A stretch of DNA of 64,000 nucleotides from an uncultured Pseudomonadales bacterium (GTDB taxonomy: Bacteria > Pseudomonadota > Gammaproteobacteria > Pseudomonadales > Cellvibrionaceae), in the NCBI GenBank assembly GCA_947487765.1, contig CANKXO010000007.1, positions 22,180-86,179 on the forward strand, in the 5' to 3' direction. A program made the translations under genes and the position numbers. Below, one piece after another: positions 1 through 64,000 of the stretch. Numbering within the stretch: position 1 is the first letter of the stretch; every line of letters starts with the position of its first letter. The notes under the pieces are model-generated. The model did no database searches, had not been told where the DNA came from, and worked only from the letters and a program-made list of their open reading frames with translations.

Positions 1-1
1 T

Positions 2-253
2 GCAACTGGAATCGAAGAATCTAAGAAAATAGGTGACCTTACTGAAGGTCAAATGGATGAGTTACGTGCTGAAGTTGGCAAAGTTACCGTTGAGGGTGAC
101 TTACGTCGTGAAGTATCCATGAACATTAAGCGTTTAATGGATTTAGGTTGCTTTCGTGGTATCCGTCATCGTCGTAATCTACCACTACGTGGTCAACGGA
201 CTAAAACTAATGCCCGTACCCGTAAAGGTCCTCGTAAACCCATCAAGAAATAA
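2..253 (+). CDS. rpsM: 30S ribosomal protein S13, C-terminal part (5' end lies outside the window)
   Basis: The frame is open from the window edge. The tail ...[54 protein letters not shown] is the canonical S13 C-terminus. It is followed by rpsK-rpsD-rpoA-rplQ. Confidence 0.95.
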
Positions 254-301
254 TCTCTCTTGAATTTCTACTTTCACAGTAAAAAAGGTTAGGTATTTGC
301 T

Positions 302-694
302 ATGGCTAAGCCAGGTAAACAAACAACAAAGAAAAAAGTTAAAAAGACGGTGGTCGATGGCGTTGCCCATGTCCATGCATCTTTCAACAACACAATTGTA
401 ACAATCACTGATCGCCAAGGTAATGCTCTTTCTTGGGCAACTGCAGGTGGCTCTGGCTTCCGTGGTTCTCGTAAAAGCACACCATTTGCTGCACAGGTTG
501 CTGCTGAGCGCGCTGGTCAAGCTGCGCTAGATTATGGTTTGAAAAACTTAGACGTTGAGGTTAAAGGTCCAGGACCTGGCCGTGAATCAGCTGTTCGTGC
601 ACTGAACAATGTCGGTTACACTATTACTAATATCACTGATGTGACGCCCATTCCTCATAATGGCTGCCGTCCACCTAAAAGACGCAGGGTATAG
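302..694 (+). CDS. rpsK: 30S ribosomal protein S11
   Basis: 130 aa. Contains ...[43 protein letters not shown]..., typical of S11. Sits at the conserved alpha-operon position. Confidence 0.97.
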
Positions 695-704
695 GGGAAT
701 ATAA

Positions 705-1322
705 ATGGCTCGTTATCTTGGACCTACTTGTAAATTAGCTCGCCGTGAAGGTACAGATCTGTATCTGAAAAGCGGTGTTCGTCCTTTGGACTCAAAATGT
801 AAAATTGAAACAGCGCCTGGTATGCATGGTGTTCGTCGTGGTCGCTTATCTGACTATGGTGTTCAGTTACGTGAAAAGCAAAAAGTACGTCGTATGTACG
901 GTGTTCTTGAAAAGCAATTCCGTGGCTACTATAAAGAAGCTGCTCGTCGTAAAGGCGCAACAGGTGAAAACTTGTTACAACTTCTAGAATCTCGTCTTGA
1001 TAATGTTGTTTATCGCATGGGCTTCGGCGCTACACGTGCTGAATCTCGTCAATTGGTATCTCATAAAGCAATATTGATTAATGGTAGCACCGTTAATATT
1101 CCTTCTTATCAGGTACAAGTTAACGATGTTATCTCTATTCGTGAGAAAGCTAAAAATCAATTGCGTATTAAAAGTGCATTAGATTTGTCCGCTCAGCGCG
1201 AAGTAGAATGGGTAGAAGTTAATAATGGCAAGCTTGAAGGTACATTTAAACGTGTTCCTGATCGCGCTGATTTGCCAGCCGAAATTAACGAAAACTTAAT
1301 TGTTGAACTTTACTCAAAATAA
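705..1322 (+). CDS. rpsD: 30S ribosomal protein S4
   Basis: 205 aa. The [19 protein letters not shown]... N-terminus and an S4 RNA-binding domain are present. Operon context fits. Confidence 0.97.
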
Positions 1323-1403
1323 TTAGCTATATTTTTATATTCGCTATTATTTATGTAAGTTTTTATAAAAGTTAAAACTAAACTATTACCGGAAAAAGTA
1401 GGT

Positions 1404-2402
1404 ATGTCTATGCAAGCTGTGAACGAATTTTTGACACCACGTCATATTGATGTAACTGAAAATTCACCCACGCACGCCAAGGTTGTGTTGGAGCCTTTAG
1501 AACGAGGCTTCGGGCATACCTTAGGTAATGCATTACGCCGTATTTTATTGTCCTCAATGCCTGGTTGCGCCATTATCGAAGTAGAGATCGATGGTGTAGA
1601 GCATGAGTACAGTGCGATAGAAGGTGTACAAGAAGATGTTATTGAGATATTGCTAAACTTAAAAGGTGTAGCAGTAGTCATGAATGACGAAGAGAAGGTT
1701 CAAGCAACTGTTTCTCTAAGCAAAAGTGGCCCTGGTGTTGTGACGGCTGGCGATATTATTGTTGATCATGGTGTTGAAATTAAAAACCCTGATCATGTTA
1801 TCGCTACTATCACAGGCAAGGTTGATCTTAACATGCATATTACCATTGCTCGTGGGCGTGGTTATCAGCCAGCTGATGCACGAGTGAGTGATGAAGAAGA
1901 AACTCGTACAATTGGTCGTTTGCAGTTAGATGCATCATTTAGTCCAGTTAAACGATTAGCTTATTCTGTTGAGAGTGCACGTGTTGAGCAACGTACGGAC
2001 TTGGATAAATTGGTACTTGATCTAGAAACTGACGGTACAATTGATCCTGAAGAAGCTATTCGTCGTTCTGCTACTATCCTGCAGCAGCAGCTTGCAGTGT
2101 TTGTTGATCTTGAGCATGAGAAGTCATCTGAGCCAGAAACGAAAGAAGTCGAAATCGATCCAATTCTTTTGCGACCTGTTGATGACTTAGAGCTAACAGT
2201 TCGTTCGGCGAATTGCTTGAAAGCAGAAAATATTTATTACATTGGTGATCTAGTTCAGCGCACAGAAGTTGAATTGTTGAAAACACCAAACTTAGGTAAA
2301 AAATCTCTTACAGAGATTAAAGATGTTCTAGCCTCTCGTGGATTATCACTAGGCTTGCGTCTAGAAAATTGGCCACCAGCCAGTTTACGTAACGAAGATT
2401 AA
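1404..2402 (+). CDS. rpoA: DNA-directed RNA polymerase alpha subunit
   Basis: 332 aa. Contains ...[27 protein letters not shown]... and the C-terminal domain ...[23 protein letters not shown]... The true start could be the second ATG at 1410. Confidence 0.96.
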
Positions 2403-2486
2403 TATTGTTAAAATTGAATGTGCTAACGATTAGTTAGCCTTTATAAATTATTGCTGTGAAGCAGGAAATACGGAAGGGTTAAAGTC

Positions 2487-2882
2487 ATGCGTCATCGTCA
2501 AAGCGGACGTCAGCTGAATCGTAACAGTTCTCATCGTAAAGCTATGTTTAAAAACATGAGTATATCTCTTGTTGAACATGAATTGATTAAGACAACTGTA
2601 CCTAAAGCTAAAGAATTACGTCGTCATATTGAGCCATTAATTACTTTGGCTAAAAAAGATAATGTAGCTAACCGTCGTTTAGCGTTTAGTCGCTTAAACT
2701 CTAAAGAAGCTGTTGGTAAACTATTTAGTGACTTAGGGCCTCGTTACGAGTCACGCCCAGGTGGTTACGTACGTATTTTGAAGTGTGGTTACCGCACGGG
2801 TGATAAAGCACCAATGGCTTATGTTGAGTTGGTGGATCGTCAAACTGATGTTGCTGAAGATGAAGTGGCAACTGAAGAGTAA
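2487..2882 (+). CDS. rplQ: 50S ribosomal protein L17
   Basis: 131 aa starting [24 protein letters not shown]... It is the last gene of the alpha operon. Confidence 0.96.
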
Positions 2883-2898
2883 AAATTATCAAGTATCA

Positions 2899-2927
2899 AA
2901 AAGCCAGCATTAGCTGGCTTTTTTTTG
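2899..2927 (+). terminator. Rho-independent terminator after rplQ (possibly bidirectional)
   Basis: Stem AAGCCAGC (2901-2908), loop ATTA, stem GCTGGCTT (2913-2920), followed by a T-run. An A-run lies on the other side, and the convergent gene ends at 2929. Confidence 0.8.
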
Positions 2928-2928
2928 C

Positions 2929-4791
2929 CTACAATTTATAGGATCTTTGTGAATTGTAGTTCTTGTTGTAGTTTATAAAATTATCCGCCGGTAGAGGTTT
3001 ACTGAAATAGAACCCTTGTATTATTTTGCAGCCTAAGTCTTCTAATAAATTTAATTTTTCTTGGCTATCTACACCCTCTGCGATCAAGTTAACTCCGATT
3101 TTATTGCATAGCTCAATCATGGCTTCTGCAATGGCCGCGTCTTTTGGTGAATCAATAATATCTTTCACAAATATTCTGTCGAGTTTTAAACAATCGATGG
3201 GAAATGCTTTCAAATACCCTAGTGATGAATAGCCGCTACCAAAGTCATCGATGGCTAACCGAAATCCATCTTCTTTAAGGTTTTTTAAGGCCTCTAAATT
3301 TTTAGGTGTTATATCGATAAAAGCATCTTCTGTTAATTCAAATTCTATTTGGTGTTTCTGAAGAGAGAAATTGCTACAAATTTCAGAAATGGTTTCATAA
3401 GCTTTTTGCTGACGAATAAATTTGGGCGGGATGTTGATAGAAACATGCATGTCTTCATTAACGATTCCTTGCTTCAGCCATTGTTCCCAAAGCCCTAGTG
3501 CGTTAGCGATGATCCACTCTGTTGCGGGTATGATTAAGCCTGTATCGTCGAGTGCAGGGATAAAACCATTTGGCGGTATGATACCGTAATCGGGGTGGCT
3601 CCAGCGTACTAACGCTTCAGCTCCATATAGTTTACCTGTTTGGATATCTATTTGTGGTTGAAAATAGAGTTCTAATTGGTCTTCTTCGATTGCTACTCGT
3701 AAATTCTTTTCTAAATTATTTCGAATCTGAGCGGTTACTTGTAACTCGCGGGTAAAGAAGCCAACTTGGTTACCTCCTTTTTTCTTCGCAGCGTACATGA
3801 CAATATCAGAGTTTTTCAGAATGCTTTCGGCATTAACATCTTTTTCATCGTTGGAGCTGGATACTCCGATGCTGCATGTAGTGAAAATAGGCCTGTTATC
3901 GATAATAAATGGTTCGGCAAGCGTATTGATAATTTTATTTGCAATGGCATTGACAGTACTTAAATCTTTGACGTTTTCGTAGAGAATAGTGAACTCATCG
4001 CCGCCCAATCTTGCAACAGTGTCAGTATCTCTCACACAATTTTTTAGCCTATTAGCAACCTGTATTAAAAGAGCATCACCAACAGCATGCCCCATGGTGT
4101 CATTAATTGTTTTGAAGTTATCAAGGTCAAGCAGCATGACAACAACGTGATTCTCTATGACTTGGCGTTTGGTATTTTCGAGAGCATGTTTTAATCGATC
4201 CATAAAAATGGGACGATTAGATAGCTTAGTCAGTGCATCATGATGTGCTAATAGCTGTAATTCCTTTTCTGTTTTTTTACGCTCAATAGCATAACGAATG
4301 GTGCGATCTATAATTTTTAGACTGAATTCGTCTTTATGAATATAGTCTTGTGCACCATAGTGAATGACTTCATTGATAATGGTTTCATCATGACTTCCAG
4401 TAAGGACAATAATCGGTGTGTCGCGGTTGCAACGGCGGACTTTTTCTAAGGTGTCAATGCCTGTGCTATCAGGAAGTGAAAGGTCTAAGAAGATAATGTC
4501 ATAACTATGATCTTTTAGCTTTTCAATTGCTGTAGATAGAGTACTGCTATTTTCAATTTTATAGTTTGTACGGCTTTTTCTGTGGAGTTGCTCGGTAACA
4601 AGGTGGATGTCTGCCTCGCTATCTTCAATATGTAAAATTGAGATGTGCTGGGCTGGGTCTGGTCCTTTGACCATATTTATATCGCGTGTTTCTGCCGTCA
4701 TAACTGCTCTTGATAGCTTTTTACGTATAGGTAATGCTAGAAGTATCCCTGACGAGATAGATACAGTTAAGTATAGATGAGGTTTCGACAA
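2929..4791 (-). CDS. Response-regulator receiver + GGDEF + EAL protein (c-di-GMP turnover)
   Basis: A REC-like region (...ILHIEDSEADIHL...DIIFLDLSLPDSTG...), an intact GGDEF motif (ARLGGDEFTILY) and an EAL motif (GAEALVRW) are present. The real start may be an internal Met (MTAETRD or MVKGPD). Confidence 0.85.
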   Translation of the reverse strand: MSKPHLYLTVSISSGILLALPIRKKLSRAVMTAETRDINMVKGPDPAQHISILHIEDSEADIHLVTEQLHRKSRTNYKIENSSTLSTAIEKLKDHSYDIIFLDLSLPDSTGIDTLEKVRRCNRDTPIIVLTGSHDETIINEVIHYGAQDYIHKDEFSLKIIDRTIRYAIERKKTEKELQLLAHHDALTKLSNRPIFMDRLKHALENTKRQVIENHVVVMLLDLDNFKTINDTMGHAVGDALLIQVANRLKNCVRDTDTVARLGGDEFTILYENVKDLSTVNAIANKIINTLAEPFIIDNRPIFTTCSIGVSSSNDEKDVNAESILKNSDIVMYAAKKKGGNQVGFFTRELQVTAQIRNNLEKNLRVAIEEDQLELYFQPQIDIQTGKLYGAEALVRWSHPDYGIIPPNGFIPALDDTGLIIPATEWIIANALGLWEQWLKQGIVNEDMHVSINIPPKFIRQQKAYETISEICSNFSLQKHQIEFELTEDAFIDITPKNLEALKNLKEDGFRLAIDDFGSGYSSLGYLKAFPIDCLKLDRIFVKDIIDSPKDAAIAEAMIELCNKIGVNLIAEGVDSQEKLNLLEDLGCKIIQGFYFSKPLPADNFINYNKNYNSQRSYKL

Positions 4792-4846
4792 TTTCAGGGA
4801 AATTGCCGAGATTGTAGAAAGGAGCTTTTATAGACCTAAATGTTAT

Positions 4847-7666
4847 TTATAGTAACTTTTTTAAAAACGCTCCAGTATGAGACAGTTTAACTTCACAAAT
4901 GGCTTCTGGAGTACCTTCGGCGATGATTTGGCCGCCACCACTGCCACCTTCGGGGCCTAGGTCAATAATCCAATCAGCTGTTTTAACAACGTCTAAATTG
5001 TGCTCGATGACGACAATAGTATTGCCGTGGTCGCGCAATCGATGCAGAACAGTTAAGAGTTGTTGGATATCATGGAAGTGGAGCCCTGTTGTGGGTTCGT
5101 CCAATATATAGAGCGTCTGGCCAGTATCTCTTTTAGAGAGTTCTTTTGATAACTTAACACGTTGAGCTTCACCACCCGAAAGGGTCGTTGCAGACTGCCC
5201 TAAACGAATATAAGAGAGGCCAACATCAATCAAGGTTTGCAGTTTGCGTGCAATCGCGGGTATGGCATCAAAAAACTCACGAGCATCCTCAATCGTCATA
5301 TCTAAGACTTGATGGATATTTTTCCCTTTGTAAAGAATCTCTAATGTCTCGCGGTTATAGCGTTTACCATGACAAACATCGCAAGCCACATAGACATCCG
5401 GTAGAAAATGCATTTCTACTTTAACAACACCGTCGCCTTGGCAGGCTTCGCAGCGTCCGCCTTTAACATTGAAGCTAAACCTCCCCGGCTTATAACCACG
5501 AGAGCGTGCTTCCTGTGTGCCAGAAAATAGCTCCCTGATGGGAGTAAAGATACCTGTATAGGTCGCTGGGTTTGATCGTGGCGTTCGGCCAATTGGGCTT
5601 TGGTCAATATCGACACACTTGTCAGCATGTTCCAGCCCTGTTATCTCTTTATAAGGAGCTGGCTTTAGAGTAGTTGCGCCATTCAATTCTGTTGCGACAA
5701 TGGGGTAAAGAGTCCCGTTAATCAATGTTGATTTTCCTGAGCCTGAAACACCGGTGATACACGTCATTAAGCCAAAAGGAATCGTCAGCGTTACATCTTG
5801 TAGATTATTGCCTGTGGCTCCACTTAAGACGAGCTGCTTTTCTGGATCCGCTTGGTGGCGCTTTTCAGGAACAATAATTTTCTTCTTTCCTGATAAATAC
5901 TGGCCAGTAAGCGAATGCTTACTTTTTGTAATATCCTTCAATTTACCTTGGGCGATAATCTCGCCACCGTGAACGCCCGCTCCCGGACCGATATCGATCA
6001 CGTGGTCTGCTTCACGAATAGCATCTTCATCATGTTCTACAACGATTACGGTATTGCCTAGGTCGCGTAAATGAATCAGTGTTTTCAATAGCCGCTCGTT
6101 ATCGCGCTGATGTAAGCCAATGGATGGTTCATCGAGAATATACATAACCCCAACTAAGCCCGCACCAATTTGGCTAGCTAAACGAATACGTTGTGCCTCG
6201 CCACCAGATAACGTCTCTGCACTGCGGTTCAATGTTAAATAGTTCAGGCCAACATCGTTAAGAAATCGAAACCGATCGCCAATTTCTTTCAATATTTTGT
6301 CAGCAATTTCGCCTTTGGCGCCCGTTAGTGTTAATTGCTGAAAATAATCATAGGCTTCGCCAATAGGGTAGGTGCAGATGTCGGGTAGTATTTTATTATC
6401 GATAAATACATTGCGTGCTTCTTCTCGTAATCGAGTCCCATTACAGCTGGGGCAATGTTGAGTTGACAATAGTTTGGCTAGATCTTCTCGTACTGTCTGG
6501 GATTCGGTATCCCTGTAGCGTCTCTCTAAGTTAGGAATTACACCTTCGAATGTATGTTTGCGCTTATAAGTATCGCCACGGTCATTAACATACGTAAAAT
6601 TGATTTCAGTGTCTCCAGAACCGAAGAGAATCACGTCTCTTTGTGCTTTTTTTAATTTTTCCCATGGAGTATCGGTATTAAATTTAAAATGTTTGGCTAG
6701 AGATTCCAGCATATGGAAATAATAGATATTACGTTTATCCCAGCCTCTTATAGCTCCTTCGGAGAGTGACGACTCAGGGAATTGGACAATTTTGCTTTCG
6801 TCGAAGTATTGTTTGACGCCGAGACCATCACAGGCAGGGCACGCACCTGCTGGATTGTTGAACGAGAATAATCTGGGCTCTAGTTCTGTAAGTGAATAGT
6901 CACAAACTGGGCAGGCATGTTTTGTCGAGAATATCTGATCTTCTCGCTCACCATCCATATAGCTAATTGCGATCAGGCCGCTCGATAACGTAACGCCTGT
7001 TTCAATGGATTCGGCCAGCCTGAGTTGTAAGTCATCGCGGACTTTAAATCGATCAACAACCGCATCGATTGTGTGCTTTTTCTTTTTGTCGAGTTCGGGT
7101 ACTTCATCTAAATCAACAACAAGACCATCAACTCTGACTCGAACAAAACCATCACGTCGTAACTGTTCAAAGACATGAACATGCTCACCTTTACGGTCAC
7201 GGACTATCGGTGCTAAGAGCATTAGTTTCGTGCCTTCAGGTAAGGCCAAAATAGAATCAACAATTTCACTTACAGTTTGTGCGGCAAGTGGAACGCCATG
7301 AGTAGGGCAGCGGGCTTCGCCAACGCGAGCGAAGAGCAAGCGCAAATAGTCGTATATTTCTGTAATAGTTCCTACGGTTGATCGGGGGTTGTGAGAGGTT
7401 GATTTCTGTTCGATTGAAATTGCCGGGCTTAGTCCTTCAATATGATCGACATCGGGTTTTTCCATCATCGACAGAAATTGTCGTGCGTAAGTAGAAAGTG
7501 ATTCGACGTAGCGTCGTTGCCCTTCAGCATAAAGTGTATCAAATGCTAACGATGATTTTCCTGAGCCGGATAGTCCAGTGATAACAATAAATTTATCGCG
7601 AGGAATGTTGAGATCAATGTTTTTTAAATTATGGGTGCGTGCACCCCGAACAGTAATAGTATCCAC
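4847..7666 (-). CDS. uvrA: Excinuclease ABC subunit A
   Basis: 939 aa starting [58 protein letters not shown]... It has two ABC modules and zinc-finger cysteines. Confidence 0.97.
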
Positions 7667-7945
7667 AAAAACGACTCAGTGACGGAATAAACAGCGAAGT
7701 ATAATTCATTAGGGTGAATGGGGGCAGGTTGTTTCCCTCAAAAAACTACTTTTAGATTCAGTATGAACAATATATTTCAGTATTGATTATTTCTCAGTCA
7801 TTTGAATGTATAAAGCAAAGTGATCCATTATTTTGAAACAACATTAAGCAGGTTCGCTATCCTATTATTTTTCGAGGGCTGATATTCCTTAACAGCGATG
7901 CACTCGCTTGATAGAATGCCGTGTTACTCATTATTTTAGGTCGTC

Positions 7946-9145
7946 ATGTCCGCAGTAAAAACCTCAGAATCTCGTGCCGTCTTCTCTCTTGCTTCTCTTT
8001 ATATAGTCCGGATGCTGGGCTTATTTATGGTTTTGCCTGTATTGACGTTATCAGGTGGGGAATATGCAGGAAGCAATGTGTTTTTATTGGGCGTCGCTTT
8101 AGGGGTTTATGGCTTGACGCAAGCTTGTTTGCAAATCCCCTATGGCATCCTCTCAGATCGATATGGCCGTAAACCCTTAGTTGTTATTGGGTTAATCGTG
8201 TTTGCACTTGGCTCAGTAGTAGCGGCATCAGCAGAGACCATTGAAGGATTAATTATCGGGCGTGCTCTGCAAGGTGCTGGTGCGATTGCAGGCGTCATTA
8301 TGGCAATGGTGGGTGACCTCACAACCGATACCAGTCGAACCAAAGCAATGGCGACCATTGGCGCTTCAATTGGTGTTGCCTTTGCTTTATCTCTCGTGAT
8401 TGGGCCGGTGATTACGGGCTTAGGCGGGATTCGTTGGGTATTCTGGATAACACTGATTTTGTCATTTATTGGTATTGTTATTTTGGTGTGGGGAGTGCCA
8501 GCAGTGCCAGAAGGCAAATCTCGCCGACTCCTTTCTATTACAGATTTGAAAGAGGTTGCCAGTGATTTCAACTTATTCCGGCTCAATGTTGGTATCTTTA
8601 TATTGCATGCTGTACTGATGGCTTTGTTTGTGGCTATTCCTTTATTGCTTGAGTTAGTAGGTATTGCTCAACGTCAGCATGCTTGGGTTTATTTAGGTGT
8701 AATGGGCATCGCTTTTGTATTGATGGTCCCTCTGATTATTATTGGCGAACGCCAGCAAAAACTGAAATCCATCTTTTTAGGTATGTTAGTTGTAGCCGCA
8801 GTGGCATTGATAGGGTTATTCCTTGTTGCCAGTCATATGATGCTAGTACTACTGTGCATCTTATTATTCTTTATCAGCTTTAATTATTTAGAAGCAACAT
8901 TACCGTCTCTGATGAGTAAAATCGTTCCGGAGCATGCCCGAGGCGCAGGTTCTGGTTTATTTTCAACCTGTCAATTTTTGGGTGCTGCGACAGGCGGCAT
9001 TCTGGGTGGCTGGCTATTTACCCACTTTGGCCTTTCGGGCCTGATGGTGGTTTGTGCGAGTGCATTTGTGGTTTGGTGGTTGTTAGCCCTTAAGATGATT
9101 GTGCCAAAACGAACCGCTATATCTGCCGAAAATGTGGTAGCATAA
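7946..9145 (+). CDS. MFS transporter
   Basis: 399 aa with about 12 hydrophobic segments. An MFS loop motif is present (GILSDRYGRKP). Confidence 0.8.
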   Translation: MSAVKTSESRAVFSLASLYIVRMLGLFMVLPVLTLSGGEYAGSNVFLLGVALGVYGLTQACLQIPYGILSDRYGRKPLVVIGLIVFALGSVVAASAETIEGLIIGRALQGAGAIAGVIMAMVGDLTTDTSRTKAMATIGASIGVAFALSLVIGPVITGLGGIRWVFWITLILSFIGIVILVWGVPAVPEGKSRRLLSITDLKEVASDFNLFRLNVGIFILHAVLMALFVAIPLLLELVGIAQRQHAWVYLGVMGIAFVLMVPLIIIGERQQKLKSIFLGMLVVAAVALIGLFLVASHMMLVLLCILLFFISFNYLEATLPSLMSKIVPEHARGAGSGLFSTCQFLGAATGGILGGWLFTHFGLSGLMVVCASAFVVWWLLALKMIVPKRTAISAENVVA

Positions 9146-9181
9146 CGCCCTTGTAACATTAAAAAAATAGAGGAAAATCTA

Positions 9182-9712
9182 ATGGCTCGCGGAATCAATA
9201 AAGTCATTCTTGTCGGTAATTTAGGACAAGATCCAGAGGTACGTTATATGCCTTCTGGCGGTGCTGTCACTAACGTCAGCATTGCTACCTCCGAGAGCTG
9301 GAAAGATAAGCAAACCGGTCAGCCGGTTGATCGTACTGAATGGCATCGCGTTGTATTTTTCAACCGCTTGGCTGAGATTGCAGGCGAGTACCTTAAAAAA
9401 GGCTCTCAGATCTATATTGAAGGCAAGCTGCAGACTCGTAAATGGCAAGATCAATCGGGTTCAGATCGCTACACGACAGAAATTGTTGCGAATGAATTGC
9501 AAATGCTCGGTGGTCGTCAAGGTAGCGATATGAGCGGCGGTATGGGTGGTGATCCCGGTTACGGTGCAGACCAAAGCTATGGTGGTGCCCCAATGGGCGG
9601 TGCTCCAGCGCAAAAACCACAAGCAGCGCCTCGGCCTCAGGCTCCTCAACAAGCTCCAGCACCTGCTGCACCTCAAGGAATGGATAGCTTCGATGATGAT
9701 ATACCGTTCTAG
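9182..9712 (+). CDS. ssb: Single-stranded DNA-binding protein
   Basis: Starts [40 protein letters not shown]... It has a Gly/Pro/Gln-rich linker and the acidic tail DDDIPF. Confidence 0.97.
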
Positions 9713-9752
9713 GATTTTCCTAGTGCTAGTATTGTAAAATTTTTATTCTTAA

Positions 9753-9778
9753 GGCCCTGTTTTTACAGGGCTTTTTTG
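9753..9778 (+). terminator. Rho-independent terminator after ssb
   Basis: GCCCTG (9754-9759) pairs with CAGGGC (9766-9771), followed by TTTTTT. Confidence 0.75.
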
Positions 9779-9817
9779 TATTTTTTAGGGTTGCTTGTTT
9801 AGCCTCACAGAAAATGT

Positions 9818-11203
9818 TTACCAATGCCCCCCTAAGGCTAAATAAAGGTCTGTTCGTTGATCTAGTATTAAGCGTTTTATTGTCGTTAAGTTAGATTTAG
9901 CGCCAATTAATCGTTGCTGGATGGCAAGTACATCTAGCAGATTAATTTCACCCTCTTTATAACGTAAGCTGGAAATGCGATAAGCTTCTCGAGCCTGTTG
10001 TTCAACAATGACCAGTTCTTCTTTACGTTTGTCCAATACGACACCTTGATCAAGGGACGTTTCCACTTCGTTGAAAGCGTTGAGAGCCATTTGCCCATAA
10101 GTAAATAGGGTTTGTTTCTGCTCTGCCGTTGCAGCGTCTATTTGGGCTTGTTTGGCACCGCCATCAAAAATAGAGGCGAGCAGGTTTGCACCTAGACGCC
10201 AAGTCGTATTGGCGGGGTCTAGAACGCTTGATAGTGAATTAGACGCTCCCCCTAAATTGCCGGTTAAGCTCAGAGACGGCAATCGAGCAGCTTTGGCAAC
10301 TTCCCGTTTATTAAAGGCAGCGGCAACACGGCGTTCAGCAGCAACTAAATCGGGTCGTCGTTCCAATAGTTCAGAGGGAATACCTGCGGGTGGCGCCAGT
10401 GGTGTTTTGGGTAATGATGCTCGTACTTGTAACTCCGCATTGGGGTAACGACCGAGTAGCACTTCTAAGGCCCTGGTAGCACTTCGCTGTGCGCCTTCTA
10501 GGGTAATTAACTGTTCGCGAGCACTGGCTATATCCGAGCGAGTCAATGCAAGGTCTTGAGCAGAGACAATCCCATTTTTGTACTGCACATCGACGATACG
10601 CAAGGTTTCTTCCAGTATCTCTAAACGCTCCATCGCTACGGCAATCTGACTATTGGCATCAATCAATGCAAAATAAGCTTTGGCCGTTGTGGCAGCCAAT
10701 GAGTGTTGGGTATAGCGAAAATCTGCTTGTGCAGCTCGTGCACTATTTGCGGCGGCTTGTTCGTTACTGCGAATACGTCCCCACAAATCTACCTCCCAGC
10801 TGACTTGTAAACCAATGCTTCGACTGTCGATGGGGGCAGTCGAAGCATCACGGCTTCCGGTTCGACTCCCTTCTGTTGATAATCCCGCATTCGGTAATAA
10901 TGCAGCACCTGCTTGCTTTGCTAGCGCTTGTGCACTTTCTACACCTGCGGAAGCGGCCAGTAAATTACGATTATTCGCTTGTGCTTCGCTCACCAGTGCT
11001 GTTAATACATCATCATTGAATGACTCTAACCAATTAACTGTAATGTCATTGCGATTTGCTTGGCTACTCCATTCTGAAGCAGTGAACGTCGTTTGTCCCG
11101 CAAGCTTTTCTTTAACTGCTTGTTCCGTTTGCTTTGTTGAAGCCGTACCACAACTGAGTAAGGTCACCGCAATCATAGGTATTAATACTATTTTAATCGC
11201 CAT
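9818..11203 (-). CDS. RND efflux outer-membrane lipoprotein (NodT/OprM family)
   Basis: 461 aa. It has a signal peptide with a lipobox (LLSCG) and a duplicated OEP-type alpha-helical repeat. It sits immediately downstream of the RND permease. Confidence 0.88.
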   Translation of the reverse strand: MAIKIVLIPMIAVTLLSCGTASTKQTEQAVKEKLAGQTTFTASEWSSQANRNDITVNWLESFNDDVLTALVSEAQANNRNLLAASAGVESAQALAKQAGAALLPNAGLSTEGSRTGSRDASTAPIDSRSIGLQVSWEVDLWGRIRSNEQAAANSARAAQADFRYTQHSLAATTAKAYFALIDANSQIAVAMERLEILEETLRIVDVQYKNGIVSAQDLALTRSDIASAREQLITLEGAQRSATRALEVLLGRYPNAELQVRASLPKTPLAPPAGIPSELLERRPDLVAAERRVAAAFNKREVAKAARLPSLSLTGNLGGASNSLSSVLDPANTTWRLGANLLASIFDGGAKQAQIDAATAEQKQTLFTYGQMALNAFNEVETSLDQGVVLDKRKEELVIVEQQAREAYRISSLRYKEGEINLLDVLAIQQRLIGAKSNLTTIKRLILDQRTDLYLALGGHW

Positions 11204-14200
11204 CTATATTTCCTCAGCTCTGATATTAAAGAAAATACTATAGAGTACGGGCACAACAATCAGTGTTAATACCGTGGCAAACAATAGACCAAAAATTAAC
11301 ACAATCGACATGGACTTAAAAAAGGCATCCAAGTAGAGGGGAAGGACACCAAGTACGGTCGTTAGTGTACCCATCATCACAGGGCGAACACGACTCGCAG
11401 CAGAATCAATAATCGCTGCATAGCGCGCTTTCCCCCGATTGATTTCAAAATCAATTTGATCCACTAATACAATGGCATTTTTAATGAGCAAGCCAGATAA
11501 CGACAATACGCCCAATATGGCCATAAATTCCATTGGCAACCCCATAACCAGTAAACCAATAACAACGCCAATGATTGCTAACGGTACAACCAGCCAAATA
11601 ATAAGCGGTTGTCTAACTTTACCAAATAAAACAAACACCACTAACACCATAGCGAGTAAGCCCAGTGGCAAAGTAGAGGCTAAATTGTCATTAGACTCTT
11701 TAGAGTCTCCATATTCGCCATCCCATTCCAAAGTGTACCCATCAGGAAGCGAGATCGACTCAATAGCAGGCCGTAAGCGTTGATGTAAGCTGGAAGCCAG
11801 TTCACCAGGGAAAGGGTCAGATTGCGCTTTAATGGTCCAGAGTCGATCTTCTCGACGTAGTACACCATCACGCCACACAGTATTAAAGCCATCGACGACT
11901 TGTAGGATGGGTACAAATTTCCCTGTTGCTGAACTTAATACTTGAATGCTACGAATATCATCAATGCCCACGCGTTCATCTGCCGGCGCACGCGAAATGA
12001 TCGGGATTAGCTCATCACCTTCACGGTACACCCCAACTGAGCGTCCGGAAAAATTGGTTTGTAAGGCAGCCGCTAAATCTTCTCGTGAGATACCAGCCCT
12101 TCGACCTTTTACCTCTGAATATAAAGGCTCAATGATACTGACTTGTTGACGCCAATCATCTTTAACGGATAAGGCTTTACCATCTTCAATCATAATGGCT
12201 TTGGCTTGATTGGCTAATTGTCGCAGTATCACCGGATCAGGCCCCTTAAATGTGGCTTCAATTTTTGAACCGCCACCAGGGCCTAATTGAAAGCGCCATA
12301 CTTTCGCTTGTGCATTCGCGTAGTTGCTGTCGAGATACGATTGAATTTTTGGAATCAGAGCATCAATCTTTTTGTAGTCATCGACTTTAATCAGTAACTG
12401 TCCGTAGGCTTCGTTACCAGACTCAGGAGAATAAACCAACATAAAGCGAATGCCACCGGCGCCGATACTGGTTTGTATATCTGCTACCCCATCTAATTGA
12501 CTAACAAACTGTTCAACCTTCTCAATATCGTTTTGGGTGGTTGCAATATTAGCTCCTTCCGGTAGCCAATAGTCGATAACGACTTGCGGTGTTGTCGATG
12601 CGGGGAAAAAACCTTCTTTAACAAACTGAAAGCCCCACGCAGATACGAAAAATACACCAATAACGGTTGCAACCGTTAACCAGCGTACCGCAATCGCTTT
12701 TTTAACACACTGCTTATAGAGTCGAATAAAATGACTTTCGGTTTTAGTTTTATTAGATGTGCTATCCACCTCTTTAAATAGCCAGTAACAAAATAACGGC
12801 GTCAAGGTGATCGCAAACAGCCAACTATATAACAATGAAATAAGAATCACCCAAAAGAGGTGCCCCGTAAACTCTGCTGTTGAACCTGGCGCAAAACCAA
12901 TCGGTGCAAAGGCGATAATGCCCACTAGGGTACCGCCCAATAAAGGCCACTTGGTTTGTGTCACAATATCTTTGGCAATGTTTAATTTTTTTCGACCCTG
13001 TTGAACACCGATTAAAATCCCTTCTGTGACCACAATGGCATTATCCACCATCATGCCCAGTGCGATTATTAACGCGCCGAGAGAAATGCGGTGCATAGGA
13101 ATATCAGTAATACTCATGGTTGCCAGCGTTGCTGCAATAGTGAGTAATAAAATTGCCCCAATAACAACGGCAGATTTAAGCCCCATGAAAATTAATAAAG
13201 TTGCGATTACAATAATTAGAGCAACCACAACATTGACGACAAAGTCTTGTACGGCAACATCAACGATATTGCCTTGGTGATAATATTCTTGTAACTCAAT
13301 GCCTAAGGGGCGACGGCTTTCAGATGCTTGTATTTTTTTATCAACAGCTTCACTAATGGCAACAATATTACCGCCTGATTGCCCTGCTATGCCGATTCCA
13401 ATCGCCGTTTTACCATTATACCGATGGAGTAAACGGGGTGGCGTTTGGTAACCACGCCAGACATAAGCGATATCCTTTAAATAAATCAATTGTGATGAAG
13501 TGTTTTGATTACTTGTAGAAACAACAACATTTTTAATGGCTTCGACAGAATCAATACCGCCAGAAGGATCAATAGTAATACGTTGTTCATCAATAACCAC
13601 ATTACCTGCAGCTGCAATGGTATTTTGCTGCTGCAACATTTGGTAAACACTGTTGAGTGACACACCTAAACTTTTTGCATCTTCTCGTGATATTTCTACA
13701 AAGATAGCTTCTTGTTGAGCACCGCTAAGAACAACCTTGGCAACACCATCGACTTGTAATAATTCGTCTTGTAAGGATTTGGCATAACGCTTTAATTCAG
13801 CCGGGGTATAACCTTCACCTGTAATAAAATAATACAGACCATACACATCGCCAAAATCATCATTCACGATTGGCGTTTGTACTCCAGGTGGCAACGATGA
13901 TTCGGCATCTTTAATTTTATTGCGTAGCTTTGTCCAAATTAGTTGTAAATCCGCTTTGGATGGTGAAAATTCATATTTAATATCGACGGTAATTTCGGAA
14001 ACGCCAGCACGGGATTTTGACGTAATAACATCGACTTCTTGCAACTGTTTAATGGATCGTTCTAAAGGCGATGTGACTTCTTCAGCAACTTGCTTGGGGC
14101 TTGCGCCGGGATACTGGGTAATGACCAAAGCACTACGTATGGTAAATTCCGGGTCTTCAAAGCGTGGCATACTTTGGTAAGCCGTCCATCCACCCATTAA

Positions 14201-14263
14201 CATAAGTAGAATAGCGATGACACTGATCACGGTATTTTTAATTGTAAATTCTGCAATATTCAT
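11204..14263 (-). CDS. RND efflux permease (AcrB/HAE family)
   Basis: 1019 aa starting MNIAEFTIKNTVISVIAILLML... It shows the 12-TM architecture with two large periplasmic loops. Its stop abuts the start of the OMF gene. Confidence 0.92.
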   Translation of the reverse strand: MNIAEFTIKNTVISVIAILLMLMGGWTAYQSMPRFEDPEFTIRSALVITQYPGASPKQVAEEVTSPLERSIKQLQEVDVITSKSRAGVSEITVDIKYEFSPSKADLQLIWTKLRNKIKDAESSLPPGVQTPIVNDDFGDVYGLYYFITGEGYTPAELKRYAKSLQDELLQVDGVAKVVLSGAQQEAIFVEISREDAKSLGVSLNSVYQMLQQQNTIAAAGNVVIDEQRITIDPSGGIDSVEAIKNVVVSTSNQNTSSQLIYLKDIAYVWRGYQTPPRLLHRYNGKTAIGIGIAGQSGGNIVAISEAVDKKIQASESRRPLGIELQEYYHQGNIVDVAVQDFVVNVVVALIIVIATLLIFMGLKSAVVIGAILLLTIAATLATMSITDIPMHRISLGALIIALGMMVDNAIVVTEGILIGVQQGRKKLNIAKDIVTQTKWPLLGGTLVGIIAFAPIGFAPGSTAEFTGHLFWVILISLLYSWLFAITLTPLFCYWLFKEVDSTSNKTKTESHFIRLYKQCVKKAIAVRWLTVATVIGVFFVSAWGFQFVKEGFFPASTTPQVVIDYWLPEGANIATTQNDIEKVEQFVSQLDGVADIQTSIGAGGIRFMLVYSPESGNEAYGQLLIKVDDYKKIDALIPKIQSYLDSNYANAQAKVWRFQLGPGGGSKIEATFKGPDPVILRQLANQAKAIMIEDGKALSVKDDWRQQVSIIEPLYSEVKGRRAGISREDLAAALQTNFSGRSVGVYREGDELIPIISRAPADERVGIDDIRSIQVLSSATGKFVPILQVVDGFNTVWRDGVLRREDRLWTIKAQSDPFPGELASSLHQRLRPAIESISLPDGYTLEWDGEYGDSKESNDNLASTLPLGLLAMVLVVFVLFGKVRQPLIIWLVVPLAIIGVVIGLLVMGLPMEFMAILGVLSLSGLLIKNAIVLVDQIDFEINRGKARYAAIIDSAASRVRPVMMGTLTTVLGVLPLYLDAFFKSMSIVLIFGLLFATVLTLIVVPVLYSIFFNIRAEEI

Positions 14264-14317
14264 AATGCGCCTTGTGGAATATAGTCATATCGTAGCGAGT
14301 TAAATACGGTGGGACAT

Positions 14318-15379
14318 TCACTCCCAAGGTCGGATTGTCATACCTTCGGCAAGGTAAGCTGCTCCAGCACCAGCGATGACATCACCGGGCGACAAACCAT
14401 TTTTGACAACGAGCGTATTACCAATTCCTGACTCTAGTTCCACGGCTCGTTTGGATACGGTCATTGATTGTTGGTTAACAAGCCAAACGAATTGCTGATC
14501 GCCATCGGATAAAATCGCCGCCAAAGGTAGCGCTACACTCGCGGTCTCAACCGTGCCCGATGATTCAAGAATCATAGTGGCATTCATGCCGGGAAGAATG
14601 AGTAAGTCTTCTGGTGCAGCAAATGAAAAGGTTACTTTATAGGTTTGAGAAAGTGCATCTGCGAGTAGTGTTGCTTCTTTGAACGTCGCTTCTACTCTAG
14701 TATCCGGTGCTGCATCTAACACAACAGAGGCTTGTTTATTCTGGCGCTGCTCCACCGTGGCAATAACACTGGCGGGCAAATCGATAGACGCTTCCAATGT
14801 CGTTAAATCGATAACCGACGCAACCACTGTACCCGGTTGTACGGTTTGTAATTTTTTAACGGGAAGTTCAGCAATAGCCCCATCGAAAGGTGCACGTAAG
14901 ACAGTGTCTTCTAACGCTTTTTTAGCCGAATCCAAACTGGATTTGGCAACATCTCGCTGAGCTTTACGTTGGTCCAGTACATTTTTGGCAATGGCGTTTT
15001 CTTTGGCGAGTCGGAGTGCTCGTTGGTATTCCGTATCTGCATTCTTAAACTGTGCCTGAGCTGAATCCAAATTGTTACGGAAATCTCGTTGACGCAATTT
15101 TGCAATAATTGCACCCTTTTTAATATCCTGAGACTCGGTCACAGGAACATCTTCAATCAAGCCACCGACTTCAAACGTGAGGTTGGACGATTGAGCGGCA
15201 TCAATCACAGCGGGGTAACGATTAGATAGTCGTGAACTCGCTTCTGCCACGGTAATGAGCTTAACTGGGCGAACCACAGTTTCTGTTGTTTGATCAGCGG
15301 TTTCATTCCCGCCACAAGCTGTTAATAATGCTGCGAGCGATAGAATGGGGACATAACGGGTAAAGACTTCGATAGGCAT
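14318..15379 (-). CDS. RND efflux periplasmic adaptor (membrane fusion protein)
   Basis: 353 aa. A lipobox (LTACGG) and a coiled-coil hairpin region are present. It is the first gene of the MFP-RND-OMF operon. Confidence 0.88.
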   Translation of the reverse strand: MPIEVFTRYVPILSLAALLTACGGNETADQTTETVVRPVKLITVAEASSRLSNRYPAVIDAAQSSNLTFEVGGLIEDVPVTESQDIKKGAIIAKLRQRDFRNNLDSAQAQFKNADTEYQRALRLAKENAIAKNVLDQRKAQRDVAKSSLDSAKKALEDTVLRAPFDGAIAELPVKKLQTVQPGTVVASVIDLTTLEASIDLPASVIATVEQRQNKQASVVLDAAPDTRVEATFKEATLLADALSQTYKVTFSFAAPEDLLILPGMNATMILESSGTVETASVALPLAAILSDGDQQFVWLVNQQSMTVSKRAVELESGIGNTLVVKNGLSPGDVIAGAGAAYLAEGMTIRPWE

Positions 15380-15521
15380 AAGAAAAGACCTTTGTTACCA
15401 TTGTTCGAATTAAGTGTGCCGAAATTGAAAAGTTGTAATAGAACGACGGAGAGTATTTAATCAAACTATTGTTCCAAATAACTAGTACCAATTATGCTTT
15501 TAATGTCAGTCAATTGCCACC

Positions 15522-15959
15522 ATGATTAATCAACTACTGCTAGGCTCTACCATTATTGTGATCACTGTGATTGTACAGGTGGTCTTTTTTAATATCGCCA
15601 TTGACCGATTAACACGTATTGGCCGATGGTTAAGCGATTCTGCCTCTTTTTTAAAAACCTCATTTATCATGGTGATTGTCGTATTATGGACATTATTGGG
15701 TATTACTGTGAGCACGTGGATATGGGCGGTTCTTTTTAAGGTAATCGGTGCACTAGCGACATTAGATGAGGCGATTTATTTTGCCACAGTCACATTTACC
15801 ACGTTAGGTTACGGTGATATTACACTGACGACAGAATGGCGTTTGCTTTCAAGTCTTGCAGCGGTTAATGGTTTAATTATCTTTGGTTTAAATACCGCAT
15901 TTTTAGTCCAGTTTGTGGAGAAAACCAGAGGCCTACATATGAAAAAAGACAAGCACTAA
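15522..15959 (+). CDS. Small two-TM potassium channel family protein
   Basis: 145 aa. A K+ selectivity filter TTLGYGD lies between hydrophobic helices. Confidence 0.8.
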   Translation: MINQLLLGSTIIVITVIVQVVFFNIAIDRLTRIGRWLSDSASFLKTSFIMVIVVLWTLLGITVSTWIWAVLFKVIGALATLDEAIYFATVTFTTLGYGDITLTTEWRLLSSLAAVNGLIIFGLNTAFLVQFVEKTRGLHMKKDKH

Positions 15960-15974
15960 CTAGAGAAAAACAGA

Positions 15975-17180
15975 ATGAACAGCTATGTAGTGGATGACTT
16001 TTTAACGTATACACTCGGCATATTAGTGTTCTTTATTGGGGTGCACGTTAATCGACGAGTTGCCTTTCTACGTAACTACAATATTCCTGAACCTGTCACA
16101 GGTGGCCTGCTCGCAACGACGTTTACGTTTCTTATTTTCTTAACTACCAATACAGAAATTCAATTTCAACTCGATACCCGCGATACATTATTGGTCTATT
16201 TTTTTACAGCTATTGGTATTAATGCGCGTTTATCCGACTTGATCAGTGGCGGTAAGCCCCTACTGATTATGCTGGTACTAACGCTCTCGTATATATTTCT
16301 GCAAAATATCGTTGGCATTGCTGGTGCGACATTGGTTGATAGCCCTTCTGCGGTCGGTGTGTTAGCAGGGTCAGCATCATTGATTGGCGGTCACGGTACG
16401 ACGATTGCTTGGGCACCCGACATTGCGGGATTGGGTGTCGATAATGCTTTAGAAATTGGTATTGCCTGTGCGACCCTAGGGTTGATTATTGCTAGCTTAA
16501 TCGGCGGGCCTATTGCGAAGTTTTTACTGTCAAAACATAAGCTGAGTGGGCAAACAGGTGAGCAACCGATGGTGGGCATTGCTTATAAAGAGGCAGATAC
16601 TGACCAAGGCTCCATTAATCACATGAACCTAATGGCCGTTGTTTTAAGTTTGCATATAGCTATTATTATTGGCTATGTGCTTAATGAACAAATTACCGCG
16701 TTAGGATTTAAACTACCGCTGTTTGTTACTTGCTTGCTGACGGGTATTGTTCTATCCAATAGCATCCCTTACGTGCTTCCCCAGCTACATTGGCCTGCTC
16801 GAACACGAGCATTAGCATTAGTCTCTGATTTTTCGTTAGGTTTATTCTTGGCAATGTCCCTCATGAGTATGCAATTATGGACTATCGCTGGTCTTGCCGG
16901 TCCATTGTTAGTTATTCTGTTATTGCAAACCATTGCAGCAGTACTCTTTATTATTTTTATTCTTTTCCCGCTAATGGGAAAAAATTATCAAGCAGCGGTT
17001 CTGAGTGCTGGATTTGGCGGTTTTGCATTAGGTGCAACACCCACTGCGATTGCCAATATGACTGCTGTTACTAAATCACATGGACCAGCGCCTACGGCTT
17101 TTCTTATACTGCCCTTAGTCGCTGCTTTTTTTGTGGATATTGCCAATGCTTTTGTGATTCGATTTGCTCTTCAGTTGTGA
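15975..17180 (+). CDS. gltS: Sodium/glutamate symporter
   Basis: 401 aa polytopic membrane protein. Length and sequence character are GltS-like (...GIACATLGLIIASLIGGPIAKFL...). Confidence 0.8.
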   Translation: MNSYVVDDFLTYTLGILVFFIGVHVNRRVAFLRNYNIPEPVTGGLLATTFTFLIFLTTNTEIQFQLDTRDTLLVYFFTAIGINARLSDLISGGKPLLIMLVLTLSYIFLQNIVGIAGATLVDSPSAVGVLAGSASLIGGHGTTIAWAPDIAGLGVDNALEIGIACATLGLIIASLIGGPIAKFLLSKHKLSGQTGEQPMVGIAYKEADTDQGSINHMNLMAVVLSLHIAIIIGYVLNEQITALGFKLPLFVTCLLTGIVLSNSIPYVLPQLHWPARTRALALVSDFSLGLFLAMSLMSMQLWTIAGLAGPLLVILLLQTIAAVLFIIFILFPLMGKNYQAAVLSAGFGGFALGATPTAIANMTAVTKSHGPAPTAFLILPLVAAFFVDIANAFVIRFALQL

Positions 17181-17361
17181 ATAGAAAATCAGCGTTGAAT
17201 GATTAAATTTTTATGTGTTGGATAGTAATTATTAAAAGGCTTCAAGCATTGCCAAAAGTATGTTTGTTAATGCGGGTGCAAGGCCAAGAGAGCAAGAACT
17301 TATTTTTGACTATCTTAGTAAGAATGCGAAAGATGCTGTGAAGTAAATCAAGGTTTTTATT

Positions 17362-18609
17362 ATGAAATTAGTTTTTTATATTTTTTTCACGGTGCTATGT
17401 GTTTCTGGTTGCACATCCTACAGTAGTATTTCGCAAATCACAGCGATGCCAGAGCCGATAATTTATCAGCAGCAAGTGCTGCGTGATCGTCTTTATACTG
17501 ATGGAATAAGTGAAAATAATACCATCTTTTATGCTACTGATAGAGAATCATCAAGTGATCAAGATGACGGACTGTTTTATACAAATCAAAGAGGCAGCTT
17601 TATACGGGTAGGCTTAGGGAATATTTCCCCCTCTACCTTTAATGATAAAAATAAAATTAAAGTATCAGACGTTAATGAATATGGATACTTATCAACAGCT
17701 TTACCTTATGGAAAACTTAGCTCACCGGAAGAGGCAAATGAACCTGGTCTGAAAATCGCAAATCAACAATTTTCTGAAGCGGTTGATGAAAAATTAGCAG
17801 CATCAAGGCAAAAAGATATTTTTATCTATGTTCATGGATATAAGACAGTTTTTGAAAACCCATTATTAGTATCCTCAGAGTTTTGGCAATACATGAATAA
17901 CGACGGAGTATTTATTGCCTATGCTTGGCCTGCAACCCCTAAACGACTTGCTTACTTTAAAGATGTTGAAACTGCACAACTCTCTGGCCACAACTTACGC
18001 TTGTTTATTGAATACTTAGCAAAAAATACAGAGGCTGAACGTATACACATTATTGGCTATAGCGCAGGCACTCGTGTTGTGATCACTGCCACACAACAGC
18101 TTGCTTTAAAATATTATGATCAGCCTCAGCAAAAGATTAAACAAGAATTACGTATCGGAAATATTATACTTGCTGCTAGTGATTATGATCCTAGAGTCTT
18201 TGCGGCTGCTATTGGTCACGAACTGCTTAATATTCCAGAAATGATGACAGTGTATATGTCAGCATCGGATGACGCTCTGGGCTTATCACGTTTTTTATTC
18301 GGCGAAGGGCGCCTCGGCCAATTCATTGATAAATCAGCTAGTATGGCAGATCACACAAAATCTTTTTTTAATAAAAATAAAAAGCTGTATTTTATCAATG
18401 CCAGTACCGCTAAAAAAGCGGCCATTGGAAATGGTCATGGATATTACTTCAGCAGTCCTTGGGTCAGTAGCGATTTGTTACTTATTCTGAGATACGGTTT
18501 AAAGCCTGGTCTTCGTGGCTTAATTAAGCCCGAAGGGAAGCTGCATTGGATATTTACCGACAATCATCCAAATACGTTGCAAGATAAGCTTTCATGGCTT
18601 GCTGAGTGA
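17362..18609 (+). CDS. Lipoprotein, alpha/beta-hydrolase fold (DUF900-like esterase)
   Basis: A lipobox (VSGCTS) and a nucleophile-elbow-like motif GYSAGTRV are present. 415 aa. Confidence 0.65.
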   Translation: MKLVFYIFFTVLCVSGCTSYSSISQITAMPEPIIYQQQVLRDRLYTDGISENNTIFYATDRESSSDQDDGLFYTNQRGSFIRVGLGNISPSTFNDKNKIKVSDVNEYGYLSTALPYGKLSSPEEANEPGLKIANQQFSEAVDEKLAASRQKDIFIYVHGYKTVFENPLLVSSEFWQYMNNDGVFIAYAWPATPKRLAYFKDVETAQLSGHNLRLFIEYLAKNTEAERIHIIGYSAGTRVVITATQQLALKYYDQPQQKIKQELRIGNIILAASDYDPRVFAAAIGHELLNIPEMMTVYMSASDDALGLSRFLFGEGRLGQFIDKSASMADHTKSFFNKNKKLYFINASTAKKAAIGNGHGYYFSSPWVSSDLLLILRYGLKPGLRGLIKPEGKLHWIFTDNHPNTLQDKLSWLAE

Positions 18610-18944
18610 GATGGTAAAGCGAATATACTGATCTGACGTAGCCTCTATTGAAATATGAGGTGAAAATGATCGTAATTAAGGTGGTCATTTCCAGTGGGGA
18701 TAATCGGGTGTGGATAAAAATGCAACGTTGCTTTTTTGTTAACACTTAACGTTCCCAAGGCTCCAAATTAAAATTTACATTAACCTCGTTCTCCTCTGCA
18801 AAAATCTCACAATGTGCCTGCTTAATTCTTCTTGGTAGTTCTGTTGCCTTAATTCGAACAATAAATGCTATATTTGTTATTTTTTAAAACACAAAAACAA
18901 GTGAGAATAGCAAAAACAGTAAACATGGTGATTCCGGAGAAAGT

Positions 18945-19826
18945 ATGACCCAGAAAACAATAGGTATAGTTGGTCTAGGTAGTATGGGCAGTGGTATGGC
19001 TCAGACCTTATTGCGTGAAGGCTTTGAGGTTGTGGGTACAGACGTGAATAAGGCTCAACAACAAGTAGCTCGGGACCTCGGCGTTGAGGTTGTCCCTGAT
19101 ATTCAAACATTGTGTGGTAAAACCAATACCCTTTTATTATCGCTACCTATGGCAAAGCATGTACAGACGGTGATCAAGGGCAGTGGTGGCATTATTGAGC
19201 ATGCACAAATAGATACTTTAATCATTGATACCTCGACCTCTGAGCCAGAGGTAACCCGTATGTTAGCGGCTGAGCTTACTGAACAAGGCCATCACTTATT
19301 AGATGCTCCTGTCAGTGGGGGCCCGTCTGGTGCGGCAGCAGGCACAATGGTTATGGTCGTTGGTGGGGAAAAGCATGTACTGAACCGTGCCCAACCATAC
19401 CTTAATGCCTTGAGTGCAAAAGTGGTTCATTTGGGTCCGTCAGGTAATGGTCATGTGGCAAAGCTGATTAATAACTTATTGTGTGCGGCGCACTTAGTCA
19501 CGACAGCAGAAGCCGTTGCTTTGGGCAAAAAAGCAGGTTTAGATCCTGAGATGCTTATCGCAGGGTTAAACGCAGGGTCGGGGCGTAGTGCTGTCAGTGA
19601 AGTAAATTTCCCTCGCTGGGTTTTAAATGAAGCGTTTGATTCTGGTTTTACAATGCAATTAATGCGTAAAGATATTCGTTTGGCAAAAAACCTGATGAGC
19701 GAAATGGGGTTAGAGCTACCGATGTCAGAGCAAGTGGCTGCTATCTGGGCGCAGAGTGAGGAAAACTTGCCTGACCAAGATGACTTTAATTGTATCGTAA
19801 AAAATGCTGGCTTAGAGGAAAAGTAA
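18945..19826 (+). CDS. NAD(P)-dependent oxidoreductase, 3-hydroxyisobutyrate dehydrogenase family
   Basis: An N-terminal Rossmann motif IGIVGLGSMGSGMA is present. 293 aa, with a beta-hydroxyacid dehydrogenase layout. Confidence 0.85.
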   Translation: MTQKTIGIVGLGSMGSGMAQTLLREGFEVVGTDVNKAQQQVARDLGVEVVPDIQTLCGKTNTLLLSLPMAKHVQTVIKGSGGIIEHAQIDTLIIDTSTSEPEVTRMLAAELTEQGHHLLDAPVSGGPSGAAAGTMVMVVGGEKHVLNRAQPYLNALSAKVVHLGPSGNGHVAKLINNLLCAAHLVTTAEAVALGKKAGLDPEMLIAGLNAGSGRSAVSEVNFPRWVLNEAFDSGFTMQLMRKDIRLAKNLMSEMGLELPMSEQVAAIWAQSEENLPDQDDFNCIVKNAGLEEK

Positions 19827-19827
19827 C

Positions 19828-21366
19828 ATGACGTTTACCGTTGAAAATAATGGCGAGAAGCAAGTTGAGCAATTGCTGAATGGTTTACTAGGTGACAGTC
19901 AATTTGGTAGTTGGATTGCAGGAAAAATAGTGGTTGGTGAAGGGGAAGAAATAAAACTAACAAACCCTGCAACTGGCCACACATTTATGACGTATTGTGA
20001 TGCAGGCAGCTCAGTTGTTGATAGTGCTGCCGAAGCAGCCGTTATTGCACAGAAGCAGTGGTGGGGAATGACAGCTACTGCCCGTGGACAGCTAATGTGG
20101 AAATGCGGTTTTTTAATTCGAGAAAATTTAGAACCTCTTGCCCGATTAGAATCTGTTTCGGCTGGTAAGCCTGTTAGAGACTGTCGCATTGAAGTGACAA
20201 AAGTGGCAGAGATGTTTGAATACTATGCGGGCTGGTGCGATAAAATAATAGGGCAGGTCATTCCTGTGCCGACAAGCCACCTCAATTATACGAGGCATGA
20301 ACCTTACGGTGTTGTGACACAAATTACGCCATGGAATGCGCCCATATTTACAGCTGGTTGGCAGATTGCTCCCGCTATTTGTGCGGGCAATGCAGTGTTA
20401 CTAAAACCGTCTGAATTAACACCGTTAAGTTCTACCGTGTTAGCTAAATTAATTGAAGAGGCAGGTATCCCTAAAAGCTTGGTCAATATTGTTAATGGGC
20501 TAGGGCATACAACGGGCGCATCAGCGATTGCCCATTCAGCAACTAAAAAAGTGGTCTTTGTCGGGTCACCAAAAACCGGAGGTCTTATTGCTGCAGCTGC
20601 TGCTCAACGTGTGATTCCCTGTGTTTTGGAGTTGGGCGGTAAGTCAGCCAATATTGTCTTTGATGATGCGGATTTAGACCGAGCTGTTGTGGGTGCGCAA
20701 GCAGCTGTATTTGCAGCGGCAGGTCAGAGCTGTGTATCTGGGTCGCGTTTACTGGTTCATCGCAACGTGTATGAACAAGTTGTAGAGCGAGTGGCGTCAG
20801 CAGCCAATAAAATTCCAGTAGGTATGCCATGGTTAGAGGATACAATGGTTGGGCCTATTAATAATCTACCACAATTTACTCATGTGAATAATTTAGTGTC
20901 TGGGGGTGTTGCTGAAGGTGCAGTCATTGCCTGTGGAGGATCCCGTGCAGATATTAAAGGCGGTGAGCAGGGATATTTCTTCCGCCCGACGGTACTGGCT
21001 GAGGTTAACAATAGGATGCAAGTGGCTCAGGAAGAAATCTTTGGTCCCGTCGTTTCTGTGATTCCATTTGAGGATGAAGAAGAAGCTGTTGCCATTGCTA
21101 ACGATAGCCGTTTTGGTTTGGCTGGTGCCGTATGGACGGCAGATGTGGGGCGAGCTCACCGCATGGCCGCGCAAATTAACGCAGGTACTTTCTGGATCAA
21201 TAGCTATAAAGCGATTAACGTTATGTCACCCTTTGGCGGCTTCGGCGAAAGTGGTTACGGTCGCTCTAGTGGTTATGATGGTTTGCTGGAGTATACGCAG
21301 GTAAAAAGTGTTTGGGTCGAAACCGCAAAAGATGCCGCTATTCAGTTTGGTTATTCAGTCGAGTGA
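19828..21366 (+). CDS. Aldehyde dehydrogenase family protein
   Basis: The ALDH motifs ELGGKSANIV and catalytic-Cys region GQSCVSGSR are present. Translationally coupled: its ATG lies 2 nt after the upstream stop. Confidence 0.9.
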   Translation: MTFTVENNGEKQVEQLLNGLLGDSQFGSWIAGKIVVGEGEEIKLTNPATGHTFMTYCDAGSSVVDSAAEAAVIAQKQWWGMTATARGQLMWKCGFLIRENLEPLARLESVSAGKPVRDCRIEVTKVAEMFEYYAGWCDKIIGQVIPVPTSHLNYTRHEPYGVVTQITPWNAPIFTAGWQIAPAICAGNAVLLKPSELTPLSSTVLAKLIEEAGIPKSLVNIVNGLGHTTGASAIAHSATKKVVFVGSPKTGGLIAAAAAQRVIPCVLELGGKSANIVFDDADLDRAVVGAQAAVFAAAGQSCVSGSRLLVHRNVYEQVVERVASAANKIPVGMPWLEDTMVGPINNLPQFTHVNNLVSGGVAEGAVIACGGSRADIKGGEQGYFFRPTVLAEVNNRMQVAQEEIFGPVVSVIPFEDEEEAVAIANDSRFGLAGAVWTADVGRAHRMAAQINAGTFWINSYKAINVMSPFGGFGESGYGRSSGYDGLLEYTQVKSVWVETAKDAAIQFGYSVE

Positions 21367-21419
21367 TTAATTTTTTGATGATATAAAAATGAAATATTTT
21401 GTAATAAAGGTTACATTAC

Positions 21420-22223
21420 ATGGCTGATTATGAACGTGAAATAGATATTGAAAACGTATGGGAAATAATTTTACAAGAAGCTGAGGCGGTTGCTAATGCA
21501 TTCCCTTTGGTTGCTGACTTTTACCAGCGTAGTATCCTTCAGCATAATAGTTATGATGCGGCGCTGGCATATGTGTTGGCAGAAAAATTAAGTGACCCTA
21601 TTTCGCAATCTAATTTGTCTCAAACAAATTCTTCCAAAACTAATGCCTCAACAATCAAAGATTGGCAAGATTTTTTGTTAGCCATTATGTCTGAAGCTCC
21701 TGCTATTGGAAAAGCAGCAGTGAAAGACTTAGTTTGTCAGCTAAAAAGTAATGCATCTATTAAGGACCACTATACGCCATTGCTTTATTTTGGTGGTTAT
21801 CAAGCATTGCAAAGTTATCGTTTTTCGCATTACTGCTGGAACAATAATCAACACGCTATTGCAAATTATATACAGGCGAGAGTTGTTACTTTGCATGGTG
21901 TCGATATTCATCCGGGAGCAAAAATTGGCGAAGGTATTTTTATCGACCATGCTGTCGGTATTGTCATTGGAGAAACGGCAGTTGTTGAAAATGATGTGAC
22001 GCTATTTCAAAGTGTTACTTTAGGTGGCACAGGAAAAGGCGTTGGTGACAGGCACCCCAAAGTGCGCAAGGGCGCTTTTATTGGTTCTGGCGCAGTTATA
22101 TTTGGCAATATTGAAATTGGTAAAAACGCAAAAGTTGCCGGCGGCGCTGTCGTTGTTAAACCTGTCGCTGCAAATACAACGGTTGTTGGGCCTGCTGCGA
22201 AGGTAGTGGTCCCCCCCTCATAA
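21420..22223 (+). CDS. Serine O-acetyltransferase-like hexapeptide transferase
   Basis: A CysE-type C-terminal half is present (DIHPGAKIGEGIFIDHAVGIVIGETAVVENDVTLFQSVTLGGTG). The N-terminal SATase helical domain carries an S/N/T-rich insertion. Confidence 0.8.
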   Translation: MADYEREIDIENVWEIILQEAEAVANAFPLVADFYQRSILQHNSYDAALAYVLAEKLSDPISQSNLSQTNSSKTNASTIKDWQDFLLAIMSEAPAIGKAAVKDLVCQLKSNASIKDHYTPLLYFGGYQALQSYRFSHYCWNNNQHAIANYIQARVVTLHGVDIHPGAKIGEGIFIDHAVGIVIGETAVVENDVTLFQSVTLGGTGKGVGDRHPKVRKGAFIGSGAVIFGNIEIGKNAKVAGGAVVVKPVAANTTVVGPAAKVVVPPS

Positions 22224-22261
22224 ATAAATGAAAAGTTCATTGGGAGAGGTTATTAATAAAA

Positions 22262-23152
22262 ATGAAAAAAAATCATCTTGGTATTGATCATCCGCTTGTG
22301 GCTGTACGAGATATGGATAAAGCGAGTGAAGACTTCGCTCGCATAGGTTTTTTTATTAATCCACGCCATCATCATCCATGGGGTACTGATAATCACTTGT
22401 TGATGTTTCCTGAAAATTTTATTGAATTAATCAGTATTTATGATGACAGTAAGTTAGATTTAAAAAATGAGAAAGGCTTCGCGTTTGGACGCTTTATCAG
22501 TGATTCTATTGAGCGGCGAGAAGGCATTTCTCTCGTGGCGTTACACAGTGAAGATGCCCGTCAAGATCACCAGCTTATGAATGAGCGAGGCGTTGAAAAC
22601 CAAGGCATTGTCGATTTTCGTCGTGTGGCACATCGGCCTGATGGGACTGAAGAAGAAGCCGTTGTGTCTTTAGTCATGTTAGTGAACTCTAGTTGCCCGC
22701 CAGTCTCGAACTTTTTCTGCCATCAACATAAGCCGCATCTTGTTTGGGTTAAAGAATGGATGAATCACCCTAACGGTGCTAATGGTATTGCTGCTGTGAG
22801 TTATATTGCAGACAATCCAGCTGATTTTTTACCAAGGTTTGCAGGTATCTATGGTGAGGAAGCTGTCACTCTCGATAGCGATATATTGATAGCAAAAACT
22901 GACCGAGGTGTATTCGAAGTGTTAAGCCCTGATCGGGCTAATGATCGTTTCGCTGGTGTTGGTATTCCTGTAAGTGGAGCACAGCGTCCCAGTGGGGTCG
23001 CGATTAGAGTCAGTACACATTCAATGGCACAAGCTAAATCTCATTTAGATAAAAATCAGGTTATCTATATCGAGACTGATGATGGTGGCTTGCGTATTCC
23101 TGCTCATTACGCAGGCAATACAATTTTTGAAATTTACCCTGAGTCACTGTAG
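22262..23152 (+). CDS. VOC (glyoxalase-like) family protein
   Basis: 296 aa. The N-terminus LGIDHPLVAVRDMDKA... is typical of glyoxalase-like domain proteins. Function unknown. Confidence 0.6.
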   Translation: MKKNHLGIDHPLVAVRDMDKASEDFARIGFFINPRHHHPWGTDNHLLMFPENFIELISIYDDSKLDLKNEKGFAFGRFISDSIERREGISLVALHSEDARQDHQLMNERGVENQGIVDFRRVAHRPDGTEEEAVVSLVMLVNSSCPPVSNFFCHQHKPHLVWVKEWMNHPNGANGIAAVSYIADNPADFLPRFAGIYGEEAVTLDSDILIAKTDRGVFEVLSPDRANDRFAGVGIPVSGAQRPSGVAIRVSTHSMAQAKSHLDKNQVIYIETDDGGLRIPAHYAGNTIFEIYPESL

Positions 23153-23160
23153 GAGCGACT

Positions 23161-24333
23161 ATGTTGCCAATTTCCCAGGAAGATACGTTACACCAATTAA
23201 TGCGCGAGTGGCGACGTGATCTTCATGCTCACCCTGAAACCGCTTTTGAAGAGCATCGAACCTCTGCCAAAGTCATTGAATTGCTCAAGAGTTTTGGGCT
23301 GAATGTGAGTACAGGTTTGGCCACGACAGGTGTTGTGGCAACGCTTGAAGGCAAGCAGAAAAGTAATAAAGCTATTGGCTTAAGGGCAGATATGGATGCA
23401 CTTAATTTGCAGGAGTTAAATACCTTTTCACATTGTTCGAAACATAAAGGCAAGATGCACGGTTGCGGTCACGATGGCCATACAGCCATGTTATTAGGAG
23501 CTGCTAAATATCTTTCAGAGAATAGAGATTTTGCAGGTACTGTCGTTTTTATTTTCCAGCCTGCTGAAGAAGGGGGGGCTGGCGCTAAGGTCATGTGTGA
23601 ACAGGGGCTGTTTGAACAATTTCCTGTCGATGCTGTTTATGGCATGCATAATTGGCCAGGACTTGATGCCGGCTGTTTTGCTGTTAATTCAGGGCCAGTG
23701 ATGGCAGCTACCGACATATTTGATATTACAATTACGGGTAAAGGCTGTCATGCGGGTATGCCAAACATGGGGGTGGACCCTGTGGTAGTGGCAGCACAAT
23801 TAATCAGTGCTTTGCAAAGTATCATTAGTCGTACCCTCGACCCCCTTGAATCCGGTGTCGTCAGTGTGACTCAAATGCGCGGCGGCAACGCTTATAATGT
23901 TGTACCTGATAGCGTGACGTTATCAGGCACTTGCAGAACATTTTCTGACGATGTGCAAAAACTGATTGAAGAAAAAATACGAAGGCAAGTTCAAAGTCTA
24001 TGTCATGCCTTTGATGCAGAAGGCGTATTAGATTATCGACGTGTTTATCCTTCTACGGTTAATGATAAAACGCATGCGGGCATATGTGCTGATGTGGCAG
24101 ACTCGTTAGTTGGTAGTGATTATGTCAAGCGCGATTTACCTCCTAGTATGGGTGCGGAAGATTTTTCATTTATGTTACAGCAACGGCCAGGCGCATATCT
24201 CTGGCTTGGTAACGGCTCTAGGGATGACGGTAAAGGTTTGCATAATCCTTATTATGATTTTAATGACGAAGTGCTTTCTTTAGGTGCAAACTTTTGGATT
24301 AAGCTTGTGCAATCACAATTAATGTCAGGCTAG
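23161..24333 (+). CDS. M20 family amidohydrolase (hippurate hydrolase / N-acyl-amino-acid amidohydrolase type)
   Basis: A metal-site region MHGCGHDGHTAMLLGAA and ...FIFQPAEEGGAGA... are present. 390 aa. Confidence 0.88.
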   Translation: MLPISQEDTLHQLMREWRRDLHAHPETAFEEHRTSAKVIELLKSFGLNVSTGLATTGVVATLEGKQKSNKAIGLRADMDALNLQELNTFSHCSKHKGKMHGCGHDGHTAMLLGAAKYLSENRDFAGTVVFIFQPAEEGGAGAKVMCEQGLFEQFPVDAVYGMHNWPGLDAGCFAVNSGPVMAATDIFDITITGKGCHAGMPNMGVDPVVVAAQLISALQSIISRTLDPLESGVVSVTQMRGGNAYNVVPDSVTLSGTCRTFSDDVQKLIEEKIRRQVQSLCHAFDAEGVLDYRRVYPSTVNDKTHAGICADVADSLVGSDYVKRDLPPSMGAEDFSFMLQQRPGAYLWLGNGSRDDGKGLHNPYYDFNDEVLSLGANFWIKLVQSQLMSG

Positions 24334-24356
24334 TGATAGCTTAGGCGCTAAAAAAT

Positions 24357-25265
24357 ATGAAAGAAATTAATGAGAAGCGAGTCGCTTATCTTTACGAAGC
24401 CGTGACAATGGGGACTATTCGTGCCGCAGCAGATAAGCTAAATGTTGCGCCTTCAGCTGTCAGTCGTCAAATAACATTATTGGAAGAAGAGCTCGCCAGT
24501 ACCTTGATTGAGCGTCACCGTAAGGGTGTCACAGCAACGGAGGCGGGTGAAGTCATTTTACGTTTTTATCGCGAAGCACTTTCCAGCGAAGAAACCTGCA
24601 TTTCTAAACTACAAGCATTACAAGGCCTGCAAAGCGGTCACATTAAATTAGCGATAGGCGAAGGCTTTGTGGGTGATTTAATGTCGGGCCCTCTACCTGA
24701 ATTTTCTCGACGGTATCCCTCGCTAACCTTATCGATTAGTATGGCGGGATCGAATGAAGTGATCCGCAAAGTAGAAGAGGATGAAGCTCATATCGGTTTA
24801 TTGTTTCATCCTGCATCACATCCGAATATTCGTTCTCAAGTTATCAGCTCTCAACCCATTTGTGCGATTGTCTCTCCAGAGCATGTATTGGCAAATAGGG
24901 CTAGTGCAATTACATTGGAAGAGCTGCTGGAATATCCCGTTGCATTACTCGAATCTCAATATGGTGTACGGCAATTACTAGGCATGGCCGAATTTAAGGA
25001 ACGTATTCGTTTCCGACCAATAGTAACTTCAGATTCAATTGCTGTTTTAAAATTTTTTGTGCGTTCTAATATGGGATTCGCCTTTCTTCCTGAATTTGTG
25101 GTGGCAAAAGAAATTGAAGATCAACAGTTAGTTGCAATTAAAATAGATCAAGAAATATTGGCTGGTGGCGAGGCGCATATGATTACTCGTTTAGGTCGTC
25201 AGCTTTCGGAAGGGCCACATTGTTTATTAGAGCATTTGAGAGCTTGGATGAAGGCATTTAGTTGA
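24357..25265 (+). CDS. LysR family transcriptional regulator
   Basis: An N-terminal wHTH (...GTIRAAADKLNVAPSAVSRQITLLEEEL...) is followed by a LysR substrate-binding domain. 302 aa. Confidence 0.9.
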   Translation: MKEINEKRVAYLYEAVTMGTIRAAADKLNVAPSAVSRQITLLEEELASTLIERHRKGVTATEAGEVILRFYREALSSEETCISKLQALQGLQSGHIKLAIGEGFVGDLMSGPLPEFSRRYPSLTLSISMAGSNEVIRKVEEDEAHIGLLFHPASHPNIRSQVISSQPICAIVSPEHVLANRASAITLEELLEYPVALLESQYGVRQLLGMAEFKERIRFRPIVTSDSIAVLKFFVRSNMGFAFLPEFVVAKEIEDQQLVAIKIDQEILAGGEAHMITRLGRQLSEGPHCLLEHLRAWMKAFS

Positions 25266-25518
25266 GGCTTTCAAAAATATATCGCTATATTTTGTATAAA
25301 TAATAAAAATAAGCTTGAAATTTATCGTTACAAGCCTAGAATGCACATCAAATTAATTAATGCAGAGACTTTATCTTTGAAGCATTTACTCATATTTACA
25401 AATTACAGCATCGCTTCTGGGGCCGATAGTGCCCAAGAGATACGCTGTGCGTCAATATAACCTGTCTAAGTAAATATAGCTGGCAGGTTTAGCCTTCCAG
25501 TTTTAAAAAGTTATTAAA

Positions 25519-25553
25519 AACCCGGAAGGCATAACTGCTTTTCGGGTTTTTTT
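25519..25553 (+). terminator. Terminator-like hairpin + T7 run (copy 1 of a repeated module)
   Basis: AACCCG (25519-25524) pairs with CGGGTT (25543-25548), followed by a run of 7 T. The string CGGGTTTTTTTATGCCC recurs at 26150-26166. Confidence 0.55.
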
Positions 25554-26128
25554 ATGCCCGAGTTTTAAAAGTAAATGATGAGAGTAATTAGAACTTTGCT
25601 CTTATAAAGTTGTTGGTAGTTGCAATTTTGACAAATGCATAAAAATAGGAGAGTTATTATTGAAAGTTAATCAGAGGCTTAGATCGTTTATTTATAGATG
25701 AATAGTGTCATTCCACGAGTAGGGAAAATTTATTTTACAGATAAGTTTTCCTCGCTAAATTATTGTCGAATTTTTGTGAATATAGCCGCAATGGCATCGC
25801 TCGCCTATTGATTGCTAATACAATATAACTTATTGATATATAGATATTATTTCAAAAAATACTATGCCTTGTTTTAATTTTTATTACGGGCTATTGTTTA
25901 AAAAGATTTACGAAACAACACATCCAAGTGTTAACAAAAAAGAGATTTAACCATGAACCGATTACTCGGAATAAATAACCATCATACAGCTTCAGAGTGG
26001 CCATTAAAGAGTCAGCTGCTGCCGTTTAGTAATTGTTATCGTCAAAATCAAGGCGATATGAGTTTAGAGATGTAATTTGCACTTTCCTTACCGGAAGGCT
26101 GCAAGGCCAACCGGATACGTTTTTTTGA

Positions 26129-26160
26129 AACCCGATTGGCTTTGCTTATCGGGTTTTTTT
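26129..26160 (+). terminator. Terminator-like hairpin + T7 run (copy 2)
   Basis: AACCCGAT (26129-26136) pairs with ATCGGGTT (26148-26155), followed by a run of 7 T. Confidence 0.55.
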
Positions 26161-26193
26161 ATGCCCTTCATGGATGAAGGGTACATCGAAAAT

Positions 26194-26243
26194 GCAGGTC
26201 GGCTTTTGCTCCTGCAAAACCGACATTCACGCCATCCATGGCG
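26194..26243 (+). repeat. Conserved ~50-nt two-hairpin module, copy A (loops GCTCCTGC and ATCCAT)
   Basis: GCAGGTCGGCTTTTGCTCCTGCAAAACCGACATTCACGCCATCCATGGCG aligns with 27383-27429. Shared blocks are GCAGGT, GCTCCTGCAAAACC, CATTC and CCATCCATGG. The stems differ but stay paired. Confidence 0.7.
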
Positions 26244-26498
26244 CTTGAGCAATTTTTTGAGTGCCCAAAGATGGAAGATGAACCCATAACGCTCGAGAAC
26301 CTTTCGAGTATTAAAGGATTAATTTTACATGGCAGTATTTTAGGAAGTTACTCCACAAGGATGTTTTTTAATAGTGCAATGCCCACTTACACGGCATTAG
26401 TTTTTTAACAATTTGGTCGCTTTTTCCGGCATATAAGAAAGGTAAATACATTCTCGGTAATCTCGATGAGTCGTATTTTTTACTTATATGCCAAGTAT

Positions 26499-26653
26499 GC
26501 CCCTATCGTCTAGTTGGATAGGACGCTGGGTTTTCAATTCAGTAACGTCGGTTCGCCGCAAGCGGACCGGTCCAAAGTTATAAACTTTGGCCGTTCAAGA
26601 AACGCAAAGCATGCTTTGCTTAACATGTTTCTTTCACCCATCTAGGGGCACCA
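26499..26653 (+). tRNA. tRNA-Glu(UUC)-like gene interrupted by an ~85-nt structured insert in or after the T arm
   Basis: The 5' part is canonical: GCCCCTA-TC-GTCT-AGTTGGATA-GGAC-G-CTGGG-TTTTCAA-TTCAG-TAAC-GTCGG-TTCG. The 3' end TAGGGGC-A-CCA pairs perfectly with the 5' acceptor strand. The intervening sequence forms hairpins CCGC/GCGG, CCAAAGTT/AACTTTGG, and AAGAAAC..GCAAAGC/GCTTTGC..GTTTCTT. Confidence 0.6.
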
Positions 26654-26663
26654 ATAATTTGTT

Positions 26664-26740
26664 ACGTCGATAGCTTAACTGGCAAAAGCTCTGGCCTCCA
26701 AAACCAGGCGATGTAGGTTCGAACCCTACTCGGCGTGCCA
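26664..26740 (+). tRNA. tRNA-Trp (anticodon CCA)
   Basis: Hand-folded cloverleaf. Acceptor ACGTCGA/TCGGCGT, D stem GCTT/AAGC, anticodon loop CTCCAAA, T arm GTAGG-TTCGAAC-CCTAC, then G-CCA encoded. Confidence 0.85.
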
Positions 26741-26749
26741 AACATAAAT

Positions 26750-26909
26750 GCAGTGATAGCCCCAATAGATCGGCAGATTTTTGTTTCATTGAAGATCAGG
26801 AGAGTGCTGGTTCGACAGCTTTGTAGGAGCAAAAGTTGGACGCTTGTATAGGCGGTCGAGAAGCGATTATGCACAAGGATGTGTATAACAATTCCGGCTC
26901 ACTGCACCA
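26750..26909 (+). tRNA. tRNA-like gene, anticodon undetermined, with a ~72-nt four-hairpin insert in the T loop
   Basis: The acceptor GCAGTGA/TCACTGC is perfect, followed by A-CCA. T stem GCTGG (26806-26810)/CCGGC (26894-26898), with TTCGA then the insert from 26816. The anticodon arm is a 7-bp stem (GATTTTT/GAAGATC) with an 8-nt loop GTTTCATT. Confidence 0.55.
26819..26888 (+). repeat. Four-hairpin insert module, copy 1 (inside the T loop of the 26750 gene)
   Basis: P1 CTTT-GTAGGAGC-AAAG; P2 CGCTT-GTAT-AGGCG; P3 GTCG-AGAAG-CGAT; P4 TATGCACA-AGGA-TGTGTATA. Order and spacing match 29484-29551, with compensatory stem changes. Confidence 0.75.
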
Positions 26910-26916
26910 GTTTTAT

Positions 26917-26993
26917 TTCGGTGTGAAGCAGAGTGGTAATGCGCCTGACTGTTAATCAGGAGTTCGTTGGTTCGACCCTAGCCGCCGGAGCCA
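26917..26993 (+). tRNA. tRNA-Asn (anticodon GUU)
   Basis: Acceptor TTCGGTG/CGCCGGA (with G-U pairs), anticodon arm CCTGA-CTGTTAA-TCAGG, T arm GTTGG-TTCGACC-CTAGC, then G-CCA. Confidence 0.8.
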
Positions 26994-27001
26994 ATTTTAT
27001 T

Positions 27002-27083
27002 GAGGGTGTTGAGCAGGTGGTGAGCTCAGCGGACTGTAAATTCGCCGGAAACTATGTAGGTTCGATTCCTTCCACCCTCACCA
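27002..27083 (+). tRNA. tRNA-Tyr (anticodon GUA)
   Basis: Acceptor GAGGGTG/CACCCTC, D stem GAGC/GCTC, anticodon arm GCGGA-CTGTAAA-TTCGC, a 10-nt variable region, T loop TTCGATT, then A-CCA. Confidence 0.85.
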
Positions 27084-27090
27084 AATTTCC

Positions 27091-27168
27091 GGGCCAATAG
27101 CATAATCGGTAAATGCCCCGGCCTCATAAGCCGGAGAAGGAGCGGTTCGAATCCGCCTTGGCCTACCA
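27091..27168 (+). tRNA. tRNA with CAU anticodon (elongator Met or lysidine-dependent Ile2)
   Basis: Acceptor GGGCCAA/TTGGCCT, D stem GCAT/ATGC, anticodon arm CCGGC-CTCATAA-GCCGG, T loop TTCGAAT, then A-CCA. Confidence 0.8.
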
Positions 27169-27186
27169 ATTAAATGATTAGTTAAT

Positions 27187-27261
27187 AGCGGTGTTGAGCA
27201 ATGGCTGCTTTCGGGTTTCATATGCCCGAGCTTGTTGGTTCGATTCCAACCACCGCAACCA
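27187..27261 (+). tRNA. tRNA with CAU anticodon, initiator-like features
   Basis: Positions 1-72 are unpaired (A.A) above the 6-bp stem GCGGTG/CACCGC. The 3' end CACCGCAACCA resembles the fMet end CCCCGCAACCA. The anticodon stem CGGGT/GCCCG carries three consecutive G-C pairs, and the loop is TTCATAT. Confidence 0.75.
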
Positions 27262-27265
27262 AATT

Positions 27266-27356
27266 GGAAGTGTGGCCGAGTGGTAAGGCAGCGGATTGCT
27301 AATCCGTACAGTGATAAATCGTTGCTGCATGAGTTCGAATCTCATCACTTCCTCCA
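27266..27356 (+). tRNA. tRNA-Ser (anticodon GCU), type II
   Basis: Acceptor GGAAGTG/CACTTCC, anticodon arm GCGGA-TTGCTAA-TCCGT, a long variable arm, T arm ATGAG-TTCGAAT-CTCAT, then T-CCA. Confidence 0.85.
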
Positions 27357-27382
27357 AAATACTCCGGTGATGCAATTGGAAG

Positions 27383-27483
27383 GCAGGTTAAGGCTCCTGC
27401 AAAACCTGCATTCCCACCATCCATGGTGGTCACATAGCCCACTTAAAATCGGTTTGTTGCGAGTTCGACTCTCGCCGTCTGCA
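27383..27483 (+). tRNA. tRNA-like gene (anticodon loop CTTAAAA = UAA, Leu-type) carrying the two-hairpin module in its 5' (D-arm) region
   Basis: The T arm GCGAG-TTCGACT-CTCGC is canonical. The 3' acceptor strand CGTCTGC-A pairs with GCAGGT at 27383. The anticodon arm is GCCCA-CTTAAAA-TCGGT (4 of 5 bp), and there is no encoded CCA (TCA instead). An alternative outer pairing is TGATGCA (27368-27374)/TGCATCA (27480-27486). Confidence 0.4.
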
Positions 27484-27492
27484 TCAGTTTTT

Positions 27493-27565
27493 CGTGAGGT
27501 AATTCAATTAGCAGAATGCGATTTTCATAAAATCGGCGATAGTGGTGCAAGTCCACTCTTCACGA
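27493..27565 (+). tRNA. tRNA with CAU anticodon, non-consensus T loop
   Basis: Acceptor CGTGAGG/CTTCACG, D stem ATTC/GAAT, anticodon arm CGATT-TTCATAA-AATCG. The T arm AGTGG-TGCAAGT-CCACT has G instead of T at position 55. The 3' end is A-CCG, so CCA is incomplete. Confidence 0.7.
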
Positions 27566-27574
27566 CCGGTTAAT

Positions 27575-27648
27575 AGCAGCGTGGTGTAACGGTAACACAC
27601 CGGACTTTGACTTCGGTATTTCAGGTTCGAATCCTGGCGCTGTTGCCA
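27575..27648 (+). tRNA. tRNA-Gln (anticodon UUG)
   Basis: Acceptor AGCAGCG/CGCTGTT, D stem GTGT/ACAC, anticodon arm CCGGA-CTTTGAC-TTCGG, T arm TCAGG-TTCGAAT-CCTGG, then G-CCA. Confidence 0.85.
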
Positions 27649-27688
27649 AATAGTATGTTGAGTAGGGTTCTAAAAATATTTAATTTTT

Positions 27689-27763
27689 GTGCGAGTGGCA
27701 GAATGATGATGCGCGGAACTGCAACTTCCGTTTACGCCGGTTTGATTCCGGCCTCGCACTCCA
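27689..27763 (+). tRNA. tRNA-Cys (anticodon GCA)
   Basis: Acceptor GTGCGAG/CTCGCAC, anticodon arm CGGAA-CTGCAAC-TTCCG. The T arm GCCGG-TTTGATT-CCGGC has T rather than C at position 56. Ends T-CCA. Confidence 0.8.
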
Positions 27764-27769
27764 AATTTT

Positions 27770-27914
27770 CTGGATATAGCACAGCCTAGTAGCGTGTTGG
27801 GTTTAACTAAAATACATCCAAGTATTTTGCCCTTCGGGTTCTTCGAAGTTCAAAACGTTCCAGACGTTTTGTGGAGCTCAAAGTTTGTGGGTTCAAACCC
27901 TGCTATCCAGACCA
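27770..27914 (+). tRNA. tRNA-like gene, anticodon undetermined, with ~70 extra nt between the anticodon region and the T arm
   Basis: The acceptor CTGGATA/TATCCAG is perfect, followed by A-CCA. D stem GCAC/GTGT and T arm GTGGG-TTCAAAC-CCTGC are present. The interior holds hairpins AAAACGT-TCCAG-ACGTTTT and TTTG-TGGAGCT-CAAA, the latter resembling the GYAGGAGC hairpin. Confidence 0.5.
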
Positions 27915-27926
27915 ATTAATTTAAAC

Positions 27927-28000
27927 GCGGTGTTGACCGAATGGTTAGGTACCTGCCTTCCAAGCAGAGGAAATGGGTTCGATTCCCATACACCGCTCCA
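27927..28000 (+). tRNA. tRNA-Gly (anticodon UCC)
   Basis: Acceptor GCGGTGT/ACACCGC, anticodon stem CTGC/GCAG with loop CTTCCAA, T arm ATGGG-TTCGATT-CCCAT, then T-CCA. Confidence 0.85.
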
Positions 28001-28008
28001 AAATTTAA

Positions 28009-28082
28009 TGAAGGTTGGCTTAGTGGCTGAGCACCGGACTTTTAATCCGGCTAGATGGGTTCGATCCCCATACCTTCAACCA
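28009..28082 (+). tRNA. tRNA-Lys (anticodon UUU)
   Basis: Acceptor TGAAGGT/ACCTTCA, D stem GCTT/GAGC, anticodon arm CCGGA-CTTTTAA-TCCGG, T arm ATGGG-TTCGATC-CCCAT, then A-CCA. Confidence 0.88.
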
Positions 28083-28115
28083 ATTACAATAAAACAACTA
28101 AAAGGAGATCGTATT

Positions 28116-29312
28116 ATGGCGATTAAAAAAGTATTGGCGCCGCATAAAGATCAGCGGTTGCCTGTAAAAATTTGGACGGATGATATTGATTACAGCACGC
28201 AGGCTCAGTTGAGTCGTGTAGCGAACTTACCATTCGTTTATAAGCATGTAGCAGCGATGCCTGATGTACATCTCGGAAAAGGCGCCACTGTTGGTTCAGT
28301 GATTGCAACCGATAAAGCTATTATCCCTGCAGCTGTGGGTGTGGATATTGGATGTGGAATGAATGCAGTGAGATTATCTATTAAAGCAAAAGATTTGCCT
28401 GATAGCCTAAAATTGATTCGAAACGGAATTGAATCAGTTGTACCTTTAGGTCCCGGAGGTCAACATCGTGACCCCAAAATTGCTGGTGGTCATGATATAT
28501 CAATGCGTCTATGTACTATTTTTGAAAAACACCCGAAGTTAAGTAAGCGCGTTAAAGTGAATGGGTTTGCGAAACAATTAGGAACGCTGGGCTCAGGAAA
28601 TCATTTCATTGAATTATGTTTAGATGAAAATGATGACGTGTGGATTATGTTGCATTCAGGGAGTCGTGGAGTTGGCAATAAAATCGGTATGTACTTTATC
28701 GAAATTGCTAAACGAGAAATGGAAAAATGGATGATTCACTTACCTGATAAAGACTTGGCTTATCTATCTGAAGGGTCAGAATATTATGATGACTATATTG
28801 AAGCAGTTTCTTGGGGGCAAGATTATGCGGCATTGAATCGCACGCATATGATGAATGCAGTAATGCTAGAACTACGTAAGTATTTACCTGCGTTTACAAT
28901 CACACAAGAGGCTATCAATTGCCACCATAATTATGTTGAAAAGGAAAATCATTACGGCAAAAACGTATGGGTAACGCGTAAAGGCGCAATCCGTGCGAGA
29001 AAGGATGATCTTGGTATTATTCCCGGGTCCATGGGTGATAAAAGTTTTATTGTTCGTGGTAAAGGTGAATCTGAATCATTTTGTTCTTGTTCCCATGGTG
29101 CGGGTCGACGATTGAGTCGTACTGCAGCTGCAAAAACTTTTTCCGTTGCTGATCTCGTATCAGCTACTGAAGGAATAGAATGTCGTAAAGACAGGGGTGT
29201 CATTGATGAAATTCCAATGGCATATAAGCCTATCGATAGCGTGATGGATAACCAAACTGATCTAGTGGATATAGTTCATACACTTCGACAAGTCGTCAAT
29301 GTAAAAGGCTAG
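28116..29312 (+). CDS. rtcB: RNA-splicing ligase RtcB (copy 1)
   Basis: The start was moved to the ATG at 28116, which has the RBS AAGGAG 8 nt upstream. The track ORF start at 27885 runs through three tRNA genes. RtcB motifs are present: GVDIGCGMN, GSGNHFIE, HSGSRGVGN, CHHNY, PGSMGDKS, SCSHGAGR. Confidence 0.93.
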   Translation: MAIKKVLAPHKDQRLPVKIWTDDIDYSTQAQLSRVANLPFVYKHVAAMPDVHLGKGATVGSVIATDKAIIPAAVGVDIGCGMNAVRLSIKAKDLPDSLKLIRNGIESVVPLGPGGQHRDPKIAGGHDISMRLCTIFEKHPKLSKRVKVNGFAKQLGTLGSGNHFIELCLDENDDVWIMLHSGSRGVGNKIGMYFIEIAKREMEKWMIHLPDKDLAYLSEGSEYYDDYIEAVSWGQDYAALNRTHMMNAVMLELRKYLPAFTITQEAINCHHNYVEKENHYGKNVWVTRKGAIRARKDDLGIIPGSMGDKSFIVRGKGESESFCSCSHGAGRRLSRTAAAKTFSVADLVSATEGIECRKDRGVIDEIPMAYKPIDSVMDNQTDLVDIVHTLRQVVNVKG

Positions 29313-29358
29313 AAAGGACTTAGCCTTTTCTTTCACCTCTTTCCTCATTTTTAATTTA

Positions 29359-29432
29359 GCCCAATTGGCATAGTGGTCGTGCAGCTGCTTTGTAAGCAGC
29401 AGAGACAGGTTCAATTCCTGTATTGGGCTCCA
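29359..29432 (+). tRNA. tRNA-Thr (anticodon UGU)
   Basis: Acceptor GCCCAAT/ATTGGGC, D stem GCAT/GTGC, anticodon arm GCTGC-TTTGTAA-GCAGC, T arm ACAGG-TTCAATT-CCTGT, then T-CCA. Confidence 0.85.
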
Positions 29433-29441
29433 GTTTACATC

Positions 29442-29593
29442 GCCTGATTAGTTCAATTGGACTTAGAGCATCCGCCTACGACAATTTTGCAGGAGCAAAA
29501 ATTGGGCGTCTATAGAGGCGATCGTGAAACGATAATGTGCAGGACGCATATTACAAACGGGAAGATGCGGGTTCGAATCCTATTCAGGTGCCA
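29442..29593 (+). tRNA. tRNA-Arg(ACG)-like gene with the four-hairpin insert in the anticodon loop
   Basis: The 5' half is canonical: GCCTGAT-TA-GTTC-AATTGGACTTA-GAGC-A-TCCGC-CTACGA. The insert follows from about 29482. The 3' part GCGGG-TTCGAAT-CCTAT-TCAGGTG-CCA has a weak T stem, and no clean 3' anticodon-stem strand was found. Confidence 0.45.
29484..29551 (+). repeat. Four-hairpin insert module, copy 2 (inside the anticodon loop of the 29442 gene)
   Basis: P1 ATTTT-GCAGGAGC-AAAAT; P2 CGTCT-ATAG-AGGCG; P3 ATCG-TGAAA-CGAT; P4 ATGTGC-AGGAC-GCATAT. Collinear with 26819-26888. Confidence 0.75.
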
Positions 29594-29601
29594 AATTTAT
29601 T

Positions 29602-29678
29602 ACTCTCGTAGCTTAATTGGATAGAGCGTCTGTCTTCGAAACAGAACGGTGTTGGTTTGATTCCAACCGAGAGTGCCA
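29602..29678 (+). tRNA. tRNA-Arg (anticodon UCG)
   Basis: Acceptor ACTCTCG/CGAGAGT, D stem GCTT/GAGC, anticodon arm TCTGT-CTTCGAA-ACAGA, T arm GTTGG-TTTGATT-CCAAC (T at position 56), then G-CCA. Confidence 0.82.
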
Positions 29679-29917
29679 ATAATTATTATTAATAAACCCG
29701 AGAATCTTTAGGTGTGGCCGTGGCAGATTGATAAATTTACCGGGAGTAAATTTAGACGCGGGAGAGAAGCGACGGCGCCCGTAGGGGTTGTAACATGGAT
29801 GTTACAAACCAATGTGCGCTTAACTTTGGCTTAAGTGCCCTTGGTTTTTGGAAAGGGGAGTTCAGGTCGCATCGGTCACCCCTAAAGGTTTTTACTAATA
29901 GAAAAGGAGGTCAAGCA

Positions 29918-30211
29918 ATGAGACTTGCTATAACGCGATCAGGTTTTTATAACGCTGATCTTTATTGCGCTGATACTCGTACAGCTAAAAGAGTGTTGCG
30001 TGAAAAAAATATTTCCATATTGGCTATCGACTATTATCTAGTTGGCCAGGGAAATGGTTGCGATATTATTGATTGGGCTAAAAGAAATGCAGTTTTGCCT
30101 AATTTTATCGTTGTTATTGAACGTAATCGCAACAAACGAGCCTTATTATCGAATACATTACGAAATATAGGTTATCGCTCTGGTGATGATACTACCTTTA
30201 TAAGGCATTAA
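29918..30211 (+). CDS. Small receiver-fold-like protein, possibly a degenerate 'cyclic-phosphate processing receiver' (cREC)-type domain
   Basis: The start was moved to the ATG at 29918, which has a strong RBS AAGGAGG. The upstream part of track ORF 29795.. overlaps a structured RNA region. The 97-aa protein contains ...ILAIDYYLVGQGNGCDIIDWAK...PNFIVVIERNRNKRA... This resembles from memory the hhhDhDLG...G.dhh.Wh...hhhHS.N layout of small REC-like proteins that accompany RtcB, but the catalytic-type residues are replaced. Confidence 0.45.
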   Translation: MRLAITRSGFYNADLYCADTRTAKRVLREKNISILAIDYYLVGQGNGCDIIDWAKRNAVLPNFIVVIERNRNKRALLSNTLRNIGYRSGDDTTFIRH

Positions 30212-30250
30212 ATTTAGTTAAAGCGACCACTATGATTAATTGAGAATAGG

Positions 30251-30814
30251 ATGATGAATATTCAAATTTTGCAGCTATCGAAGTCAGGTCACCCAATGTC
30301 TTGGGTGAACCGTGAAGAAGCCGCAACACTGTATGCAAAAAATAGGGTGTTATGGGAGCTGGGTGACGAAGTTATTCCAATTGTCGGCGGTATTAATCGC
30401 TTGGGCATTCAAAGTCGCTTCGATATGGCACCAATTATTGCTTGTGATGGTGATGTGAAACAACCTCGTTTACGACCATCGTTAAGTAATCGTATGCTGT
30501 TTCGCCGAGACGATTACCGATGCTTGTATTGTGGTGTTCAGTTTAATCACGACGGATTAACGCGGGACCATATTGTGCCGCGTATTCAAGGTGGTTTAGA
30601 TCGTTGGGAAAATGTGGTTGCTGCTTGTAAACGCTGTAATCACAGTAAGGGTGGTCGAACGCCAGAGCAGGCAGGGATCAAGCTATTGGCCATTCCATTT
30701 GTGCCGAATCCGTTTGAGTTTCTGTTTTTGGCAAATCGACATATTCTGGCTGACCAGATGGATTATCTTGCGACAAGCTTTTCGTCAAAGCGAGACTGGA
30801 AAAAAGTGGCTTAA
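30251..30814 (+). CDS. HNH endonuclease
   Basis: The HNH core is present: CLYCGVQFNHDGLTRDHIVPRIQGGLDRWENVVAACKRCNHSKGG. 187 aa. Two hairpins follow (30806-30826 and 30837-30862). Confidence 0.85.
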   Translation: MMNIQILQLSKSGHPMSWVNREEAATLYAKNRVLWELGDEVIPIVGGINRLGIQSRFDMAPIIACDGDVKQPRLRPSLSNRMLFRRDDYRCLYCGVQFNHDGLTRDHIVPRIQGGLDRWENVVAACKRCNHSKGGRTPEQAGIKLLAIPFVPNPFEFLFLANRHILADQMDYLATSFSSKRDWKKVA

Positions 30815-30991
30815 CTATTAAGCCACCCACATATTTGGAATACAGGTATTAACCTGTATTCCATACCGATGTTTATACGTATGTTGGCGAAACAGCGGCT
30901 CTGGTTCTGAATGCCAGGCTGGCACAGTCATGTTTTATGTCCTGTGTACCGATTCACTAACACGTTAAACAGTATGCTCTGAAAAAGCATA

Positions 30992-31064
30992 GTTTTTGTA
31001 GCTCATAGGGTAGAGCAATCGACTCATAATCGATGGGTAGCAGGTTCGATTCCTGCCTCAAACA
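30992..31064 (+). tRNA. tRNA with CAU anticodon (fourth CAU gene), weak acceptor stem, no encoded CCA
   Basis: D stem GCTC/GAGC, anticodon arm ATCGA-CTCATAA-TCGAT (perfect), T arm GCAGG-TTCGATT-CCTGC. The acceptor GTTTTTG/CTCAAAC pairs at only 5 of 7 positions. The 3' end is A-CAG. Confidence 0.65.
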
Positions 31065-31424
31065 CAGTCAGTTTTAATAAACTGAAGGAAAAGCCGAGAG
31101 GCTGAGGTTCGAATCCTCATTTGGTCTACTAAACCAAATATAAAACAAGAGGCTCATAGCAACGTAATGCTGTTATAGATTATGTTGCGTTGACATTAAT
31201 ACCGTTAATGATGGGTTAAGGTATTGCGTAGTAAATAATAAGTTTACCTCACTATCAACAGCTAAGGATGGTGTCCTAGGGATGGGGATAATCAAGAGTG
31301 ATTAGGTTAGTGTGGAGCAACCGCTGTATTTGTCTACCCATTACATTTAAGTTATTTACCGTACTCATGGCAAATGGGCCTCGCCATTATAGTCATTGGA
31401 AGAAATAAATAAGGGAGAATAATA

Positions 31425-32576
31425 ATGATTCTTTGGAAAACAATCGATATTGCGGAACATGAACGTGTATTACTTTATGTCCGTGATCAATTTAAACAAG
31501 TGCTAGGCCCAGGTCGGCATCGTGTCTCGACCTTGAAGGGAAAAGTTCGCCAGGAAACCTATGATATTACCGAAGTAGTATTCAGGCATCCTAAAGAAAA
31601 ATTTTTGCTGTCACACTACCCAGAAAAACTGGCAATGCACCTTGAGCAGTTTGACTTAAAAGATACTGAAGTGGGCTTGTTATATCGAAATGGCCATTTA
31701 ATGAATGTGTTGGCACCTGGTAGTTTATTTACAGTTTGGAAAGGTGTTGAGGATATTCGTGTTGACGTTATCGATATTAATAACCACTATCAGATAGAAG
31801 AGTCTTTAATTGGCTTATTGGGGCGAGGCATTAAAATTGGTCAAAGCCGAGAAGTCGTTAATGCGATTGCTTATGCAGAGGTAGTTGATGAGCATGTAGG
31901 TTTATTGCTGGTTAACGGTAAGCTAGAAAAGATCTTGCAACCGGGTAGTTACGGCTTCTGGAAATATAACCGTTCAATTGCGGTTAAAATGCTTGATCTT
32001 CGTTTACAAGCAATGGAGGTTAGTGGCCAAGAGATTCTGACCAAAGATCGCGTGAGTTTGCGTATTAACTTAACTGGTAGTTATAAAATTAAAGATCCTC
32101 AAATTGTTGCCTCTAAGGTGAATGATTACGCAGGTTTTATCTATCGTGAGTTGCAATTAAGTTTGCGAGAAATTGTAGGCACACAATCATTAGATGGATT
32201 GTTAGAAGATAAAGATGCTTTAAATTCTGTAATTACTCAGAGTACACGAGAAAAATTAGCGGAATACGGTATTCAGTTAATGAGTGTCGGGGTTAAAGAT
32301 ATTATTTTACCTGGTGAAATGAAGCAGATTCTGAATCGAGTAGTAGAGGCGCAAAAAGAGGCTGAAGCTAATTTGATTAAGCGTCGTGAGGAAACTCAGG
32401 CAATGCGTTCATTACATAATGCTGCCAAGATGATGGAAAACAACCCTGTGTTGTTACGTTTAAAGGAATTAGAAGCATTAGAAAGAGTGACTGGGAAAAT
32501 CGATAAGATTTCTGTCTATGGTGGCCTTGATAGTGTTCTTAATGACTTGGTAAAACTGGCGCCGGTCAAAACCTAA
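31425..32576 (+). CDS. SPFH/Band-7 (slipin-like) domain protein
   Basis: 383 aa. The C-terminal half is SPFH-like (...VSLRINLTGSYKIKDPQIVA...GIQLMSVGVKDIILPGEMKQILNRVVEAQKEAEANLIKRREE...). No clear N-terminal TM helix was seen. Confidence 0.8.
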   Translation: MILWKTIDIAEHERVLLYVRDQFKQVLGPGRHRVSTLKGKVRQETYDITEVVFRHPKEKFLLSHYPEKLAMHLEQFDLKDTEVGLLYRNGHLMNVLAPGSLFTVWKGVEDIRVDVIDINNHYQIEESLIGLLGRGIKIGQSREVVNAIAYAEVVDEHVGLLLVNGKLEKILQPGSYGFWKYNRSIAVKMLDLRLQAMEVSGQEILTKDRVSLRINLTGSYKIKDPQIVASKVNDYAGFIYRELQLSLREIVGTQSLDGLLEDKDALNSVITQSTREKLAEYGIQLMSVGVKDIILPGEMKQILNRVVEAQKEAEANLIKRREETQAMRSLHNAAKMMENNPVLLRLKELEALERVTGKIDKISVYGGLDSVLNDLVKLAPVKT

Positions 32577-32609
32577 AGAAAGCTGCTAGGTTATTTAGCA
32601 GCTTTCTTT
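32575..32609. terminator. Bidirectional terminator hairpin between the convergent SPFH and RT genes
   Basis: The 14-bp stem AAAGAAAGCTGCTA (32575-32588)/TAGCAGCTTTCTTT (32596-32609) is perfect, with loop GGTTATT. Confidence 0.7.
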
Positions 32610-32749
32610 GATGAGAAGTTTACCTTTTAAATGACTGTTTCATGCAATGATGAAACAATAGCAATATCGAACATCATTTGTTATTAATGAGTTAATTTTT
32701 TTATAATTGAATGCTAGGGTTGAAGTTCATAAGATGTTTTTATTGAGCG

Positions 32750-34531
32750 CTAGCGAAAAGATACAATCAAAAATATAAGTACAGCAATTGCCGCAAAAAT
32801 CATTACGCGAGCGAAGGGTTGCATAGAATCTGTATTAGATGCATCCGATAGCCATGGTGATTGAGATTCTTTCTGTTGTTGTGACTTAGTTTCTTCCTTT
32901 TTTGTTTGTTTTTTTGCGGTCGCTATTTGTTTAAGCTCTTCTGTAGTATTCTCTTTAACAGGTGGTGCTGGTGGCTCAGCTTGCCACCAGTTTTCGCGTG
33001 GTGCTTCACCGGCAGCGGCCTTTAAGCGTAAAAGTTTATTATTTAATTTGCCAATGCGACTTGGATTAACTTGATAACTGTATTTTTGTTTTAGTTGTAC
33101 TATTTGCTTTTGTAAAGGAATGCCCTTGCTAGGGTTAACCATTGCGACAAAGTTGGCGTAACCTTCTATGGAGCACAATAAATTGCTACTGCTATTGTGA
33201 GAACGATGAGCCCAGTGCTTACCCTCTAGCCCGCTTTTGTCAATTTGATGTAGTAAGGCTCTGAAGCGCTTTAAGGTCTTGCGATCAACGCTAAGGTTAT
33301 TATTCACTACCACGCCGGTCACTTCTTGTTTTTTATGCTTGCGCATAATGCGTGTTTTTTCGGGGTGAACAATAAAACCTTCATCCTTAATAATACTATG
33401 ACAACGCCACAATAGTTTTTTTACAATGCTGTCGTCAATATTCTGTGGATTAATATCATCGCCCTTGTTGGAGCTTGCCGAAAAAGTAACATCGTCAGCA
33501 TATCGCGTATAAGTAAAGCCTAATTTTTTAGCCATCCCTTGTAAGCGAGCATCCAATTTTCTACAGATGATATTGCTAATATTAGGGCTAGTTGGCGCTC
33601 CTTGCGGTAAAAAGCGCTCTCCGTTACTAACAAACCAAGACTGACTATCTAGTTCAACCTCCTGTGTATTCGCTTCGGTGCAAAGTAAGGCTAGTACTGT
33701 TGCAATGTGTTCACTGTAACCTAGAGCTTTAAACATCCCCTTAACTCTTGGATAGCTAATTGTTGGAAAGAAGTTTTTAAGGTCGAGGTTAATAACAATA
33801 TCTTTGCCTACATGAGGCGCAGCATTGGTTACGATAGAGCGCGTGCGTACAAAGCCATGAGCGGCATCATGTAATGCCAGCGGCTCTAAAATATTGGATA
33901 AAACCCAATACTGGGCAAGTTTCAACCGTGGCATAGGGGCAGATATTAGGCGAGTTCCACCGGTTTTCTTGGTCATTTGGAAGCGTTGATAATGACTAAT
34001 CGTGCAGACATCTTTTTGGTAGACTAAAAAACGTAGCTCATTAACGGTAATGCCCATGGCTCTGGCCAACATTTGGCTGTCGTGCAGTAGTGGTAACTGT
34101 TGGGCTTGGAGTTTGTCTTCATCGCTGTTAACTTTTGATAGCCCTATCGATAAACCTTCCCCTACGAAGGTAATAAATTTCTTTTGGATGTCGTACCAAT
34201 TCTTTGCTCGTTGGTATCGTGTTTCATTGCGTTCTTTACGCTTTTCTTCTCTACGAATAAGTGCTTCTTTTTTACGCTGTTTGTGTAACTCCTTTAGTGC
34301 TTGCTCTGGGTCTTGATACAATTGCTGTTGCTTTCCTAATTCACGCAGTTGCTTTTGTAACTGCCCGCGCTTTTCAATAAAGGTTTCTGTTAGTGTTGGC
34401 TGTTCACTATTTTTTGGCCAAAACCCAAGACGTTTCATCTCTGCTAAAATATAAACTTCTTTACCACCTGTTTCGCGTACGCGCTGGTAGAGTTCTTGGC
34501 GGCTTAATTTTTTAGTGCTTTCGTCAGACAT
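32750..34531 (-). CDS. Reverse transcriptase, retron/Abi-DRT-like, with N-terminal extension and C-terminal TM anchor
   Basis: RT motifs are present: NAAPH (NAxxH), INLDLKNFFPTI, LPQGAPTSP, YTRYADDVTFS, and QEVTGVVVNN (VTG). There is a ~190-aa charged N-terminal extension, a K/E/Q-rich tail, and a terminal hydrophobic helix MIFAAIAVLIFLIVSF. The RBS GGGAGA lies upstream. Confidence 0.9.
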   Translation of the reverse strand: MSDESTKKLSRQELYQRVRETGGKEVYILAEMKRLGFWPKNSEQPTLTETFIEKRGQLQKQLRELGKQQQLYQDPEQALKELHKQRKKEALIRREEKRKERNETRYQRAKNWYDIQKKFITFVGEGLSIGLSKVNSDEDKLQAQQLPLLHDSQMLARAMGITVNELRFLVYQKDVCTISHYQRFQMTKKTGGTRLISAPMPRLKLAQYWVLSNILEPLALHDAAHGFVRTRSIVTNAAPHVGKDIVINLDLKNFFPTISYPRVKGMFKALGYSEHIATVLALLCTEANTQEVELDSQSWFVSNGERFLPQGAPTSPNISNIICRKLDARLQGMAKKLGFTYTRYADDVTFSASSNKGDDINPQNIDDSIVKKLLWRCHSIIKDEGFIVHPEKTRIMRKHKKQEVTGVVVNNNLSVDRKTLKRFRALLHQIDKSGLEGKHWAHRSHNSSSNLLCSIEGYANFVAMVNPSKGIPLQKQIVQLKQKYSYQVNPSRIGKLNNKLLRLKAAAGEAPRENWWQAEPPAPPVKENTTEELKQIATAKKQTKKEETKSQQQKESQSPWLSDASNTDSMQPFARVMIFAAIAVLIFLIVSFR

Positions 34532-34689
34532 CTGCCTGTCTCCCTAATATAAATAAGGATAAATGTTGAGTGTTAAAAAAATGGATAATGATAGTTGTTA
34601 CAAGAACAAATAAAGAAGAGAAGTGCGCAAGATAAAAGGGTGCCAGCGTGCTCAATGTTTCCTTCGTAGAGCTCTTAGTACTGGATTGA

Positions 34690-34785
34690 TCAACTCGACG
34701 CGGCACGCCCCTACTATCGCTCATTGACTTCATGGAAGTCATACCGCAATAGCGATAGTAGGGGCTGTGCCGCCCTATGAAGATC
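34690..34785 (-). ncRNA. Highly structured non-coding element immediately upstream of the RT (candidate RT template or msr-msd-like RNA)
   Basis: A 22-bp interrupted inverted repeat joins GCGGCACGCCCCTACTATCGCT (34700-34721) to AGCGATAGTAGGGGCTGTGCCGC (34751-34773). It encloses a second hairpin TGACTTC-ATG-GAAGTCA (34725-34741). It lies in the 400-nt gap between the SWIM gene and the RT. Strand and ends are not determined. Confidence 0.45.
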
Positions 34786-34931
34786 AGGCCAGTGACGCGT
34801 GTGTAGTCTATAAACCAGAACGGCGATGCACCGCTCAAATTGCAAGGTAGATAAGTCACGCTGACACCTGTGCTAGTATAGCAGTGTTGTTAGGTTTTAA
34901 AAGAGCGCTATTAAAATTCTTCATGATCTCT

Positions 34932-36572
34932 TTAACCGTTTGCTAAGGAATATTGTTTTCTGATCGCTAATATATGTTCGCATGGCCCCATGCGCAGTAA
35001 ATTCGTTCGATAAAAATAACAGTCGCAGCTAGCCTCTTTTAAACGTTGATCGCCGTCAATTTTAATCTCAGTGTTCAAATGGTGTCCGTCATCAATGACT
35101 GTTCCTTGAATTTGAGCACCTCTTTCATTTTCTAGCTTATGATGAATTGTCACCAAGTTGGCGGCCACAAATCGAGCAGACTTTTCATCGCGCTCATTAG
35201 CAAAACGCAATGAGTCCATCGGTAAAGGTTGTTGGCTAAGTTCACGGATACGATAAACACTTCCGGCTAAATCATAAAGCACTTGCCCCTGTTGGCTATA
35301 GGCAGCCAATGCAGATTTCACTACTGACTCATCTAAATGCAGTCGTCGTGCCAGTGAGTCACTGGATTCTTGCCATGTCTCTGATAGTGCTTGGTAAACA
35401 CGTTTAAGTGTTACTTCGTCAACATCACCTCTAGGCGCTAATAGATCAAAGTTACCCATTCGTGACCAATCATTTGCTGACCAGCCCGACAAACCTAAGG
35501 TAAATGTCATATCGCCTAAATCGGCAACGTAAAAACTAGGTAAGCCATTACCTAATAGATGTACCGTAAATTTTTTGGCGATAGGGATTAAACGCTCCAA
35601 TATATGCAGGCGACGGCGCCCCCATATACGAATTGATCTAGCGTCATTTCCTGTATAAATGCTTCTGGCTAATATTAATTCTGTGCCCCATGGCTCTAAG
35701 ATAATTTTAATAGGCTCATCTGATGCCAGTTCAAATCGTATTGCCCGAGGGCCTACGCGCTCTCTTTTACGCCGCAACATATAACAAATATTGTGAATAT
35801 CCATTGGGTGCAATGTTAATGTGGTCATGGGTAAGGTCATAGCTGAGCTTACCTGTAAAAAACCACGCACCCAGCTTTCAGGAAGATCAATTTTCTTTTC
35901 GTCAAATTGTTCCTCATGGCTGGTTTGCATACTGAAACCATCGGGGTCAATTGCCAATGCTGTTTGGCGATACTCTCTTATTTTTTGAAATTCGTTGTAT
36001 AAACCTTCCGAGTAATCAATATTTGTGGTGCCGTAAGAAGTATCGGTTATATTATCAAATACGTCATAGCTACAGCTAAGTTTTCCGTAACTTGATTCAT
36101 CTTCAGAAAAACATTCAAAAAAAACTTCGTCGGGATGGACGGTAATTACTGGGTCAAGTACATACCAAGCATCCATATCGGTTTTATAAAGATGTTTGAA
36201 ATATTTGTTCTGAGCTGTATAAAAAGGCCCCATTAATGCTTGGCTTTGCTTGCTAAGTTCAGATAGTTCTTTGCGCACAAGCTCAATTTCGCCTTCCACC
36301 TGTGACTTGCGACCAATAAATTCTGCCAATAGCCGCTCTTCTTCTTCAGCTAGCCAGCGCTCGTATTCGCTGCGATCTTTTGGCTGAAAGCGCATATCAG
36401 AAATCACAACATTGTGTAGTGCCGATATCGCCTCACGAAAAGCTATTTTCTGCTTAAGCTGTCCTACAAAATAAGTAGGTAGGCGCAAACTGTCAGGCAC
36501 AAAAGATACATCTGTACTCGCTGCATTGCTCGCAACATGGCTCTGCCCATGATATCGATAACGAAATTCCAT
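34932..36572 (-). CDS. SWIM zinc-finger domain protein
   Basis: 546 aa. A C-terminal SWIM CxC...CxH signature is present (ASCDCYFYRTNLLRMGPCEHILAIR). It lies directly downstream of the WGR protein on the same strand. Confidence 0.8.
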   Translation of the reverse strand: MEFRYRYHGQSHVASNAASTDVSFVPDSLRLPTYFVGQLKQKIAFREAISALHNVVISDMRFQPKDRSEYERWLAEEEERLLAEFIGRKSQVEGEIELVRKELSELSKQSQALMGPFYTAQNKYFKHLYKTDMDAWYVLDPVITVHPDEVFFECFSEDESSYGKLSCSYDVFDNITDTSYGTTNIDYSEGLYNEFQKIREYRQTALAIDPDGFSMQTSHEEQFDEKKIDLPESWVRGFLQVSSAMTLPMTTLTLHPMDIHNICYMLRRKRERVGPRAIRFELASDEPIKIILEPWGTELILARSIYTGNDARSIRIWGRRRLHILERLIPIAKKFTVHLLGNGLPSFYVADLGDMTFTLGLSGWSANDWSRMGNFDLLAPRGDVDEVTLKRVYQALSETWQESSDSLARRLHLDESVVKSALAAYSQQGQVLYDLAGSVYRIRELSQQPLPMDSLRFANERDEKSARFVAANLVTIHHKLENERGAQIQGTVIDDGHHLNTEIKIDGDQRLKEASCDCYFYRTNLLRMGPCEHILAIRKQYSLANG

Positions 36573-36643
36573 ATTTTTGCCTGAGAAATTTTTCTGAAAA
36601 TTATGAATCTAATGCGTTTTTGTATAATTTTTATATAGCGTTT

Positions 36644-39600
36644 TTAAACACCCAGCGATGCAGGTTGTTTAATGGGTACCTTTTTGGCTGTTAAGGGTGA
36701 TGCTATATCTGGATACAATGATTGTAATTTAAGCATAGCTTTTATCAAAGCGGCTTTATCTTTATGTACCATAGTTAACGAAATTCGTTCCAATAAAGGC
36801 ATTACCATAGTGGCAACACTTATATCTTTTTCTGCTTCTCTTAATAAAAACAGTAGAATCCTATCTTTACAAACGCGACCCTTATTAATTTGTGATAACG
36901 CTGTTGTAAAATAAGCTTGTAATGAAAGTATATGGCTAGGAATACCCGCCGCGTATTCTTCTAAAAAACTGCTGACAAAAAGCTGTACATTATTTGACGG
37001 ATGCTGGCTTAACTTAAGCAAGTATTCTGGGCCATACTCAGCTTTAAAAAAAGATTGTAGTATTTCGCGTCCAAAGCTTTGTACGTCATCTCTGATGCTG
37101 TCGCAAATAAAAATAACAATTTCAGGGCTCCAATCTTCTTGGCTGTATTGTTGTCGAAAAAAATCAAAGCCAAAGGTTCTTGCATCGTCCCAGTTGCTAT
37201 TTAGAATTCGAAGAGCATCACGACTGTATTGTTTAATTTCATCTACATTTTTCTCGTAAGCCTGAAATGCAAACTGCCTGACAGATACATCGCTATGCTG
37301 GCCTAATATTGCCCATTGTTTGACTGAAAATATATCTGCATTACGTTCAGTTAAGGTTATGGCGCCCACTCGTTGAGCACAGATAGATTGTGCCTGTAAT
37401 AAGCGCCATAGCATATCATTGTCTAGTTTCGTTAAATGTGATTGTGCCAATGAAGTAAAAAAGGCAATTAATTCTTCATGTTGCCCAGGCTGCTCTTCAG
37501 ACTTAAATGTCAGCGCTAATAATGTATTTTCAATCTGCTCGGATCCCTGTTGAGAGTTGGTCATTAGGCGGGAAAAAATAGAAAGTAGGGAGGCGCGCTC
37601 TTGAGTATCGCCCTTGCAATACAAGCCGACTAATAAGTCTAATTGTTTGATTAAGTCTTTATCGGCTTGTTTGCCTAGTAATGCAGCACCTATCCCTCTA
37701 ACTTCGGCTGAGGATGAATCATGAATTGCCTGTAATAAGCTGTCGGGAATATCTCCATAAGATATTTTGTGTCCAAGCAATAATTTTGCACCTAATATTT
37801 TTCTGGGTACTTTCTCGTCATGAATTAAACGTTGCAAACTAGTAAGAGGGAAGTGTTTAATTGCATCATTTAGGTTCTCAAGTGCAAAATCGGCCAAATA
37901 CTCTGCATGCTTTTCGCTTAAGTTGCTGTTCTCTAAAAAGATAGAATCAACTATAGCTTGCAATAGTTTCTCAGCATTTCTACCAGAAATCTTTTGCTGG
38001 CAAACAGCCGTTTTAATGTCACTTTGTACATCACTATGAAGAATCAATAGTAGTGATGTTAATAGTGAAATATCATCATTAATTTTGAACCTTAGTAAAG
38101 ATTGCTTACCTAATACTCTAGCCTCAGTCAGCGAGCTACTTAGTAGAGCGATTAATAATTCACTACTTAAATCGTCTTGTTTAATGCGTTCGCGAACAAT
38201 TGCTAGTGCAAATTCACAAGTACTCGCATAGTTGCTGTTCAGTAAAAGAGCTAAATCTACAGGGCTGATTTTCTGGCAAAAACTCGGTTGATTTTCTAAT
38301 ATCCGACGAGCGAAAGGATGAACCAGCTCGCATCGACTTGTTTTTAATAAGCGTAGTGCATGGCTAGGCTTTTGATCCCAAAGTTCAGCAAAGCATTCGG
38401 TACGAGATCCATTTATCAAGGAAGTACCGTCGGTATTCGACTCATCACTTTTTATCCAGACGCGGCCACTAGGTGCAAGTTGATACCCTGGATGATGTTC
38501 GAAGAGGATATGATTTAAGCTTAAGAAGCTGGCAAAAGGGCCATATTCATTGCTGGATATCAACTGGCGTTGCCAATTGTCGCCACTATTATCCCAGCGA
38601 TAAACCTCTGATGTTCGAGGCTTGCTACCATGCTCATCATTAATCGCAAGCAATGATTCTGTTGCCATATCAACATAACGGAGATCACCGGCCTGTCCTA
38701 TACGCCTGAGTACTCGCCAGCTACGACGGCGAAAGTAATCTCGTGTACGATGCGAGAAGGTCAATTTTGCATTGGCCTTTTTCAGTTCTTTAGATGGTTT
38801 AATACTGCCTTCACCGGGAAGCCATGCCCAATCCCAATCATTACGAAAAAATGCGGGTGCTGTTTCTATACGCTGCGCTAATAAGCCAAATACAGACCCG
38901 TCAAGACGTAGCTCGGATGCTTTATAAATTGATCTAATGCCCCGAAAATATCCTGGGGTTAGGGGAATAATAGCCAGTTGACTTAATAATGCTTGATGCA
39001 ATATGGGGTAAGCTAGCGATAGCTGATAACAAAGTACCAATAGCTGATTAGTATTGTTAACGTTGTCACTAGCCCCATGACTGAGCAACGCGCCAAGTTG
39101 CTGATGAGCAGTGCTACTATTTCCTTCCATAACAGCAGATTTAAACTGTGCAGGAAAGTGCTGCCAATGGCTGCCTAACAAGGCTTTGCGCGATGTTTGG
39201 TCGCTGATTAATAGTTGCGATTCAAAGGCTATATGACAAACTTGTGCTTGTTTGTGTTGCCTCAAGGTTTCTAAAACCGCCTTGTGTTGCGTGGCAACCA
39301 TCCGCCCCAAGGCCCAAGCAATAGAGTAATCCTCTAACCAATGGCCTTTCTTAATATAGGGCACAATTGCATTGGCAATAGGTTCACAATCTCGGTGCCC
39401 TAATTCCCCGAGTCGCCATATCATGCGGCTGCGAGATTTAGTCTCTTTTTCATTGGGTAAATGATTGAGTATCTGTTCAATTAGTTTAAAAGGAAAGTCA
39501 TCGGAGGCAAGATTGCTAGAAGGGACGCCTGCAAGTGTAGGCGAGGTAGTAGTAGGGGACTGTTTTGCTTGTTCTCTATCCCAATAGCCTTTATTGACTT

Positions 39601-39820
39601 TGGATACAACAACACTATCAAATAGCTTCTCTGCTTTGCTAAGCTCAACAGCTTCAGGGGTTTTAGTGCCTTCTCTTAATTGATTGCCGCGACGCCCGTA
39701 TCGAAAATTAACGAGATAACGTTCATCTTTTCGGCTTGCTAACTCACATAAATCAACTTCATAAACTTTGTCGGAATTGCCTTCCTGATACACCAATCGA
39801 GATTGCTTGATTAGTCGCAT
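36644..39820 (-). CDS. WGR-domain protein with long helical (HEAT/ARM-like) repeat region
   Basis: 1058 aa. An N-terminal WGR domain is present (LVYQEGNSDKVYEVDL...YLVNFRYGRRGNQLREGTK...AEKLFDSVVVSKVNKGYW). The remainder is leucine-rich and alpha-helical in character. Confidence 0.8.
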   Translation of the reverse strand: MRLIKQSRLVYQEGNSDKVYEVDLCELASRKDERYLVNFRYGRRGNQLREGTKTPEAVELSKAEKLFDSVVVSKVNKGYWDREQAKQSPTTTSPTLAGVPSSNLASDDFPFKLIEQILNHLPNEKETKSRSRMIWRLGELGHRDCEPIANAIVPYIKKGHWLEDYSIAWALGRMVATQHKAVLETLRQHKQAQVCHIAFESQLLISDQTSRKALLGSHWQHFPAQFKSAVMEGNSSTAHQQLGALLSHGASDNVNNTNQLLVLCYQLSLAYPILHQALLSQLAIIPLTPGYFRGIRSIYKASELRLDGSVFGLLAQRIETAPAFFRNDWDWAWLPGEGSIKPSKELKKANAKLTFSHRTRDYFRRRSWRVLRRIGQAGDLRYVDMATESLLAINDEHGSKPRTSEVYRWDNSGDNWQRQLISSNEYGPFASFLSLNHILFEHHPGYQLAPSGRVWIKSDESNTDGTSLINGSRTECFAELWDQKPSHALRLLKTSRCELVHPFARRILENQPSFCQKISPVDLALLLNSNYASTCEFALAIVRERIKQDDLSSELLIALLSSSLTEARVLGKQSLLRFKINDDISLLTSLLLILHSDVQSDIKTAVCQQKISGRNAEKLLQAIVDSIFLENSNLSEKHAEYLADFALENLNDAIKHFPLTSLQRLIHDEKVPRKILGAKLLLGHKISYGDIPDSLLQAIHDSSSAEVRGIGAALLGKQADKDLIKQLDLLVGLYCKGDTQERASLLSIFSRLMTNSQQGSEQIENTLLALTFKSEEQPGQHEELIAFFTSLAQSHLTKLDNDMLWRLLQAQSICAQRVGAITLTERNADIFSVKQWAILGQHSDVSVRQFAFQAYEKNVDEIKQYSRDALRILNSNWDDARTFGFDFFRQQYSQEDWSPEIVIFICDSIRDDVQSFGREILQSFFKAEYGPEYLLKLSQHPSNNVQLFVSSFLEEYAAGIPSHILSLQAYFTTALSQINKGRVCKDRILLFLLREAEKDISVATMVMPLLERISLTMVHKDKAALIKAMLKLQSLYPDIASPLTAKKVPIKQPASLGV

Positions 39821-40200
39821 AGCTTCCTTAAACTCTTTTATTTTTTGATAAACTTATTTTTTTGAGTATAGCATTATCCTAATAATGGACAAGACTACAT
39901 GGCTATATTATATCTAGAGTTTACACTCGCTCTATCGTAAAGACTATGCTTCTATATACTTCATTCACGTTTTATTAGATAGCAATTATAACCTTTACCC
40001 CTTTCCCTGACGTGATTGTAAAGTGTTAATTTCATATTTGGGTTTACGGCGGTGCTATAATTTTGGTTGCTGTGTCAGGAAGTGTCGCGTTATTTTCAAT
40101 TCTAAAGGTTATCTTGATGAATGTGTTACCTAGCCCGATGACAAATATGTAATTACTATATTTTAAACAATTTTTAAATGCTTAACTGGTAGTAAAGTAT

Positions 40201-41460
40201 ATGCAATTAAATAATAAAAAAGTTTACTTAGTTGGCGGAGCTGTCCGTGACGAACTATTGAATCGCCCAGTTTCAGATCGAGACTGGGTGGTGATTGGTG
40301 TGACTCCAGAAATGTTGATTAAGCAAGGCTATCGGCAAATCGGTAGTGACTTTCCTTGCTTTTTGCATCCTGAAACCAAAGATGAATATGCACTGGCACG
40401 TACGGAGAAAAAATCAGGAAGCGGCCATACAGGGTTTGTGTGTGATTTTAGTCCTGAGGTAACTCTCGAAGAAGATTTATCTCGGCGCGACCTCACCATC
40501 AATGCCATTGCTAAAACAGTAGAGGGTGAATATGTTGATCCTTATGGAGGCAGAGAAGATTTAGAGAATCGAATATTGCGCCATGTATCAGATGCATTTG
40601 CTGAAGACCCATTGCGTGTGTTACGCGTTGCTCGTTTTGCCGCTCGCTACGCAGAGTTAGGTTTTACGGTACACCCAAGTACATTAGCCTTAATGGCTCA
40701 GTTAGTCAGTTCTGGTGAACTATCAGAATTAACACCAGAGCGAGTCTGGAAAGAAATGTCTCGTGCATTAACAGAGCCTCGTCCTAGTGAGTTCTTTCGT
40801 GTGCTTCGTGCCTGTGGTGCTTTGTCGGTACTATTACCCGAAGTAGATTGCTTATTCGGTGTTCCTCAGCCACCCCAACATCATCCTGAAATTGATACCG
40901 GCGATCATGTAATGATGGTGGTTGATATCGCTAAAGAGCGCTTTGATTCTATTAATATCACTTGGGCTGCCTTAATGCATGATTTAGGAAAAGGGCTGAC
41001 GCCTGAAGAGGAGTGGCCCAAGCATATCCGTCATGAAATTAAAGGTGTGCCATTAGTTGAGGCTGTTTGCGAGCGTTATAAAGTTCCGCGTGATTTTAAA
41101 ACATTAGCAATGTTAGTTTCTGAGCACCATTTGCGTTGCCATAAATTATTAGAGATGAGACCAAAATCCATTATGCGCTTATTAGAAGCGCTGGATGCTT
41201 TTAGGCGGCCAGAGAGGGTTAAATATTTTGCGCAAGCCTGCGAAGCCGACGCCAGAGGTCGCTTAGGTTTAGAAGATAGAGATTACCCACAATCGTCACT
41301 ATTAATAAAATGCGGTGAAGTGGGGAAGGATATAGATATTAAGCCTTTACTGGATGAAGGCTACCAAGGCTTGAAGCTGGCGGAACAGATTCGCCGTTTA
41401 CGACTAGGGGCGATTAAGAGGTTTATGGCAAATTATCGAAAAGAAATATTAGGGAAATAA
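40201..41460 (+). CDS. cca: Multifunctional CCA-adding tRNA nucleotidyltransferase with HD domain
   Basis: Starts VYLVGGAVRDELLNRPVSDRDWVV. The class-II NTase head is followed by an HD region (HHPEIDTGDHVMMV...HDLGK). 419 aa, like gammaproteobacterial Cca. Confidence 0.92.
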   Translation: MQLNNKKVYLVGGAVRDELLNRPVSDRDWVVIGVTPEMLIKQGYRQIGSDFPCFLHPETKDEYALARTEKKSGSGHTGFVCDFSPEVTLEEDLSRRDLTINAIAKTVEGEYVDPYGGREDLENRILRHVSDAFAEDPLRVLRVARFAARYAELGFTVHPSTLALMAQLVSSGELSELTPERVWKEMSRALTEPRPSEFFRVLRACGALSVLLPEVDCLFGVPQPPQHHPEIDTGDHVMMVVDIAKERFDSINITWAALMHDLGKGLTPEEEWPKHIRHEIKGVPLVEAVCERYKVPRDFKTLAMLVSEHHLRCHKLLEMRPKSIMRLLEALDAFRRPERVKYFAQACEADARGRLGLEDRDYPQSSLLIKCGEVGKDIDIKPLLDEGYQGLKLAEQIRRLRLGAIKRFMANYRKEILGK

Positions 41461-41464
41461 TAAG

Positions 41465-42367
41465 ATGAGCAGTAAAACTCAGCATTTAATTAAACAAGGT
41501 TTACTCAAGTCTCCGCCTAAGTTTTTGGAAACCGGGGTACAGTATGAAGTGGTTATGGGCTCTATTGCCTATGGTGTTGCTGAAGATCACTCTGATATGG
41601 ATATTTATGGTTTTGCCATTCCACCACGAGACTGGGTATTTCCTCACTTAAGAGGAGAAATTTCAGGTTTTGATGAATCTGGCCCTCAATTTGAGCAAGT
41701 GCAGCAACATCATATGTTGGATAAGTCTGCACGTGGAGGTAAAGGCAAGGAGTATGATTTGGTCATCTATTCGATTATTAAATACTTTCGCTTACTGATG
41801 GATAATAACCCTAATATTATTGATTCTTTATTTGTGCCGCGCAATTGTGTGCTTTATAGCACTGCTGTTGGTGAGATGGTCCGCGAAAACCGTCATCTAT
41901 TCTTGCATAAAGGTTGTTGGGCAAAGTTCAAAGGTTATGCTTATTCACAAGTACATAAAATGCGAACAAAGGTTCCAGAAGGTGGCCGTCAAGCGATCAT
42001 TGATGAATATGGTTATGATGTAAAATTTGCCTATCATGTTGTTCGGTTACTGAATGAAGTCGAGCAAATATTAATTGAAAAAGACCTTGATTTGGCACGA
42101 AATAAAGAGCAATTAAAATCGATACGCCGTGGCGAATGGACACAGCAAGCCATTGAAGAATATTTTACTAATAAAGAAAAACAACTTGAGCAAACTTATC
42201 TGGACAGTGCCTTGCCTGCGTTACCGGATAAAGCAGCTATTAAAAAGTTATTGTTGGAATGCTTGGAGCATCATTACGGCTCATTATCTGAATGTATTGT
42301 TCAGGAAGATGAGGCTTTGATCGCTATTCGAGAAATTGAAACGATAGTGCAACGCTTGAAAAAGTAA
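41465..42367 (+). CDS. Pol-beta-superfamily nucleotidyltransferase (RNA-repair-associated 'RlaP'-like family, from memory)
   Basis: The NTase signature GSIAYGVAEDHSDMDIYGF (GS...DxD) is present. 300 aa. It starts 4 nt after the cca stop. Confidence 0.65.
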   Translation: MSSKTQHLIKQGLLKSPPKFLETGVQYEVVMGSIAYGVAEDHSDMDIYGFAIPPRDWVFPHLRGEISGFDESGPQFEQVQQHHMLDKSARGGKGKEYDLVIYSIIKYFRLLMDNNPNIIDSLFVPRNCVLYSTAVGEMVRENRHLFLHKGCWAKFKGYAYSQVHKMRTKVPEGGRQAIIDEYGYDVKFAYHVVRLLNEVEQILIEKDLDLARNKEQLKSIRRGEWTQQAIEEYFTNKEKQLEQTYLDSALPALPDKAAIKKLLLECLEHHYGSLSECIVQEDEALIAIREIETIVQRLKK

Positions 42368-42864
42368 GCCTTTATTTTTTAATTGAACCACTTTGTATTT
42401 GTTAACCTATAAAAATACTCATTAATATAGTTGTAGTTAATTTTTGTAAGGAAATGTTATAAAAATTATGAATAAAGATATTGATATATAATTTTAATAT
42501 GACTATAGTGCGCGCAGTTTTTACAAATCACCTTTAATCAATACTCTACAGGAGGCTCAAGTATGTTGTATCTAAATAATCAAATCGCATTGTTGGGTTT
42601 GTCTGTATCTTGTTCTTATAGCTAACATTTTTGTTAACGCTATAGCTATCTTTCAGATAAATCCTCTTAGCTAAACGTCTTAACTGTACGTTATAGGTAG
42701 TTTTGCGTAATTTTTTAAGCTAATTCTTGTTGGTCAAATTCTATCGACCATACATTTGCATTTTTTTATGCGGTTAGCGATTAATCTGTATCGCCTTTTG
42801 TTTCAACTCGAAAATATTTTTTGAGGGGGCAATGTCGTGCCTAAAAACATGAGTAGAAATTTTA

Positions 42865-44091
42865 ATGGACACTTATATTAAAAAAATTAATACGCTGGTT
42901 GATCGGCAGGCGAGAGTTGTTATCTTTGATGATAATTGGCTTGAAGATTCTGCTGTTGAGCAGTTGAAAAGAACAATGGAATTAGACGGCATGTTGAGAG
43001 GTATCGGTATGCTTGACCTGCACCCAGGTAAGGGGCAACCAATTGGTGCAGCGTTTGTAACGTGTAATGCCATCTATCCTCACCTTGTCGGGAGTGATAT
43101 CGGTTGTGGTATGGGATTATGGGATTTAGATATTCCAGTCCGAAAAGTTAAATTGGATAAATGGGAGAAGCAATTAGTTGGCCTTGATGAATTTTGGGAT
43201 GGATATCCAAATGATCGGTTACAGAAAAAAGATATTGATACAACTGATACTTTTTTATTATCTGAAAACGGTAAGTTAGGAACCATCGGTGGTGGTAATC
43301 ATTTTGCAGAGCTACAGAAAATTGACAGTATTATTGATTCTGTTGCGTTTAAGCAGTCAGGTCTCAATCATCAGTCTGTTAAATTACTAGTGCATAGTGG
43401 TTCGAGAGGTCTGGGCCAAAAAATTCTCAGGCGCTATGTTGATGATTTTGGCTCAAGCGCTATTTCGACAAATGAACAACCTGAACTTGGTCAACATTAT
43501 ATTCAGCAACATAACTACGCTATCAGATGGGCTGAAGTGAATCGTGATGTCATTGCAGACCGGTTCTGTGAACAGCTCAAAGCGCAGCGGAGATTGGTAT
43601 TGGATGTTGCTCACAACAGGGTTGACCCATTGGCTGAGGAATACGCTGAAGCGATGGGGTTATTAACAAAGAGGCTGCCAGGAAATGGCAACAAAAAATA
43701 CTGGATACACCGTAAAGGCGCAAGCCCAACTAATGAAGGGTTGGTCATGATACCGGGGTCTCGTGGTAGCTTGAGCTACCTTGTTAAGCCTCGTTTGTCG
43801 AATATTCATAGTCTTTCTCAAGGTGGTTTTTCATTGGCCCATGGTGCAGGACGTAAATGGAAGCGAAGTGATGTTCGAGGACGATTAGAAAGCCGCTATA
43901 AAGTAAAAGATTTGGAAAAAACAGCCTTGGGTAGTCGAGTTATTTGTAAGCAACGCGACTTACTGTATGAGGAAGCACCTCAGGCTTACAAAAATATAAG
44001 TCATGTAATAAGTGATTTGGTTGGCGCTGGTCTTGTCGATATTGTTGCAACATTTAAACCGTTACTGACTTATAAGACACGGAGGGTATAA
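42865..44091 (+). CDS. rtcB: RNA ligase RtcB, PrfH-associated paralog (copy 2)
   Basis: RtcB motifs are present: GSDIGCGMG, GGGNHFAEL, HSGSRGLG, AHNRV, PGSRGSLSY, LAHGAGRKW. prfH begins 2 nt after its stop. Confidence 0.9.
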   Translation: MDTYIKKINTLVDRQARVVIFDDNWLEDSAVEQLKRTMELDGMLRGIGMLDLHPGKGQPIGAAFVTCNAIYPHLVGSDIGCGMGLWDLDIPVRKVKLDKWEKQLVGLDEFWDGYPNDRLQKKDIDTTDTFLLSENGKLGTIGGGNHFAELQKIDSIIDSVAFKQSGLNHQSVKLLVHSGSRGLGQKILRRYVDDFGSSAISTNEQPELGQHYIQQHNYAIRWAEVNRDVIADRFCEQLKAQRRLVLDVAHNRVDPLAEEYAEAMGLLTKRLPGNGNKKYWIHRKGASPTNEGLVMIPGSRGSLSYLVKPRLSNIHSLSQGGFSLAHGAGRKWKRSDVRGRLESRYKVKDLEKTALGSRVICKQRDLLYEEAPQAYKNISHVISDLVGAGLVDIVATFKPLLTYKTRRV

Positions 44092-44093
44092 AT

Positions 44094-44789
44094 ATGAAAA
44101 TAGTGAAAGGAGAAAATGAAAAAAATATTGCATGGTTGCAAGTAACCTCTGGTCAAGGGCCGAAAGAATGCGCTTGGGTTGTCGCACGATTAGAGCCGAT
44201 CATTTTGCAAGAGGCTAAAAAGGCTGATCTGTCTGCTGAGCGCATTGAAGCTTTGGCTTTTGATAAATTGCTACGGAAGCAAAATCTTATCGAGACTGAT
44301 GCTTATTTATCGATATTAATCCGCTTGCAAGGGAGGGGAGTCGACGAGTTTGTTCAATCTTGGCAGGGAACGATTAAATGGCAAGGCGAAAGCCCCTATC
44401 GTCCCAAGCATAAGCGATTTAACTGGTTTGTCGGTGTTGCAACACTTGCTATACCAGAGAAGCAAAACGTTGAGTTAAGTAGTTTATCTAAAGATATTGA
44501 TTTTGAATCAATGCGAACAAAGGGGCCAGGTGGGCAACATGTAAATAAAACGAATAGCGCGATTCGTGCGACGCATCGACCAACAGGTTTGCAAGTACGG
44601 GTTGAAACGGACCGTTCTCAGCATAGGAACAAGCAAATAGCATTGGAGCGTTTGCAAATGTTGCTAGCTCAAAGAGGTAGTAATGAGAAAAAATCAATAG
44701 AGCATGCACGCTGGCTGCAACACTATGATGTGAAAAGGGGCAGTCCTACACGCATATTTTATGGGAAAGGATTTACCGAAAACCATTGA
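44094..44789 (+). CDS. prfH: Peptide chain release factor H
   Basis: The GGQ motif region RTKGPGGQHVNKTNSAIRATHRPTG and the N-terminal LQVTSGQGPKECAWVV are typical of PrfH. It is tightly coupled to rtcB. Confidence 0.88.
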   Translation: MKIVKGENEKNIAWLQVTSGQGPKECAWVVARLEPIILQEAKKADLSAERIEALAFDKLLRKQNLIETDAYLSILIRLQGRGVDEFVQSWQGTIKWQGESPYRPKHKRFNWFVGVATLAIPEKQNVELSSLSKDIDFESMRTKGPGGQHVNKTNSAIRATHRPTGLQVRVETDRSQHRNKQIALERLQMLLAQRGSNEKKSIEHARWLQHYDVKRGSPTRIFYGKGFTENH

Positions 44790-44917
44790 TCTATTAAAAA
44801 ACTGGAGTAATGAAATGAATAATCAACAAACCCCGTTGGGCATTTATCGAAATAAGAAGCGAATTTTTACGCCTTCCAAATGGCAGGTTGCTGTAATGAA
44901 CGAAAGAGAATACGAAG

Positions 44918-45874
44918 ATGAAACAGGAAGAGTTAAGCGAGGTGTTGGATTGCCTAGGGAATGAAAGAACACTTTTTTACTACTTTAAAGATCGCTATTG
45001 CTTAGATTTAATTGGCTGGTATATGGATAAAACAAAAAGTCGGTCATTGTTGATTAGGGATTTAAATAAAAGCGGCTTGAAAAATATTCTTCAGAAACCA
45101 GTCATGAGAGAGATTATTAAAAATTGCGGCCATGGTTTTTTGACAAAAGAAATCATAAAAGCCTTCTGGTTCCATGACTTTTTAACGTTCACTTTAACAT
45201 TGGATCATTGGGGAGAAGGGGATAGAGGTTATGACCAAACCTCCAGAAACCAAAAGAATTTAGTGTTGCAGCTGAATTTTGACAATAAACATACGAGTGA
45301 ATATCAGCGTTTATTAAAGCCTGACGACCACTATGGGCCTTTTGAGTGCTGGTGTCACCCTGTTAGGCAGGATGCTAAAAAGACGATGTCGTGGGTAAGA
45401 ATGGATTTCGACTTTACAACCAATGAAGCGCTAATCGAAGAGGTTCAAAATGATTGGTTGCGACAGGCAAATGGAGGATTAACTCGTGTTAAAAAAAGTT
45501 TATCGAGAAAATCAACGCTTAAGCCAGGTGATATTGTTAGCGGCATTCATTGTGAATATAAAGACTTGGAATATTATGTTGAAGAAGTACTGAAGCCTTA
45601 TCGAAAGCTATGGGCAGAAGCTTCTATGCTGGCAGCCATACAATTTATACGTAATGAGTTAGGTATTAATACGATTTACTATCATAGCTTCAGTACAGGT
45701 AATAAGTTGAAGAAGGTTTATGGTTTGCCACCTAGATCAATGTATACACAATTGCCTAAAAAATTTGGTTTTGAATTGACTGAAGAAGCACCTGAGTTTT
45801 TAGCAAGAGATAAACATGCTAAGCGTTACATTAAGGCCATTGAAAACCCGCGATGGTATCGTATGGCGTTATAA
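44918..45874 (+). CDS. Hypothetical protein, 318 aa, downstream of rtcB-prfH
   Basis: A long ORF on the same strand as rtcB-prfH. No family was recognised. The segment ...WVRMDFDFTTNEALIEEVQNDW... could be a D...ExQ/K nuclease-like motif, but this is speculative. Confidence 0.6.
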   Translation: MKQEELSEVLDCLGNERTLFYYFKDRYCLDLIGWYMDKTKSRSLLIRDLNKSGLKNILQKPVMREIIKNCGHGFLTKEIIKAFWFHDFLTFTLTLDHWGEGDRGYDQTSRNQKNLVLQLNFDNKHTSEYQRLLKPDDHYGPFECWCHPVRQDAKKTMSWVRMDFDFTTNEALIEEVQNDWLRQANGGLTRVKKSLSRKSTLKPGDIVSGIHCEYKDLEYYVEEVLKPYRKLWAEASMLAAIQFIRNELGINTIYYHSFSTGNKLKKVYGLPPRSMYTQLPKKFGFELTEEAPEFLARDKHAKRYIKAIENPRWYRMAL

Positions 45875-45920
45875 GTGCATTAAACAACCTAATTAAGGAG
45901 AAATGCTATGAATACTTACA

Positions 45921-46116
45921 ATGAAAATCAAAAGAGCTTTCGAGGTCACTAGCAAACGACGTAAAGGTTACCCTTCAGAAACACAGGTTATGAAGGGAGA
46001 CCGCGTGGTTCACGGAGACAAAGAGCTCATCGAAAAGCTGGGCAGGAATGACCCTTGCCCTTGTGGCTCCAGGAGGTTATTTTAAAAAGTGCTGTCTTAA
46101 ATCAGGTTGCTTTTGA
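45921..46116 (+). pseudogene. Small SEC-C-motif metal-binding protein, apparently frameshifted in a T-run
   Basis: The ORF 45921-46085 ends ...[14 protein letters not shown]. The +1 frame continues KKCCLKSGCF* (to 46116). Removing one T from TTTT (46080-46083) restores the canonical SEC-C pattern CPCGSxxxFKKCC. Confidence 0.5.
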
Positions 46117-46251
46117 CGGTGCCAATCGTGATTACTACTACCGTTAGCGAATACTCTCCGCCTCCATTTTCGTGGAAGTGGAGAGTGAATAAAAGTTTGA
46201 GATGAGAGTAACAAGGTATACTTTGTCAACATGTTCCTAATTGATAAAATG

Positions 46252-47946
46252 CTAGACCGCTATAGAACTATCCAGTATTTCTTGTGGCAGTGTAAACCAG
46301 CGCAGTTTTTCAGCTGCATCTGATAGCTCTAAACAGTATGTGTTTTCAGTGCGATTTTTTTTAGATATTTCTTTTTCAGCAGCAACAATATATTGTTCAA
46401 GTAATGCTGTATCTTGCGATGGTAATTGTGTTTCCTCTTGATCTTTTAGCGATAAAAAATTAATAAATTTCAAATGGCCATTTAATTCCATGGCTGAGTT
46501 TTGATAGCGCCATACACCATTGACGAAGTTATAATAAGGTAAAAGTTGCCATCCATGCTCTGCTACTAATTCTATTGCCCGTACGATGTATTCAAACGTT
46601 GGTTCATCAATAAAGTAATTGAAATTAACTCGTACCCAGCCTGGGCGTAAAATTATTTCTCCTTTTAGTAACTGTTTTTCCAGTGCGCGACTATATTCCA
46701 TCGTCATTCCTAGTAGTGTGTGCCCGTAAGGGCCAGCACAGGAGCAACCTCCTCTTGCTTGAATGCCAAAAAAATCATTCAGTAACGCGACGACAAAACC
46801 ATAGTGAAGGTCTTTCCTTTGATGCTTTATGCGAAGAGAGGCGATGGATAAACGAGGTAACTCAGGGTTGCCGAGAATTTCTATGTTGTCGCAACTTGAC
46901 CAGCGAGCTATAGCTCTTTCAATAAAATCCTTCTCACGATGCTCAATATTTCCTGTGCCAACCTGTTGTTGTAATTTGAAAACAAGCCCTGCTCGAATGG
47001 ACTCAACAATTGCTGGAGTGCCACCTTCTTCACGTCGTTCAGAGTCATTAATATATTGATGATCTTCTGGTGTGACATACATTACTGTGCCGCCTCCTGG
47101 CATAGCGGGTACGCGGTTTTTTAGCAGCTGTTTTTTTACCGCCAATATACCAGGTGTGCCCGGACCTCCTATAAATTTATGAGGGGAGATAAATACAGCA
47201 TCTTTGCTGGTCTCTTTTGATGTTGACATAGTAATGTTTACATAAGGCGCTGCTGCTGCATAATCCCAAAAAGCAAATGCGCCATAGCGATGCAGTAATT
47301 GAGAAACACTATTCGTATCTGTTTTAATGCCTGTCACGTTTGAGGCAGCTGAAAAACTGCCTATTTTAAAAGGTCTATCTTGATAGCGTTGTAACTGTGC
47401 TTCCAGTGCATTGATATCCAAAGTACCCTCTTTATCAAGAGGGATGCTCACCAGTGTTGCGATAGTTTCTCTCCAAGGTAATTCATTGGAATGGTGCTCA
47501 TAAGGTCCAATAAATATTACGGGGCGACCCTCTAAAGGGATATGTTGCTCGAGTTGATAGCGGTCGTTTAAGTCGGCCGGCAGGCGTAAGTTGAGGATAT
47601 CGATAAGCTTGTTAATCGCGGCTGTGGCACCGGAGCCACAGAAAATAATATCGTAATCCTCATAGGCATTAATGGCTTTGCGAATTTCCTGTCTAGCCTC
47701 TTCTCGATATGTAGACGTTTGAGCACCGGTATAAGAGGTCTCCGTATGAGTGTTGGCATAATAAGGCAGTACGTTTTTCTGAATAAAATCTTCTATCATT
47801 TTCAGGGAACGACCCGAAGCAGTGTAGTCAGCATAGACTAAGGGTTTGTTTCCAAAAGGGGTTTTAATTAGTTGATTATTGCCAATAACATCTTCTCGAA
47901 TAGATTGGACGAGTTGTTCATTACACATAAGCTTGCACCACTTCAA
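46252..47946 (-). CDS. Class-V-fold PLP-dependent aminotransferase / cysteine-desulfurase-like protein
   Basis: 564 aa. The N-terminal region (...YADYTASGRSLKMIEDFIQKNVLPYYANTHTE...) and the ...ISPHKFIGGPGTPG... lysine region are typical of this family. Confidence 0.8.
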   Translation of the reverse strand: MKWCKLMCNEQLVQSIREDVIGNNQLIKTPFGNKPLVYADYTASGRSLKMIEDFIQKNVLPYYANTHTETSYTGAQTSTYREEARQEIRKAINAYEDYDIIFCGSGATAAINKLIDILNLRLPADLNDRYQLEQHIPLEGRPVIFIGPYEHHSNELPWRETIATLVSIPLDKEGTLDINALEAQLQRYQDRPFKIGSFSAASNVTGIKTDTNSVSQLLHRYGAFAFWDYAAAAPYVNITMSTSKETSKDAVFISPHKFIGGPGTPGILAVKKQLLKNRVPAMPGGGTVMYVTPEDHQYINDSERREEGGTPAIVESIRAGLVFKLQQQVGTGNIEHREKDFIERAIARWSSCDNIEILGNPELPRLSIASLRIKHQRKDLHYGFVVALLNDFFGIQARGGCSCAGPYGHTLLGMTMEYSRALEKQLLKGEIILRPGWVRVNFNYFIDEPTFEYIVRAIELVAEHGWQLLPYYNFVNGVWRYQNSAMELNGHLKFINFLSLKDQEETQLPSQDTALLEQYIVAAEKEISKKNRTENTYCLELSDAAEKLRWFTLPQEILDSSIAV

Positions 47947-48105
47947 TACGGTTACTAATGTGGAATAGTGTAGGTTAAGGCGTGGAAAACAATGTGCCTA
48001 TTTTTATGATTTTTGGTTTTATGTTGGCATTTTGTTCCTTAATTTGTTTAAATTTTGAGAAATTATTTCTATTTTGGTGTTTTTAACTATTTTTTTGTTT
48101 TTTAG

Positions 48106-48588
48106 GTGGGTGCTATGTCTACACGTTGGGGAAAATATGATCGACAAATTCTAGAGCTTCTACAGCGGGATGCATCGCTATCAGTGGGTGAGGTGGCTGA
48201 GCGAATTGGTGTATCAAAATCTGCCTGTTGGCGACGAATACAAAAGTTAGAGCAAGAGAATGTCATTAGAGAAAAAGTGGCATTGCTAGATCAAGAACAA
48301 CTTAACTTACCCCTTACCGTTTATATTGTTGTGCGGACAAACCAGCACAATGATCAATGGTCACAGCAATTCCAAGAGGTTATAGATTCTCTCCCTGAAA
48401 TCCTTGAAGCATACCGTATGAGTGGTGATCTCGATTACCTGATTAAGGCGGTGGTGACTGATATGCCTGGATATGACAGGCTCTATAAAAAAATTATTAA
48501 AGCCAATTTGTTTGATGTAAGTTCTAGCTTTGTGATGGAAACGATGAAAAGTACTACACAACTTCCTTTAAATTATCTTAAAACTTAA
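48106..48588 (+). CDS. Lrp/AsnC family transcriptional regulator
   Basis: An HTH (DRQILELLQRDASLSVGEVAERIGVSKSACWRRIQKLE) is followed by an AsnC-type ligand domain. It is divergent from the aminotransferase gene. Confidence 0.9.
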   Translation: MGAMSTRWGKYDRQILELLQRDASLSVGEVAERIGVSKSACWRRIQKLEQENVIREKVALLDQEQLNLPLTVYIVVRTNQHNDQWSQQFQEVIDSLPEILEAYRMSGDLDYLIKAVVTDMPGYDRLYKKIIKANLFDVSSSFVMETMKSTTQLPLNYLKT

Positions 48589-48754
48589 ATAAAAAAATAT
48601 ACCCTCTCTCAATATCACCTTTCTAATATCCTGCTTTTTACACGATTGTTATTGACATCTTTTTTTTGTTGTGAAACTATTTAAACATTAAATAGTTTAA
48701 TGAAAAAATAATTACAAAAAATTCTCGATACACTTTACTGATAGTGGGTGACCT

Positions 48755-49540
48755 ATGAGCCTTCAGGCTGAAGTTTCTCCTGTATCACGATTTAATGATG
48801 CTGGCCGTGCCCCGCTTTTATTAGTATGTGAGCATGCATCAAACTTTATTCCGGCGGAATTGGATAACTTACAACTTTCTGATGAAGTGCTGCATAGCCA
48901 TGTAGCGCTTGATCTTGGCGCATTCGATCTTGCGAAAAAAATAAGTGATTTATTAGATGCTCCATTAATCACAAGCGCTATATCCCGGTTAGTGTATGAC
49001 TGTAATCGTTCGTATGGTCTGGCTGATACGATTCCAGAGCGTAGCGAAGCGTTTCAGATCCCAGGCAATCGACACTTGAATAGCACTGACTCTAGAGATA
49101 GATACAATAAATATTATGTGCCATTTGAGGAAGCAATTTCTAGTCGCTTATTGGTATTTTCTAAGCCACCTATATTACTGACTATTCATAGTTTTACTCC
49201 AGTATATTTAGGTGAAGAAAGAGCAGTGGATATAGGGATTATTGACGACGAGGATGAGCGCTTTAGCTTTGAAATGATTAATGTGGCTCGAAAGCAGCCC
49301 CATTTTTGTATAGAGCATAATCAACCCTACGGTAATGGAGATAACACAACCTACACGTTGTCATTGCACGGTGTTAAAAATGGTTTTTTGAATGCCATGA
49401 TTGAAGTAAAAAATAATTTACTAGAAACAATGGATCAACGTAAAGAAATGGCTTTGTTGCTTGCAAAAATAATATCCGAGACTGCCGAAAAATTCGATTA
49501 CGTTATACCAATAAAGGTCGATGATGCTAGCGATCATTAG
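48755..49540 (+). CDS. N-formylglutamate amidohydrolase family protein
   Basis: The FGase-type N-terminus ...PLLLVCEHASNFIP... is present. 261 aa. Confidence 0.75.
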   Translation: MSLQAEVSPVSRFNDAGRAPLLLVCEHASNFIPAELDNLQLSDEVLHSHVALDLGAFDLAKKISDLLDAPLITSAISRLVYDCNRSYGLADTIPERSEAFQIPGNRHLNSTDSRDRYNKYYVPFEEAISSRLLVFSKPPILLTIHSFTPVYLGEERAVDIGIIDDEDERFSFEMINVARKQPHFCIEHNQPYGNGDNTTYTLSLHGVKNGFLNAMIEVKNNLLETMDQRKEMALLLAKIISETAEKFDYVIPIKVDDASDH

Positions 49541-50030
49541 AAAGTATGTTTTATTTGTCGAAGCGATTAACTATCGTGTTGGTCGCATTGTTATGTACGG
49601 TATTTTTGTCATGGTTGGTGTTCTTTTGTGGTCATCAATATCGAAAACATTTTTCCTACCTTCACTTTGGACATTGGAAACCGCTCAGTTTCTAATGGTT
49701 GGGTACTATATGTTAGGTGGTGCCTATTCTCTTCAGCTGGGCTCAAATGTTCGAATGGATCTCTTTTATTCAAATTGGTCTGTAAAGAAAAAAGCATGGT
49801 TTGATGCAATTACTATCTTATTCCTTATTTATTTTCTCGGAGTTTTACTGTGGGGAGCGATTGATAGTACTCAATATGCAATTCAATATGGAGAGCGAAG
49901 TTATTCCAGTTGGCGCCCTTATATGTGGCCGATAAAAGTGACTATGTGCACTGGTATCATTTTAATGCTACTGCAATCAACCTGTGAACTGATTAAAGAT
50001 ATTGCAACCATTCGTGGAGTGGAACTTTAA
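49521..50030 (+). CDS. TRAP transporter small permease (DctQ-like)
   Basis: About 165 aa with 4 hydrophobic helices. It sits directly upstream of, and overlaps, the DctM-like gene. Confidence 0.85.
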   Translation: MMLAIIRKYVLFVEAINYRVGRIVMYGIFVMVGVLLWSSISKTFFLPSLWTLETAQFLMVGYYMLGGAYSLQLGSNVRMDLFYSNWSVKKKAWFDAITILFLIYFLGVLLWGAIDSTQYAIQYGERSYSSWRPYMWPIKVTMCTGIILMLLQSTCELIKDIATIRGVEL

Positions 50031-51352
50031 TGCCGTATGAAATGATTGCACTACTGATGTTTTCTTCAATGATGTTGATGTTGCTGACAGGACAAAGAGT
50101 ATTTGGTGCTATCGGTGCCGTTGCTGCAATAGCGGGTGTGACTCTCTGGGGAACTGGTGGGTCAGATATCCCATTCGCATCCGCTATGAAATTAATGAAG
50201 TGGTATCCATTGCTGACTTTGCCGATGTTTATTTTTATGGGGTACATTTTATCGGAGTCAAAAATTGCAGATGACCTCTATAAAATGTTCCATGTTTGGA
50301 TGGGAAATGTTCGCGGCGGTTTAGCAATTGGCACCATTGGTTTGATGGTGCTTGTATCTGCTATGAATGGTTTGTCTGTTGCGGGAATGGCCATTGGAGC
50401 CACTATTGCGCTGCCAGAATTACTTCGCAGAAATTACGACAAGCGTATGGTAACGGGGGTGATTCAGGCGGGCTCTTCTCTCGGTATTTTAGTGCCGCCT
50501 TCAGTTGTCTTAGTGCTGTATGCCATGATTGCTAGACAACCTGTAGGGCAGTTATGGTTGGCAGGTATTGTGCCTGGTCTAATGATGGCAGGATTATTCA
50601 TTGCGTATATTGCGATTCGATGTCACTTGCAGCCTGAGTTAGGCCCAACGCTGTCAAAAGAAGAGCGCGACGTCCCTCTGTCAGAAAAAATTCGCTTACT
50701 CGGCGCAGGCTTTTTGCCGATATTGATCTTCGCTGCGATGATGGTGCCCTTTGTTAATGGTTGGACAAGTTTAGTTGAGAGCTCTGCTATTGGAGCGATG
50801 ACCGCTTTTTTGGTGGCGGTAATAAAAGGGCGCATGACACGCCTTGTTTTTGAAACATCCGTGCGCCAGACGTTAGCGATTTCTTGCATGTTTATGTGGA
50901 TTATTCTGGCCGCACTAGGTTTTGGTGCAGTGTTTGATGGTTTAGGTGCAGTTAAAGCAATCGAAGAATTGTTTACCGGTCAACTTGGCCTAGATCCTTG
51001 GACGATTTTAATTCTAATGCAATTGTCGTTTATTTTAATGGGTACTTTTTTAGATGATACGGCAATGTTGGTGATTGTTGCTCCATTGTATGTACCATTG
51101 GTTGACTCGTTAGGCTTTGATCTGATTTGGTATGGTGTGCTCTATACCATTACGACACAAATTGCTTATATGACCCCACCTTTTGGTTACAACTTATTTT
51201 TGATGCGGGCTATGGCGCCCCCTGAAATAAATATGAAAGATATTTACAGCTCAGTTTTTCCCTTTGTTATAGCCATGATCTTCGCGCTAATGTTGGTAAT
51301 GATATTTCCGCAGATCGCTCTATGGCTACCCGAATCTATTTACGCACGTTAA
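50030..51352 (+). CDS. TRAP transporter large permease (DctM-like)
   Basis: 440-aa polytopic membrane protein in the DctQ-DctM-DctP arrangement. Confidence 0.9.
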   Translation: MPYEMIALLMFSSMMLMLLTGQRVFGAIGAVAAIAGVTLWGTGGSDIPFASAMKLMKWYPLLTLPMFIFMGYILSESKIADDLYKMFHVWMGNVRGGLAIGTIGLMVLVSAMNGLSVAGMAIGATIALPELLRRNYDKRMVTGVIQAGSSLGILVPPSVVLVLYAMIARQPVGQLWLAGIVPGLMMAGLFIAYIAIRCHLQPELGPTLSKEERDVPLSEKIRLLGAGFLPILIFAAMMVPFVNGWTSLVESSAIGAMTAFLVAVIKGRMTRLVFETSVRQTLAISCMFMWIILAALGFGAVFDGLGAVKAIEELFTGQLGLDPWTILILMQLSFILMGTFLDDTAMLVIVAPLYVPLVDSLGFDLIWYGVLYTITTQIAYMTPPFGYNLFLMRAMAPPEINMKDIYSSVFPFVIAMIFALMLVMIFPQIALWLPESIYAR

Positions 51353-51414
51353 TTAAAATTGGCGGTGAGTAGAGTAGTAGTAGCGATTTATGAATAAACC
51401 AAGCGGAGTAATTT

Positions 51415-52476
51415 ATGACTATCAATGAAAAGAGTACGAGAAGAAAGTTTTTAAAAACAGCGGGCGCTGGTCTTGCGGGTGCTGCAATAATGGGGGCGCC
51501 AGCGGTACATGCAGCAAAAAAATCAACGATTAAATGGAGAATGCAAACTTACGCAGGAGCATCTTTAGCCGCGCATGTAATTAAACCTGCTATTGAGTCT
51601 TTTAACAAAGTTGCTGGTGGAGAGATGCAAATTGAATTGTATTACGGTGATCAATTAGTGCCTACTGGTGAGTTGTTCCGCGCCATGCAAAAAAGCACCA
51701 TTGATGCAGTTCAATCAGATGATGATTCTATGGCATCGCCAACAGAAGTGACTGTATTTGGTGGGTATTTTCCTTTTGGTAGTCGTTATTCTCTTGATGT
51801 CCCTGTTTTATTTAATCAATATGGTTTGAATGAAATTTGGGATGCGGAGTATTCTAAAGTAGGCATTAAACATATTTCTGCCGGTGCGTGGGACCCTTGC
51901 CATTTTGCAACCAAAGATCCTATTCGCAGCCTTGCTGATATGAAAGGCAAGCGAGTGTTTACCTTTCCAACTGCTGGCCGTTTTCTTAAACAATTTGGTG
52001 TGGTGCCCGTAACATTGCCTTGGGAAGATATTGAAGTAGCCGTGCAAACGGGCGAGCTGGACGGTGTTGCCTGGTCAGGCATTACTGAAGACTATACTGT
52101 TGGTTGGGCAGATGTGACTAATTACTTTTTGACAAATAATATATCGGGGGCATGGGCTGGCTCTTTCTTTGCAAATATGGATCGTTGGAATTCGTTGCCT
52201 GATAGAATGCAAGAGTTATTGAAAATAACGATGGATAGCTCGCATTATTACCGTCAATGGTGGTATTGGGGTGGAGAAGCATCCTTACGTGTCAACGGAA
52301 CAAAAATGGAGTTGACAACGATACCTGATGAAGAGTGGGCAACTGTTGAAAATGCAGCGGTTAAATTCTGGGATGAAATTGCTAAAGAATCCAAAACAAA
52401 AGAAAAAATTGTTAATATCTTTAAAAAATATAACGAAGATATGAATAAGGCTGGGCGGCCATATCGGTACAGTTAA
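51415..52476 (+). CDS. TRAP transporter substrate-binding protein (DctP-type) with twin-arginine signal
   Basis: A Tat-like signal STRRKFLKTAGAGLAGAAIMGAPAVHA is present. 353 aa. Adjacent to DctQM. Confidence 0.85.
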   Translation: MTINEKSTRRKFLKTAGAGLAGAAIMGAPAVHAAKKSTIKWRMQTYAGASLAAHVIKPAIESFNKVAGGEMQIELYYGDQLVPTGELFRAMQKSTIDAVQSDDDSMASPTEVTVFGGYFPFGSRYSLDVPVLFNQYGLNEIWDAEYSKVGIKHISAGAWDPCHFATKDPIRSLADMKGKRVFTFPTAGRFLKQFGVVPVTLPWEDIEVAVQTGELDGVAWSGITEDYTVGWADVTNYFLTNNISGAWAGSFFANMDRWNSLPDRMQELLKITMDSSHYYRQWWYWGGEASLRVNGTKMELTTIPDEEWATVENAAVKFWDEIAKESKTKEKIVNIFKKYNEDMNKAGRPYRYS

Positions 52477-52568
52477 TTACCTTTTAATCCGTAAAAAGGC
52501 GCATTTTGCGCCTGCTTTTGGGCACTATTGGCTATGTTGCATGGTAGAAATAAATAACAGAGAAAATA

Positions 52569-53939
52569 ATGATGACTGGTTTACTTTCGTTTGAAGAATT
52601 AAAACAACAGGTTAAACAAGGCGCTATCGATACTGTTATTGTCGCTTGCCCAGATATGCAAGGAAGGCTTATGGGTAAGCGTATGCAAGCGGAGTTTTTT
52701 GTTGAGACTGCATGGGAAGAAACGCATTGCTGTAATTATTTGCTCGCAACGGATTTAGAAATGAATACAGTAGATGGATATGTTTCCACAAGCTGGTCTG
52801 CTGGTTATGGCGATTATGTGATGCGCCCAGATATGGGGACGTTACGTAGGCTGCCATGGCTAGAGGGAACGGCAATGGTTCTGTGTGATTTTCTGGATCA
52901 TCATGACCATTCTTTTATTCCTCATTCCCCGAGAGCTATCTTAAAGCGCCAAGTTGAGCGGCTTGAAAAGTTAGGCTTTCGATCTGCTGTGGCGACTGAA
53001 TTGGAGTTTTTTGTTTTTGACGAAACCTATAGCCAAATGCGACATGGCAATTATCAAAAAATGACAACGATCAGCCCTTATAATGAGGACTACCACATCT
53101 TTCAGACAACCAGAGAAGAAGGATTAATGCGGCAGATTCGTAATGGGCTGCAGGGAGCGGGTATTCAAGTAGAAAATACTAAAGGCGAAGCGGCTGCCGG
53201 GCAGGCTGAAGTTAATGTGCGTTATAGCGATGCGATTAATATGGCCGACTCACACAGTATTATAAAAAATGCGGTGAAGGAAATCGCCTTCTTAAATGAT
53301 AAATCAGTAACTTTTCTAGCCAAGTGGAGCCATAACACGGCAGGTTCGTCGAGCCATATTCACCAATCTTTAGTATCTCTAAAGGGGGATTCCGTTTTTC
53401 AAGATAGCAATGGTCAGTATGGTATGTCCGATACTATGAAGCATTATTTAGCGGGGTTATTAAAATATGCTGATGACAATACATATTTTCTAGCACCTTA
53501 TGTTAATTCCTATAAGCGATTTTCAGAGAGTACATTTGCGCCAACAAAAGCAATCTGGTCGCTCGATAATCGAACGGCAGGATTTCGTATTGTAGGGGAA
53601 GGTACATCCGCTGTGCGTATTGAGTGTCGTATTGGGGGTAGTGACCTTAACCCTTATCTGGCAATTGCTGCACAACTGGCAGCTGGTATTGCGGGTATAG
53701 AACAAAAGCTCGAATTAGAAGATGAATTTGTCGGTGATGCTTATCAATCTGAACAGGCTCGCAGTATTCCTATTAATTTAGTAGCGGCAACCAAGGCATT
53801 AAAATCGTCATCGATGTTACGTGATGCGTTTGGCTCTGAAGTAATTGATCATTATGTTAATGCTGCAGAGTGGGAGCAAAAAAGCTTTGAGCAAGTGGTT
53901 ACTGACTATGAAGTGAAGCATGGGTTTGATCAGGCATAA
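52569..53939 (+). CDS. Glutamine synthetase family protein (gamma-glutamyl-amine synthetase-like, PuuA type)
   Basis: 456 aa. The GS catalytic-domain character is present (...EVNVRYSDAINMAD..., ...NSYKRF..., ...RIECRIGGSDLNPYL...). The context of ALDH, ADH and an amidohydrolase fits. Confidence 0.8.
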   Translation: MMTGLLSFEELKQQVKQGAIDTVIVACPDMQGRLMGKRMQAEFFVETAWEETHCCNYLLATDLEMNTVDGYVSTSWSAGYGDYVMRPDMGTLRRLPWLEGTAMVLCDFLDHHDHSFIPHSPRAILKRQVERLEKLGFRSAVATELEFFVFDETYSQMRHGNYQKMTTISPYNEDYHIFQTTREEGLMRQIRNGLQGAGIQVENTKGEAAAGQAEVNVRYSDAINMADSHSIIKNAVKEIAFLNDKSVTFLAKWSHNTAGSSSHIHQSLVSLKGDSVFQDSNGQYGMSDTMKHYLAGLLKYADDNTYFLAPYVNSYKRFSESTFAPTKAIWSLDNRTAGFRIVGEGTSAVRIECRIGGSDLNPYLAIAAQLAAGIAGIEQKLELEDEFVGDAYQSEQARSIPINLVAATKALKSSSMLRDAFGSEVIDHYVNAAEWEQKSFEQVVTDYEVKHGFDQA

Positions 53940-54022
53940 GCTTGAGAGGCCGTTTAGCTGCCAAATTAATTGTTATGATGAAATATGTGAATAAAAGAGA
54001 AATAAAGGCATGAAAGAGAGTA

Positions 54023-54907
54023 ATGAAAGATAAATCAATTTCTGATAACGATAGTGTTTTCAATGCACTCAAACAAGTTTCTGATTCCTTAACTCGTTCA
54101 GAACGAAAAGTAGCGAATGCTATTTTAGAAAACTACCCAATATCAGGTTTGGGATCCATTACCCAGATCGCAGATAAGTCTGGAGTGTCTTCGCCAACGA
54201 TTGTGCGATTGGTAAAAAAAATTGGTTTCAATGGTTTTTCAGAATTTCAGAATTCACTACGAAATGAATTAGAAGCTAAAGGTACAGGGCCTATAGCAAA
54301 GCACGATGTGTGGGCGCAAAAAGCACCAGAAAGTCATATTTTAAATCGCTTTACCGAAGTGGTTATTGACAATATTCATAAATCATTAAGGCAAATAGAA
54401 ACAGAAAGTTTTGATGCCAGTTGTAAGCTGTTATCTGATACGAATCATTCTTTATATATTATTGGTGGTCGAATTACCCGTTCTTTAGCGGATTATCTCT
54501 ATCTGCATATGCAGGTTATTCGTAAAGGGGTAACTCATATCAGGCCGATTTCTAATTCCTGGCCACATTATATGCTCGATATTGATGAGGGCGATGTGGT
54601 TGTTATTTTTGATATTCGCCGTTATGAGAATAGTACCTTGAGGCTTGCTGAAATTGCTCATGAAAGAGGCGCAAATATTATTCTTTTTACTGATCAATGG
54701 CGCTCGCCGGTAGAAAAATATTGTCACTATTGTTTTAGTGCAAAAACGGAAGTGCCATCAGCGTGGGACTCAACGGTAGAAATAATGTTGTTGATAGAAA
54801 TATTTGTTGCCGCTGTTCAAGAACTTATCTGGCCAGAGACACGTAGACGGATGGAAGATCTTGAAGATCTATTTGATCGTACACGTTTTTTTCAAAAGTT
54901 CAGTTAG
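54023..54907 (+). CDS. MurR/RpiR family transcriptional regulator
   Basis: An N-terminal HTH_6 (LTRSERKVANAILENYP...SITQIADKSGVSSPTIVRLVKKIGFNGFSEF) is followed by a SIS domain. Confidence 0.88.
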   Translation: MKDKSISDNDSVFNALKQVSDSLTRSERKVANAILENYPISGLGSITQIADKSGVSSPTIVRLVKKIGFNGFSEFQNSLRNELEAKGTGPIAKHDVWAQKAPESHILNRFTEVVIDNIHKSLRQIETESFDASCKLLSDTNHSLYIIGGRITRSLADYLYLHMQVIRKGVTHIRPISNSWPHYMLDIDEGDVVVIFDIRRYENSTLRLAEIAHERGANIILFTDQWRSPVEKYCHYCFSAKTEVPSAWDSTVEIMLLIEIFVAAVQELIWPETRRRMEDLEDLFDRTRFFQKFS

Positions 54908-54922
54908 TTTTAGTGAGTTGTT

Positions 54923-56332
54923 TTGCATTATGGAAAATTATTAATTATGACAATTATTCAATGTATATCACCGGTCGATAATAGTCTCTATGTAGAACGT
55001 CAAACAGCTAGCGCTGAAGAGATTGAAAAAGTTCTAGATGCTGCTGTTCTGGCGCAAAAAAAATGGAAAAATATGCCCATTAAGGAGCGTCAAGCTCTAT
55101 GCAATAAAGCTGTCGATGCTTTTGTGAGTATGAAAGAGGATATTTCTGAAGAATTAACATGGCAAATGGGGCGGCCTATCTCTCAAGCAGCAGGTGAAGT
55201 CAGCGGCTTTGAAGAGCGGGCTCGTTATATGATTGATATCGCAGAGGATTCGCTTGCTGATATCAGACCTTCCGAAAAAGAAGGCTTCAATCGTTATATT
55301 AAGCGCGAGGCATTGGGCGTTGCTTTTATCATTGCGCCTTGGAATTTCCCTTATTTAACATCGGTAAATGCCATTATACCTGCATTGTTAGCGGGTAATA
55401 CTGTGATACTTAAACATTCGGCACAAACTCCATTATGTGCAGAACGGTTAGAGCAAGCCTTTGTGACCGCAGGGTTTCCCCTAGGTGTTTTTCAATATTT
55501 ACATTTAAGCCATGTTGATACTGAAGCTGTTATTCAGTCTCCTAAAATAAATTTTGTTGCGTTTACCGGATCGGTTCCTGGGGGGAAAATGGTTGAACGC
55601 GCAGCAGTTGGTCGTTTTATTGGTGTTGGTCTTGAATTAGGCGGGAAAGACCCTGCTTATGTAAGAAAGGATGCTGATCTGCAATATGCGATAGAAACAA
55701 TTACGGATGGAGCAATATTTAATACGGGGCAATCTTGCTGTGGTATCGAACGTGTTTACGTTGATCAATCAATTTATCAGGTATTTGTTGATGGCGTCGT
55801 TTCTCTGGTTAAGCAGTACAAATTTGGCAGGCCGGAAAATCCATCGACTAACCTTGGACCGATGGTCAAAGCGAGTTCAGCTGAATTTGTACGTAGTCAA
55901 ATAGATGAAGCAATTGTAGCCGGTGCAAAATCGTTGGTTGATGCAAACAGTTTTGATGCGGATCAGCTTGGTTTGCAATATCTTGCTCCTCACGTGTTGA
56001 TTGATGTTGATCACTCTATGCGTATTATGAATGAAGAGACCTTTGGCCCAGTGATTGCCATTATGTCTGTTAGTAGTGATGATGAAGCTATTCGTTTAAT
56101 GAATGATAGTGAGTTTGGTCTAACTGCTGCCGTGTTTACACAAGATGAGCAAGCGGCTATTGAGATTGGTAATCAAATTGAAACAGGTACGTTGTTTATG
56201 AATCGTTGTGATTACCTTGACCCTGCTTTGGCATGGACCGGCGTTAAAAATTCGGGGCGCGGTTGTACACTATCGTCAGTTGGCTTTGAAAGTATGACAA
56301 GACCTAAGTCATATCACTTGAAGAGAGTATGA
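54923..56332 (+). CDS. Aldehyde dehydrogenase family protein
   Basis: The motifs ELGGKDPAYV and GQSCCGIERVYV are present. The true start is probably the internal Met at 54947 (MTIIQC...). Confidence 0.88.
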   Translation: MHYGKLLIMTIIQCISPVDNSLYVERQTASAEEIEKVLDAAVLAQKKWKNMPIKERQALCNKAVDAFVSMKEDISEELTWQMGRPISQAAGEVSGFEERARYMIDIAEDSLADIRPSEKEGFNRYIKREALGVAFIIAPWNFPYLTSVNAIIPALLAGNTVILKHSAQTPLCAERLEQAFVTAGFPLGVFQYLHLSHVDTEAVIQSPKINFVAFTGSVPGGKMVERAAVGRFIGVGLELGGKDPAYVRKDADLQYAIETITDGAIFNTGQSCCGIERVYVDQSIYQVFVDGVVSLVKQYKFGRPENPSTNLGPMVKASSAEFVRSQIDEAIVAGAKSLVDANSFDADQLGLQYLAPHVLIDVDHSMRIMNEETFGPVIAIMSVSSDDEAIRLMNDSEFGLTAAVFTQDEQAAIEIGNQIETGTLFMNRCDYLDPALAWTGVKNSGRGCTLSSVGFESMTRPKSYHLKRV

Positions 56333-56335
56333 AAA

Positions 56336-57487
56336 ATGAATGCAAATTGGAATTACCCAACGAACGTTCGTGCCGGCGCTGGCAGAATTAATGAATTAGT
56401 CAATATTTGTCAGGAGCTAAACATACAAGCCCCTCTGTTTGTGACAGACCCTGGCCTGGCTATAATGCCAATGGTGATGAATATTATTCGTGACTGCGAA
56501 GAAGCTAATTTAGCGATTGGAATGTTCAGTGATATTAAACCAAACCCAACGGGGCAAAATATTAATGATGGCATTGCTGCTTATCGTGCAGGAAAGCATG
56601 ATGGTGTTATTGCATTTGGGGGTGGTAGCGGAATAGATGCGGGTAAAGCGATTGCGGTTGTTGTTAATCAAACGTGTTCAGTTTGGGATTTAGAGGATAT
56701 TGGTGATAATTGGTTGAATGCAGACCCGGATAGAATCCCACCGATTATTGGTATTCCAACCACAGCAGGAACCGGTTCAGAAGTTGGGCGAGCATCGCTT
56801 ATCATTAATGAAGATGAGCGCAAAAAAGCAATTATTTTTCATCCCAAAATGTTGCCCACTTGCGTTATTTTAGATCCAGAGTTAACCATTGGTTTGCCTC
56901 CTGTTTTGACAGCGGCAACAGGAATGGATGCTCTCTCTCATAATTTAGAAGCCTACTGCTCGCCAAGTTATCACCCGATGGCTAAAGGCATTGCGATTGA
57001 AGGTATTCGTCTGGTGAAAGACTATTTGCCCACCGCTGTTGCAGATGGTGTAAATATTGATGCACGGACACAAATGATTGTTGCGTCATCAATGGGTGCG
57101 ACTGCTTTTCAGAGAGGGTTGGGTGGAATGCATGCGCTTGCTCATCCCTTAGGTGCTATATACGATGCTCACCATGGCATGTTGAATGCTATTTTGATGC
57201 CTTATGTATTAAAAGCAAATTATAAAGCAATTGATTCAGACATTGCTAAACTAGCACAGTATCTTGATCTTGATGCAACTTTTGATGCCTTTCTTGAATG
57301 GATTTTATCGATAAGGCAAGAGATAAAAATTCCCCATGCGCTGTCTGCAATTATTCCTGAGGACTCTCGCCTTGCTGAAATTGGTGAAATGGCTGTGCTC
57401 GATCCTTCCGCTGGCACCAACCCGATTGCGCACGATGTCGCTACGTATACCCGCATTGCTCAAAATGCTTATAATGGAAGCTTGTAG
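56336..57487 (+). CDS. Iron-containing alcohol dehydrogenase
   Basis: The GGGSGIDAGKA motif and His-rich metal site (...HALAHPLGAIYDAHHG...) are present. 383 aa. Confidence 0.9.
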   Translation: MNANWNYPTNVRAGAGRINELVNICQELNIQAPLFVTDPGLAIMPMVMNIIRDCEEANLAIGMFSDIKPNPTGQNINDGIAAYRAGKHDGVIAFGGGSGIDAGKAIAVVVNQTCSVWDLEDIGDNWLNADPDRIPPIIGIPTTAGTGSEVGRASLIINEDERKKAIIFHPKMLPTCVILDPELTIGLPPVLTAATGMDALSHNLEAYCSPSYHPMAKGIAIEGIRLVKDYLPTAVADGVNIDARTQMIVASSMGATAFQRGLGGMHALAHPLGAIYDAHHGMLNAILMPYVLKANYKAIDSDIAKLAQYLDLDATFDAFLEWILSIRQEIKIPHALSAIIPEDSRLAEIGEMAVLDPSAGTNPIAHDVATYTRIAQNAYNGSL

Positions 57488-57509
57488 AATAATTTAACGG
57501 CTCCAGCTA

Positions 57510-57998
57510 ATGACTCCAGTATTTGTGTACGGAACCTTGAAACAAGGGTTCCCTAATTTTCATGTTAATAAAGGCACGCGGGTTGCCGGTATTTTCTATA
57601 CTAAAAATTGTTACCTGTTTTATTTGGTTGGTGAGCGTCATACACCGTGGTTAATCTTTGATGAAAATAAAGGTTATCAGGTGAGGGGGCAGCTATATAT
57701 GGTTGATGATGAGACGTTGGCTGGTATGGATATCTTGGAAGGGATTGGTCAACCTGATGGTTATCAAAAGATACAGATTCCTATCATCCCTGAAAAAAAC
57801 AGTTCAAAAGAAAAAATTTCACAAAAAAGCGTTTTGAACAACGGTGTTGTAGCTGAGACAAAGAGCGAAATTTTTGCAACGGTGTATGTGAAATCAATAG
57901 AGCAATTAAAAAATGCGGATATTCAGCTAGGGCCACTTAAAGAATATGAAGTTAAGCATACATTGCTCTATAAGCCTCGTAGTACCTTAGTTGGATGA
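57510..57998 (+). CDS. Gamma-glutamylcyclotransferase (AIG2/GGACT-like) family protein
   Basis: The N-terminus VFVYGTLKQGFPN and ...YMVDDETLAGMDILEG... are typical of the GGCT fold. Confidence 0.75.
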   Translation: MTPVFVYGTLKQGFPNFHVNKGTRVAGIFYTKNCYLFYLVGERHTPWLIFDENKGYQVRGQLYMVDDETLAGMDILEGIGQPDGYQKIQIPIIPEKNSSKEKISQKSVLNNGVVAETKSEIFATVYVKSIEQLKNADIQLGPLKEYEVKHTLLYKPRSTLVG

Positions 57999-58883
57999 GT
58001 TGTCTAAGGCGTTAAAAATTTCTAAAACGGCAGGGTGCTTCAATCGCCTTTCTGGTGAAATAGCGTAATAATTATCTTTTATTGTTTCGGTATTTCCGAT
58101 GGCGATAACATTGTATTGGCTAACAATGTTTTTTTCGATAATCGTTGGGCCTATAAAGATCCCATAACCTGCTTGTGCAAAGGATTTGAGCATGGCACTG
58201 TCATCAAACTCGGCAACAATCTGCGGTATAATATTGTGCTGCTCAAACCATGCCAGCAAACTTTGCCGAATAACAGAACGTTTCCCTTGTAGTAAAAAGG
58301 GTTGACCTGATAAGCTTTCGGGGAAATTTTTTTTACATGATTTAGCTAATGACGGCGGAGCAAAAAAGGTAAATCCACTCTCTGTGAGGTTGTGATTATA
58401 GGCTTTAACTTGGCTGCTCGGAGGAAGTGGTTGATCTGAGATAATCATATCTAGTTTGTCGATGGCAAGGTCGGCTAACAAACTCTCTTGTTCGCCTTCG
58501 TGGCAAATTAACTTAATTGGGCCTGCCATCGCCAGAACAGGTTGTAATAATTGGCAGGTTAAAATTTTAGGAATAACATCAGTGATGCCAACATGAAATT
58601 TTTGCCATGTCGAGTGTTGCTGTGTTTTGAGTACATTTTTTAGTTCATCTCCTAGTTGAAATATCTCGTCCGCATATTCGTAAATTAATCGCCCCATTTC
58701 TGATAAGTACAATCGCTTACCTTTTCGCTCAAATAACTCTGAACCTATTTGTGTTTCAAAACTACTGATTTGGCCGCTAATGGTTTGTGGTGTCAAATGC
58801 AGTCGATCGCTTGCCTTGCTAATACTGCCATCTTTGGCGACAGCATAAAAATAATATAAGTGGTTGTAATTAAGCTTTGACAT
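57987..58883 (-). CDS. LysR family transcriptional regulator, NhaR-like
   Basis: The N-terminus LNYNHLYYFYAVAKDGSISKASDRLHLTPQTISGQISSFE closely resembles the NhaR N-terminus. Confidence 0.8.
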   Translation of the reverse strand: MSKLNYNHLYYFYAVAKDGSISKASDRLHLTPQTISGQISSFETQIGSELFERKGKRLYLSEMGRLIYEYADEIFQLGDELKNVLKTQQHSTWQKFHVGITDVIPKILTCQLLQPVLAMAGPIKLICHEGEQESLLADLAIDKLDMIISDQPLPPSSQVKAYNHNLTESGFTFFAPPSLAKSCKKNFPESLSGQPFLLQGKRSVIRQSLLAWFEQHNIIPQIVAEFDDSAMLKSFAQAGYGIFIGPTIIEKNIVSQYNVIAIGNTETIKDNYYAISPERRLKHPAVLEIFNALDNSSN

Positions 58884-59049
58884 AGCATTTTCTCAGTTAT
58901 TCGATTTTTTCGATGTATAAGGCAATATTATTCGAATTTACTTGATTTATGCAAATGGTATATAAAGGTGATCGTAAATAAAAGTGAGCTCCAACCAATA
59001 GTCGTTTCATCACATTCTAAGCATGAACTTAACTAGAGAGGTCAATATT

Positions 59050-59544
59050 ATGCAGATAGCTATTTATTCAAACGATTTTGCCATTACAGAGGGTATTAGA
59101 GAGCATATTAACCGTAAATTACGTTTTGCTCTGGCGCGAGTGAGGTCTCATATTAAATCAGTCTCTATAAGGCTGGGCGATATTAATGGCCCTAAAGGCG
59201 GAAGAGATAAGCGCTGCCTCCTAACGGTATCTATCAGTAATACTCAGGAATTAGTGATTTATGATGTTCAAGTCGATATGTACCACGCCATCGATAATGC
59301 GCTAAGTCGATTAAGCCGCGTCGCGGTGAGAAAAATCGATCGTCTACAAAAACGAAAAAGGCAAGCAATGAAAATGATTCGATCAAGAGAACCTCAAGAA
59401 GATGATATGCAGCTCAATCATAACGATATTGAACCCTATTACTATGACCGGCTACAGGGGGAAGAAGGCTTGCTGCAGCATGACAGCTATGGGCAGGCTC
59501 TAGAGGAAATGGATCAAGTCACTGATAAAAAAACGCAACAATAA
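59050..59544 (+). CDS. HPF/RaiA-family ribosome-associated protein with acidic C-terminal extension
   Basis: The start was chosen at MQIAIYSNDFAITEGIREHINRKL (RBS AGAGAGG). An S30AE-type fold signature is followed by a Q/E/D-rich tail. Confidence 0.7.
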   Translation: MQIAIYSNDFAITEGIREHINRKLRFALARVRSHIKSVSIRLGDINGPKGGRDKRCLLTVSISNTQELVIYDVQVDMYHAIDNALSRLSRVAVRKIDRLQKRKRQAMKMIRSREPQEDDMQLNHNDIEPYYYDRLQGEEGLLQHDSYGQALEEMDQVTDKKTQQ

Positions 59545-59580
59545 ACGAAAGTTTATATAAATACTGTAGAGAGGTTTACT

Positions 59581-60267
59581 ATGTTGAATTCTAATTCTCA
59601 TCAAGAGACTCAGATAAAAAGTGCTGTTTATGATGTTTCTTATGAGCCCGCATCGAAAGTGTTGCGTAATACCTACGCTTTGTTATCGATGACATTGTTG
59701 TTTAGTGCTGTTGTGGCAGGCATCACGGCTTCACTTAACTTACCGCATCCAGGCTTGATTATTACTTTAGTTGGGTATTTCGGATTGCTGTTTTTAACCA
59801 CTAAATTCCGCAATAGCGCAAAAGGCATACTCTGTATTTTTGCTCTAACAGGTTTTATGGGGTACACCATCGGCCCTATTGTTAATGCTTATCTCAGTAT
59901 GAGTCATGGTCCACAGTTAGTGATGATGGCAATGGCATCAACTGGGCTCATCTTCTTGTCTCTCTCAGCCTATGCTCTCATGAGTAAAAAAGATTTCAGT
60001 TTTATGGGGTCTTTTTTAATGGTCGGTATTTTAGTTGCTTTCCTTTTGGGGCTGGGCGCATTGCTTTTTGATGTATCTGGGTTGTCTCTAGCTGTTTCGG
60101 CAATGTTTGTGTTATTGATGAGTGGGCTTATCCTGTACCAGACTAGCCAAATTATTCATGGTGGCGAGACGAATTACATCATGGCGACGACCACATTATT
60201 TGTCTCTATCTTTAATCTGTTTACCAGTCTTCTGCACTTGCTTGGTTTTATGGGGAGTAGCGAATAG
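59581..60267 (+). CDS. Bax inhibitor-1/YccA family membrane protein
   Basis: 228 aa with 7 hydrophobic segments. The ...NTYALLSMTLLFSA... start is typical of the family. Confidence 0.85.
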   Translation: MLNSNSHQETQIKSAVYDVSYEPASKVLRNTYALLSMTLLFSAVVAGITASLNLPHPGLIITLVGYFGLLFLTTKFRNSAKGILCIFALTGFMGYTIGPIVNAYLSMSHGPQLVMMAMASTGLIFLSLSAYALMSKKDFSFMGSFLMVGILVAFLLGLGALLFDVSGLSLAVSAMFVLLMSGLILYQTSQIIHGGETNYIMATTTLFVSIFNLFTSLLHLLGFMGSSE

Positions 60268-60369
60268 AAAGCATTAAATGATACCCTTTTGCCCATGTCA
60301 GATCCCTCTCGTCCTGACATGGGCTTTTTTACGCCTGAAAATTCATTATAGAAGTAGATAAAAGCAAAT

Positions 60370-61305
60370 ATGGATCCCATTATATTATTCTTCTTGTTCG
60401 GCATTCTTGCCGGAGTTGCCCGCTCTCCGCTACGTCTACCAAGCCAAGTGTACGACTTTATCACTCTAGTTTTATTAATATCTATTGGGTTAAAAGGCGG
60501 TGTAGAGCTTTCTAAGTTATCCTTTTCAGCTCTTCTTCCACAAATAACAACTGTCTTGTTAATGGGGTTTATCTTACCTCTAGTCGCTTTTCCCATCTTA
60601 TTTTCAATGGGGCGATTTAAGCGGGCAGATGCTGCATCAATTGCGGCGCATTATGGCTCTGTCAGTGTCGGTACTTTCGCCGTGGCGGTTGCGTATATGA
60701 GTTCCCAAGCAATACCTTTTGAGGAACATGTTGCATTATTTGTCGTCTTGCTTGAAATCCCCGCCATTCTTGTTGGTATTGTGTTAGCAAAAGGCTTAAA
60801 TAGTGAGACACATTGGGGAAAGATTGCCCACGAAGTTTTTTTGGGCAAAGGTGTTATTCTATTAGTTGGCGGGCTTATCATTGGTTGGATTGCCGGTCCT
60901 CAAGGTGTTGCTTCGATAGAACCTCTATTCTTTGATTTATTTAAAGGAATTCTGGCGCTATTTTTATTGGAGATGGGGCTGATAACTTCTAGCCATCTTA
61001 GTAGCTTAAAAAAGCATGGAGTATTTTTGGTGTGTTTTGGAATAATCATGCCAGTGGCTTCTTCAGTTGTTGGTGCCTTAGCTGGTGTGTTCCTCAATCT
61101 GTCGATAGGTGGCACGGCAATTCTAGCGACACTTGCCGCAAGTGCGTCTTATATCGCCGTGCCTGCGGCTATGCGCATTTCTGTTCCTGAAGCGAATCCT
61201 ACGCTGTCGTTAACCGCATCTTTAGGTATTACTTTTCCGTTTAATATCGTATTTGGCATACCGCTCTATTATTATTTGAGTGGATATCTTCATACTATCA
61301 TTTGA
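60370..61305 (+). CDS. Sodium-dependent bicarbonate transporter family permease (SbtA-like)
   Basis: 311-aa polytopic membrane protein starting MDPIILFFLFGILAGVARSPLRLP... It is followed by a small PII-like gene, as in SbtA/SbtB pairs. Confidence 0.7.
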   Translation: MDPIILFFLFGILAGVARSPLRLPSQVYDFITLVLLISIGLKGGVELSKLSFSALLPQITTVLLMGFILPLVAFPILFSMGRFKRADAASIAAHYGSVSVGTFAVAVAYMSSQAIPFEEHVALFVVLLEIPAILVGIVLAKGLNSETHWGKIAHEVFLGKGVILLVGGLIIGWIAGPQGVASIEPLFFDLFKGILALFLLEMGLITSSHLSSLKKHGVFLVCFGIIMPVASSVVGALAGVFLNLSIGGTAILATLAASASYIAVPAAMRISVPEANPTLSLTASLGITFPFNIVFGIPLYYYLSGYLHTII

Positions 61306-61342
61306 TCGCCATCGATAGCTTAATTTAGGAGGCAACTGTTCA

Positions 61343-61660
61343 ATGAATACGCTTAATCCACAATCATCCGATCATCAGTTACTCACGATTATTACGGAGG
61401 CTGTATTAGAAAGTACGCTTGTTGAAGAAATAGAGAAGCTGGGTGCGAATGGCTATACCATTATGGATGTGCGAGGCAAAGGCCATAAAGGCGTGCGCAA
61501 TGCTGGATGGGATGCCAATGCCAATATTCGTATTGAAGTCATTTGCGGTAGTGACGTTGCTGAGTCCATTTCTGTTTATTTAAAAGAAAAGTACTATAAC
61601 GATTATGCGATGGTCATTTTCACTGTTGATGTGAACGTTATGCGGCCCGAAAAATTCTAA
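61343..61660 (+). CDS. PII-like signalling protein (SbtB-like)
   Basis: 105 aa. The ferredoxin-like PII pattern ...LLTIITEAVLESTLVEEIEKLGANGYTIMDVRGKGHKG... is present. Confidence 0.7.
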   Translation: MNTLNPQSSDHQLLTIITEAVLESTLVEEIEKLGANGYTIMDVRGKGHKGVRNAGWDANANIRIEVICGSDVAESISVYLKEKYYNDYAMVIFTVDVNVMRPEKF

Positions 61661-61717
61661 GGTATACTTTTCTCCTCTATATCTTCATCTTAAATCACAT
61701 ACACCTAAACGGATCTA

Positions 61718-62563
61718 ATGAAAAAAACAATACTAGTCACCGGTTGTTCCAGCGGCATAGGCAAATGTGTCGCCTATGGTTTACGTGATAAAGGGTATGT
61801 TGTCTATCCTACCGCGAGAAGGGCAGACGATGTACAGCAACTAATTGACGATGGTTTTGACGCAATTCAACTGGATTATGCCGATAGCGAGAGTGTCCAA
61901 AGTGCTTTTGCATCATTAATGCAAAAAACAAACAACGAGCTATATGCTGTGTTTCATAACGGCGCTTATGGGCAGCCAGGTGCAGTAGAAGATCTCACAA
62001 GAGAAACCTTAGAAAAACAATTCTCTACCAATGTGTTTGGTTGGCATCAGCTAAATAATTTACTCTTGCCCATTATGAGAAAACAAAGCTATGGGCGAAT
62101 ACTGATAAACAGTTCTGTGCTGGGTATTATTGCGTTTCCTATGCGTGGTGCATACAACGCCTCTAAATTTGCCTTGGAGGGTTTGTTTGACACATTGCGT
62201 TTGGAGTTGAAAAACACGGGTATTTTTATTTCCTTAATTGAACCAGGTCCCATAACCAGTGATTTTAGAAAAAATGCTAAAAAGGCATTTGAAAACAATG
62301 TGTATACTAATAAGGCTGTAATGGAAAAAAGCGCTCATAAAAATCATTATCAGCAAGTGTTAGAGCGACTCAATAAAGAAGGTCATGTTGACCCTTTTAC
62401 CTTACCGCCCGAAGCTGTACTCAAAAGAGTCGAACATGCTCTTACTAGTTCGAGGCCAAGTATTCGGTATCCTGTGACTTTCCCTACTTATTTTTTAGGT
62501 TTTTTAAAAAGAATCTTGCCTCATCGTTGTTTGGATTGGGTACTGTTAAAAGCCTCTAAGTAA
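61718..62563 (+). CDS. Short-chain dehydrogenase/reductase (SDR)
   Basis: The cofactor motif TGCSSGIGK and catalytic motif YNASKFAL are present. Confidence 0.9.
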   Translation: MKKTILVTGCSSGIGKCVAYGLRDKGYVVYPTARRADDVQQLIDDGFDAIQLDYADSESVQSAFASLMQKTNNELYAVFHNGAYGQPGAVEDLTRETLEKQFSTNVFGWHQLNNLLLPIMRKQSYGRILINSSVLGIIAFPMRGAYNASKFALEGLFDTLRLELKNTGIFISLIEPGPITSDFRKNAKKAFENNVYTNKAVMEKSAHKNHYQQVLERLNKEGHVDPFTLPPEAVLKRVEHALTSSRPSIRYPVTFPTYFLGFLKRILPHRCLDWVLLKASK

Positions 62564-62963
62564 AATACCTAATAAAAAGCATAAGCGAATATAACGGATA
62601 GTTAATAAAACGGCTGTTGTGTTGTGCTCTATTGGTTTATCGCCTGTAAATGTTTGCCTATAACTATTTTTATAGGTGAATCCTTCTAGAAATTCCAAAT
62701 TGCTATTCCCTTGGTTATATCAAAGAACGTGCTCGTTGAGATGCTGTTTGGGGAGGTATAGACTACTCGCATATCAGATTGAATACGCGAAAGTGCCCAA
62801 CAAATTTTCTTTGTGTGTCAGGTTGCCAGAAAAATAATAGTACCTGACAGCACTCAATAACTTTGTTTGTATTCGTTGTTTGGTTAATGTCTATTCTATT
62901 AATAGTTTATAAAACATATTTATAACAATAGTAACGCTACATAAAATATTTAAGGAGTGAACG

Positions 62964-63965
62964 ATGAAATCACTAAAATTAATAGCTCTTGCATCTGCAA
63001 TAGCGCTTGTCGCATGCGGTAAGTCTCCAGAACCAAAAGCTGAACAAGCAGCAGCACCACAAGAATCCCAAGCGCGATTTGTCACAATTGGTACGGGTGG
63101 TGTCACAGGGGTTTACTATCCAACAGGTGGTGCCATTTGTCGCTTAGTTAATCAAAAACGCAGTGAACATGGTATTCGGTGTTCTGTAGAGAGTACGGGT
63201 GGTTCGGTTTATAACATTAATACGATTCGCGGTGGCGAGTTAGATATGGGTGTGGCCCAATCTGATTGGCAGTATCACGCTTATAATGGAACCAGCAAAT
63301 TTAAAGATGCAGGTGCGTTTAAAGACTTGCGCGCAGTCTTTTCTGTTCATGCTGAGCCATTCACCGTTGTTGCTAGAGCGGATGCAGGTGTGAAAACATT
63401 CGATGACCTAAAAGGTAAGCGTGTTAATGTTGGCAACCCTGGTTCTGGACAACGCGGAACAACTGAAGTGCTATTGGATGCACTAGGCTGGACATTAGAT
63501 GATTTTTCTCTGGCATCAGAATTGAAAGCCGCTGAGCAATCGAAAGCCTTATGTGATAACAAAATTGACGCCATGGTATATGTAGTAGGGCACCCAAGTG
63601 GCTCTATCAAAGAAGCAACCACATCATGTGATAGTGTACTTGTTGAAGTCTCGGGTTCTGCTGTTGACGGTTTAGTGAATGACAATAGCTTCTACCGTAA
63701 AGCAACCGTTCCTGGTGGCATGTATTCTGGTAATGCAAATGATGTAGCAACCTTTGGTGTTGGTGCAACCTTTGTGTCTTCTGCTGCTGTTCCAGACGAT
63801 GTTATCTATGAAGTAGTTAAAGCAGTCTTCGAAAACTTTGAAGCATTTACAAAGTTTCACCCTGCGTTTGCTAACTTGAAAAAACCAGAAATGATTAAAG
63901 ACAGTCTTTCTGCTCCATTACACCCTGGCGCTGCTAAATATTATAAAGAAGCCGGTTTAATGTAA
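62964..63965 (+). CDS. TAXI-family TRAP transporter solute receptor (lipoprotein)
   Basis: A lipobox LVACGK is present, and [25 protein letters not shown] is characteristic of TAXI receptors. Confidence 0.85.
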
Positions 63966-63979
63966 TCGTTGTTCAAAAC

Positions 63980-63999
63980 AAGCCAGCATTTGCTGGCTT
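63980..63999 (+). terminator. Probable terminator hairpin (T-run would lie beyond the window)
   Basis: AAGCCAGC-ATTT-GCTGGCTT lies 15 nt after the stop. It is nearly identical to the hairpin after rplQ. Confidence 0.5.
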
Positions 64000-64000
64000 G

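What the first reader, a model, noticed from the sequence alone, without database searches (positions are those of the whole stretch)
26499..29593. Five tRNA-like genes with preserved ends but 25-85 nt structured inserts at different non-canonical positions, next to RtcB
Seen in sequence. The five genes are:
- 26499-26653 (155 nt, Glu-UUC-like)
- 26750-26909 (160 nt)
- 27383-27483 (~101 nt)
- 27770-27914 (145 nt)
- 29442-29593 (152 nt, Arg-ACG-like)

Three of them keep perfectly complementary 7-bp acceptor strands plus encoded A-CCA across the interruption: GCCCCTA...TAGGGGC, GCAGTGA...TCACTGC and CTGGATA...TATCCAG.

The inserts sit in different places:
- T loop after TTCGA (26816)
- T-arm region (about 26558)
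- 5'/D region (about 27393)
- between the anticodon and T arms (about 27800-27885)
- anticodon loop after CTACGA (29482)

All inserts are rich in hairpins.

Established knowledge. Bacterial tRNA introns known to me are self-splicing group I introns (more than 200 nt, in the anticodon loop) or rare group II introns. Protein-spliced introns at varied positions are an archaeal trait, and their exons are joined by RtcB.

Inference, in three alternatives:
(a) The inserts are intervening sequences removed by an unidentified endonuclease or ribozyme activity, with the exons joined by the adjacent RtcB. That would be a bacterial protein-dependent tRNA splicing system.
(b) They are retained, making tRNA-scaffolded RNAs such as decoys or sensors.
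(c) They are decayed pseudogenes. Alternative (c) fits poorly with the preserved long-range acceptor complementarity.
Basis: partly seen in the sequence, partly recalled or inferred. Interest (0 to 1): 0.92.

Follow-up and report, generated by a model that had tools for sequence, protein, structure and literature searches.

The report
tRNA genes broken by small mobile hairpin elements
Six tRNA genes in a spare tRNA array next to an RNA-repair ligase are each interrupted, inside a loop, by a small hairpin-rich repeat that also occurs in other bacteria, so they look like insertion-damaged genes rather than a new bacterial tRNA-splicing system, although splicing has not been ruled out.

Summary
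The interrupted tRNA-like genes are real. Four of the five are at the stated coordinates, one (c3) was mis-delimited, and a sixth was missed. Related genomes hold the same array with intact Glu, Phe, Pro, Arg(ACG), His, Tyr, Thr and Leu(UAA) genes, so each insert has an empty-site counterpart.

Most inserts belong to repeat families:
- Family A is a 73-77 nt four-hairpin element. 25 of 26 base pairs show compensatory changes, G·U outnumbers A·C 35 to 7, and two loops carry GGA. It always follows a T-loop-like TTCGA/TACGA/TTGA, with no target duplication.
- The tRNA-Pro insert is a family A relative in antisense orientation.
- Family B is a 49-nt element found in D loops.

In distant bacteria family A lies in partial tRNA/tmRNA 3' fragments and in tandem or nested copies. 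None of 10 such copies restores a tRNA on excision, and no RtcB is in the flanks inspected.

In the window only c4 and c5 would give canonical tRNAs if excised. Host exons carry more lesions than intact array tRNAs (2.0 vs 0.84, p=0.005).

No bulge-helix-bulge motif, ribozyme family or endonuclease candidate was found.

Best reading: a dispensable tRNA array colonised by loop-targeting mobile mini-elements. RtcB-dependent splicing stays possible, at about 10%.

The parts
26499..26653 (+). c1: tRNA-Glu(UUC) gene with a 79-85 nt insert (26556-26640) in the T loop after GGTTCG. The T-stem 3' strand is no longer complementary.
   Evidence: The orthologue L164 8520-8595 is an intact tRNA-Glu. It is identical in the 5' 57 nt apart from 2 changes, and AATCCG is replaced here. 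An ARAGORN deletion scan restores Glu only at the threshold level. This insert has no other copy in any locus fetched.
26750..26909 (+). c2: a former tRNA-Phe(GAA) gene. It carries a family A element at 26816-26891 in the T loop (58/59), plus a remnant of a family B element (26773-27787 region; GCAGATTTTTGTTTC at 26773-26787) that has scrambled the D/anticodon arm.
   Evidence: R1 scores 90.2 bits. L164 8692-8845 has the same insert in a clean Phe cloverleaf, and L198 8541-8617 is an intact Phe. No tRNA is recovered after excision in the window copy.
27361..27486 (+). c3, re-delimited: tRNA-Leu(UAA)-type gene with a 49-nt family B element at 27383-27431 in the D loop. The 3' acceptor strand is replaced and there is no CCA.
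   Evidence: Aligned to the intact L164 9299-9375 and L165 9496-9572. After excision ARAGORN calls it only at 90% of its threshold.
27770..27914 (+). c4: tRNA-Pro(UGG) gene (C1-G72, A73) with a 68-nt insert at 27804-27871 between positions 33 and 34. The insert is a family A relative in antisense orientation.
   Evidence: R1 with filters off gives 19.7 bits on the minus strand (27805-27871) and 1.7 bits on the plus strand. Intact Pro genes are at L198 9813-9890 and L166 9905-9981. L165 has the same insert, 88% identical. Excision gives Pro(tgg) at ps105 with 1 mismatch and no GG.
29441..29593 (+). c5: tRNA-Arg(ACG) gene with a family A element at 29482-29556 in the anticodon loop (37/38).
   Evidence: R1 scores 91.3 bits. 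The same insert is present in L164 and L165, and L198 11249-11324 and L200 4466-4544 are intact. Excision gives Arg(acg) at ps100 with 3 stem mismatches.
29714..29882 (+). c6, new: a former tRNA-His(GUG) gene. It has a diverged family A element at 29732-29811 in the D loop, its anticodon has changed from GTG to TTG, and there is a second disruption in the T arm.
   Evidence: R1 scores 29.1 bits, E 8e-5 over the window. L164 11605-11678 and L200 4573-4646 are intact His genes.
26160..26410 (+). GGA-hairpin-rich stretch upstream of the array, built of family A-like modules and ending in a terminator-like hairpin. A 49-nt family B copy (26199-26247) is inserted in the loop of a P1-like hairpin.
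   Evidence: Repeat and pattern matches. Comparison with L164 8125-8431. The stretch is absent from L165 and L200, where TTTTTTTATGCCC runs straight on.
28116..29312 (+). RtcB RNA ligase inside the array.
   Evidence: Pfam PF01139, E 7.5e-128. Orthologues 85-95% identical sit in the same array context.
26664..31065 (+). The 14 uninterrupted tRNA genes of the array: Trp, Asn, Tyr, Met x4, Ser, Gln, Cys, Gly, Lys, Thr, Arg-UCG. All but two Met genes (27493-27567 and 30992-31065) have CCA encoded.
   Evidence: ARAGORN and Rfam. Lesion counts.

Best explanation
The window holds an accessory tRNA gene array inside an RNA-repair island. The island order is: tRNA array, RtcB, cREC-like protein, HNH, SPFH, CCA-adding enzyme, RlaP, RtcB2-PrfH. 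Small, non-autonomous, hairpin-rich mobile elements have colonised this array.

Shown:
- Each interrupted gene has an uninterrupted orthologue elsewhere.
- Most inserts are members of repeat families. Family A is 73-77 nt with four hairpins (P1-P4), and the P1 and P4 loops carry GGA. Family B is 49 nt with two hairpins.
- Insertion is precise, with no target duplication. It always falls in the loop of a tRNA hairpin. Family A goes to the T loop at 58/59, the anticodon loop at 37/38 or 33/34, and the D loop, directly after a T-loop-like YRA (TTCGA, TTCAA, TACGA, TTGA). Family B goes to the D loop.
- Both orientations occur.
- The element's own structure is conserved by compensatory change and reads on one strand.

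Inferred:
- The elements move at the DNA level, probably through a folded single strand recognised by a transposase or recombinase supplied in trans.
- Insertion inactivates the tRNA gene. Copies therefore persist only in dispensable targets: redundant array tRNAs here, and leftover tRNA/tmRNA 3' fragments in other bacteria.
- The hit genes then decay.
- RtcB is there because the island repairs cleaved tRNA and rRNA, not to splice these genes.
- The chimeric transcripts, if made, would expose CsrA/Rsm-type GGA hairpins. Whether that matters is unknown.
For: Empty versus filled sites:
- Glu, His, Leu(UAA), Tyr and Thr are intact in one genome and interrupted in another.
- Phe, Pro and Arg(ACG) are intact in L198/L200 and interrupted in the window, L164 and L165.

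Family structure:
- With 8 copies, 96% of cells pair and 16 of 26 pairs are compensatory.
- With 21 distinct copies, 92% pair and 25 of 26 pairs are compensatory; 0 of 500 shuffles reach this.
- G·U 35 versus A·C 7.

Orientation and spread:
- An antisense copy sits in tRNA-Pro.
- All five significant R1 hits in the 64 kb lie within the array or its leader.
- The W and L165 Pro inserts are 88% identical while their exons are only 65% identical, with compensated acceptor changes. This implies repeated site-specific invasion.

Distant copies (GC 0.50-0.65):
- They lie in partial tRNA-Arg, tRNA-Ser and tmRNA 3' fragments, or in tandem or nested arrays. RtcB is absent from the flanks of the five loci inspected (L175, L176, L179, L183, L184).
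- 0 of 10 restore a tRNA on excision.

Decay of hosts:
- W c1, c2, c3 and c6, L165 c2 and L200 x are not recoverable.
- Recoverable hosts carry 2.0 lesions versus 0.84 in 57 intact array tRNAs (Mann-Whitney p=0.0046).

Array fate: whole arrays are eroded in relatives L084, L189, L191 and L195.

Rfam: no ribozyme or intron family matches.
Against: - About ten insert-bearing genes would be clean tRNAs if the element were removed exactly. Examples are L166 x1 and L200 Thr with 0 lesions, and L164 Phe and L200 Met with 1. That fits recent insertion but also fits maintained, spliced genes.
- The three shared inserts (Phe, Pro, Arg) persist across genomes whose RtcB differs by 5-11%.
- The one-strand G·U bias, the tandem G·A pairs and the GNA-type triloops look RNA-like.
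- No transposase or recombinase for the elements was found in the window or the flanks.
- Divergence rates could not separate exons from intact tRNAs, because the arrays are mosaics.
- No expression data are available.
Confidence: 0.6

Rival explanations
1. True mobile tRNA introns. The sense-oriented elements are transcribed within the pre-tRNA. An unidentified endonuclease or an intrinsic ribozyme activity cuts them out, leaving 2',3'-cyclic phosphate and 5'-OH ends, and the adjacent RtcB joins the exons. This would be a bacterial analogue of archaeal mobile tRNA introns.
For: - Inserts lie only in loops, are exact to the nucleotide, and include the canonical 37/38 site.
- Roughly half of the hosts are canonical after in-silico excision.
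- Families of similar inserts sit at different positions in different tRNAs, as in Thermoproteales (own knowledge; review PMC4090602).
- Structure is conserved on the tRNA-sense strand for family A.
- RtcB and a CCA-adding enzyme are in the island.
Against: - There is no BHB motif; hairpins are flush with the 5' junction.
- No Rfam ribozyme or intron matches.
- No EndA-like or other RNase gene is in the island, and none tracks insert presence.
- The tRNA-Pro insert is antisense.
- Four of the six window genes are defective even after excision.
- Distant copies sit in tRNA fragments and tandem arrays, with no RtcB in the five flanks inspected.
- Copies are nested inside other copies.
Confidence: 0.1
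2. Retained, functional chimeras. The elements stay in the RNA and make tRNA-scaffolded RNAs that present two GGA hairpins. For example, they could act as CsrA/RsmA-titrating modules co-expressed with the stress-induced array, or as decoys for tRNA-targeting nucleases.
For: - P4 loops match the CsrA SELEX consensus RUACARGGAUGU (own knowledge) at 10-11 of 12 positions in several copies, and P1 loops are CAGGAG.
- The only Rfam similarities of the window copies, though not significant, are to RsmY and RsmV hairpins.
- The stretch upstream of the array is built of the same GGA hairpins.
- The elements are more conserved than the neighbouring exons in c5: 3 of 75 versus 8 of 79 differences.
- GC-rich relatives resemble an RNA-seq-detected sRNA family, RF02902 (PMC5909427).
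Against: - Antisense copies (c4, family B) would show UCC loops, not GGA, in the array transcript.
- Insertion sites follow a target sequence rather than any scaffold logic.
- The same element occurs in non-tRNA contexts.
- There are no binding or expression data.
- The Rfam Rsm matches have E values of 3-5.
Confidence: 0.15
3. Ordinary pseudogene decay by unrelated random indels, with no mobile element involved.
For: The c1 insert has no other copy in any sequence fetched, and it is accompanied by loss of T-arm complementarity. c2, c3 and c6 carry additional damage.
Against: - Five of the six inserts belong to recurrent families with covarying structure.
- Boundaries are exact.
- The same sites are hit in diverged alleles.
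Confidence: 0.03

Closest known systems
Rfam RF02902, AaHKsRNA22 (an RNA-seq-defined intergenic sRNA of Aggregatibacter actinomycetemcomitans HK1651; PMC5909427)
   Same: GC-rich family A copies align to its whole model. The P2, P3 and P4 hairpins and the GA...GA flanks of P4 match, scoring 26.7-30.3 bits.
   Different: All scores are below the gathering score of 39.8, and the window copies do not hit it at all. The Rfam entry is a plain sRNA of unknown function. Nothing I could find describes it as a repeat that inserts in tRNA loops.
Archaeal protein-spliced tRNA introns at non-canonical positions, including the transposing intron families of Thermoproteales (review PMC4090602; own knowledge)
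   Same: Short inserts (tens of nt) in D, anticodon and T loops. Related inserts occur in different tRNAs. An RtcB ligase is at hand.
   Different: No bulge-helix-bulge motif and no EndA. Antisense, nested and tandem copies occur, as do copies in tRNA fragments. Many hosts are unrepairable.
Small non-autonomous bacterial repeats that fold as single strands: REP/REPIN elements and the hairpin-ended mini-derivatives of IS200/IS605 (own knowledge)
   Same: Below 100 nt and made of hairpins. The end hairpins (P1, P4) resemble each other. A conserved short target sits on the left flank and there is no target duplication. The structure shows strand bias, and tandem and nested clusters occur.
   Different: The hairpin starts at the very first base, with no room for the guide/cleavage spacing of IS608-type ends. 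No Y1 transposase or RAYT was seen. The target is a hairpin loop of tRNA genes. Two conserved inner hairpins are also present.
Group I introns in bacterial tRNA anticodon loops and the tmRNA T loop (10.1101/2020.01.27.920355; PMC13011429; own knowledge)
   Same: They interrupt tRNA loops, are mobile, and hide the genes from tRNA finders.
   Different: Group I introns exceed 200 nt and have a catalytic core detected by Rfam. Here the inserts are 49-87 nt and give no match.
Long accessory tRNA gene arrays linked to rtcB and induced under translational stress (PMC8421152)
   Same: A many-gene tRNA operon with RtcB and other RNA-repair genes nearby. Some members are pseudogenes, and insertions and deletions between species are frequent.
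   Different: That work describes cyanobacterial arrays and does not report loop-specific structured inserts.
Csr/Rsm sponge sRNAs (RsmY, RsmV, CsrB)
   Same: Repeated hairpins with A(N)GGA loops.
   Different: Only faint, non-significant Rfam similarity (E 3-5). Here the hairpins are parts of a mobile repeat.

Membership tests
Protein-spliced (archaeal/eukaryal type) tRNA intron | Bulge-helix-bulge motif spanning both splice sites | tested here: not met
   P1 (family A) or hairpin I (family B) begins at the first inserted base. The last hairpin ends 2-4 nt before the 3' junction. Neither the sequence nor the MFE folds show an exon-intron helix with 3-nt bulges.
Protein-spliced (archaeal/eukaryal type) tRNA intron | Splicing endonuclease (EndA/Sen family) encoded by the organism | tested here: inconclusive
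   None among the island or window proteins scanned. The rest of the genome could not be read.
Protein-spliced (archaeal/eukaryal type) tRNA intron | Exons give a functional tRNA after exact removal | tested here: inconclusive
   Met for c4 and c5 and for about eight genes in relatives. Not met for c1, c2, c3 and c6.
Protein-spliced (archaeal/eukaryal type) tRNA intron | Mature spliced RNA exists | not testable with these tools
   No expression data.
Group I / group II intron | Catalytic core recognised by covariance models; length above 200 nt | tested here: not met
   No Rfam intron match even at E<=10, and the inserts are 49-87 nt.
Known self-cleaving ribozymes (hammerhead, twister, twister-sister, pistol, hatchet, HDV-like, hairpin) | Match to the family model | tested here: not met
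   No match at E<=10 in 25.9-31.2 kb or in close-up scans of the elements.
Rfam RF02902 AaHKsRNA22 | Score at or above the gathering threshold (39.8 bits) | tested here: not met
   26.7-30.3 bits for GC-rich relatives, and nothing for the window copies. Homology is plausible, but membership by Rfam's rule is not shown.
Classical MITE | Terminal inverted repeats and target-site duplication | tested here: not met
   There are no terminal inverted repeats; P1 and P4 are direct, not inverted, relatives. T loops sum to exactly 7 nt after excision.
Single-strand (IS200/IS605-type) mini-element | Hairpins near both ends, a fixed short target on the left flank, no duplication, and structure on one strand only | tested here: met
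   The P1 and P4 hairpins carry the same GGA loop. The left flank ends in RA in 17 of 19 copies, mostly TTCGA/TACGA. G·U 35 versus A·C 7.
Single-strand (IS200/IS605-type) mini-element | Cognate Y1 transposase in the genome, and spacing between hairpin foot and cleavage site | tested here: inconclusive
   No transposase in the window or the flanks. The hairpin is flush with the left end, unlike IS608. The whole genome is not available.
Canonical tRNA gene | Detected by ARAGORN or the Rfam tRNA model as it stands | tested here: not met
   None of the six is called. With intron search ARAGORN calls c4 and c5 only, and places the intron oddly.
Csr/Rsm sRNA | Match to a clan CL00106 model; several GGA hairpins | tested here: inconclusive
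   GGA hairpins are present. The Rfam RsmY and RsmV matches score only 8.7 and 6.6 bits.

The most novel reading that the evidence does not exclude
The sense-oriented family A elements, and perhaps family B in D loops, are genuine mobile intervening sequences of bacterial tRNAs. They would be removed from the array's pre-tRNAs by an as yet unknown nuclease or by their own four-hairpin fold, with the exons rejoined by the RtcB encoded inside the array. That would be a protein-dependent tRNA splicing pathway in bacteria, parallel to the archaeal one.
Probability: 0.1. Interest if true: 0.9.

Novelty: new variant of a known kind. Interest (0 to 1): 0.5.

Why it matters
If the main reading holds, this is a small structured repeat with unusual behaviour. 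It lands precisely in the loops of tRNA hairpins, guided by a T-loop-like sequence, and it keeps a four-hairpin fold across bacteria whose copies range from 36% to 65% GC.

Practical consequences:
- It explains why tRNA finders miss genes in accessory tRNA arrays.
- It shows how such arrays erode.
- It gives an Rfam 'sRNA' of unknown function (RF02902) a likely identity as a mobile repeat.
- It supplies a covariance model and a set of filled and empty sites, which make the mobility mechanism and the possible CsrA link testable.

If the minority reading holds, it would be the first protein-dependent tRNA splicing system in bacteria, which would be a major finding.

Tried and rejected
- Phage origin. 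No close phage is in INPHARED; only RtcB matches, at about 66%. The flanks are ordinary bacterial genes.
- RtcB neighbours in IMG/VR. 80 loci were fetched and almost none has an array.
- A family A pattern in viral contigs gave three chance hits inside coding sequence.
- RtcB neighbours in GTDB genomes. Only distant arrays (L129, L148) turned up, and the closest genome there (L084) has a decayed array. No family A copies were found except weak ones.
The closest named relatives are Cellvibrionaceae (Aurantivibrio, Simiduia).
- An ARAGORN deletion scan to locate the inserts was only partly informative.
- Divergence of exons versus intact tRNAs versus inserts was uninformative. The arrays are mosaics: intact tRNAs differ by 0-42% between genomes, and RtcB four-fold sites differ by 40% while the neighbouring 97-aa gene differs by 2.7%.
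- Pairing between the exon flank and P3, as a guide-like interaction, fits some copies but not others (inspection), so it was dropped.
- A MazF-type ACA at both junctions was considered. The 5' A|CA is common, but the 3' ACA is absent in GC-rich copies, so it was dropped.
- Literature searches for bacterial tRNA inserts of this kind found only group I introns and the array/rtcB paper.
- No supplementary table for AaHKsRNA22 was available.

Full report
**What is in the window**

ARAGORN finds 14 tRNA genes between 26664 and 31065, all on the + strand. Rfam's tRNA model agrees. RtcB lies inside the array at 28116-29312. Downstream genes are:
- a 97-aa protein with a weak cREC_REC match
- an HNH protein
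- an SPFH protein
- a type XIII retron on the opposite strand
- a CCA-adding-type nucleotidyltransferase with an HD domain
- RlaP
- an RtcB2-PrfH pair

Upstream are ordinary metabolic genes (LysR, M20 peptidase, serine acetyltransferase, aldehyde dehydrogenase). So this is a chromosomal RNA-repair island in a gammaproteobacterium, not a phage. The closest RtcB relatives are Cellvibrionaceae. Accessory tRNA arrays linked to rtcB are known (PMC8421152).

**Checking the observation**

None of the five candidates is called by ARAGORN or Rfam.

Relatives were reached through RtcB homologues 85-95% identical. They hold the same array, and this settles what each candidate is.
- L164 is syntenic with the window.
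- L198 has intact Phe(GAA), Pro(UGG) and Arg(ACG) genes at the places of c2, c4 and c5.
- c3 was mis-delimited. Aligned to the tRNA-Leu(UAA) genes of L164 and L165, the gene runs from 27361. It has a 49-nt insert at 27383-27431 in the D loop, and it has lost its 3' acceptor strand and CCA.
- The c4 insert lies in the anticodon loop between positions 33 and 34, not between the arms.

**The inserts are families of a structured repeat**

The c2 and c5 inserts are 78% identical over 59 nt.

Copies from the window, L164, L165 and L166 define family A, which is 73-77 nt long and has four hairpins.
- On eight copies, 96% of cells pair and 16 of 26 pairs show compensatory changes. No shuffle out of 500 reaches this, and slid controls fall to about 40% paired.
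- A covariance model (R1) finds the element only in the arrays of the close relatives among 1.27 Mb of RtcB loci.
- Within the 64-kb window, scored without filters, all five significant hits lie between 26.1 and 29.9 kb.
- With 21 distinct copies, 25 of 26 pairs show compensatory change.
- G·U pairs outnumber A·C 35 to 7, so the fold is read on one strand.

The P1 loop is (C)AGGAG. The P4 loop is A(N)GGA(U/C)G, which is close to the CsrA SELEX consensus (own knowledge). P3 has a GAA/AAA-type triloop.

Every copy follows a T-loop-like pentamer: TTCGA, TTCAA, TTTGA, TACGA or ATTGA. After excision the loop has its normal length, so there is no target duplication.

**Orientation and the other families**

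Scored without filters, the c4 insert matches R1 over its full length on the minus strand (19.7 bits, against 1.7 bits on the plus strand). Its P1 also resembles that of a sense copy in L165 (by inspection). It is therefore an antisense member of the family.

Family B is 49 nt, with two hairpins whose loops (UCCU, AUCCAU) are the complements of GGA loops. It occurs:
- in c3
- as a remnant in c2
- in the leader at 26199-26247
- in the D loops of otherwise perfect tRNA-Thr and tRNA-Met genes in L200
- in L165 c2

The leader at 26160-26410 is itself made of family A-like GGA hairpins. It is missing from L165 and L200.

The c1 insert has no relative in anything fetched.

**The element elsewhere**

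A pattern from P1 found 22 places in metagenome contigs, and 7-10 of them are strong R1 matches (46-60 bits) with GC 0.50-0.65. None is in an intact tRNA.
- In L175 the copies lie in repeated partial copies of a tRNA-Arg(CCG) 3' end, downstream of the intact gene. One copy has another piece nested in its P1 loop.
- In L177 and L183 they lie in partial tmRNA 3' ends downstream of the tmRNA gene.
- In L176 the copy sits next to a tRNA-Ser-like 3' fragment.
- In L184, L187 and L139 they form tandem or partial copies.

In-silico excision restores no tRNA in any of 10 cases. The flanking genes of the loci with coding flanks (L175, L176, L179, L183, L184) include neither RtcB nor a transposase; L139, itself an RtcB locus, is the exception.

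These GC-rich copies align along the whole Rfam model RF02902 (AaHKsRNA22) at 26.7-30.3 bits, below its threshold of 39.8. That family comes from an RNA-seq survey (PMC5909427). The window copies give only faint RsmY and RsmV similarity.

**Are the host genes still good?**

Exact removal of the element gives a tRNA that ARAGORN calls at thresholds typical of the intact array members for:
- window c4 (Pro) and c5 (Arg)
- L164 Phe and Arg
- L165 Tyr, Pro and Arg
- L166 x1
- L200 Thr and Met

It does not do so for window c1, c2, c3 and c6, L165 c2 or L200 x.

The recoverable genes carry on average 2.0 stem mismatches or lost invariant features. The 57 intact tRNAs of the same arrays carry 0.84 (p=0.0046).

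Divergence rates could not be used, because the arrays are recombination mosaics.

The W and L165 Pro genes differ by 35%, with compensated acceptor changes, yet carry inserts 88% identical at the same site and in the same orientation. This points to repeated site-specific invasion.

**Interpretation**

The data fit a small non-autonomous mobile element. It inserts precisely into loops of tRNA-gene hairpins after a T-loop-like sequence, in either orientation, and it survives where the target is dispensable.

This explains four things:
- the crowding of copies in a redundant array
- their presence in leftover tRNA/tmRNA fragments elsewhere
- nesting and tandem clusters
- the decay of many hosts

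The one-strand structure suggests recognition of a folded single strand. No enzyme was identified, so movement at the DNA level is an inference.

Evidence against the splicing idea:
- no BHB motif
- no known ribozyme
- no nuclease gene that tracks the inserts
- an antisense copy
- unrepairable hosts

Evidence that keeps it alive:
- exact loop insertions, including one at 37/38
- several pristine host genes
- the RNA-like look of the fold

A third possibility is that the GGA hairpins are used, for example to bind CsrA. It rests on loop motifs only.

**Scores**

I put 0.6 on insertional disruption by a mobile repeat. I put 0.15 on retained functional chimeras, 0.1 on true splicing, and 0.03 on random decay. 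The rest is unassigned.

Noticed in passing
window 32750-39820 (minus strand): A type XIII retron module sits between the SPFH gene and the CCA-enzyme gene. Its parts are RT_XIII (E 1e-187), SWIM_XIII (E 7e-232) and WGR/HEAT_XIII. It is absent from the syntenic L164, so it is a separate insertion into the island.
   Followed up: partly
window 40201-44789: A second repair block: a PolyA_pol/CCA-type nucleotidyltransferase with an HD domain, RlaP, then RtcB2 and a PrfH-type release-factor homologue. RtcB2-PrfH is the pair known to repair colicin E3-cut ribosomes (PMC9304027).
   Followed up: partly
window 26160-26410: About 250 nt upstream of the array is packed with GGA-loop hairpins, for example CCCTTCATGGATGAAGGG and AAAATGC-AGGA-GCAATTTT, and ends in a terminator-like hairpin. 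It looks like a Csr/Rsm-type sponge built from family A modules. No Rfam family matches it, and it is missing in L165 and L200.
   Followed up: partly
L164 9299-9543; L165 9496-9654; L200 2513-2673: The array tRNAs with Leu anticodons (UAA, UAG, CAA) are only 77-78 nt and lack the long variable arm of bacterial tRNA-Leu. The window's Met gene at 27493-27567 has a TGCAAGT T loop and no GG in its D loop. Several array tRNAs are thus non-standard even when uninterrupted.
   Followed up: no
L166 9162-9302; L198 8641-8796 (window: none): Small ArfA-family (alternative ribosome rescue) ORFs sit between tRNA genes in the arrays of L166 and L198. L165 has a similar unannotated small ORF at 8667-8813 whose product resembles them by eye. 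This fits a translation-rescue role for the island.
   Followed up: no
L175 4740-5100; L177 80-400; L183 190-420: Downstream of an intact tRNA-Arg(CCG) and of tmRNA genes there are repeated units. Each is a partial 3' end of that gene with a family A element in its T-loop position. One unit has a nested insertion in the P1 loop. These look like old attachment-site remnants that were later hit by the element.
   Followed up: partly
L084 9100-10000; L189, L191, L195: In some genomes with a closely related RtcB (L084 80%, L189/L191/L195 84-85% identical) the array is reduced to 0-2 tRNA genes. In L084 a 5'-truncated tRNA-Cys fragment lies directly in front of rtcB. The arrays are therefore readily lost.
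   Followed up: no
L200 1990-2240: A family A element (2147-2222) lies in the T loop of a long tRNA-like gene that ends ...CCCGTCACGTCCACCA. ARAGORN cannot classify the gene even after excision.
   Followed up: partly

Follow-up and report, generated by a model that had tools for sequence, protein, structure and literature searches.

Several described systems resemble, in the respects given here, a four-hairpin module designated M that interrupts tRNA genes in the window, the whole 64 kb stretch of DNA that was analysed. Archaeal bulge-helix-bulge (BHB) tRNA introns, which are spliced by EndA and RtcB, are inserts of tens to approximately 100 nt at position 37/38 and in the D and T loops; at most three occur per tRNA, their patchy presence among related genomes suggests mobility, and RtcB is likewise encoded alongside the inserts studied here. 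Group I introns are mobile, interrupt tRNA genes of bacteria in the anticodon loop and at times have HNH endonucleases associated with them, and the intervening sequences (IVS) of bacterial 23S and 16S rRNA genes are sporadic stem-loops of about 100 nt at helix tips of a stable-RNA gene, where the host fold tolerates them. REP/BIME sequences, IS200/IS605-derived palindrome-associated elements and Rickettsia palindromic elements are small, hairpin-rich and non-coding, and sometimes lie at tolerated positions in RNA or protein genes; as in M and its companion module X, REP/BIME-type elements form alternately oriented hairpin clusters in leaders and, like PATEs, are free of inverted ends and target duplication. 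The CsrB and RsmY/Z small RNAs and CsrA-binding leaders carry short hairpins with an apical GGA, in which the stems drift and the loops are fixed, with two sites spaced so that a single CsrA dimer can span both. SELEX with CsrA gives the consensus RUACARGGAUGU, and RsmZ hairpins take the form stem-AGGAC-stem.

The sequence-only reading of the window had reported two inserts with a shared four-hairpin architecture, at 26819-26888 in a T loop and at 29484-29551 in an anticodon loop. Both modules are homologous and lie where they had been placed, with slightly wider extents; boundaries are given to ±1 nt due to an A common to both junctions. L-numbered loci (L058, L084, L085, L086, L089, L090, L092, L093 and L094) are the comparison loci.

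26816..26891, plus strand: M1, four-hairpin module of about 75 bases (P1 26816-26838, P2 26841-26854, P3 26855-26867, P4 26868-26887), with AGGA loops in P1 and in P4 and the tail ACAA; 100 and 94 bits in two model searches
26750..26909, plus strand: host B, degenerate tRNA-Phe(GAA)-like gene with M1 in the T loop after TTCGA (58/59), from alignment to the intact tRNA-Phe L090:2057-2133
29482..29555, plus strand: M2, four-hairpin module P1-P4, with loops AGGA and AGGAC and the tail ACA/A; 96.6 and 103.9 bits in two model searches
29442..29593, plus strand: host E, tRNA-Arg(ACG), in which M2 falls precisely at the A37/A38 junction, after CTACGA, from alignment to intact orthologues

M1 and M2 align collinearly over 76 columns, 56 of which are identical, and the MFE structure of each is four hairpins (z = -2.7 and -2.9, respectively). 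Half-module patterns matched these two sites only in the 64 kb window (0 expected by chance). P1 is a hairpin as described, yet longer than had been proposed, with 9 bp and a bulged A that take in CA upstream of the earlier start and the TTG of a supposed TTGG spacer; the P4 stems, which had been called entirely different, align with one another and show three double compensatory changes. The module begins with CA and ends with CA(A). In host B the D arm is also shortened and 8 additional nt precede the anticodon stem, and ARAGORN returned no tRNA for it whichever single deletion was made. Host E has three stem mismatches (31-39, 50-64 and 7-66), and the empty site for M2 is present in intact tRNA-Arg(ACG) orthologues of three related islands (L085:184-261, L089:9395-9472 and L090:3403-3480).

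Comparison of three copies showed that 98.7% of cells pair, with 8 double-change pairs relative to 0-3 in slid controls. For seven copies with identities of 30-76%, pairing extends to 96.6% of stem cells, and 21 of the 26 pairs show double compensatory changes, these pair counts being somewhat inflated as the alignment was fitted to the structure of the model. The four helices are kept through compensatory change, which supports selection on a folded structure, as had been proposed, rather than recent duplication. When read on the tRNA-sense strand the seven copies contain seven G.U pairs versus one C.A, indicating that M folds better on this strand, and the internal hairpins P2 and P3 covary as well, which argues for constraint on the whole fold, beyond the end hairpins alone. 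M is very probably a mobile, structure-constrained insertion family, and the balance of evidence inclines towards constraint at the RNA level rather than purely at the DNA level.

A covariance model scan, which had been suggested for finding homologues, recovered one diverged and one inverted copy in the window and approximately seven copies in tRNA arrays of other gammaproteobacteria that are linked to RtcB, cREC and HNH.

29732..29811, plus strand: M4, diverged M-family copy with P1 loop CGGGA, P4 loop AUGGAU and tail ACCA; 27.5 bits, E 4e-4 over 1.39 Mb and 2e-6 locally
~29714-29882, plus strand: host of M4, tRNA-His-like gene with its anticodon now TTG and M4 in the D loop after ATTGA, from alignment to tRNA-His L089:9306-9379
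27805..27871, minus strand: inverted M-like copy with four hairpins, also detected in a hairpin scan; 15.5 bits, E 0.003 locally
27770-27914: gene D, tRNA-Pro(UGG)-like, with the inverted copy in the anticodon loop (~33/34)
28116..29312, plus strand: RtcB RNA ligase gene (PF01139, E 7.5e-128) embedded in the tRNA array; context gene and candidate partner
29918-30211, plus strand: cREC-like gene (97 aa) adjoining the array
30251-30814, plus strand: HNH endonuclease gene adjoining the array

The inverted copy has its GGA loops on the minus strand and displays UCC loops on the tRNA strand. The hosts of M are spare or accessory tRNAs whose arrays lie within Rtc-type RNA-repair islands of marine gammaproteobacteria. 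The island in the window also encodes a CCA-adding enzyme and RlaP besides RtcB and cREC, and cREC-like and HNH genes are kept beside such arrays with or without inserts. M occupies T, anticodon and D loops in five genomes and in no fewer than seven distinct tRNAs, as judged by presence or absence relative to intact orthologues, in agreement with the portability that had been proposed. Other precise insertions are in the T loop of an L094 tRNA-Met (intact L093 orthologue 95% identical), at 36/37 of an L093 tRNA-Ser(UGA) and in the D loop of an L094 tRNA-Arg(TCG). Insertion follows an A, usually as YGA, and the ends of M show neither inverted repeats nor target duplication. The closest islands, L085, L089 and L090 (HNH 85-73% identical), lack M, and L084 (HNH 55%) has it, in a copy 76% identical to M2; none of the 26 intact tRNAs of L092 carries an insert. 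Some copies lie outside tRNAs, in the L086 rtcR-rtcB spacer and in L058, and all copies in the window are within the island, with none in the other ~58 kb. The varied hosts and positions, the clean empty sites in orthologues and the lack of inverted ends or target duplication indicate mobility on an evolutionary scale. M is a member of an undescribed family of portable RNA modules in tRNA loops of several marine bacteria.

The sequence-only reading had not included the other interrupted tRNAs of the array, or a companion module, X, the loops of which are complementary to those of M.

27383..27431, plus strand: X2, two-hairpin companion module supported by covariation; its loops, GCUCCUGC and CAUCCAUG, are complements of the P1 and P4 loops of M
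27361-27486: gene C, tRNA-Leu(UAA)-like, with X2 in the D loop; 3′ half 95% identical to L090:2499-2575
26164..26243, plus strand: leader hairpin cluster, a GGA hairpin CCCTTCATGGATGAAGGG (26164-26181) followed by X1 (26197-26243)
26556..26637, plus strand: N-type insert in tRNA-Glu(UUC) gene A (26499-26653), where it follows GGTTCG in the T loop; belongs to a separate family of structured modules

X1 consists of a GCTCCTGC hairpin and a CGCCATCCATGGCG hairpin, and the leader cluster also gave a minus-strand model match at 26159-26222. X covaries, with 90% of cells paired and double changes in 9 of 16 pairs; there are zero G.U pairs and the compensations are Watson-Crick only, which is also compatible with a palindrome constraint at the DNA level. 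All five X copies in tRNA D loops share one orientation; X as a whole is found in both orientations (window and L093/L094 versus the L085 SPFH leader). Homologues of the N-type insert interrupt tRNA-Arg(TCG) in L090 and L094.

Each of the seven aligned copies has GGA in its P4 loop, and six have it in P1 as well, the exception being the L094 tRNA-Met copy, in which the P1 loop is CAGGU. The loops had been described as Shine-Dalgarno-like; the purine likeness holds, and the closer match is to CsrA/RsmA binding hairpins. P4 of M1 (CACAAGGAUGUG) comes very close to the SELEX consensus and P4 of M2 and of M3 has the stem-AGGAC-stem form. A CsrA-type protein-binding role for M is put forward only tentatively. 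No csrA gene was found in the window or any comparison locus, a weak test, and Rfam CsrB/Rsm models did not match M. Some copies cannot bind a GGA reader, as indicated by the inverted M-like copy and the UCC-displaying X, and the GGA loops could alternatively be a recognition feature for a transposase or splicing enzyme.

The best reading of the family is of modules of ~74-114 nt put precisely into single-stranded tRNA loops and, now and then, nearby spacers. We lean, short of calling it probable, towards M being an insertion module that is mobile, folds by itself and is constrained at the RNA level, with loops that match CsrA/RsmA hairpins. M would be transcribed within the array transcript, and its compact fold would leave the host tRNA body able to form and be processed, the tRNA or tRNA-like body serving as a scaffold. 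The two terminal GGA hairpins, ~50 nt apart, would offer a paired site for a dimeric CsrA/RsmA-type GGA-hairpin binder, and X loops may mask these hairpins via base pairing. Reading M as a functional domain gives no account of its spread to new sites. Identities considered and rejected were a group I intron (core absent, no Rfam match), a BHB intron (no bulge-helix-bulge motif at the junctions), a known ribozyme (none matched) and a MITE with inverted ends and target duplication (neither feature present).

It is unlikely, though worth serious weight, that M and X are purely selfish, non-autonomous REP/PATE-like DNA elements whose RNA has no function. A trans-acting HUH/Y1-type single-strand-DNA enzyme would recognise the terminal hairpins and insert the element on the 3′ side of a short motif that folding of the tRNA-gene DNA presents in hairpin loops, with survival in dispensable tRNA arrays only. 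This would fit ends with similar hairpins and no repeats or duplication, the YGA motif with one orientation to it, the inverted M-like copy, X in both orientations with exclusively Watson-Crick compensations, hosts of which many resemble decaying pseudogenes, patchy occurrence across related islands, and BIME-like leader clusters of alternating CATGGATG and GCTCCTGC hairpins (L086:2500-2720; window 26164-26243). However, ordinary REPs would scatter, whereas the 64 kb contain no copy beyond the island; a search of the window and loci for a Y1 transposase was negative (a weak test), and P2 and P3 covary though a transposase would not need them. The seven-to-one excess of G.U pairs on the sense strand, the strong orientation bias of M and of the five D-loop X copies, and the complete pairing of M inside hosts with decayed stems (B, E and the L084 host) also count against it.

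A more doubtful possibility is that M, X and N are protein-dependent tRNA introns, with a putative endonuclease that recognises both terminal hairpins and cuts at the P1 5′ foot and a few nt downstream of P4 to give 2′,3′-cyclic phosphate and 5′-OH ends, and that the array RtcB joins the exons into functional spare tRNAs. Loops, including the canonical 37/38, are the only tRNA sites of inserts; at most three occur per tRNA (L093 tRNA-Ser), which recalls the multi-intron tRNAs of archaea; apart from the inserts, the cloverleaf is perfect in several hosts (L094 tRNA-Met, L094 tRNA-Arg(TCG) with two inserts, L093 tRNA-Val and L090 tRNA-Arg(TCG)); and the interrupted Glu, Phe, Leu, Pro and His-type genes of the window are the sole copies of the array. 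The island encodes RtcB, cREC, the CCA-adding enzyme and RlaP, and M is in the sense orientation in every recovered tRNA copy but one. Against this, the inserts have no BHB motif and their ends do not pair together, an EndA-like gene was not found locally, the same RtcB/cREC/HNH set stands beside the insert-free arrays L089, L092 and (for M) L085, and exact removal would still give no working tRNA from most window hosts, which are degenerate. The inverted copy and those outside tRNAs are also difficult to accommodate, and the differing X loops would need a second recognition mode. It is quite improbable that M and X act on each other as sense/antisense-like RNAs, in which X loops such as GCUCCUGC and CAUCCAUG kiss or fully pair with P1 and P4 in cis or trans and govern how particular array transcripts fold, are processed or decay, similar to ColE1 RNA I/RNA II loop-loop control. 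X hairpin b could pair without mismatch with 12-17 nt of M P1 in the window, L084 and L093, the MFE fold of the L084 host pairs X with M, the two occur within one tRNA three times (L084 host, L094:1488-1695 and L093 tRNA-Ser), and both are under structural selection; yet X would be complementary automatically if it were the same palindromic hairpin in inverted form, many copies of either module have no partner in the same RNA, and the loops do not co-vary within a genome, as L094 M has UGGA and CAGGU while L094 X keeps UCCU.

Set against archaeal BHB introns, the ends of M fold into separate hairpins and pair neither with each other nor with the exon, no BHB motif lies at the junctions, its hosts are bacterial accessory tRNAs of which several are degenerate, one copy stands in inverted orientation, and a homologue of EndA was not found. 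Unlike group I introns, M is 74-80 nt, has no P3-P9 core and also occupies T and D loops. IVS ends form one long helix that is cut by RNase III with no religation, whereas those of M do not pair together and the host is a tRNA. M differs from REP/BIME-type elements in being limited to one island, where such elements are dispersed across intergenic DNA, in its conserved internal hairpins, in its strong bias of orientation and tRNA loop position, and in that no transposase was identified; its conserved loops and variable stems are the reverse of typical REP families. In contrast to the Csr/Rsm small RNAs, M lies inside tRNA loops and is no free-standing RNA under GacA control, matches no Rfam model of that group, has two putative sites per module, and is accompanied by X with complementary UCC loops.

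The two inserts of about 75 nt in the window's tRNA loops, M1 (26816-26891) and M2 (29482-29555), align with 56 identities over 76 columns, and the minimum-free-energy fold of each is a run of four consecutive hairpins, P1 to P4 (z ~ -2.8). The four hairpins proposed by the sequence-only reading are present in both copies, with P1 longer than described there (9 bp and a bulged A, including the leading CA and the spacer TTG). The P4 stems, which had been called entirely different, proved to be homologous and to differ by three double changes. About 15 of the 20 differing columns fall in stems, with pairing kept in all of those, and patterns made from either half of the module matched only the M1 and M2 sites within the window.

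ARAGORN and Rfam called 14 tRNAs in the window array and missed six interrupted genes (about 20 in total). The interrupted genes were placed by alignment to intact tRNAs of related arrays; in addition to M they carry X, a two-hairpin companion insert, and N, a separate structured insert family.

Interrupted tRNA and tRNA-like genes of the window array
Gene A, 26499-26653: tRNA-Glu(UUC), N-type insert of 82 nt (26556-26637) in the T loop
Gene B: relative of tRNA-Phe(GAA), M1 in the T loop, after TTCGA
Gene C: tRNA-Leu(UAA), X copy X2, 49 nt, in the D loop
Gene D: tRNA-Pro(UGG)-like, insert in the anticodon loop
Gene E: tRNA-Arg(ACG), M2 between A37 and A38; intact CTACGA-A in three orthologues
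Gene F: tRNA-His-like, 80-nt insert in the D loop

Exact removal of M2 restores the tRNA sequence relative to the three intact tRNA-Arg(ACG) orthologues, and the same holds for tRNA-Met and tRNA-Arg(TCG) of L094 and tRNA-Ser(UGA) of L093 relative to their intact orthologues (L numbers denote related RtcB-linked loci or contigs compared with the window). Stem mismatches remain in the window hosts after removal of the inserts: host E has three, in host B the D arm is shortened and nucleotides have been added, the 5′ and 3′ acceptor strands of gene C are no longer matched, and gene F has a degenerate T arm and an altered anticodon. The body of gene F is of His type but its anticodon loop, CTTTGGC (29816-29838), contains the anticodon TTG (Gln). 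In intron mode, ARAGORN misplaced the Arg host as 'tRNA-Tyr'. Further tRNA-like genes, heavily remodelled, were seen at L094:1866-1978 and L093:6237-6474; among this set are a tRNA-Asp relative with a CATCCATG hairpin in place of the anticodon loop and an enlarged T loop, and a 230-nt gene with a weak tmRNA match. A GOLLD RNA (RF02032, 198 bits, above the gathering score) with an embedded tRNA-Gln(CTG) lies within a related array at L093:8218-8699; neither GOLLD nor ROOL RNA was found in the window array.

The sequence-only reading had proposed a covariance model and a wider scan for homologues, and such scans recovered further M copies in the window, L084, L093 and L094, with weaker ones in L086 and L058. 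Of the matches in a metagenome pattern scan, one was a true copy (L084, 74 bits) and three were chance matches in coding sequence. The three-copy model was used to search for others, and matched the gene F insert (27.5 bits), the gene D insert on the opposite strand (15.5 bits), L094 copies at 55, 42 and a weak 13 bits, an L093 copy at 54 bits, and weaker relatives in L086 (two) and L058. No strong copy was present in 80 RtcB loci from GTDB genomes, which contained the weak L058 relative and doubtful matches in L056 and L069 (the latter in coding sequence). Exact-pattern scans of IMG/VR with both M halves, X and a gapped M pattern returned nothing or chance matches only, M2 had no BLAST match in phage and plasmid collections, and RtcB was the only match of the whole region to phages.

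Empty-site alignments placed one new copy in the T loop of an L094 tRNA-Met whose 95% identical L093 orthologue is intact, another in the T loop of a second tRNA-Met-like gene, and others at 36/37 of the L093 tRNA-Ser(UGA) and in the D loop of the L094 tRNA-Arg(TCG). The L084 copy occupies a tRNA-like gene at the syntenic place, 5′ of tRNA-Arg, tRNA-His, cREC and HNH genes, with HNH and cREC proteins 55-57% identical to those of the window. In the closer islands L085, L089 and L090 (85-73%) tRNA-Arg(ACG) is intact and M is absent, and none of the 26 tRNAs of L092, the closest relative of L084, is interrupted. All window copies lie within 26.1-29.9 kb of the 64 kb. M is probably mobile, as is well supported by its many hosts and positions, the clean empty sites, the patchy distribution and a module sequence better conserved than the neighbouring proteins.

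Over three M copies, 98.7% of stem cells are paired and double changes occur in 8 pairs, vs 0-3 in slid controls. Since MAFFT misaligned the more distant copies, a model-based alignment was used for the seven-copy counts: across these copies (30-76% identical), 96.6% of cells are paired, with double changes in 21 of the 26 pairs. The earlier claim of stems covarying under conserved loops holds on both counts. G.U pairs outnumber C.A pairs by 7 to 1, and the fold is therefore better on the tRNA-sense strand. All seven aligned copies display GGA in the P4 loop, and six also do so in the P1 loop, where the remaining copy has CAGGU; the two sites are ~50 nt apart. The module is 74-80 nt long, begins with CA (or TA/CT) after an A, usually within YGA (all tabulated copies are preceded by A, most by GA), and ends in ACAA, ACCA or TCAA; its left end is occupied by P1, and 4 nt separate P4 from its right end.

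The companion X, read on the tRNA strand, consists of two hairpins joined by UGCAUUYC. The apex of the first, UUUGC-UCCU-GCAAA, exactly inverts that of M P1, with the bulge at the corresponding position; the apex of the second, CAUCCAUG, inverts the P4-type CAUGGAUG. It was found in one orientation throughout in five tRNA D loops (window gene C, the L084 host, an L094 tRNA-Met-like gene, and tRNA-Ser and tRNA-Val of L093), in the window leader (X1), and in the GGA-sense orientation in the leader of the L085 SPFH gene and the variable arm of the L093 tRNA-Ser. Seven X copies have 90% pairing, double changes in 9 of 16 pairs and zero G.U pairs. X and M share a tRNA three times; they are complementary over up to 12-17 nt, and are paired with each other in the minimum-free-energy fold of the L084 host. 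Runs of X/M-type hairpins in alternating orientation occur in leaders (L086 2500-2720 and window 26164-26243). N inserts start with CCGCAAGCGGACCGG or CCCTTCGGGTCCGG, end in TCACC and lie in the T loop after GGTTYG; the T-arm stretch directly preceding them is complementary to their 5′ part.

N inserts
Window 26499-26653: in tRNA-Glu
L090:3643-3835: in tRNA-Arg(TCG)
L094:1995-2225: in tRNA-Arg(TCG)

The window is bacterial chromosome, with a LysR regulator, an M20 peptidase and similar genes upstream of an RNA-repair island that is inserted after 25.3 kb.

Order of the island in the window
Start of the island: small terminated RNAs
26.5-29.7 kb, + strand: tRNA array
28116-29312: RtcB gene, inside the array
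After the array: 97-aa cREC-like gene and HNH gene, then tRNA-Met and SPFH gene
32750-39820, - strand (opposite to the array): type XIII retron (RT_XIII, SWIM_XIII, WGR/HEAT_XIII and a 111-aa ORF), between the SPFH and CCA-adding enzyme genes
40201-45874: second RNA-repair block (CCA-adding enzyme, RlaP nucleotidyltransferase, RtcB2, PrfH and a conserved 318-aa ORF)

Pfam, NCBIfam, PADLOC and PDB gave no match for the 318-aa ORF, and no sigma-54 promoter was found in the island. The metagenomic contig L089 begins rtcR-rtcB-rtcA and has the gene order of the window minus the retron. The downstream reverse transcriptase cluster was rejected as a mobility factor for M, as it belongs to the type XIII retron and is absent from this syntenic island. 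The gene set of RtcB, cREC, HNH and SPFH is common to arrays with and without inserts. The closest RtcB relative (80%) is in a Cellvibrionaceae MAG (L001), where only tRNA-Gln and a truncated tRNA-Cys are left directly 5′ of rtcB (L001:9848-10000), a pair that looks like the remnant of a decayed array. Upstream of the arrays are conserved small RNA-like units with CCGGAAGGC and strong intrinsic terminators at the 3′ end, and a good sigma-70-like promoter was seen at window 25315-25342.

Small RNA-like units
Window: 25350-25556 and 26080-26165
L089: 8104-8212 and 8689-8770
L086: 2413-2506
L090: ~1700-1790

Between these units and the first tRNA are GGA-rich leaders (window 26166-26490, L089:8795-8930, L086:2500-2720), which include ACAAGGATGT at window 26358-26367 and, in L089, hairpins such as TCGC-AGGAA-GCGA. 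In cyanobacteria, long tRNA arrays are already known in linkage with RtcB and an HNH gene (PMC8421152), and a comparative genomic study of RNA-repair systems defined the cREC and RlaP families (PMC7824862). Neither study describes tRNA inserts of the M, X or N kind, and full-text literature searches found no description of them.

Several points speak for constraint on the transcript, or on the sense strand, and against the modules being purely DNA parasites. The internal hairpins covary too, G.U pairs are restricted to the sense strand, all M copies in tRNA genes but one are sense-oriented, all five D-loop X copies share an orientation, every insert is in a loop, the modules do not extend beyond the island, and M is perfectly paired inside decayed hosts. 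It is nevertheless possible that the inserts are only selfish DNA, inserted at the DNA level, as suggested by the one inverted M-like copy, the occurrence of X in both orientations, the BIME-like hairpin clusters and the exclusively Watson-Crick changes in X; they would then represent a mobile element with an unusual tRNA-loop preference. Another reading takes M, X and N as the bacterial counterpart of archaeal tRNA introns, protein-dependent and excised, with the exons resealed by the RtcB of the array; the terminal GGA hairpins would be recognised, an endonuclease would cut, and a dimeric factor might hold the splice sites together. Loop positions (37/38 among them), several inserts whose host tRNA is otherwise perfect and the presence of the RtcB gene within the array agree with such a mechanism, which we nonetheless consider unlikely given that an endonuclease was not found in the window and compared loci, the BHB motif is missing, hosts are degenerate, some copies lie outside tRNAs and the protein set is independent of the inserts. 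If removed, the inserts would be the first splicing-type substrate for bacterial RtcB, and on the intron reading the spare tRNAs of the island would be functional only while the repair ligase is active.

The most specific clue comes from the conserved loops. The dimeric CsrA/RsmE proteins prefer hairpins of the type ACA-(A/U)GGA-UGU and stem-AGGAC-stem, and M offers two putative sites of this type ~50 nt apart. Since the conserved loops match this preference, we prefer an account built around a paired GGA-hairpin site; its sequence-level parts are the observations described here, from which we infer what binds the module, what becomes of the RNA and how insertion takes place. M would be a mobile, self-folding module that persists in array transcripts and displays the paired site on a scaffold formed by the tRNA body, and X may mask that site. 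If retained in RNA, the inserts would be natural 'tRNA-scaffolded' RNA domains, tying the arrays and RNA repair to the CsrA/Rsm network. No csrA homologue was found in the window or the compared loci with an approximate query; csrA is expected elsewhere in a gammaproteobacterial genome.

To our knowledge, bacterial tRNA genes are regarded as uninterrupted, group I introns excepted. RtcB-linked accessory tRNA arrays carry several structured insert families of ~50-110 nt in D, anticodon and T loops, with folds and loop sequences kept over long divergence, and under any reading the interrupted genes escape standard tRNA finders. The finding is real, is more general than was visible to the sequence-only reading, and is undescribed in the literature searched.

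Comparison with known classes was made in part by permissive Rfam scans of window 25500-32000, L094:1-3600 and L093:5000-10900. A BHB consists of two 3-nt bulges with the splice sites and a 4-bp helix between them, formed by the intron start and exon 2. Module and whole-host folds gave four independent hairpins with insert ends that pair with neither each other nor exon 2, and by direct reading the first insert nucleotides (AAUU/AGCU) are not complementary to those of exon 2 (AACG/UUCC). An approximate EndA query had no tblastn match in the window or 95 loci, and EndA-type domains are absent from the 318-aa, cREC, HNH and SPFH ORFs. Group I introns have a P3-P9 catalytic core and are usually >200 nt long; the 74-80 nt module had no Intron_gpI match at E <= 1. 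No Rfam match to self-cleaving ribozymes (hammerhead, twister, pistol, hatchet, HDV-like) lay over M, X or N copies, and no permissive match to other known families over any copy. The ends of M form separate P1 and P4 and not the one long RNase III-cut helix of rRNA-type intervening sequences. Y RNA/YrlA gave only a sub-threshold match spanning two tRNA-like genes, with no Rsr gene, and MazF-type excision at the terminal ACA motifs was rejected because equivalent cuts would leave two extra nucleotides and a 9-nt anticodon loop. The Rfam models of CsrB, CsrC and RsmX/Y/Z had no match; M has the GGA apical loops in short hairpins of CsrA-binding RNAs, with two sites within bridging distance. M differs from MITEs, as it is without terminal inverted repeats, its ends are CA...CA(A), and its empty sites show at most 1-2 nt of ambiguity and no consistent target duplication; the many scattered intergenic copies of MITEs and REP/BIMEs were not seen in the 64 kb examined. 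No Y1 (HUH) or IS200-type transposase was found in the window or loci with an approximate query; M shares with IS200/IS605 palindrome-associated elements hairpins by both ends, the lack of inverted ends and duplication, and oriented insertion 3′ of a short motif. The module is best filed with the intervening or miniature insertion sequences in stable-RNA genes.

Follow-up and report, generated by a model that had tools for sequence, protein, structure and literature searches.

Several tRNA genes in a dense array look unusual: one seems to have an 8-nt anticodon loop, others have U56 or G55 in the T loop, and some end without an encoded CCA. The question is whether these features mark tRNAs with a special role or how else they arose. 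We here analysed the window, i.e. the whole stretch of 64,000 nucleotides that contains the array, and compared it to related loci. The best reading, to which we assign a probability of about 0.55, is that selfish palindromic DNA and gene decay shaped a mobile tRNA/RNA-repair island, where the unusual features have four separate origins. All window features described below lie on the plus strand.

A mobile tRNA-gene island around RNA-repair genes

Centred on a repair module of RtcB, Band-7 and b7a-tRNA (Band-7-associated tRNA), the array (about 26480-31100) forms a tRNA-gene island that moves horizontally and turns over fast; relatives carry the island at differing chromosomal sites. The RtcB RNA ligase gene lies within the array (28116..29312; Pfam RtcB, E = 7.5e-128). 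In most related islands, a conserved 97-aa protein of unassigned function is encoded 3' of RtcB, as it is here (29918..30211). A free-standing HNH endonuclease gene (30251..30814; Pfam HNH_5 and HNH) and an SPFH/Band-7 protein gene (31425..32576; Pfam Band_7, E = 9e-31) are also present. The earlier note on this DNA had listed a CCA-adding enzyme, and the window indeed encodes one, with PolyA_pol head, RNA-binding and HD domains (40201..41460).

As main reference for orthology we used the sister locus L089, whose RtcB is 95% identical to that of the window and which shares the flanking genes; L090 is more distant. In L089, the genes for tRNA-Glu and tRNA-His and three tRNA-Leu genes are whole; their counterparts in the window are interrupted or chimeric. 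Decay also hits uninterrupted genes: the Met gene at 27091 is degenerate in L089, where the Gln and Cys genes have been joined into one by a deletion. The comparison of relatives points to insertion and decay.

Two published systems resemble the island. With the tRNA array of a 2021 paper, as far as the accessible part of that paper describes it (PMC8421152), it shares about 20 densely packed, co-oriented tRNA genes that cover many isoacceptors, a patchy distribution, adjoining rtcB and other RNA-processing genes, and some pseudogenes. Here, however, RtcB, HNH, Band-7 and b7a-tRNA are embedded in the array, which lies on a gammaproteobacterial chromosome, and small structured inserts, which that accessible part does not describe, break up many of its members. 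The RtcB/Band-7/b7a-tRNA module, as outlined in a preprint (Burroughs and Aravind 2016 via bioRxiv 10.1101/312249), likewise has RtcB near Band-7 and a tRNA-like gene directly upstream of Band-7, an arrangement found in dozens of loci here; in the window, by contrast, RtcB and Band-7 are parted by tRNA genes, the 97-aa gene and the HNH gene.

Hairpin inserts in the loops of tRNA genes

The new finding is two families of covarying hairpin inserts: many tRNA genes of related islands carry them, in D, anticodon or T loops. Module 1 has 76 nt and hairpins with AGGA loops, whereas module 2 has 49 nt and two hairpins with UCCU and UCCA loops. The structure of the inserts covaries strongly, and in module 1 this involves the internal hairpins, not only the ends (compensatory changes in 14 of 25 pairs). 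Both modules sit in hairpin loops, either of tRNAs or other GGA-containing loops, without target duplication. Within tRNA genes, the sites are the D loop just 5' of the stem's 3' strand, 37/38 and 58/59. Exact removal in silico restores canonical tRNAs in eight genes; removing exactly 49 nt results in ARAGORN scores of 111-118 for Met and Thr of L094 and Ala of L096, and removing module 1 yields Phe, Leu, Tyr and Arg tRNAs.

Module 2 is not restricted to such islands. It was found in at least 120 metagenome stretches, with 116 distinct copies that all have 49 nt, and 0 of 83 metagenome copies lie in tRNA genes. In 79% of the copies, G is the last base of the 5' flank, and in 96% the element is directly followed by a purine. 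Tandem arrays occur in L156, and further copies are nested in the loops of other hairpins. In these respects, module 2 behaves like a generic mobile repeat. In many environmental bacteria, it interrupts the reading frames of IS66 and IS91 transposases, and its removal restores intact frames. The IS66 transposase is split by the 49-nt insert, whose length is not a multiple of 3, and the Pfam domain aligns unbroken across the junction after removal; IS91-type frames in four contigs are likewise restored. In these IS91-type genes, identity is 96-100% between the module 2 copies and about 75-80% (by eye) between their flanks, a difference suggestive of recent insertion at specific sites.

The 26750 gene (26750..26909) contains both modules. 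Alignment with its L089 and L090 orthologues shows that it derives from a tRNA-Phe(GAA) gene, with acceptor strands GCAGTGA/TCACTGC followed by ACCA. A module 1 copy of four hairpins, two with AGGA loops, lies between T-loop positions 58 and 59 (TTCGA^…^TT; 26816..26891, 76 nt; covariance model R1, 91 bits). In addition, a module 2 copy has left its 5' end, GCAGATTTTTG, at 26773-26783; a deletion has taken away the rest of this copy together with the 3' strand of the D stem and the 5' strand of the anticodon stem. The L090 orthologue has the full module 2 exactly where the window retains only this remnant. The L089 orthologue has the same T-loop insert, a normal D arm without module 2 and a normal anticodon arm (5-bp stem, loop CTGAAGA); it is a canonical tRNA-Phe(GAA), with an ARAGORN score of 113 once the insert is deleted in silico.

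What had been described as a gene at 27383 we reject as such: 27383-27431 is a 49-nt module 2 copy (covariance model R2, 71.8 bits) inside a chimeric tRNA-Leu remnant (27361..27486). Alignment with L089, which has three intact tRNA-Leu genes at 5299-5543, gives the order as the 5' part of tRNA-Leu(UAA), module 2 in the D loop, the anticodon and T arms of Leu(UAA), and the 3' end of Leu(CAA) (CGTCTGC-A-TCA). No tRNA was recovered from this remnant by removing the insert in silico.

Further inserts are found along the array. Upstream of it, a 49-nt module 2 copy (26198..26246; R2, 71.8 bits) lies in the AGGA loop of a hairpin (…ATGCAGG^…^AGCAAT…) whose L089 counterpart is uninterrupted, ATGCAGGAGCAAT. 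The tRNA-Glu(UUC) gene (26499..26652), intact in L089 at 4520-4595, is broken in its T loop, after GGTTCG, by 79 nt rich in hairpins (26556-26634), and pairwise alignment with L089 shows more changes in the T stem; ARAGORN makes no call there. It also makes none for a tRNA-like gene at 27770..27914 (acceptor CTGGATA/TATCCAG followed by ACCA, UAA-type loop), for which folding and alignment with L089 and L090 reveal that additional hairpins, with the loops AUCCAA and UCCAG, lengthen the anticodon/variable region by about 70 nt. The tRNA-Arg(ACG)-type gene (29441..29593) has module 1 (29482-29556; R1, 91 bits) after CTACGA, which corresponds to 37/38 of the anticodon loop, and a T stem that is weakened in the window. 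This insert is kept in L089 and L090, where its removal yields tRNA-Arg(ACG) with scores of 112 and 110, and the gene is uninterrupted in L094 and L096. Aligned with the intact tRNA-His(GTG) of L089 (7605-7678), the window's tRNA-His remnant (29711..29882) reads TTG in place of the anticodon GTG; its D loop holds an 80-nt insert that resembles module 1 (29735-29814), and another insertion lies in the variable/T region. After insert removal, the window's interrupted genes labelled B and C give no tRNA and E a poor one. Where three genomes share an insert (Phe, Arg-ACG and the 27770 gene), one or two of them have degenerate exons.

Origin of the inserts

Directly observed are the anatomy and orthology of these genes, the presence or absence of inserts in relatives, the covariation within inserts and their wide distribution. 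The first origin, which would account for most of the unusual features, is scars: modules 1 and 2 inserted into loops, and subsequent deletions produced the 26750 and 27383 'genes'. The inserts probably moved as DNA, and the most plausible form is that of single-stranded hairpins handled by a transposase acting in trans, similar to REP or IS200/IS605-derived elements. Interrupted genes would then be mostly inactive and decay.

With REP/REPIN and IS200/IS605-derived palindromes, the modules share short imperfect palindromes in many copies, the lack of target duplication, a short preferred adjoining sequence, strand specificity and nested or tandem copies. We take the module head G(T/C)AGGAGC to resemble the heads of Pseudomonas REPs. 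In contrast to these elements, the inserts lie inside genes and hairpin loops rather than between genes, their internal hairpins covary, and no RAYT or TnpA was seen. Rickettsia palindromic elements are also selfish palindromic repeats in protein-coding and RNA genes; however, they are in frame and stay in the product, whereas module 2 with its 49 nt shifts the frame. Counting against selfish DNA as the origin are the internal covariation of module 1, the absence of a transposase for these elements among the reading frames of the window and the absence of module copies outside the array in the 64-kb window, so that a short sequence motif does not suffice to define the target. The copy orientation, the exact restoration of genes and the precise lack of one copy in L089, all given below as compatible with removal from RNA, also count against it.

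It is possible, although we consider it unlikely, that the inserts are intron-like. They would be transcribed in precursor tRNAs or transposase mRNA and cut by an endonuclease or by self-cleavage (leaving 2',3'-cyclic phosphate and 5'-OH), and the exons would be joined by the RtcB of the array. The interrupted Glu, Phe, Leu, Arg-ACG and His genes, whose isoacceptors are precisely those that no uninterrupted gene supplies, could then still yield working tRNAs. Removal from RNA is compatible with the sense orientation of 15 of 15 strong module copies in arrays, the exact restoration of the eight tRNAs and of the IS66 and IS91 frames, and the precise lack of the Phe D-loop copy in L089, which is present in the window and the more distant L090. 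The restriction of inserts to loops, their strong covariation and the location of RtcB also fit. Archaeal protein-spliced tRNA introns, which have a bulge-helix-bulge, also occur at non-canonical positions and in cbf5 mRNA. They resemble the inserts in being short, in their sites (37/38, D and T loops, protein-coding genes), in the presence of RtcB and in a presence that depends on the relative, but the inserts form two families of fixed length with their own hairpins. Moreover, we found no EndA homologue or other splicing endonuclease, saw no bulge-helix-bulge motif by eye and obtained no match to an Rfam ribozyme family even at E <= 5. The 97-aa protein encoded next to RtcB is CheY-like in fold, and no nuclease signature was found in it. 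The RtcB arrays of L046 and L065 have no inserts; thus, RtcB is not tied to them. Older inserts lie in decayed exons, the window copies are broken beyond the insert, and near-identical module 2 copies in diverged flanks fit recent DNA insertion. Intervening sequences of 23S rRNA are a further comparison, as sporadic inserts in hairpin loops of structural RNA that are removed from the RNA; those are cut by RNase III without re-ligation, whereas the inserts here are known from sequence.

Point variants, CCA ends and the 8-nt loop

The tRNA at 27493..27567 (anticodon CAT; Rfam tRNA, 48.6 bits) has the T loop TGCAAGT with G55, as previously described, the D loop AATTAGCA with A at 18 and the 3' end ACCG. 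In L089 and L096, the orthologous tRNAs read TTCAAGT in the T loop, GG in the D loop and ACCA at the 3' end, and the one in L094 has module 2 in the D loop. As a second origin, G55, A18 and CCG would thus be window-specific point mutations in a redundant gene.

U56 was also correctly noted: tRNA-Cys(GCA) (27689..27763) and tRNA-Arg(UCG) (29602..29678; Rfam 65.5 bits, the top tRNA score in the window) have the T loop TTTGATT in both ARAGORN and Rfam alignments, and no alternative alignment gives C56. The implied break of the tRNA elbow, however, does not follow. The D loop of tRNA-Cys, GAATGATGA, has G18 and A19, and A19 would form a Watson-Crick 19-56 pair with U56. The same combination occurs in Cys of L096 (TTTGAGT with GAACGACGA) and Asp of L065, whereas tRNA-Cys of L046 and L065 has C56 with GG. 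In tRNA-Arg(UCG), the G19·U56 wobble is conserved in L089 (TTTGACT). U56 is accompanied by A19 or G19 (Fisher p = 0.013). Both are conserved variants and probably tolerated, which would be the third origin.

The fourth would be the b7a-tRNA at 30992..31064 (Rfam tRNA, 61 bits), which ends in ACAG. In many loci, homologues lie upstream of Band-7/RtcB; they share conserved D and T arms, differ from locus to locus in anticodon and acceptor, and mostly end without CCA. It is a non-decoding tRNA-like RNA of the already described b7a-tRNA class, which is tied to RtcB repair and usually has no encoded CCA. The three 3' ends reported to lack CCA read as stated (A-TCA at 27483-27486, ACCG at 27493, ACAG at 30992), except that the first does not belong to a separate gene.

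The earlier note had proposed that some members are poor translation substrates and serve as decoys, sensors or repair substrates. Several members are indeed unlikely to be active in translation, and 30992 is in an RtcB-linked class. That the aberrant members persist because they function outside translation, i.e. as anticodon-nuclease decoys, sensors, or substrates or cofactors of repair enzymes, seems improbable to us. It would agree with 30992 and with suggestions in two sources, which propose b7a-tRNA as a cofactor of RtcB systems (bioRxiv 10.1101/312249) and operon tRNAs in cyanobacterial arrays as sponges for toxin RNases (PMC8421152). However, the 95%-identical sister island has neither the 8-nt loop nor G55 with CCG nor the chimeric Leu of the window, and such non-conserved oddities are a signature of decay rather than selection. 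U56 is compensated or a wobble, and the comparison of relatives revealed nothing that indicates a designed decoy or sensor.

Lastly, the letters of the 26750 gene are as described, since 26776-26782 (GATTTTT) can pair with 26791-26797 (GAAGATC) around GTTTCATT at 26783-26790. That this drawable 7-bp helix and 8-nt loop make it a frameshift-suppressor tRNA, as had been hinted, is nevertheless highly improbable, as the gene is called a tRNA neither by ARAGORN (with or without introns) nor by Rfam, its anticodon arm is 5 nt too long, its T loop holds the 76-nt insert, what is drawn as the 5' strand of its 'stem' comes from the beginning of a module 2 copy, and the orthologues already contradict it with a 7-nt GAA loop in L089 and a 6-nt loop in L090. 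Judged from these alignments, the 8-nt loop is not a conserved tRNA feature but a lineage-specific scar of a 49-nt insert remnant plus a deletion.

Interrupted tRNA genes in the array

The earlier note had read the gene at 26750 as a tRNA with an 8-nt anticodon loop, the hallmark of a frameshift suppressor. The helix 26776-26782/26791-26797 around GTTTCATT does exist in the sequence, but it is not recognised as a tRNA: neither ARAGORN, with or without intron search, nor Rfam detects one at this locus. The gene spans 26750-26909 and has the acceptor strands GCAGTGA/TCACTGC followed by ACCA. Its orthologue in the sister locus L089 is a tRNA-Phe(GAA) with the D stem GCTC/GAGC, the anticodon stem CCTGA/TCAGG and the loop CTGAAGA; its T loop is interrupted between positions 58 and 59 by a 76-nt insert, and its ARAGORN score is 113 once this insert is removed. 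The window gene retains the T-loop insert (26816-26891), and the GCAGAGCGCCTGAC of L089 is replaced by ATCGGCAGATTTTTGTTTCAT. Since the more distant locus L090 has a complete 49-nt element, starting GCAGATTTTTG, at the spot of ATCGGCAGATTTTTGTTTCAT, the 7-bp stem and 8-nt loop of the window are the stump of that element after internal deletions. The deletions also took one strand each of the D stem (3' side) and the anticodon stem (5' side). A frameshift-suppressor tRNA is thus refuted by the stem of 7 bp instead of 5 bp, the 76-nt insert in the T loop and the missing tRNA call. Nor is an 8-nt loop conserved, as the loop has 7 nt in L089 (CTGAAGA) and 6 nt in L090.

A second supposed tRNA, the '27383 gene', does not exist. 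Positions 27383-27431 are a full 49-nt element in the D loop of a tRNA-Leu(UAA) that starts at 27361. The T arm of this gene has been fused by a deletion to the 3' end of a tRNA-Leu(CAA), and three intact Leu genes are found here in L089. In the resulting chimera, the 5' and 3' acceptor strands are mismatched and ACCA has become ATCA.

Further genes are interrupted as well. The tRNA-Glu gene (26499-26652) has a 79-nt insert in its T loop, and the tRNA-His gene (29711-29882) has an 80-nt D-loop insert, a second insertion and an anticodon changed from GTG to TTG; both are intact in L089. The tRNA-Arg(ACG) gene (29441-29593) has a 76-nt insert at 37/38 that is common to L089 and L090. These three genes are called by no program. 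A sixth interrupted gene (27770-27914) contains about 70 nt of extra hairpins. The intron search of ARAGORN yielded a doubtful Tyr(ATA) call for gene E, apparently the tRNA-Arg(ACG), and nothing for the other interrupted genes. Six tRNA genes of the island are hence invisible to standard tRNA finders, and two of the odd tRNAs are artefacts, produced by reading through inserts. The same annotation gap is to be expected for interrupted tRNA genes in related genomes.

Two families of hairpin inserts

The inserts belong to two families, which we call module 1 and module 2. Module 1 has 76 nt and four hairpins, the first and last with AGGA loops. Across seven copies, 94% of the cells are standard pairs and both sides have changed in 14 of 25 pairs; this level is reached by 0 of 500 shuffles, and shifted registers are only 30–50% paired. 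Module 1 is located at T-loop 58/59 in tRNA-Phe (window, L089 and L090), in tRNA-Tyr (L090), in tRNA-Leu-UAG (L091) and in a tRNA-like RNA (L094). It also occurs at 37/38 in tRNA-Arg(ACG), and divergent relatives are present in tRNA-His. Module 2 has 49 nt and two hairpins with UCCU and UCCA loops; both sides have changed in 5 of 17 pairs. The first hairpins of the two modules are reverse complements of each other. In D loops, module 2 is located at the 3' end: in tRNA-Leu of the window, in tRNA-Thr and a CAT tRNA (L094), in tRNA-Ala (L096) and in tRNA-Phe (L090). An additional window copy (26198-26246) interrupts the AGGA loop of a hairpin that precedes the array. Exact removal of the stretch matched by the covariance model results in canonical tRNAs, with scores of 107–118, in eight genes of relatives; it does not restore a tRNA in the window genes B and C, apparently the tRNA-Phe and tRNA-Leu genes.

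Using the covariance models, we found neither module anywhere else in the 64-kb window, nor in the more distant RtcB arrays L046 and L065. An Rfam scan of 25500-32000 at E ≤ 5 detected no ribozyme, group I or II intron, Y RNA or tmRNA, and only weak sub-threshold matches to Bacillaceae-1 and YrlA. The Bacillaceae-1 match (27372-27429) was rejected, with 26.4 bits against a gathering threshold of 35. Guide-like pairing of module 1 hairpin 3 to its target loop was rejected too: it fits genes B and E and fails in the other copies. We found no description of such inserts in the literature.

To follow module 2 beyond tRNA arrays, metagenome contigs were scanned with its pattern, which matched at least 120 stretches. 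Among the matches listed there are 116 distinct copies, all of 49 nt, and in these the element is preceded by G in 79% and followed by a purine in 96%. L156 has the element in tandem; other copies are nested within hairpins, in their GGA-type loops, or lie in several further contexts. The metagenome contigs retrieved contain 83 copies, of which none is in a tRNA gene. The pattern has no matches in viral contigs and none in plasmids; for the module 1 pattern, all eight matches in viral contigs are chance matches inside coding sequence.

Some copies interrupt transposase genes. In contig L119, removal of 49 nt joins a 295-codon frame to one of 190 codons, and the Pfam domain of IS66 then aligns unbroken (residues 171–446) over the junction. 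In four contigs (L174, L141, L116 and L153), the same removal joins an IS91-type (Y2_Tnp) frame to the conserved C-terminal part TWAQRLKRVF…. Within this IS91 group the element is 96–100% identical between contigs, and the flanks are about 75–80% identical by eye. When 48, 49, 50 or 51 nt were removed, long frames over the junction resulted in 9, 10, 10 and 8 of 66 cases. Because 49 nt is not enriched in these counts, only the cases with protein homology (IS66 and IS91) count for frame restoration. The spliced IS91-type proteins of L141, L153 and L116 also have repeated peptide stretches such as APAHPCARGIRASLHVIA, which resemble still other hairpin elements that are copied in frame and translated.

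Selfish DNA or introns

We favour the interpretation that the inserts are selfish palindromic DNA that would move as a folded single strand. This reading is favoured because the elements are widespread, uniform in length, nested or in tandem and have a short target preference, because near-identical copies are found in diverged hosts, and because hosts with older inserts show additional damage. Module 2 resembles REP and IS200-IS605 elements in being a short imperfect palindrome with many copies, in the lack of a target duplication and in the restoration of the host sequence upon removal. It differs from them in that the array copies are inside tRNA genes and some others inside IS66 and IS91 frames, not mostly between genes. 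Among the window reading frames scanned, we found no Y1 transposase (RAYT or TnpA).

Alternatively, the inserts could be excised from the RNA. Such excision would fit the strictly sense orientation of the array copies (every strong copy of both modules is sense-oriented), the fact that tRNAs and two transposase frames are restored without a scar, the covarying internal hairpins, the precise absence of the D-loop copy from tRNA-Phe of L089 and the location of an RtcB gene in the middle of the array. As no endonuclease, bulge-helix-bulge motif or ribozyme match was found, we rate RNA excision at roughly one in four. The likeness to the protein-spliced tRNA introns of archaea and eukaryotes lies in the eight interrupted genes of relatives that become canonical once the insert is removed (genes B and C do not); the difference is that the window reading frames scanned with Pfam contain no EndA/Sen domain. 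Neither by eye nor in minimum-free-energy folds did we see a bulge-helix-bulge at the insert junctions.

We also considered whether a 97-aa protein encoded inside the array (29918-30211) could supply the endonuclease; it has a predicted CheY-like fold (pLDDT 91), and no informative match was found. Its gene follows RtcB in most related islands, with D14, C17, D19, E68, R71 and R74 invariant and D38 nearly so. Among 1.8 billion representative proteins there are 51 relatives, and the protein is without family assignment.

In its full form, the intron reading is an unlikely one. Modules 1 and 2 would then be a new kind of bacterial intron, short, mobile and built of hairpins, that homes to GGA-type and tRNA loops, is removed endonucleolytically from pre-tRNAs and transposase mRNAs, and leaves exons that RtcB rejoins. 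RtcB has a splicing role in archaea and animals. If this reading were true, bacterial RtcB would gain a similar role, and its location inside tRNA arrays would be explained. An origin from a phage was rejected, since the array has no close phage match and only distant RtcB similarity. Whichever reading holds, tRNA-gene loops are the targets of two families of covarying miniature elements that insert scarlessly, and in many environmental bacteria one family splits transposase frames too. The elements would be either a new class of selfish palindromic DNA with high loop specificity or a splicing system that employs the long-unexplained bacterial RtcB.

The island and its uninterrupted tRNAs

The window is a piece of a bacterial chromosome with a G+C content of about 0.41 that encodes the ribosomal proteins S11, S4 and L17, RpoA, UvrA and SSB. 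The co-oriented tRNA array is flanked by genes for a LysR regulator (24357-25265) and an SPFH/Band-7 protein (31425-32576). It has the density and co-orientation of an L-array, with 14 tRNAs called by ARAGORN (the Rfam scan agrees with this set) and the 6 interrupted genes packed into about 4.6 kb, every one of them on the + strand. The RtcB gene (28116-29312; Pfam E = 7.5e-128) and an HNH endonuclease gene (30251-30814) are inside the array.

The best RtcB match in the genome collection is 80% identical, and closer relatives were found via the protein database; Aurantivibrio and Simiduia are among the organisms named in RtcB homologues. RtcB is 95% identical to that of the window in L089, which shares the flanking genes and has no retron, and 89% identical in L090. 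We aligned the arrays of the window and L089 base by base. RtcB is also paired with Band-7 in L089-L097 and many of L001-L080, and the related islands are at differing chromosomal sites. This patchy distribution is as for an L-array, and so are the RNA-processing genes near the window array (RtcB, the CCA-adding enzyme, RlaP, a second RtcB and a PrfH-like RF-1 domain gene). The array as a whole behaves as a mobile, redundant island in flux. Decay affects uninterrupted genes too: in L089, the Met gene corresponding to 27091 is degenerate, and Gln and Cys are fused by deletion. This decay and flux fit the pattern of long tRNA arrays, which are reported to include pseudogenes and to have rtcB as a neighbour (PMC8421152).

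Several unusual features described for individual tRNAs are real. The T loop TGCAAGT of the 27493 gene, with G55, was confirmed by two independent programs. Of the three genes said to lack an encoded CCA, 27493 and 30992 indeed end in ACCG and ACAG, and the third is the non-existent 27383 gene; the presence of a CCA-adding enzyme in the island (40201-41460) was correctly noted. The orthologues of 27493 in L089 and L096 have the T loop TTCAAGT, a D loop with GG and ACCA. In the window lineage, G55, A18 (D loop AATTAGCA) and CCG are derived, and G55 and CCG are fresh mutations.

Two independent programs also confirmed the T loop TTTGATT, with U56, in tRNA-Cys (27689) and tRNA-Arg-UCG (29602). 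The D loop of tRNA-Cys, GAATGATGA, has G18 A19 in the usual place of GG, so U56 can pair with A19. The same combination is found in tRNA-Cys of L096 (GAACGACGA with TTTGAGT) and tRNA-Asp of L065, and the tRNA-Cys of L046 and L065 have GG with C56. The tRNA-Arg(UCG) retains GG, which results in a G19·U56 wobble that is conserved in L089, and it is the top-scoring window tRNA (65.5 bits, Rfam). Among 53 array tRNAs, those with U56 more often lack GG (3/7 vs 2/46; Fisher p = 0.013, for sequences that are not phylogenetically independent). In these tRNAs, U56 is conserved, compensated or part of a wobble, and it looks tolerated rather than disabling. The A19-U56 pair of the array tRNA-Cys is a small but clean case of covariation at a tertiary pair.

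The tRNA-like gene at 30992-31064 adjoins the Band-7 gene (Rfam tRNA, 61 bits), completing the combination of RtcB, Band-7 and a band-7-associated tRNA. Homologues lie directly upstream of Band-7 in many RtcB loci, including L010, L020, L023, L045, L046, L065 and L089-L097. These have conserved D and T arms and variable anticodons (CAT, GAT, CAG, TTT, TTA and one 8-nt loop), and most have no encoded CCA. The CCA-less 30992 belongs to an already known type of tRNA-like RNA: Burroughs and Aravind predicted this band-7-associated tRNA, according to bioRxiv 10.1101/312249. ARAGORN assigns a four-base anticodon (atga) in an 8-nt loop to the homologue in L097 (7844-7917); the loop size of this family is therefore not fixed.

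Normal bacterial tRNA-Leu has a long variable arm. The array tRNAs with Leu anticodons (UAA, UAG and CAA; L089 5299-5543 and the L046 and L065 arrays) have 77 nt and no such arm, which makes their amino-acid identity uncertain. A small gene for the alternative ribosome-rescue factor ArfA is found among the array tRNAs of L091 (5162-5302) and L096 (4641-4796); a small reading frame in L090 (4667-4813) is ArfA-like as judged from reading its sequence and has no Pfam match. Between tRNA-Glu and tRNA-Trp, L094 (1927-2247) and L096 (4130-4355) contain an RNA of about 230–320 nt that is not present in the window. It has a tRNA-like acceptor (GGGCGTG/CACGTCC, then ACCA), a T arm, which in L094 holds a module 1 copy in its loop, and a big internal domain, and recalls tmRNA or Y RNA.

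Downstream of the array, a type XIII retron (32750-39820, − strand) is inserted between the Band-7 and CCA-adding enzyme genes and is absent from the otherwise syntenic L089. It encodes RT_XIII (593 aa), a 111-aa ORF, SWIM_XIII (546 aa) and WGR_XIII (1058 aa). A second repair cluster (40201-44789) comprises the CCA-adding enzyme, the nucleotidyltransferase RlaP, a second, more divergent RtcB and a PrfH-like RF-1 domain protein, and matches the pairing of ribosome rescue and repair described in PMC9304027. Upstream of the array, two near-identical terminator-like hairpins, TGCTTxTCGGGTTTTTTTATGCCC, are 607 nt apart (25536-25559 and 26143-26166), and the stretch from the LysR gene to the first tRNA is largely conserved in L089. 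Lastly, about 360 nt of non-coding sequence (31066-31424) separate the band-7-associated tRNA from the Band-7 gene. Among the hairpins in this stretch is a T-arm-like one, GAGGTTCGAATCCTC (31104-31118). By eye, most of the stretch is near-identical to L089, with lower similarity toward the Band-7 start, and it may be a second structured RNA.
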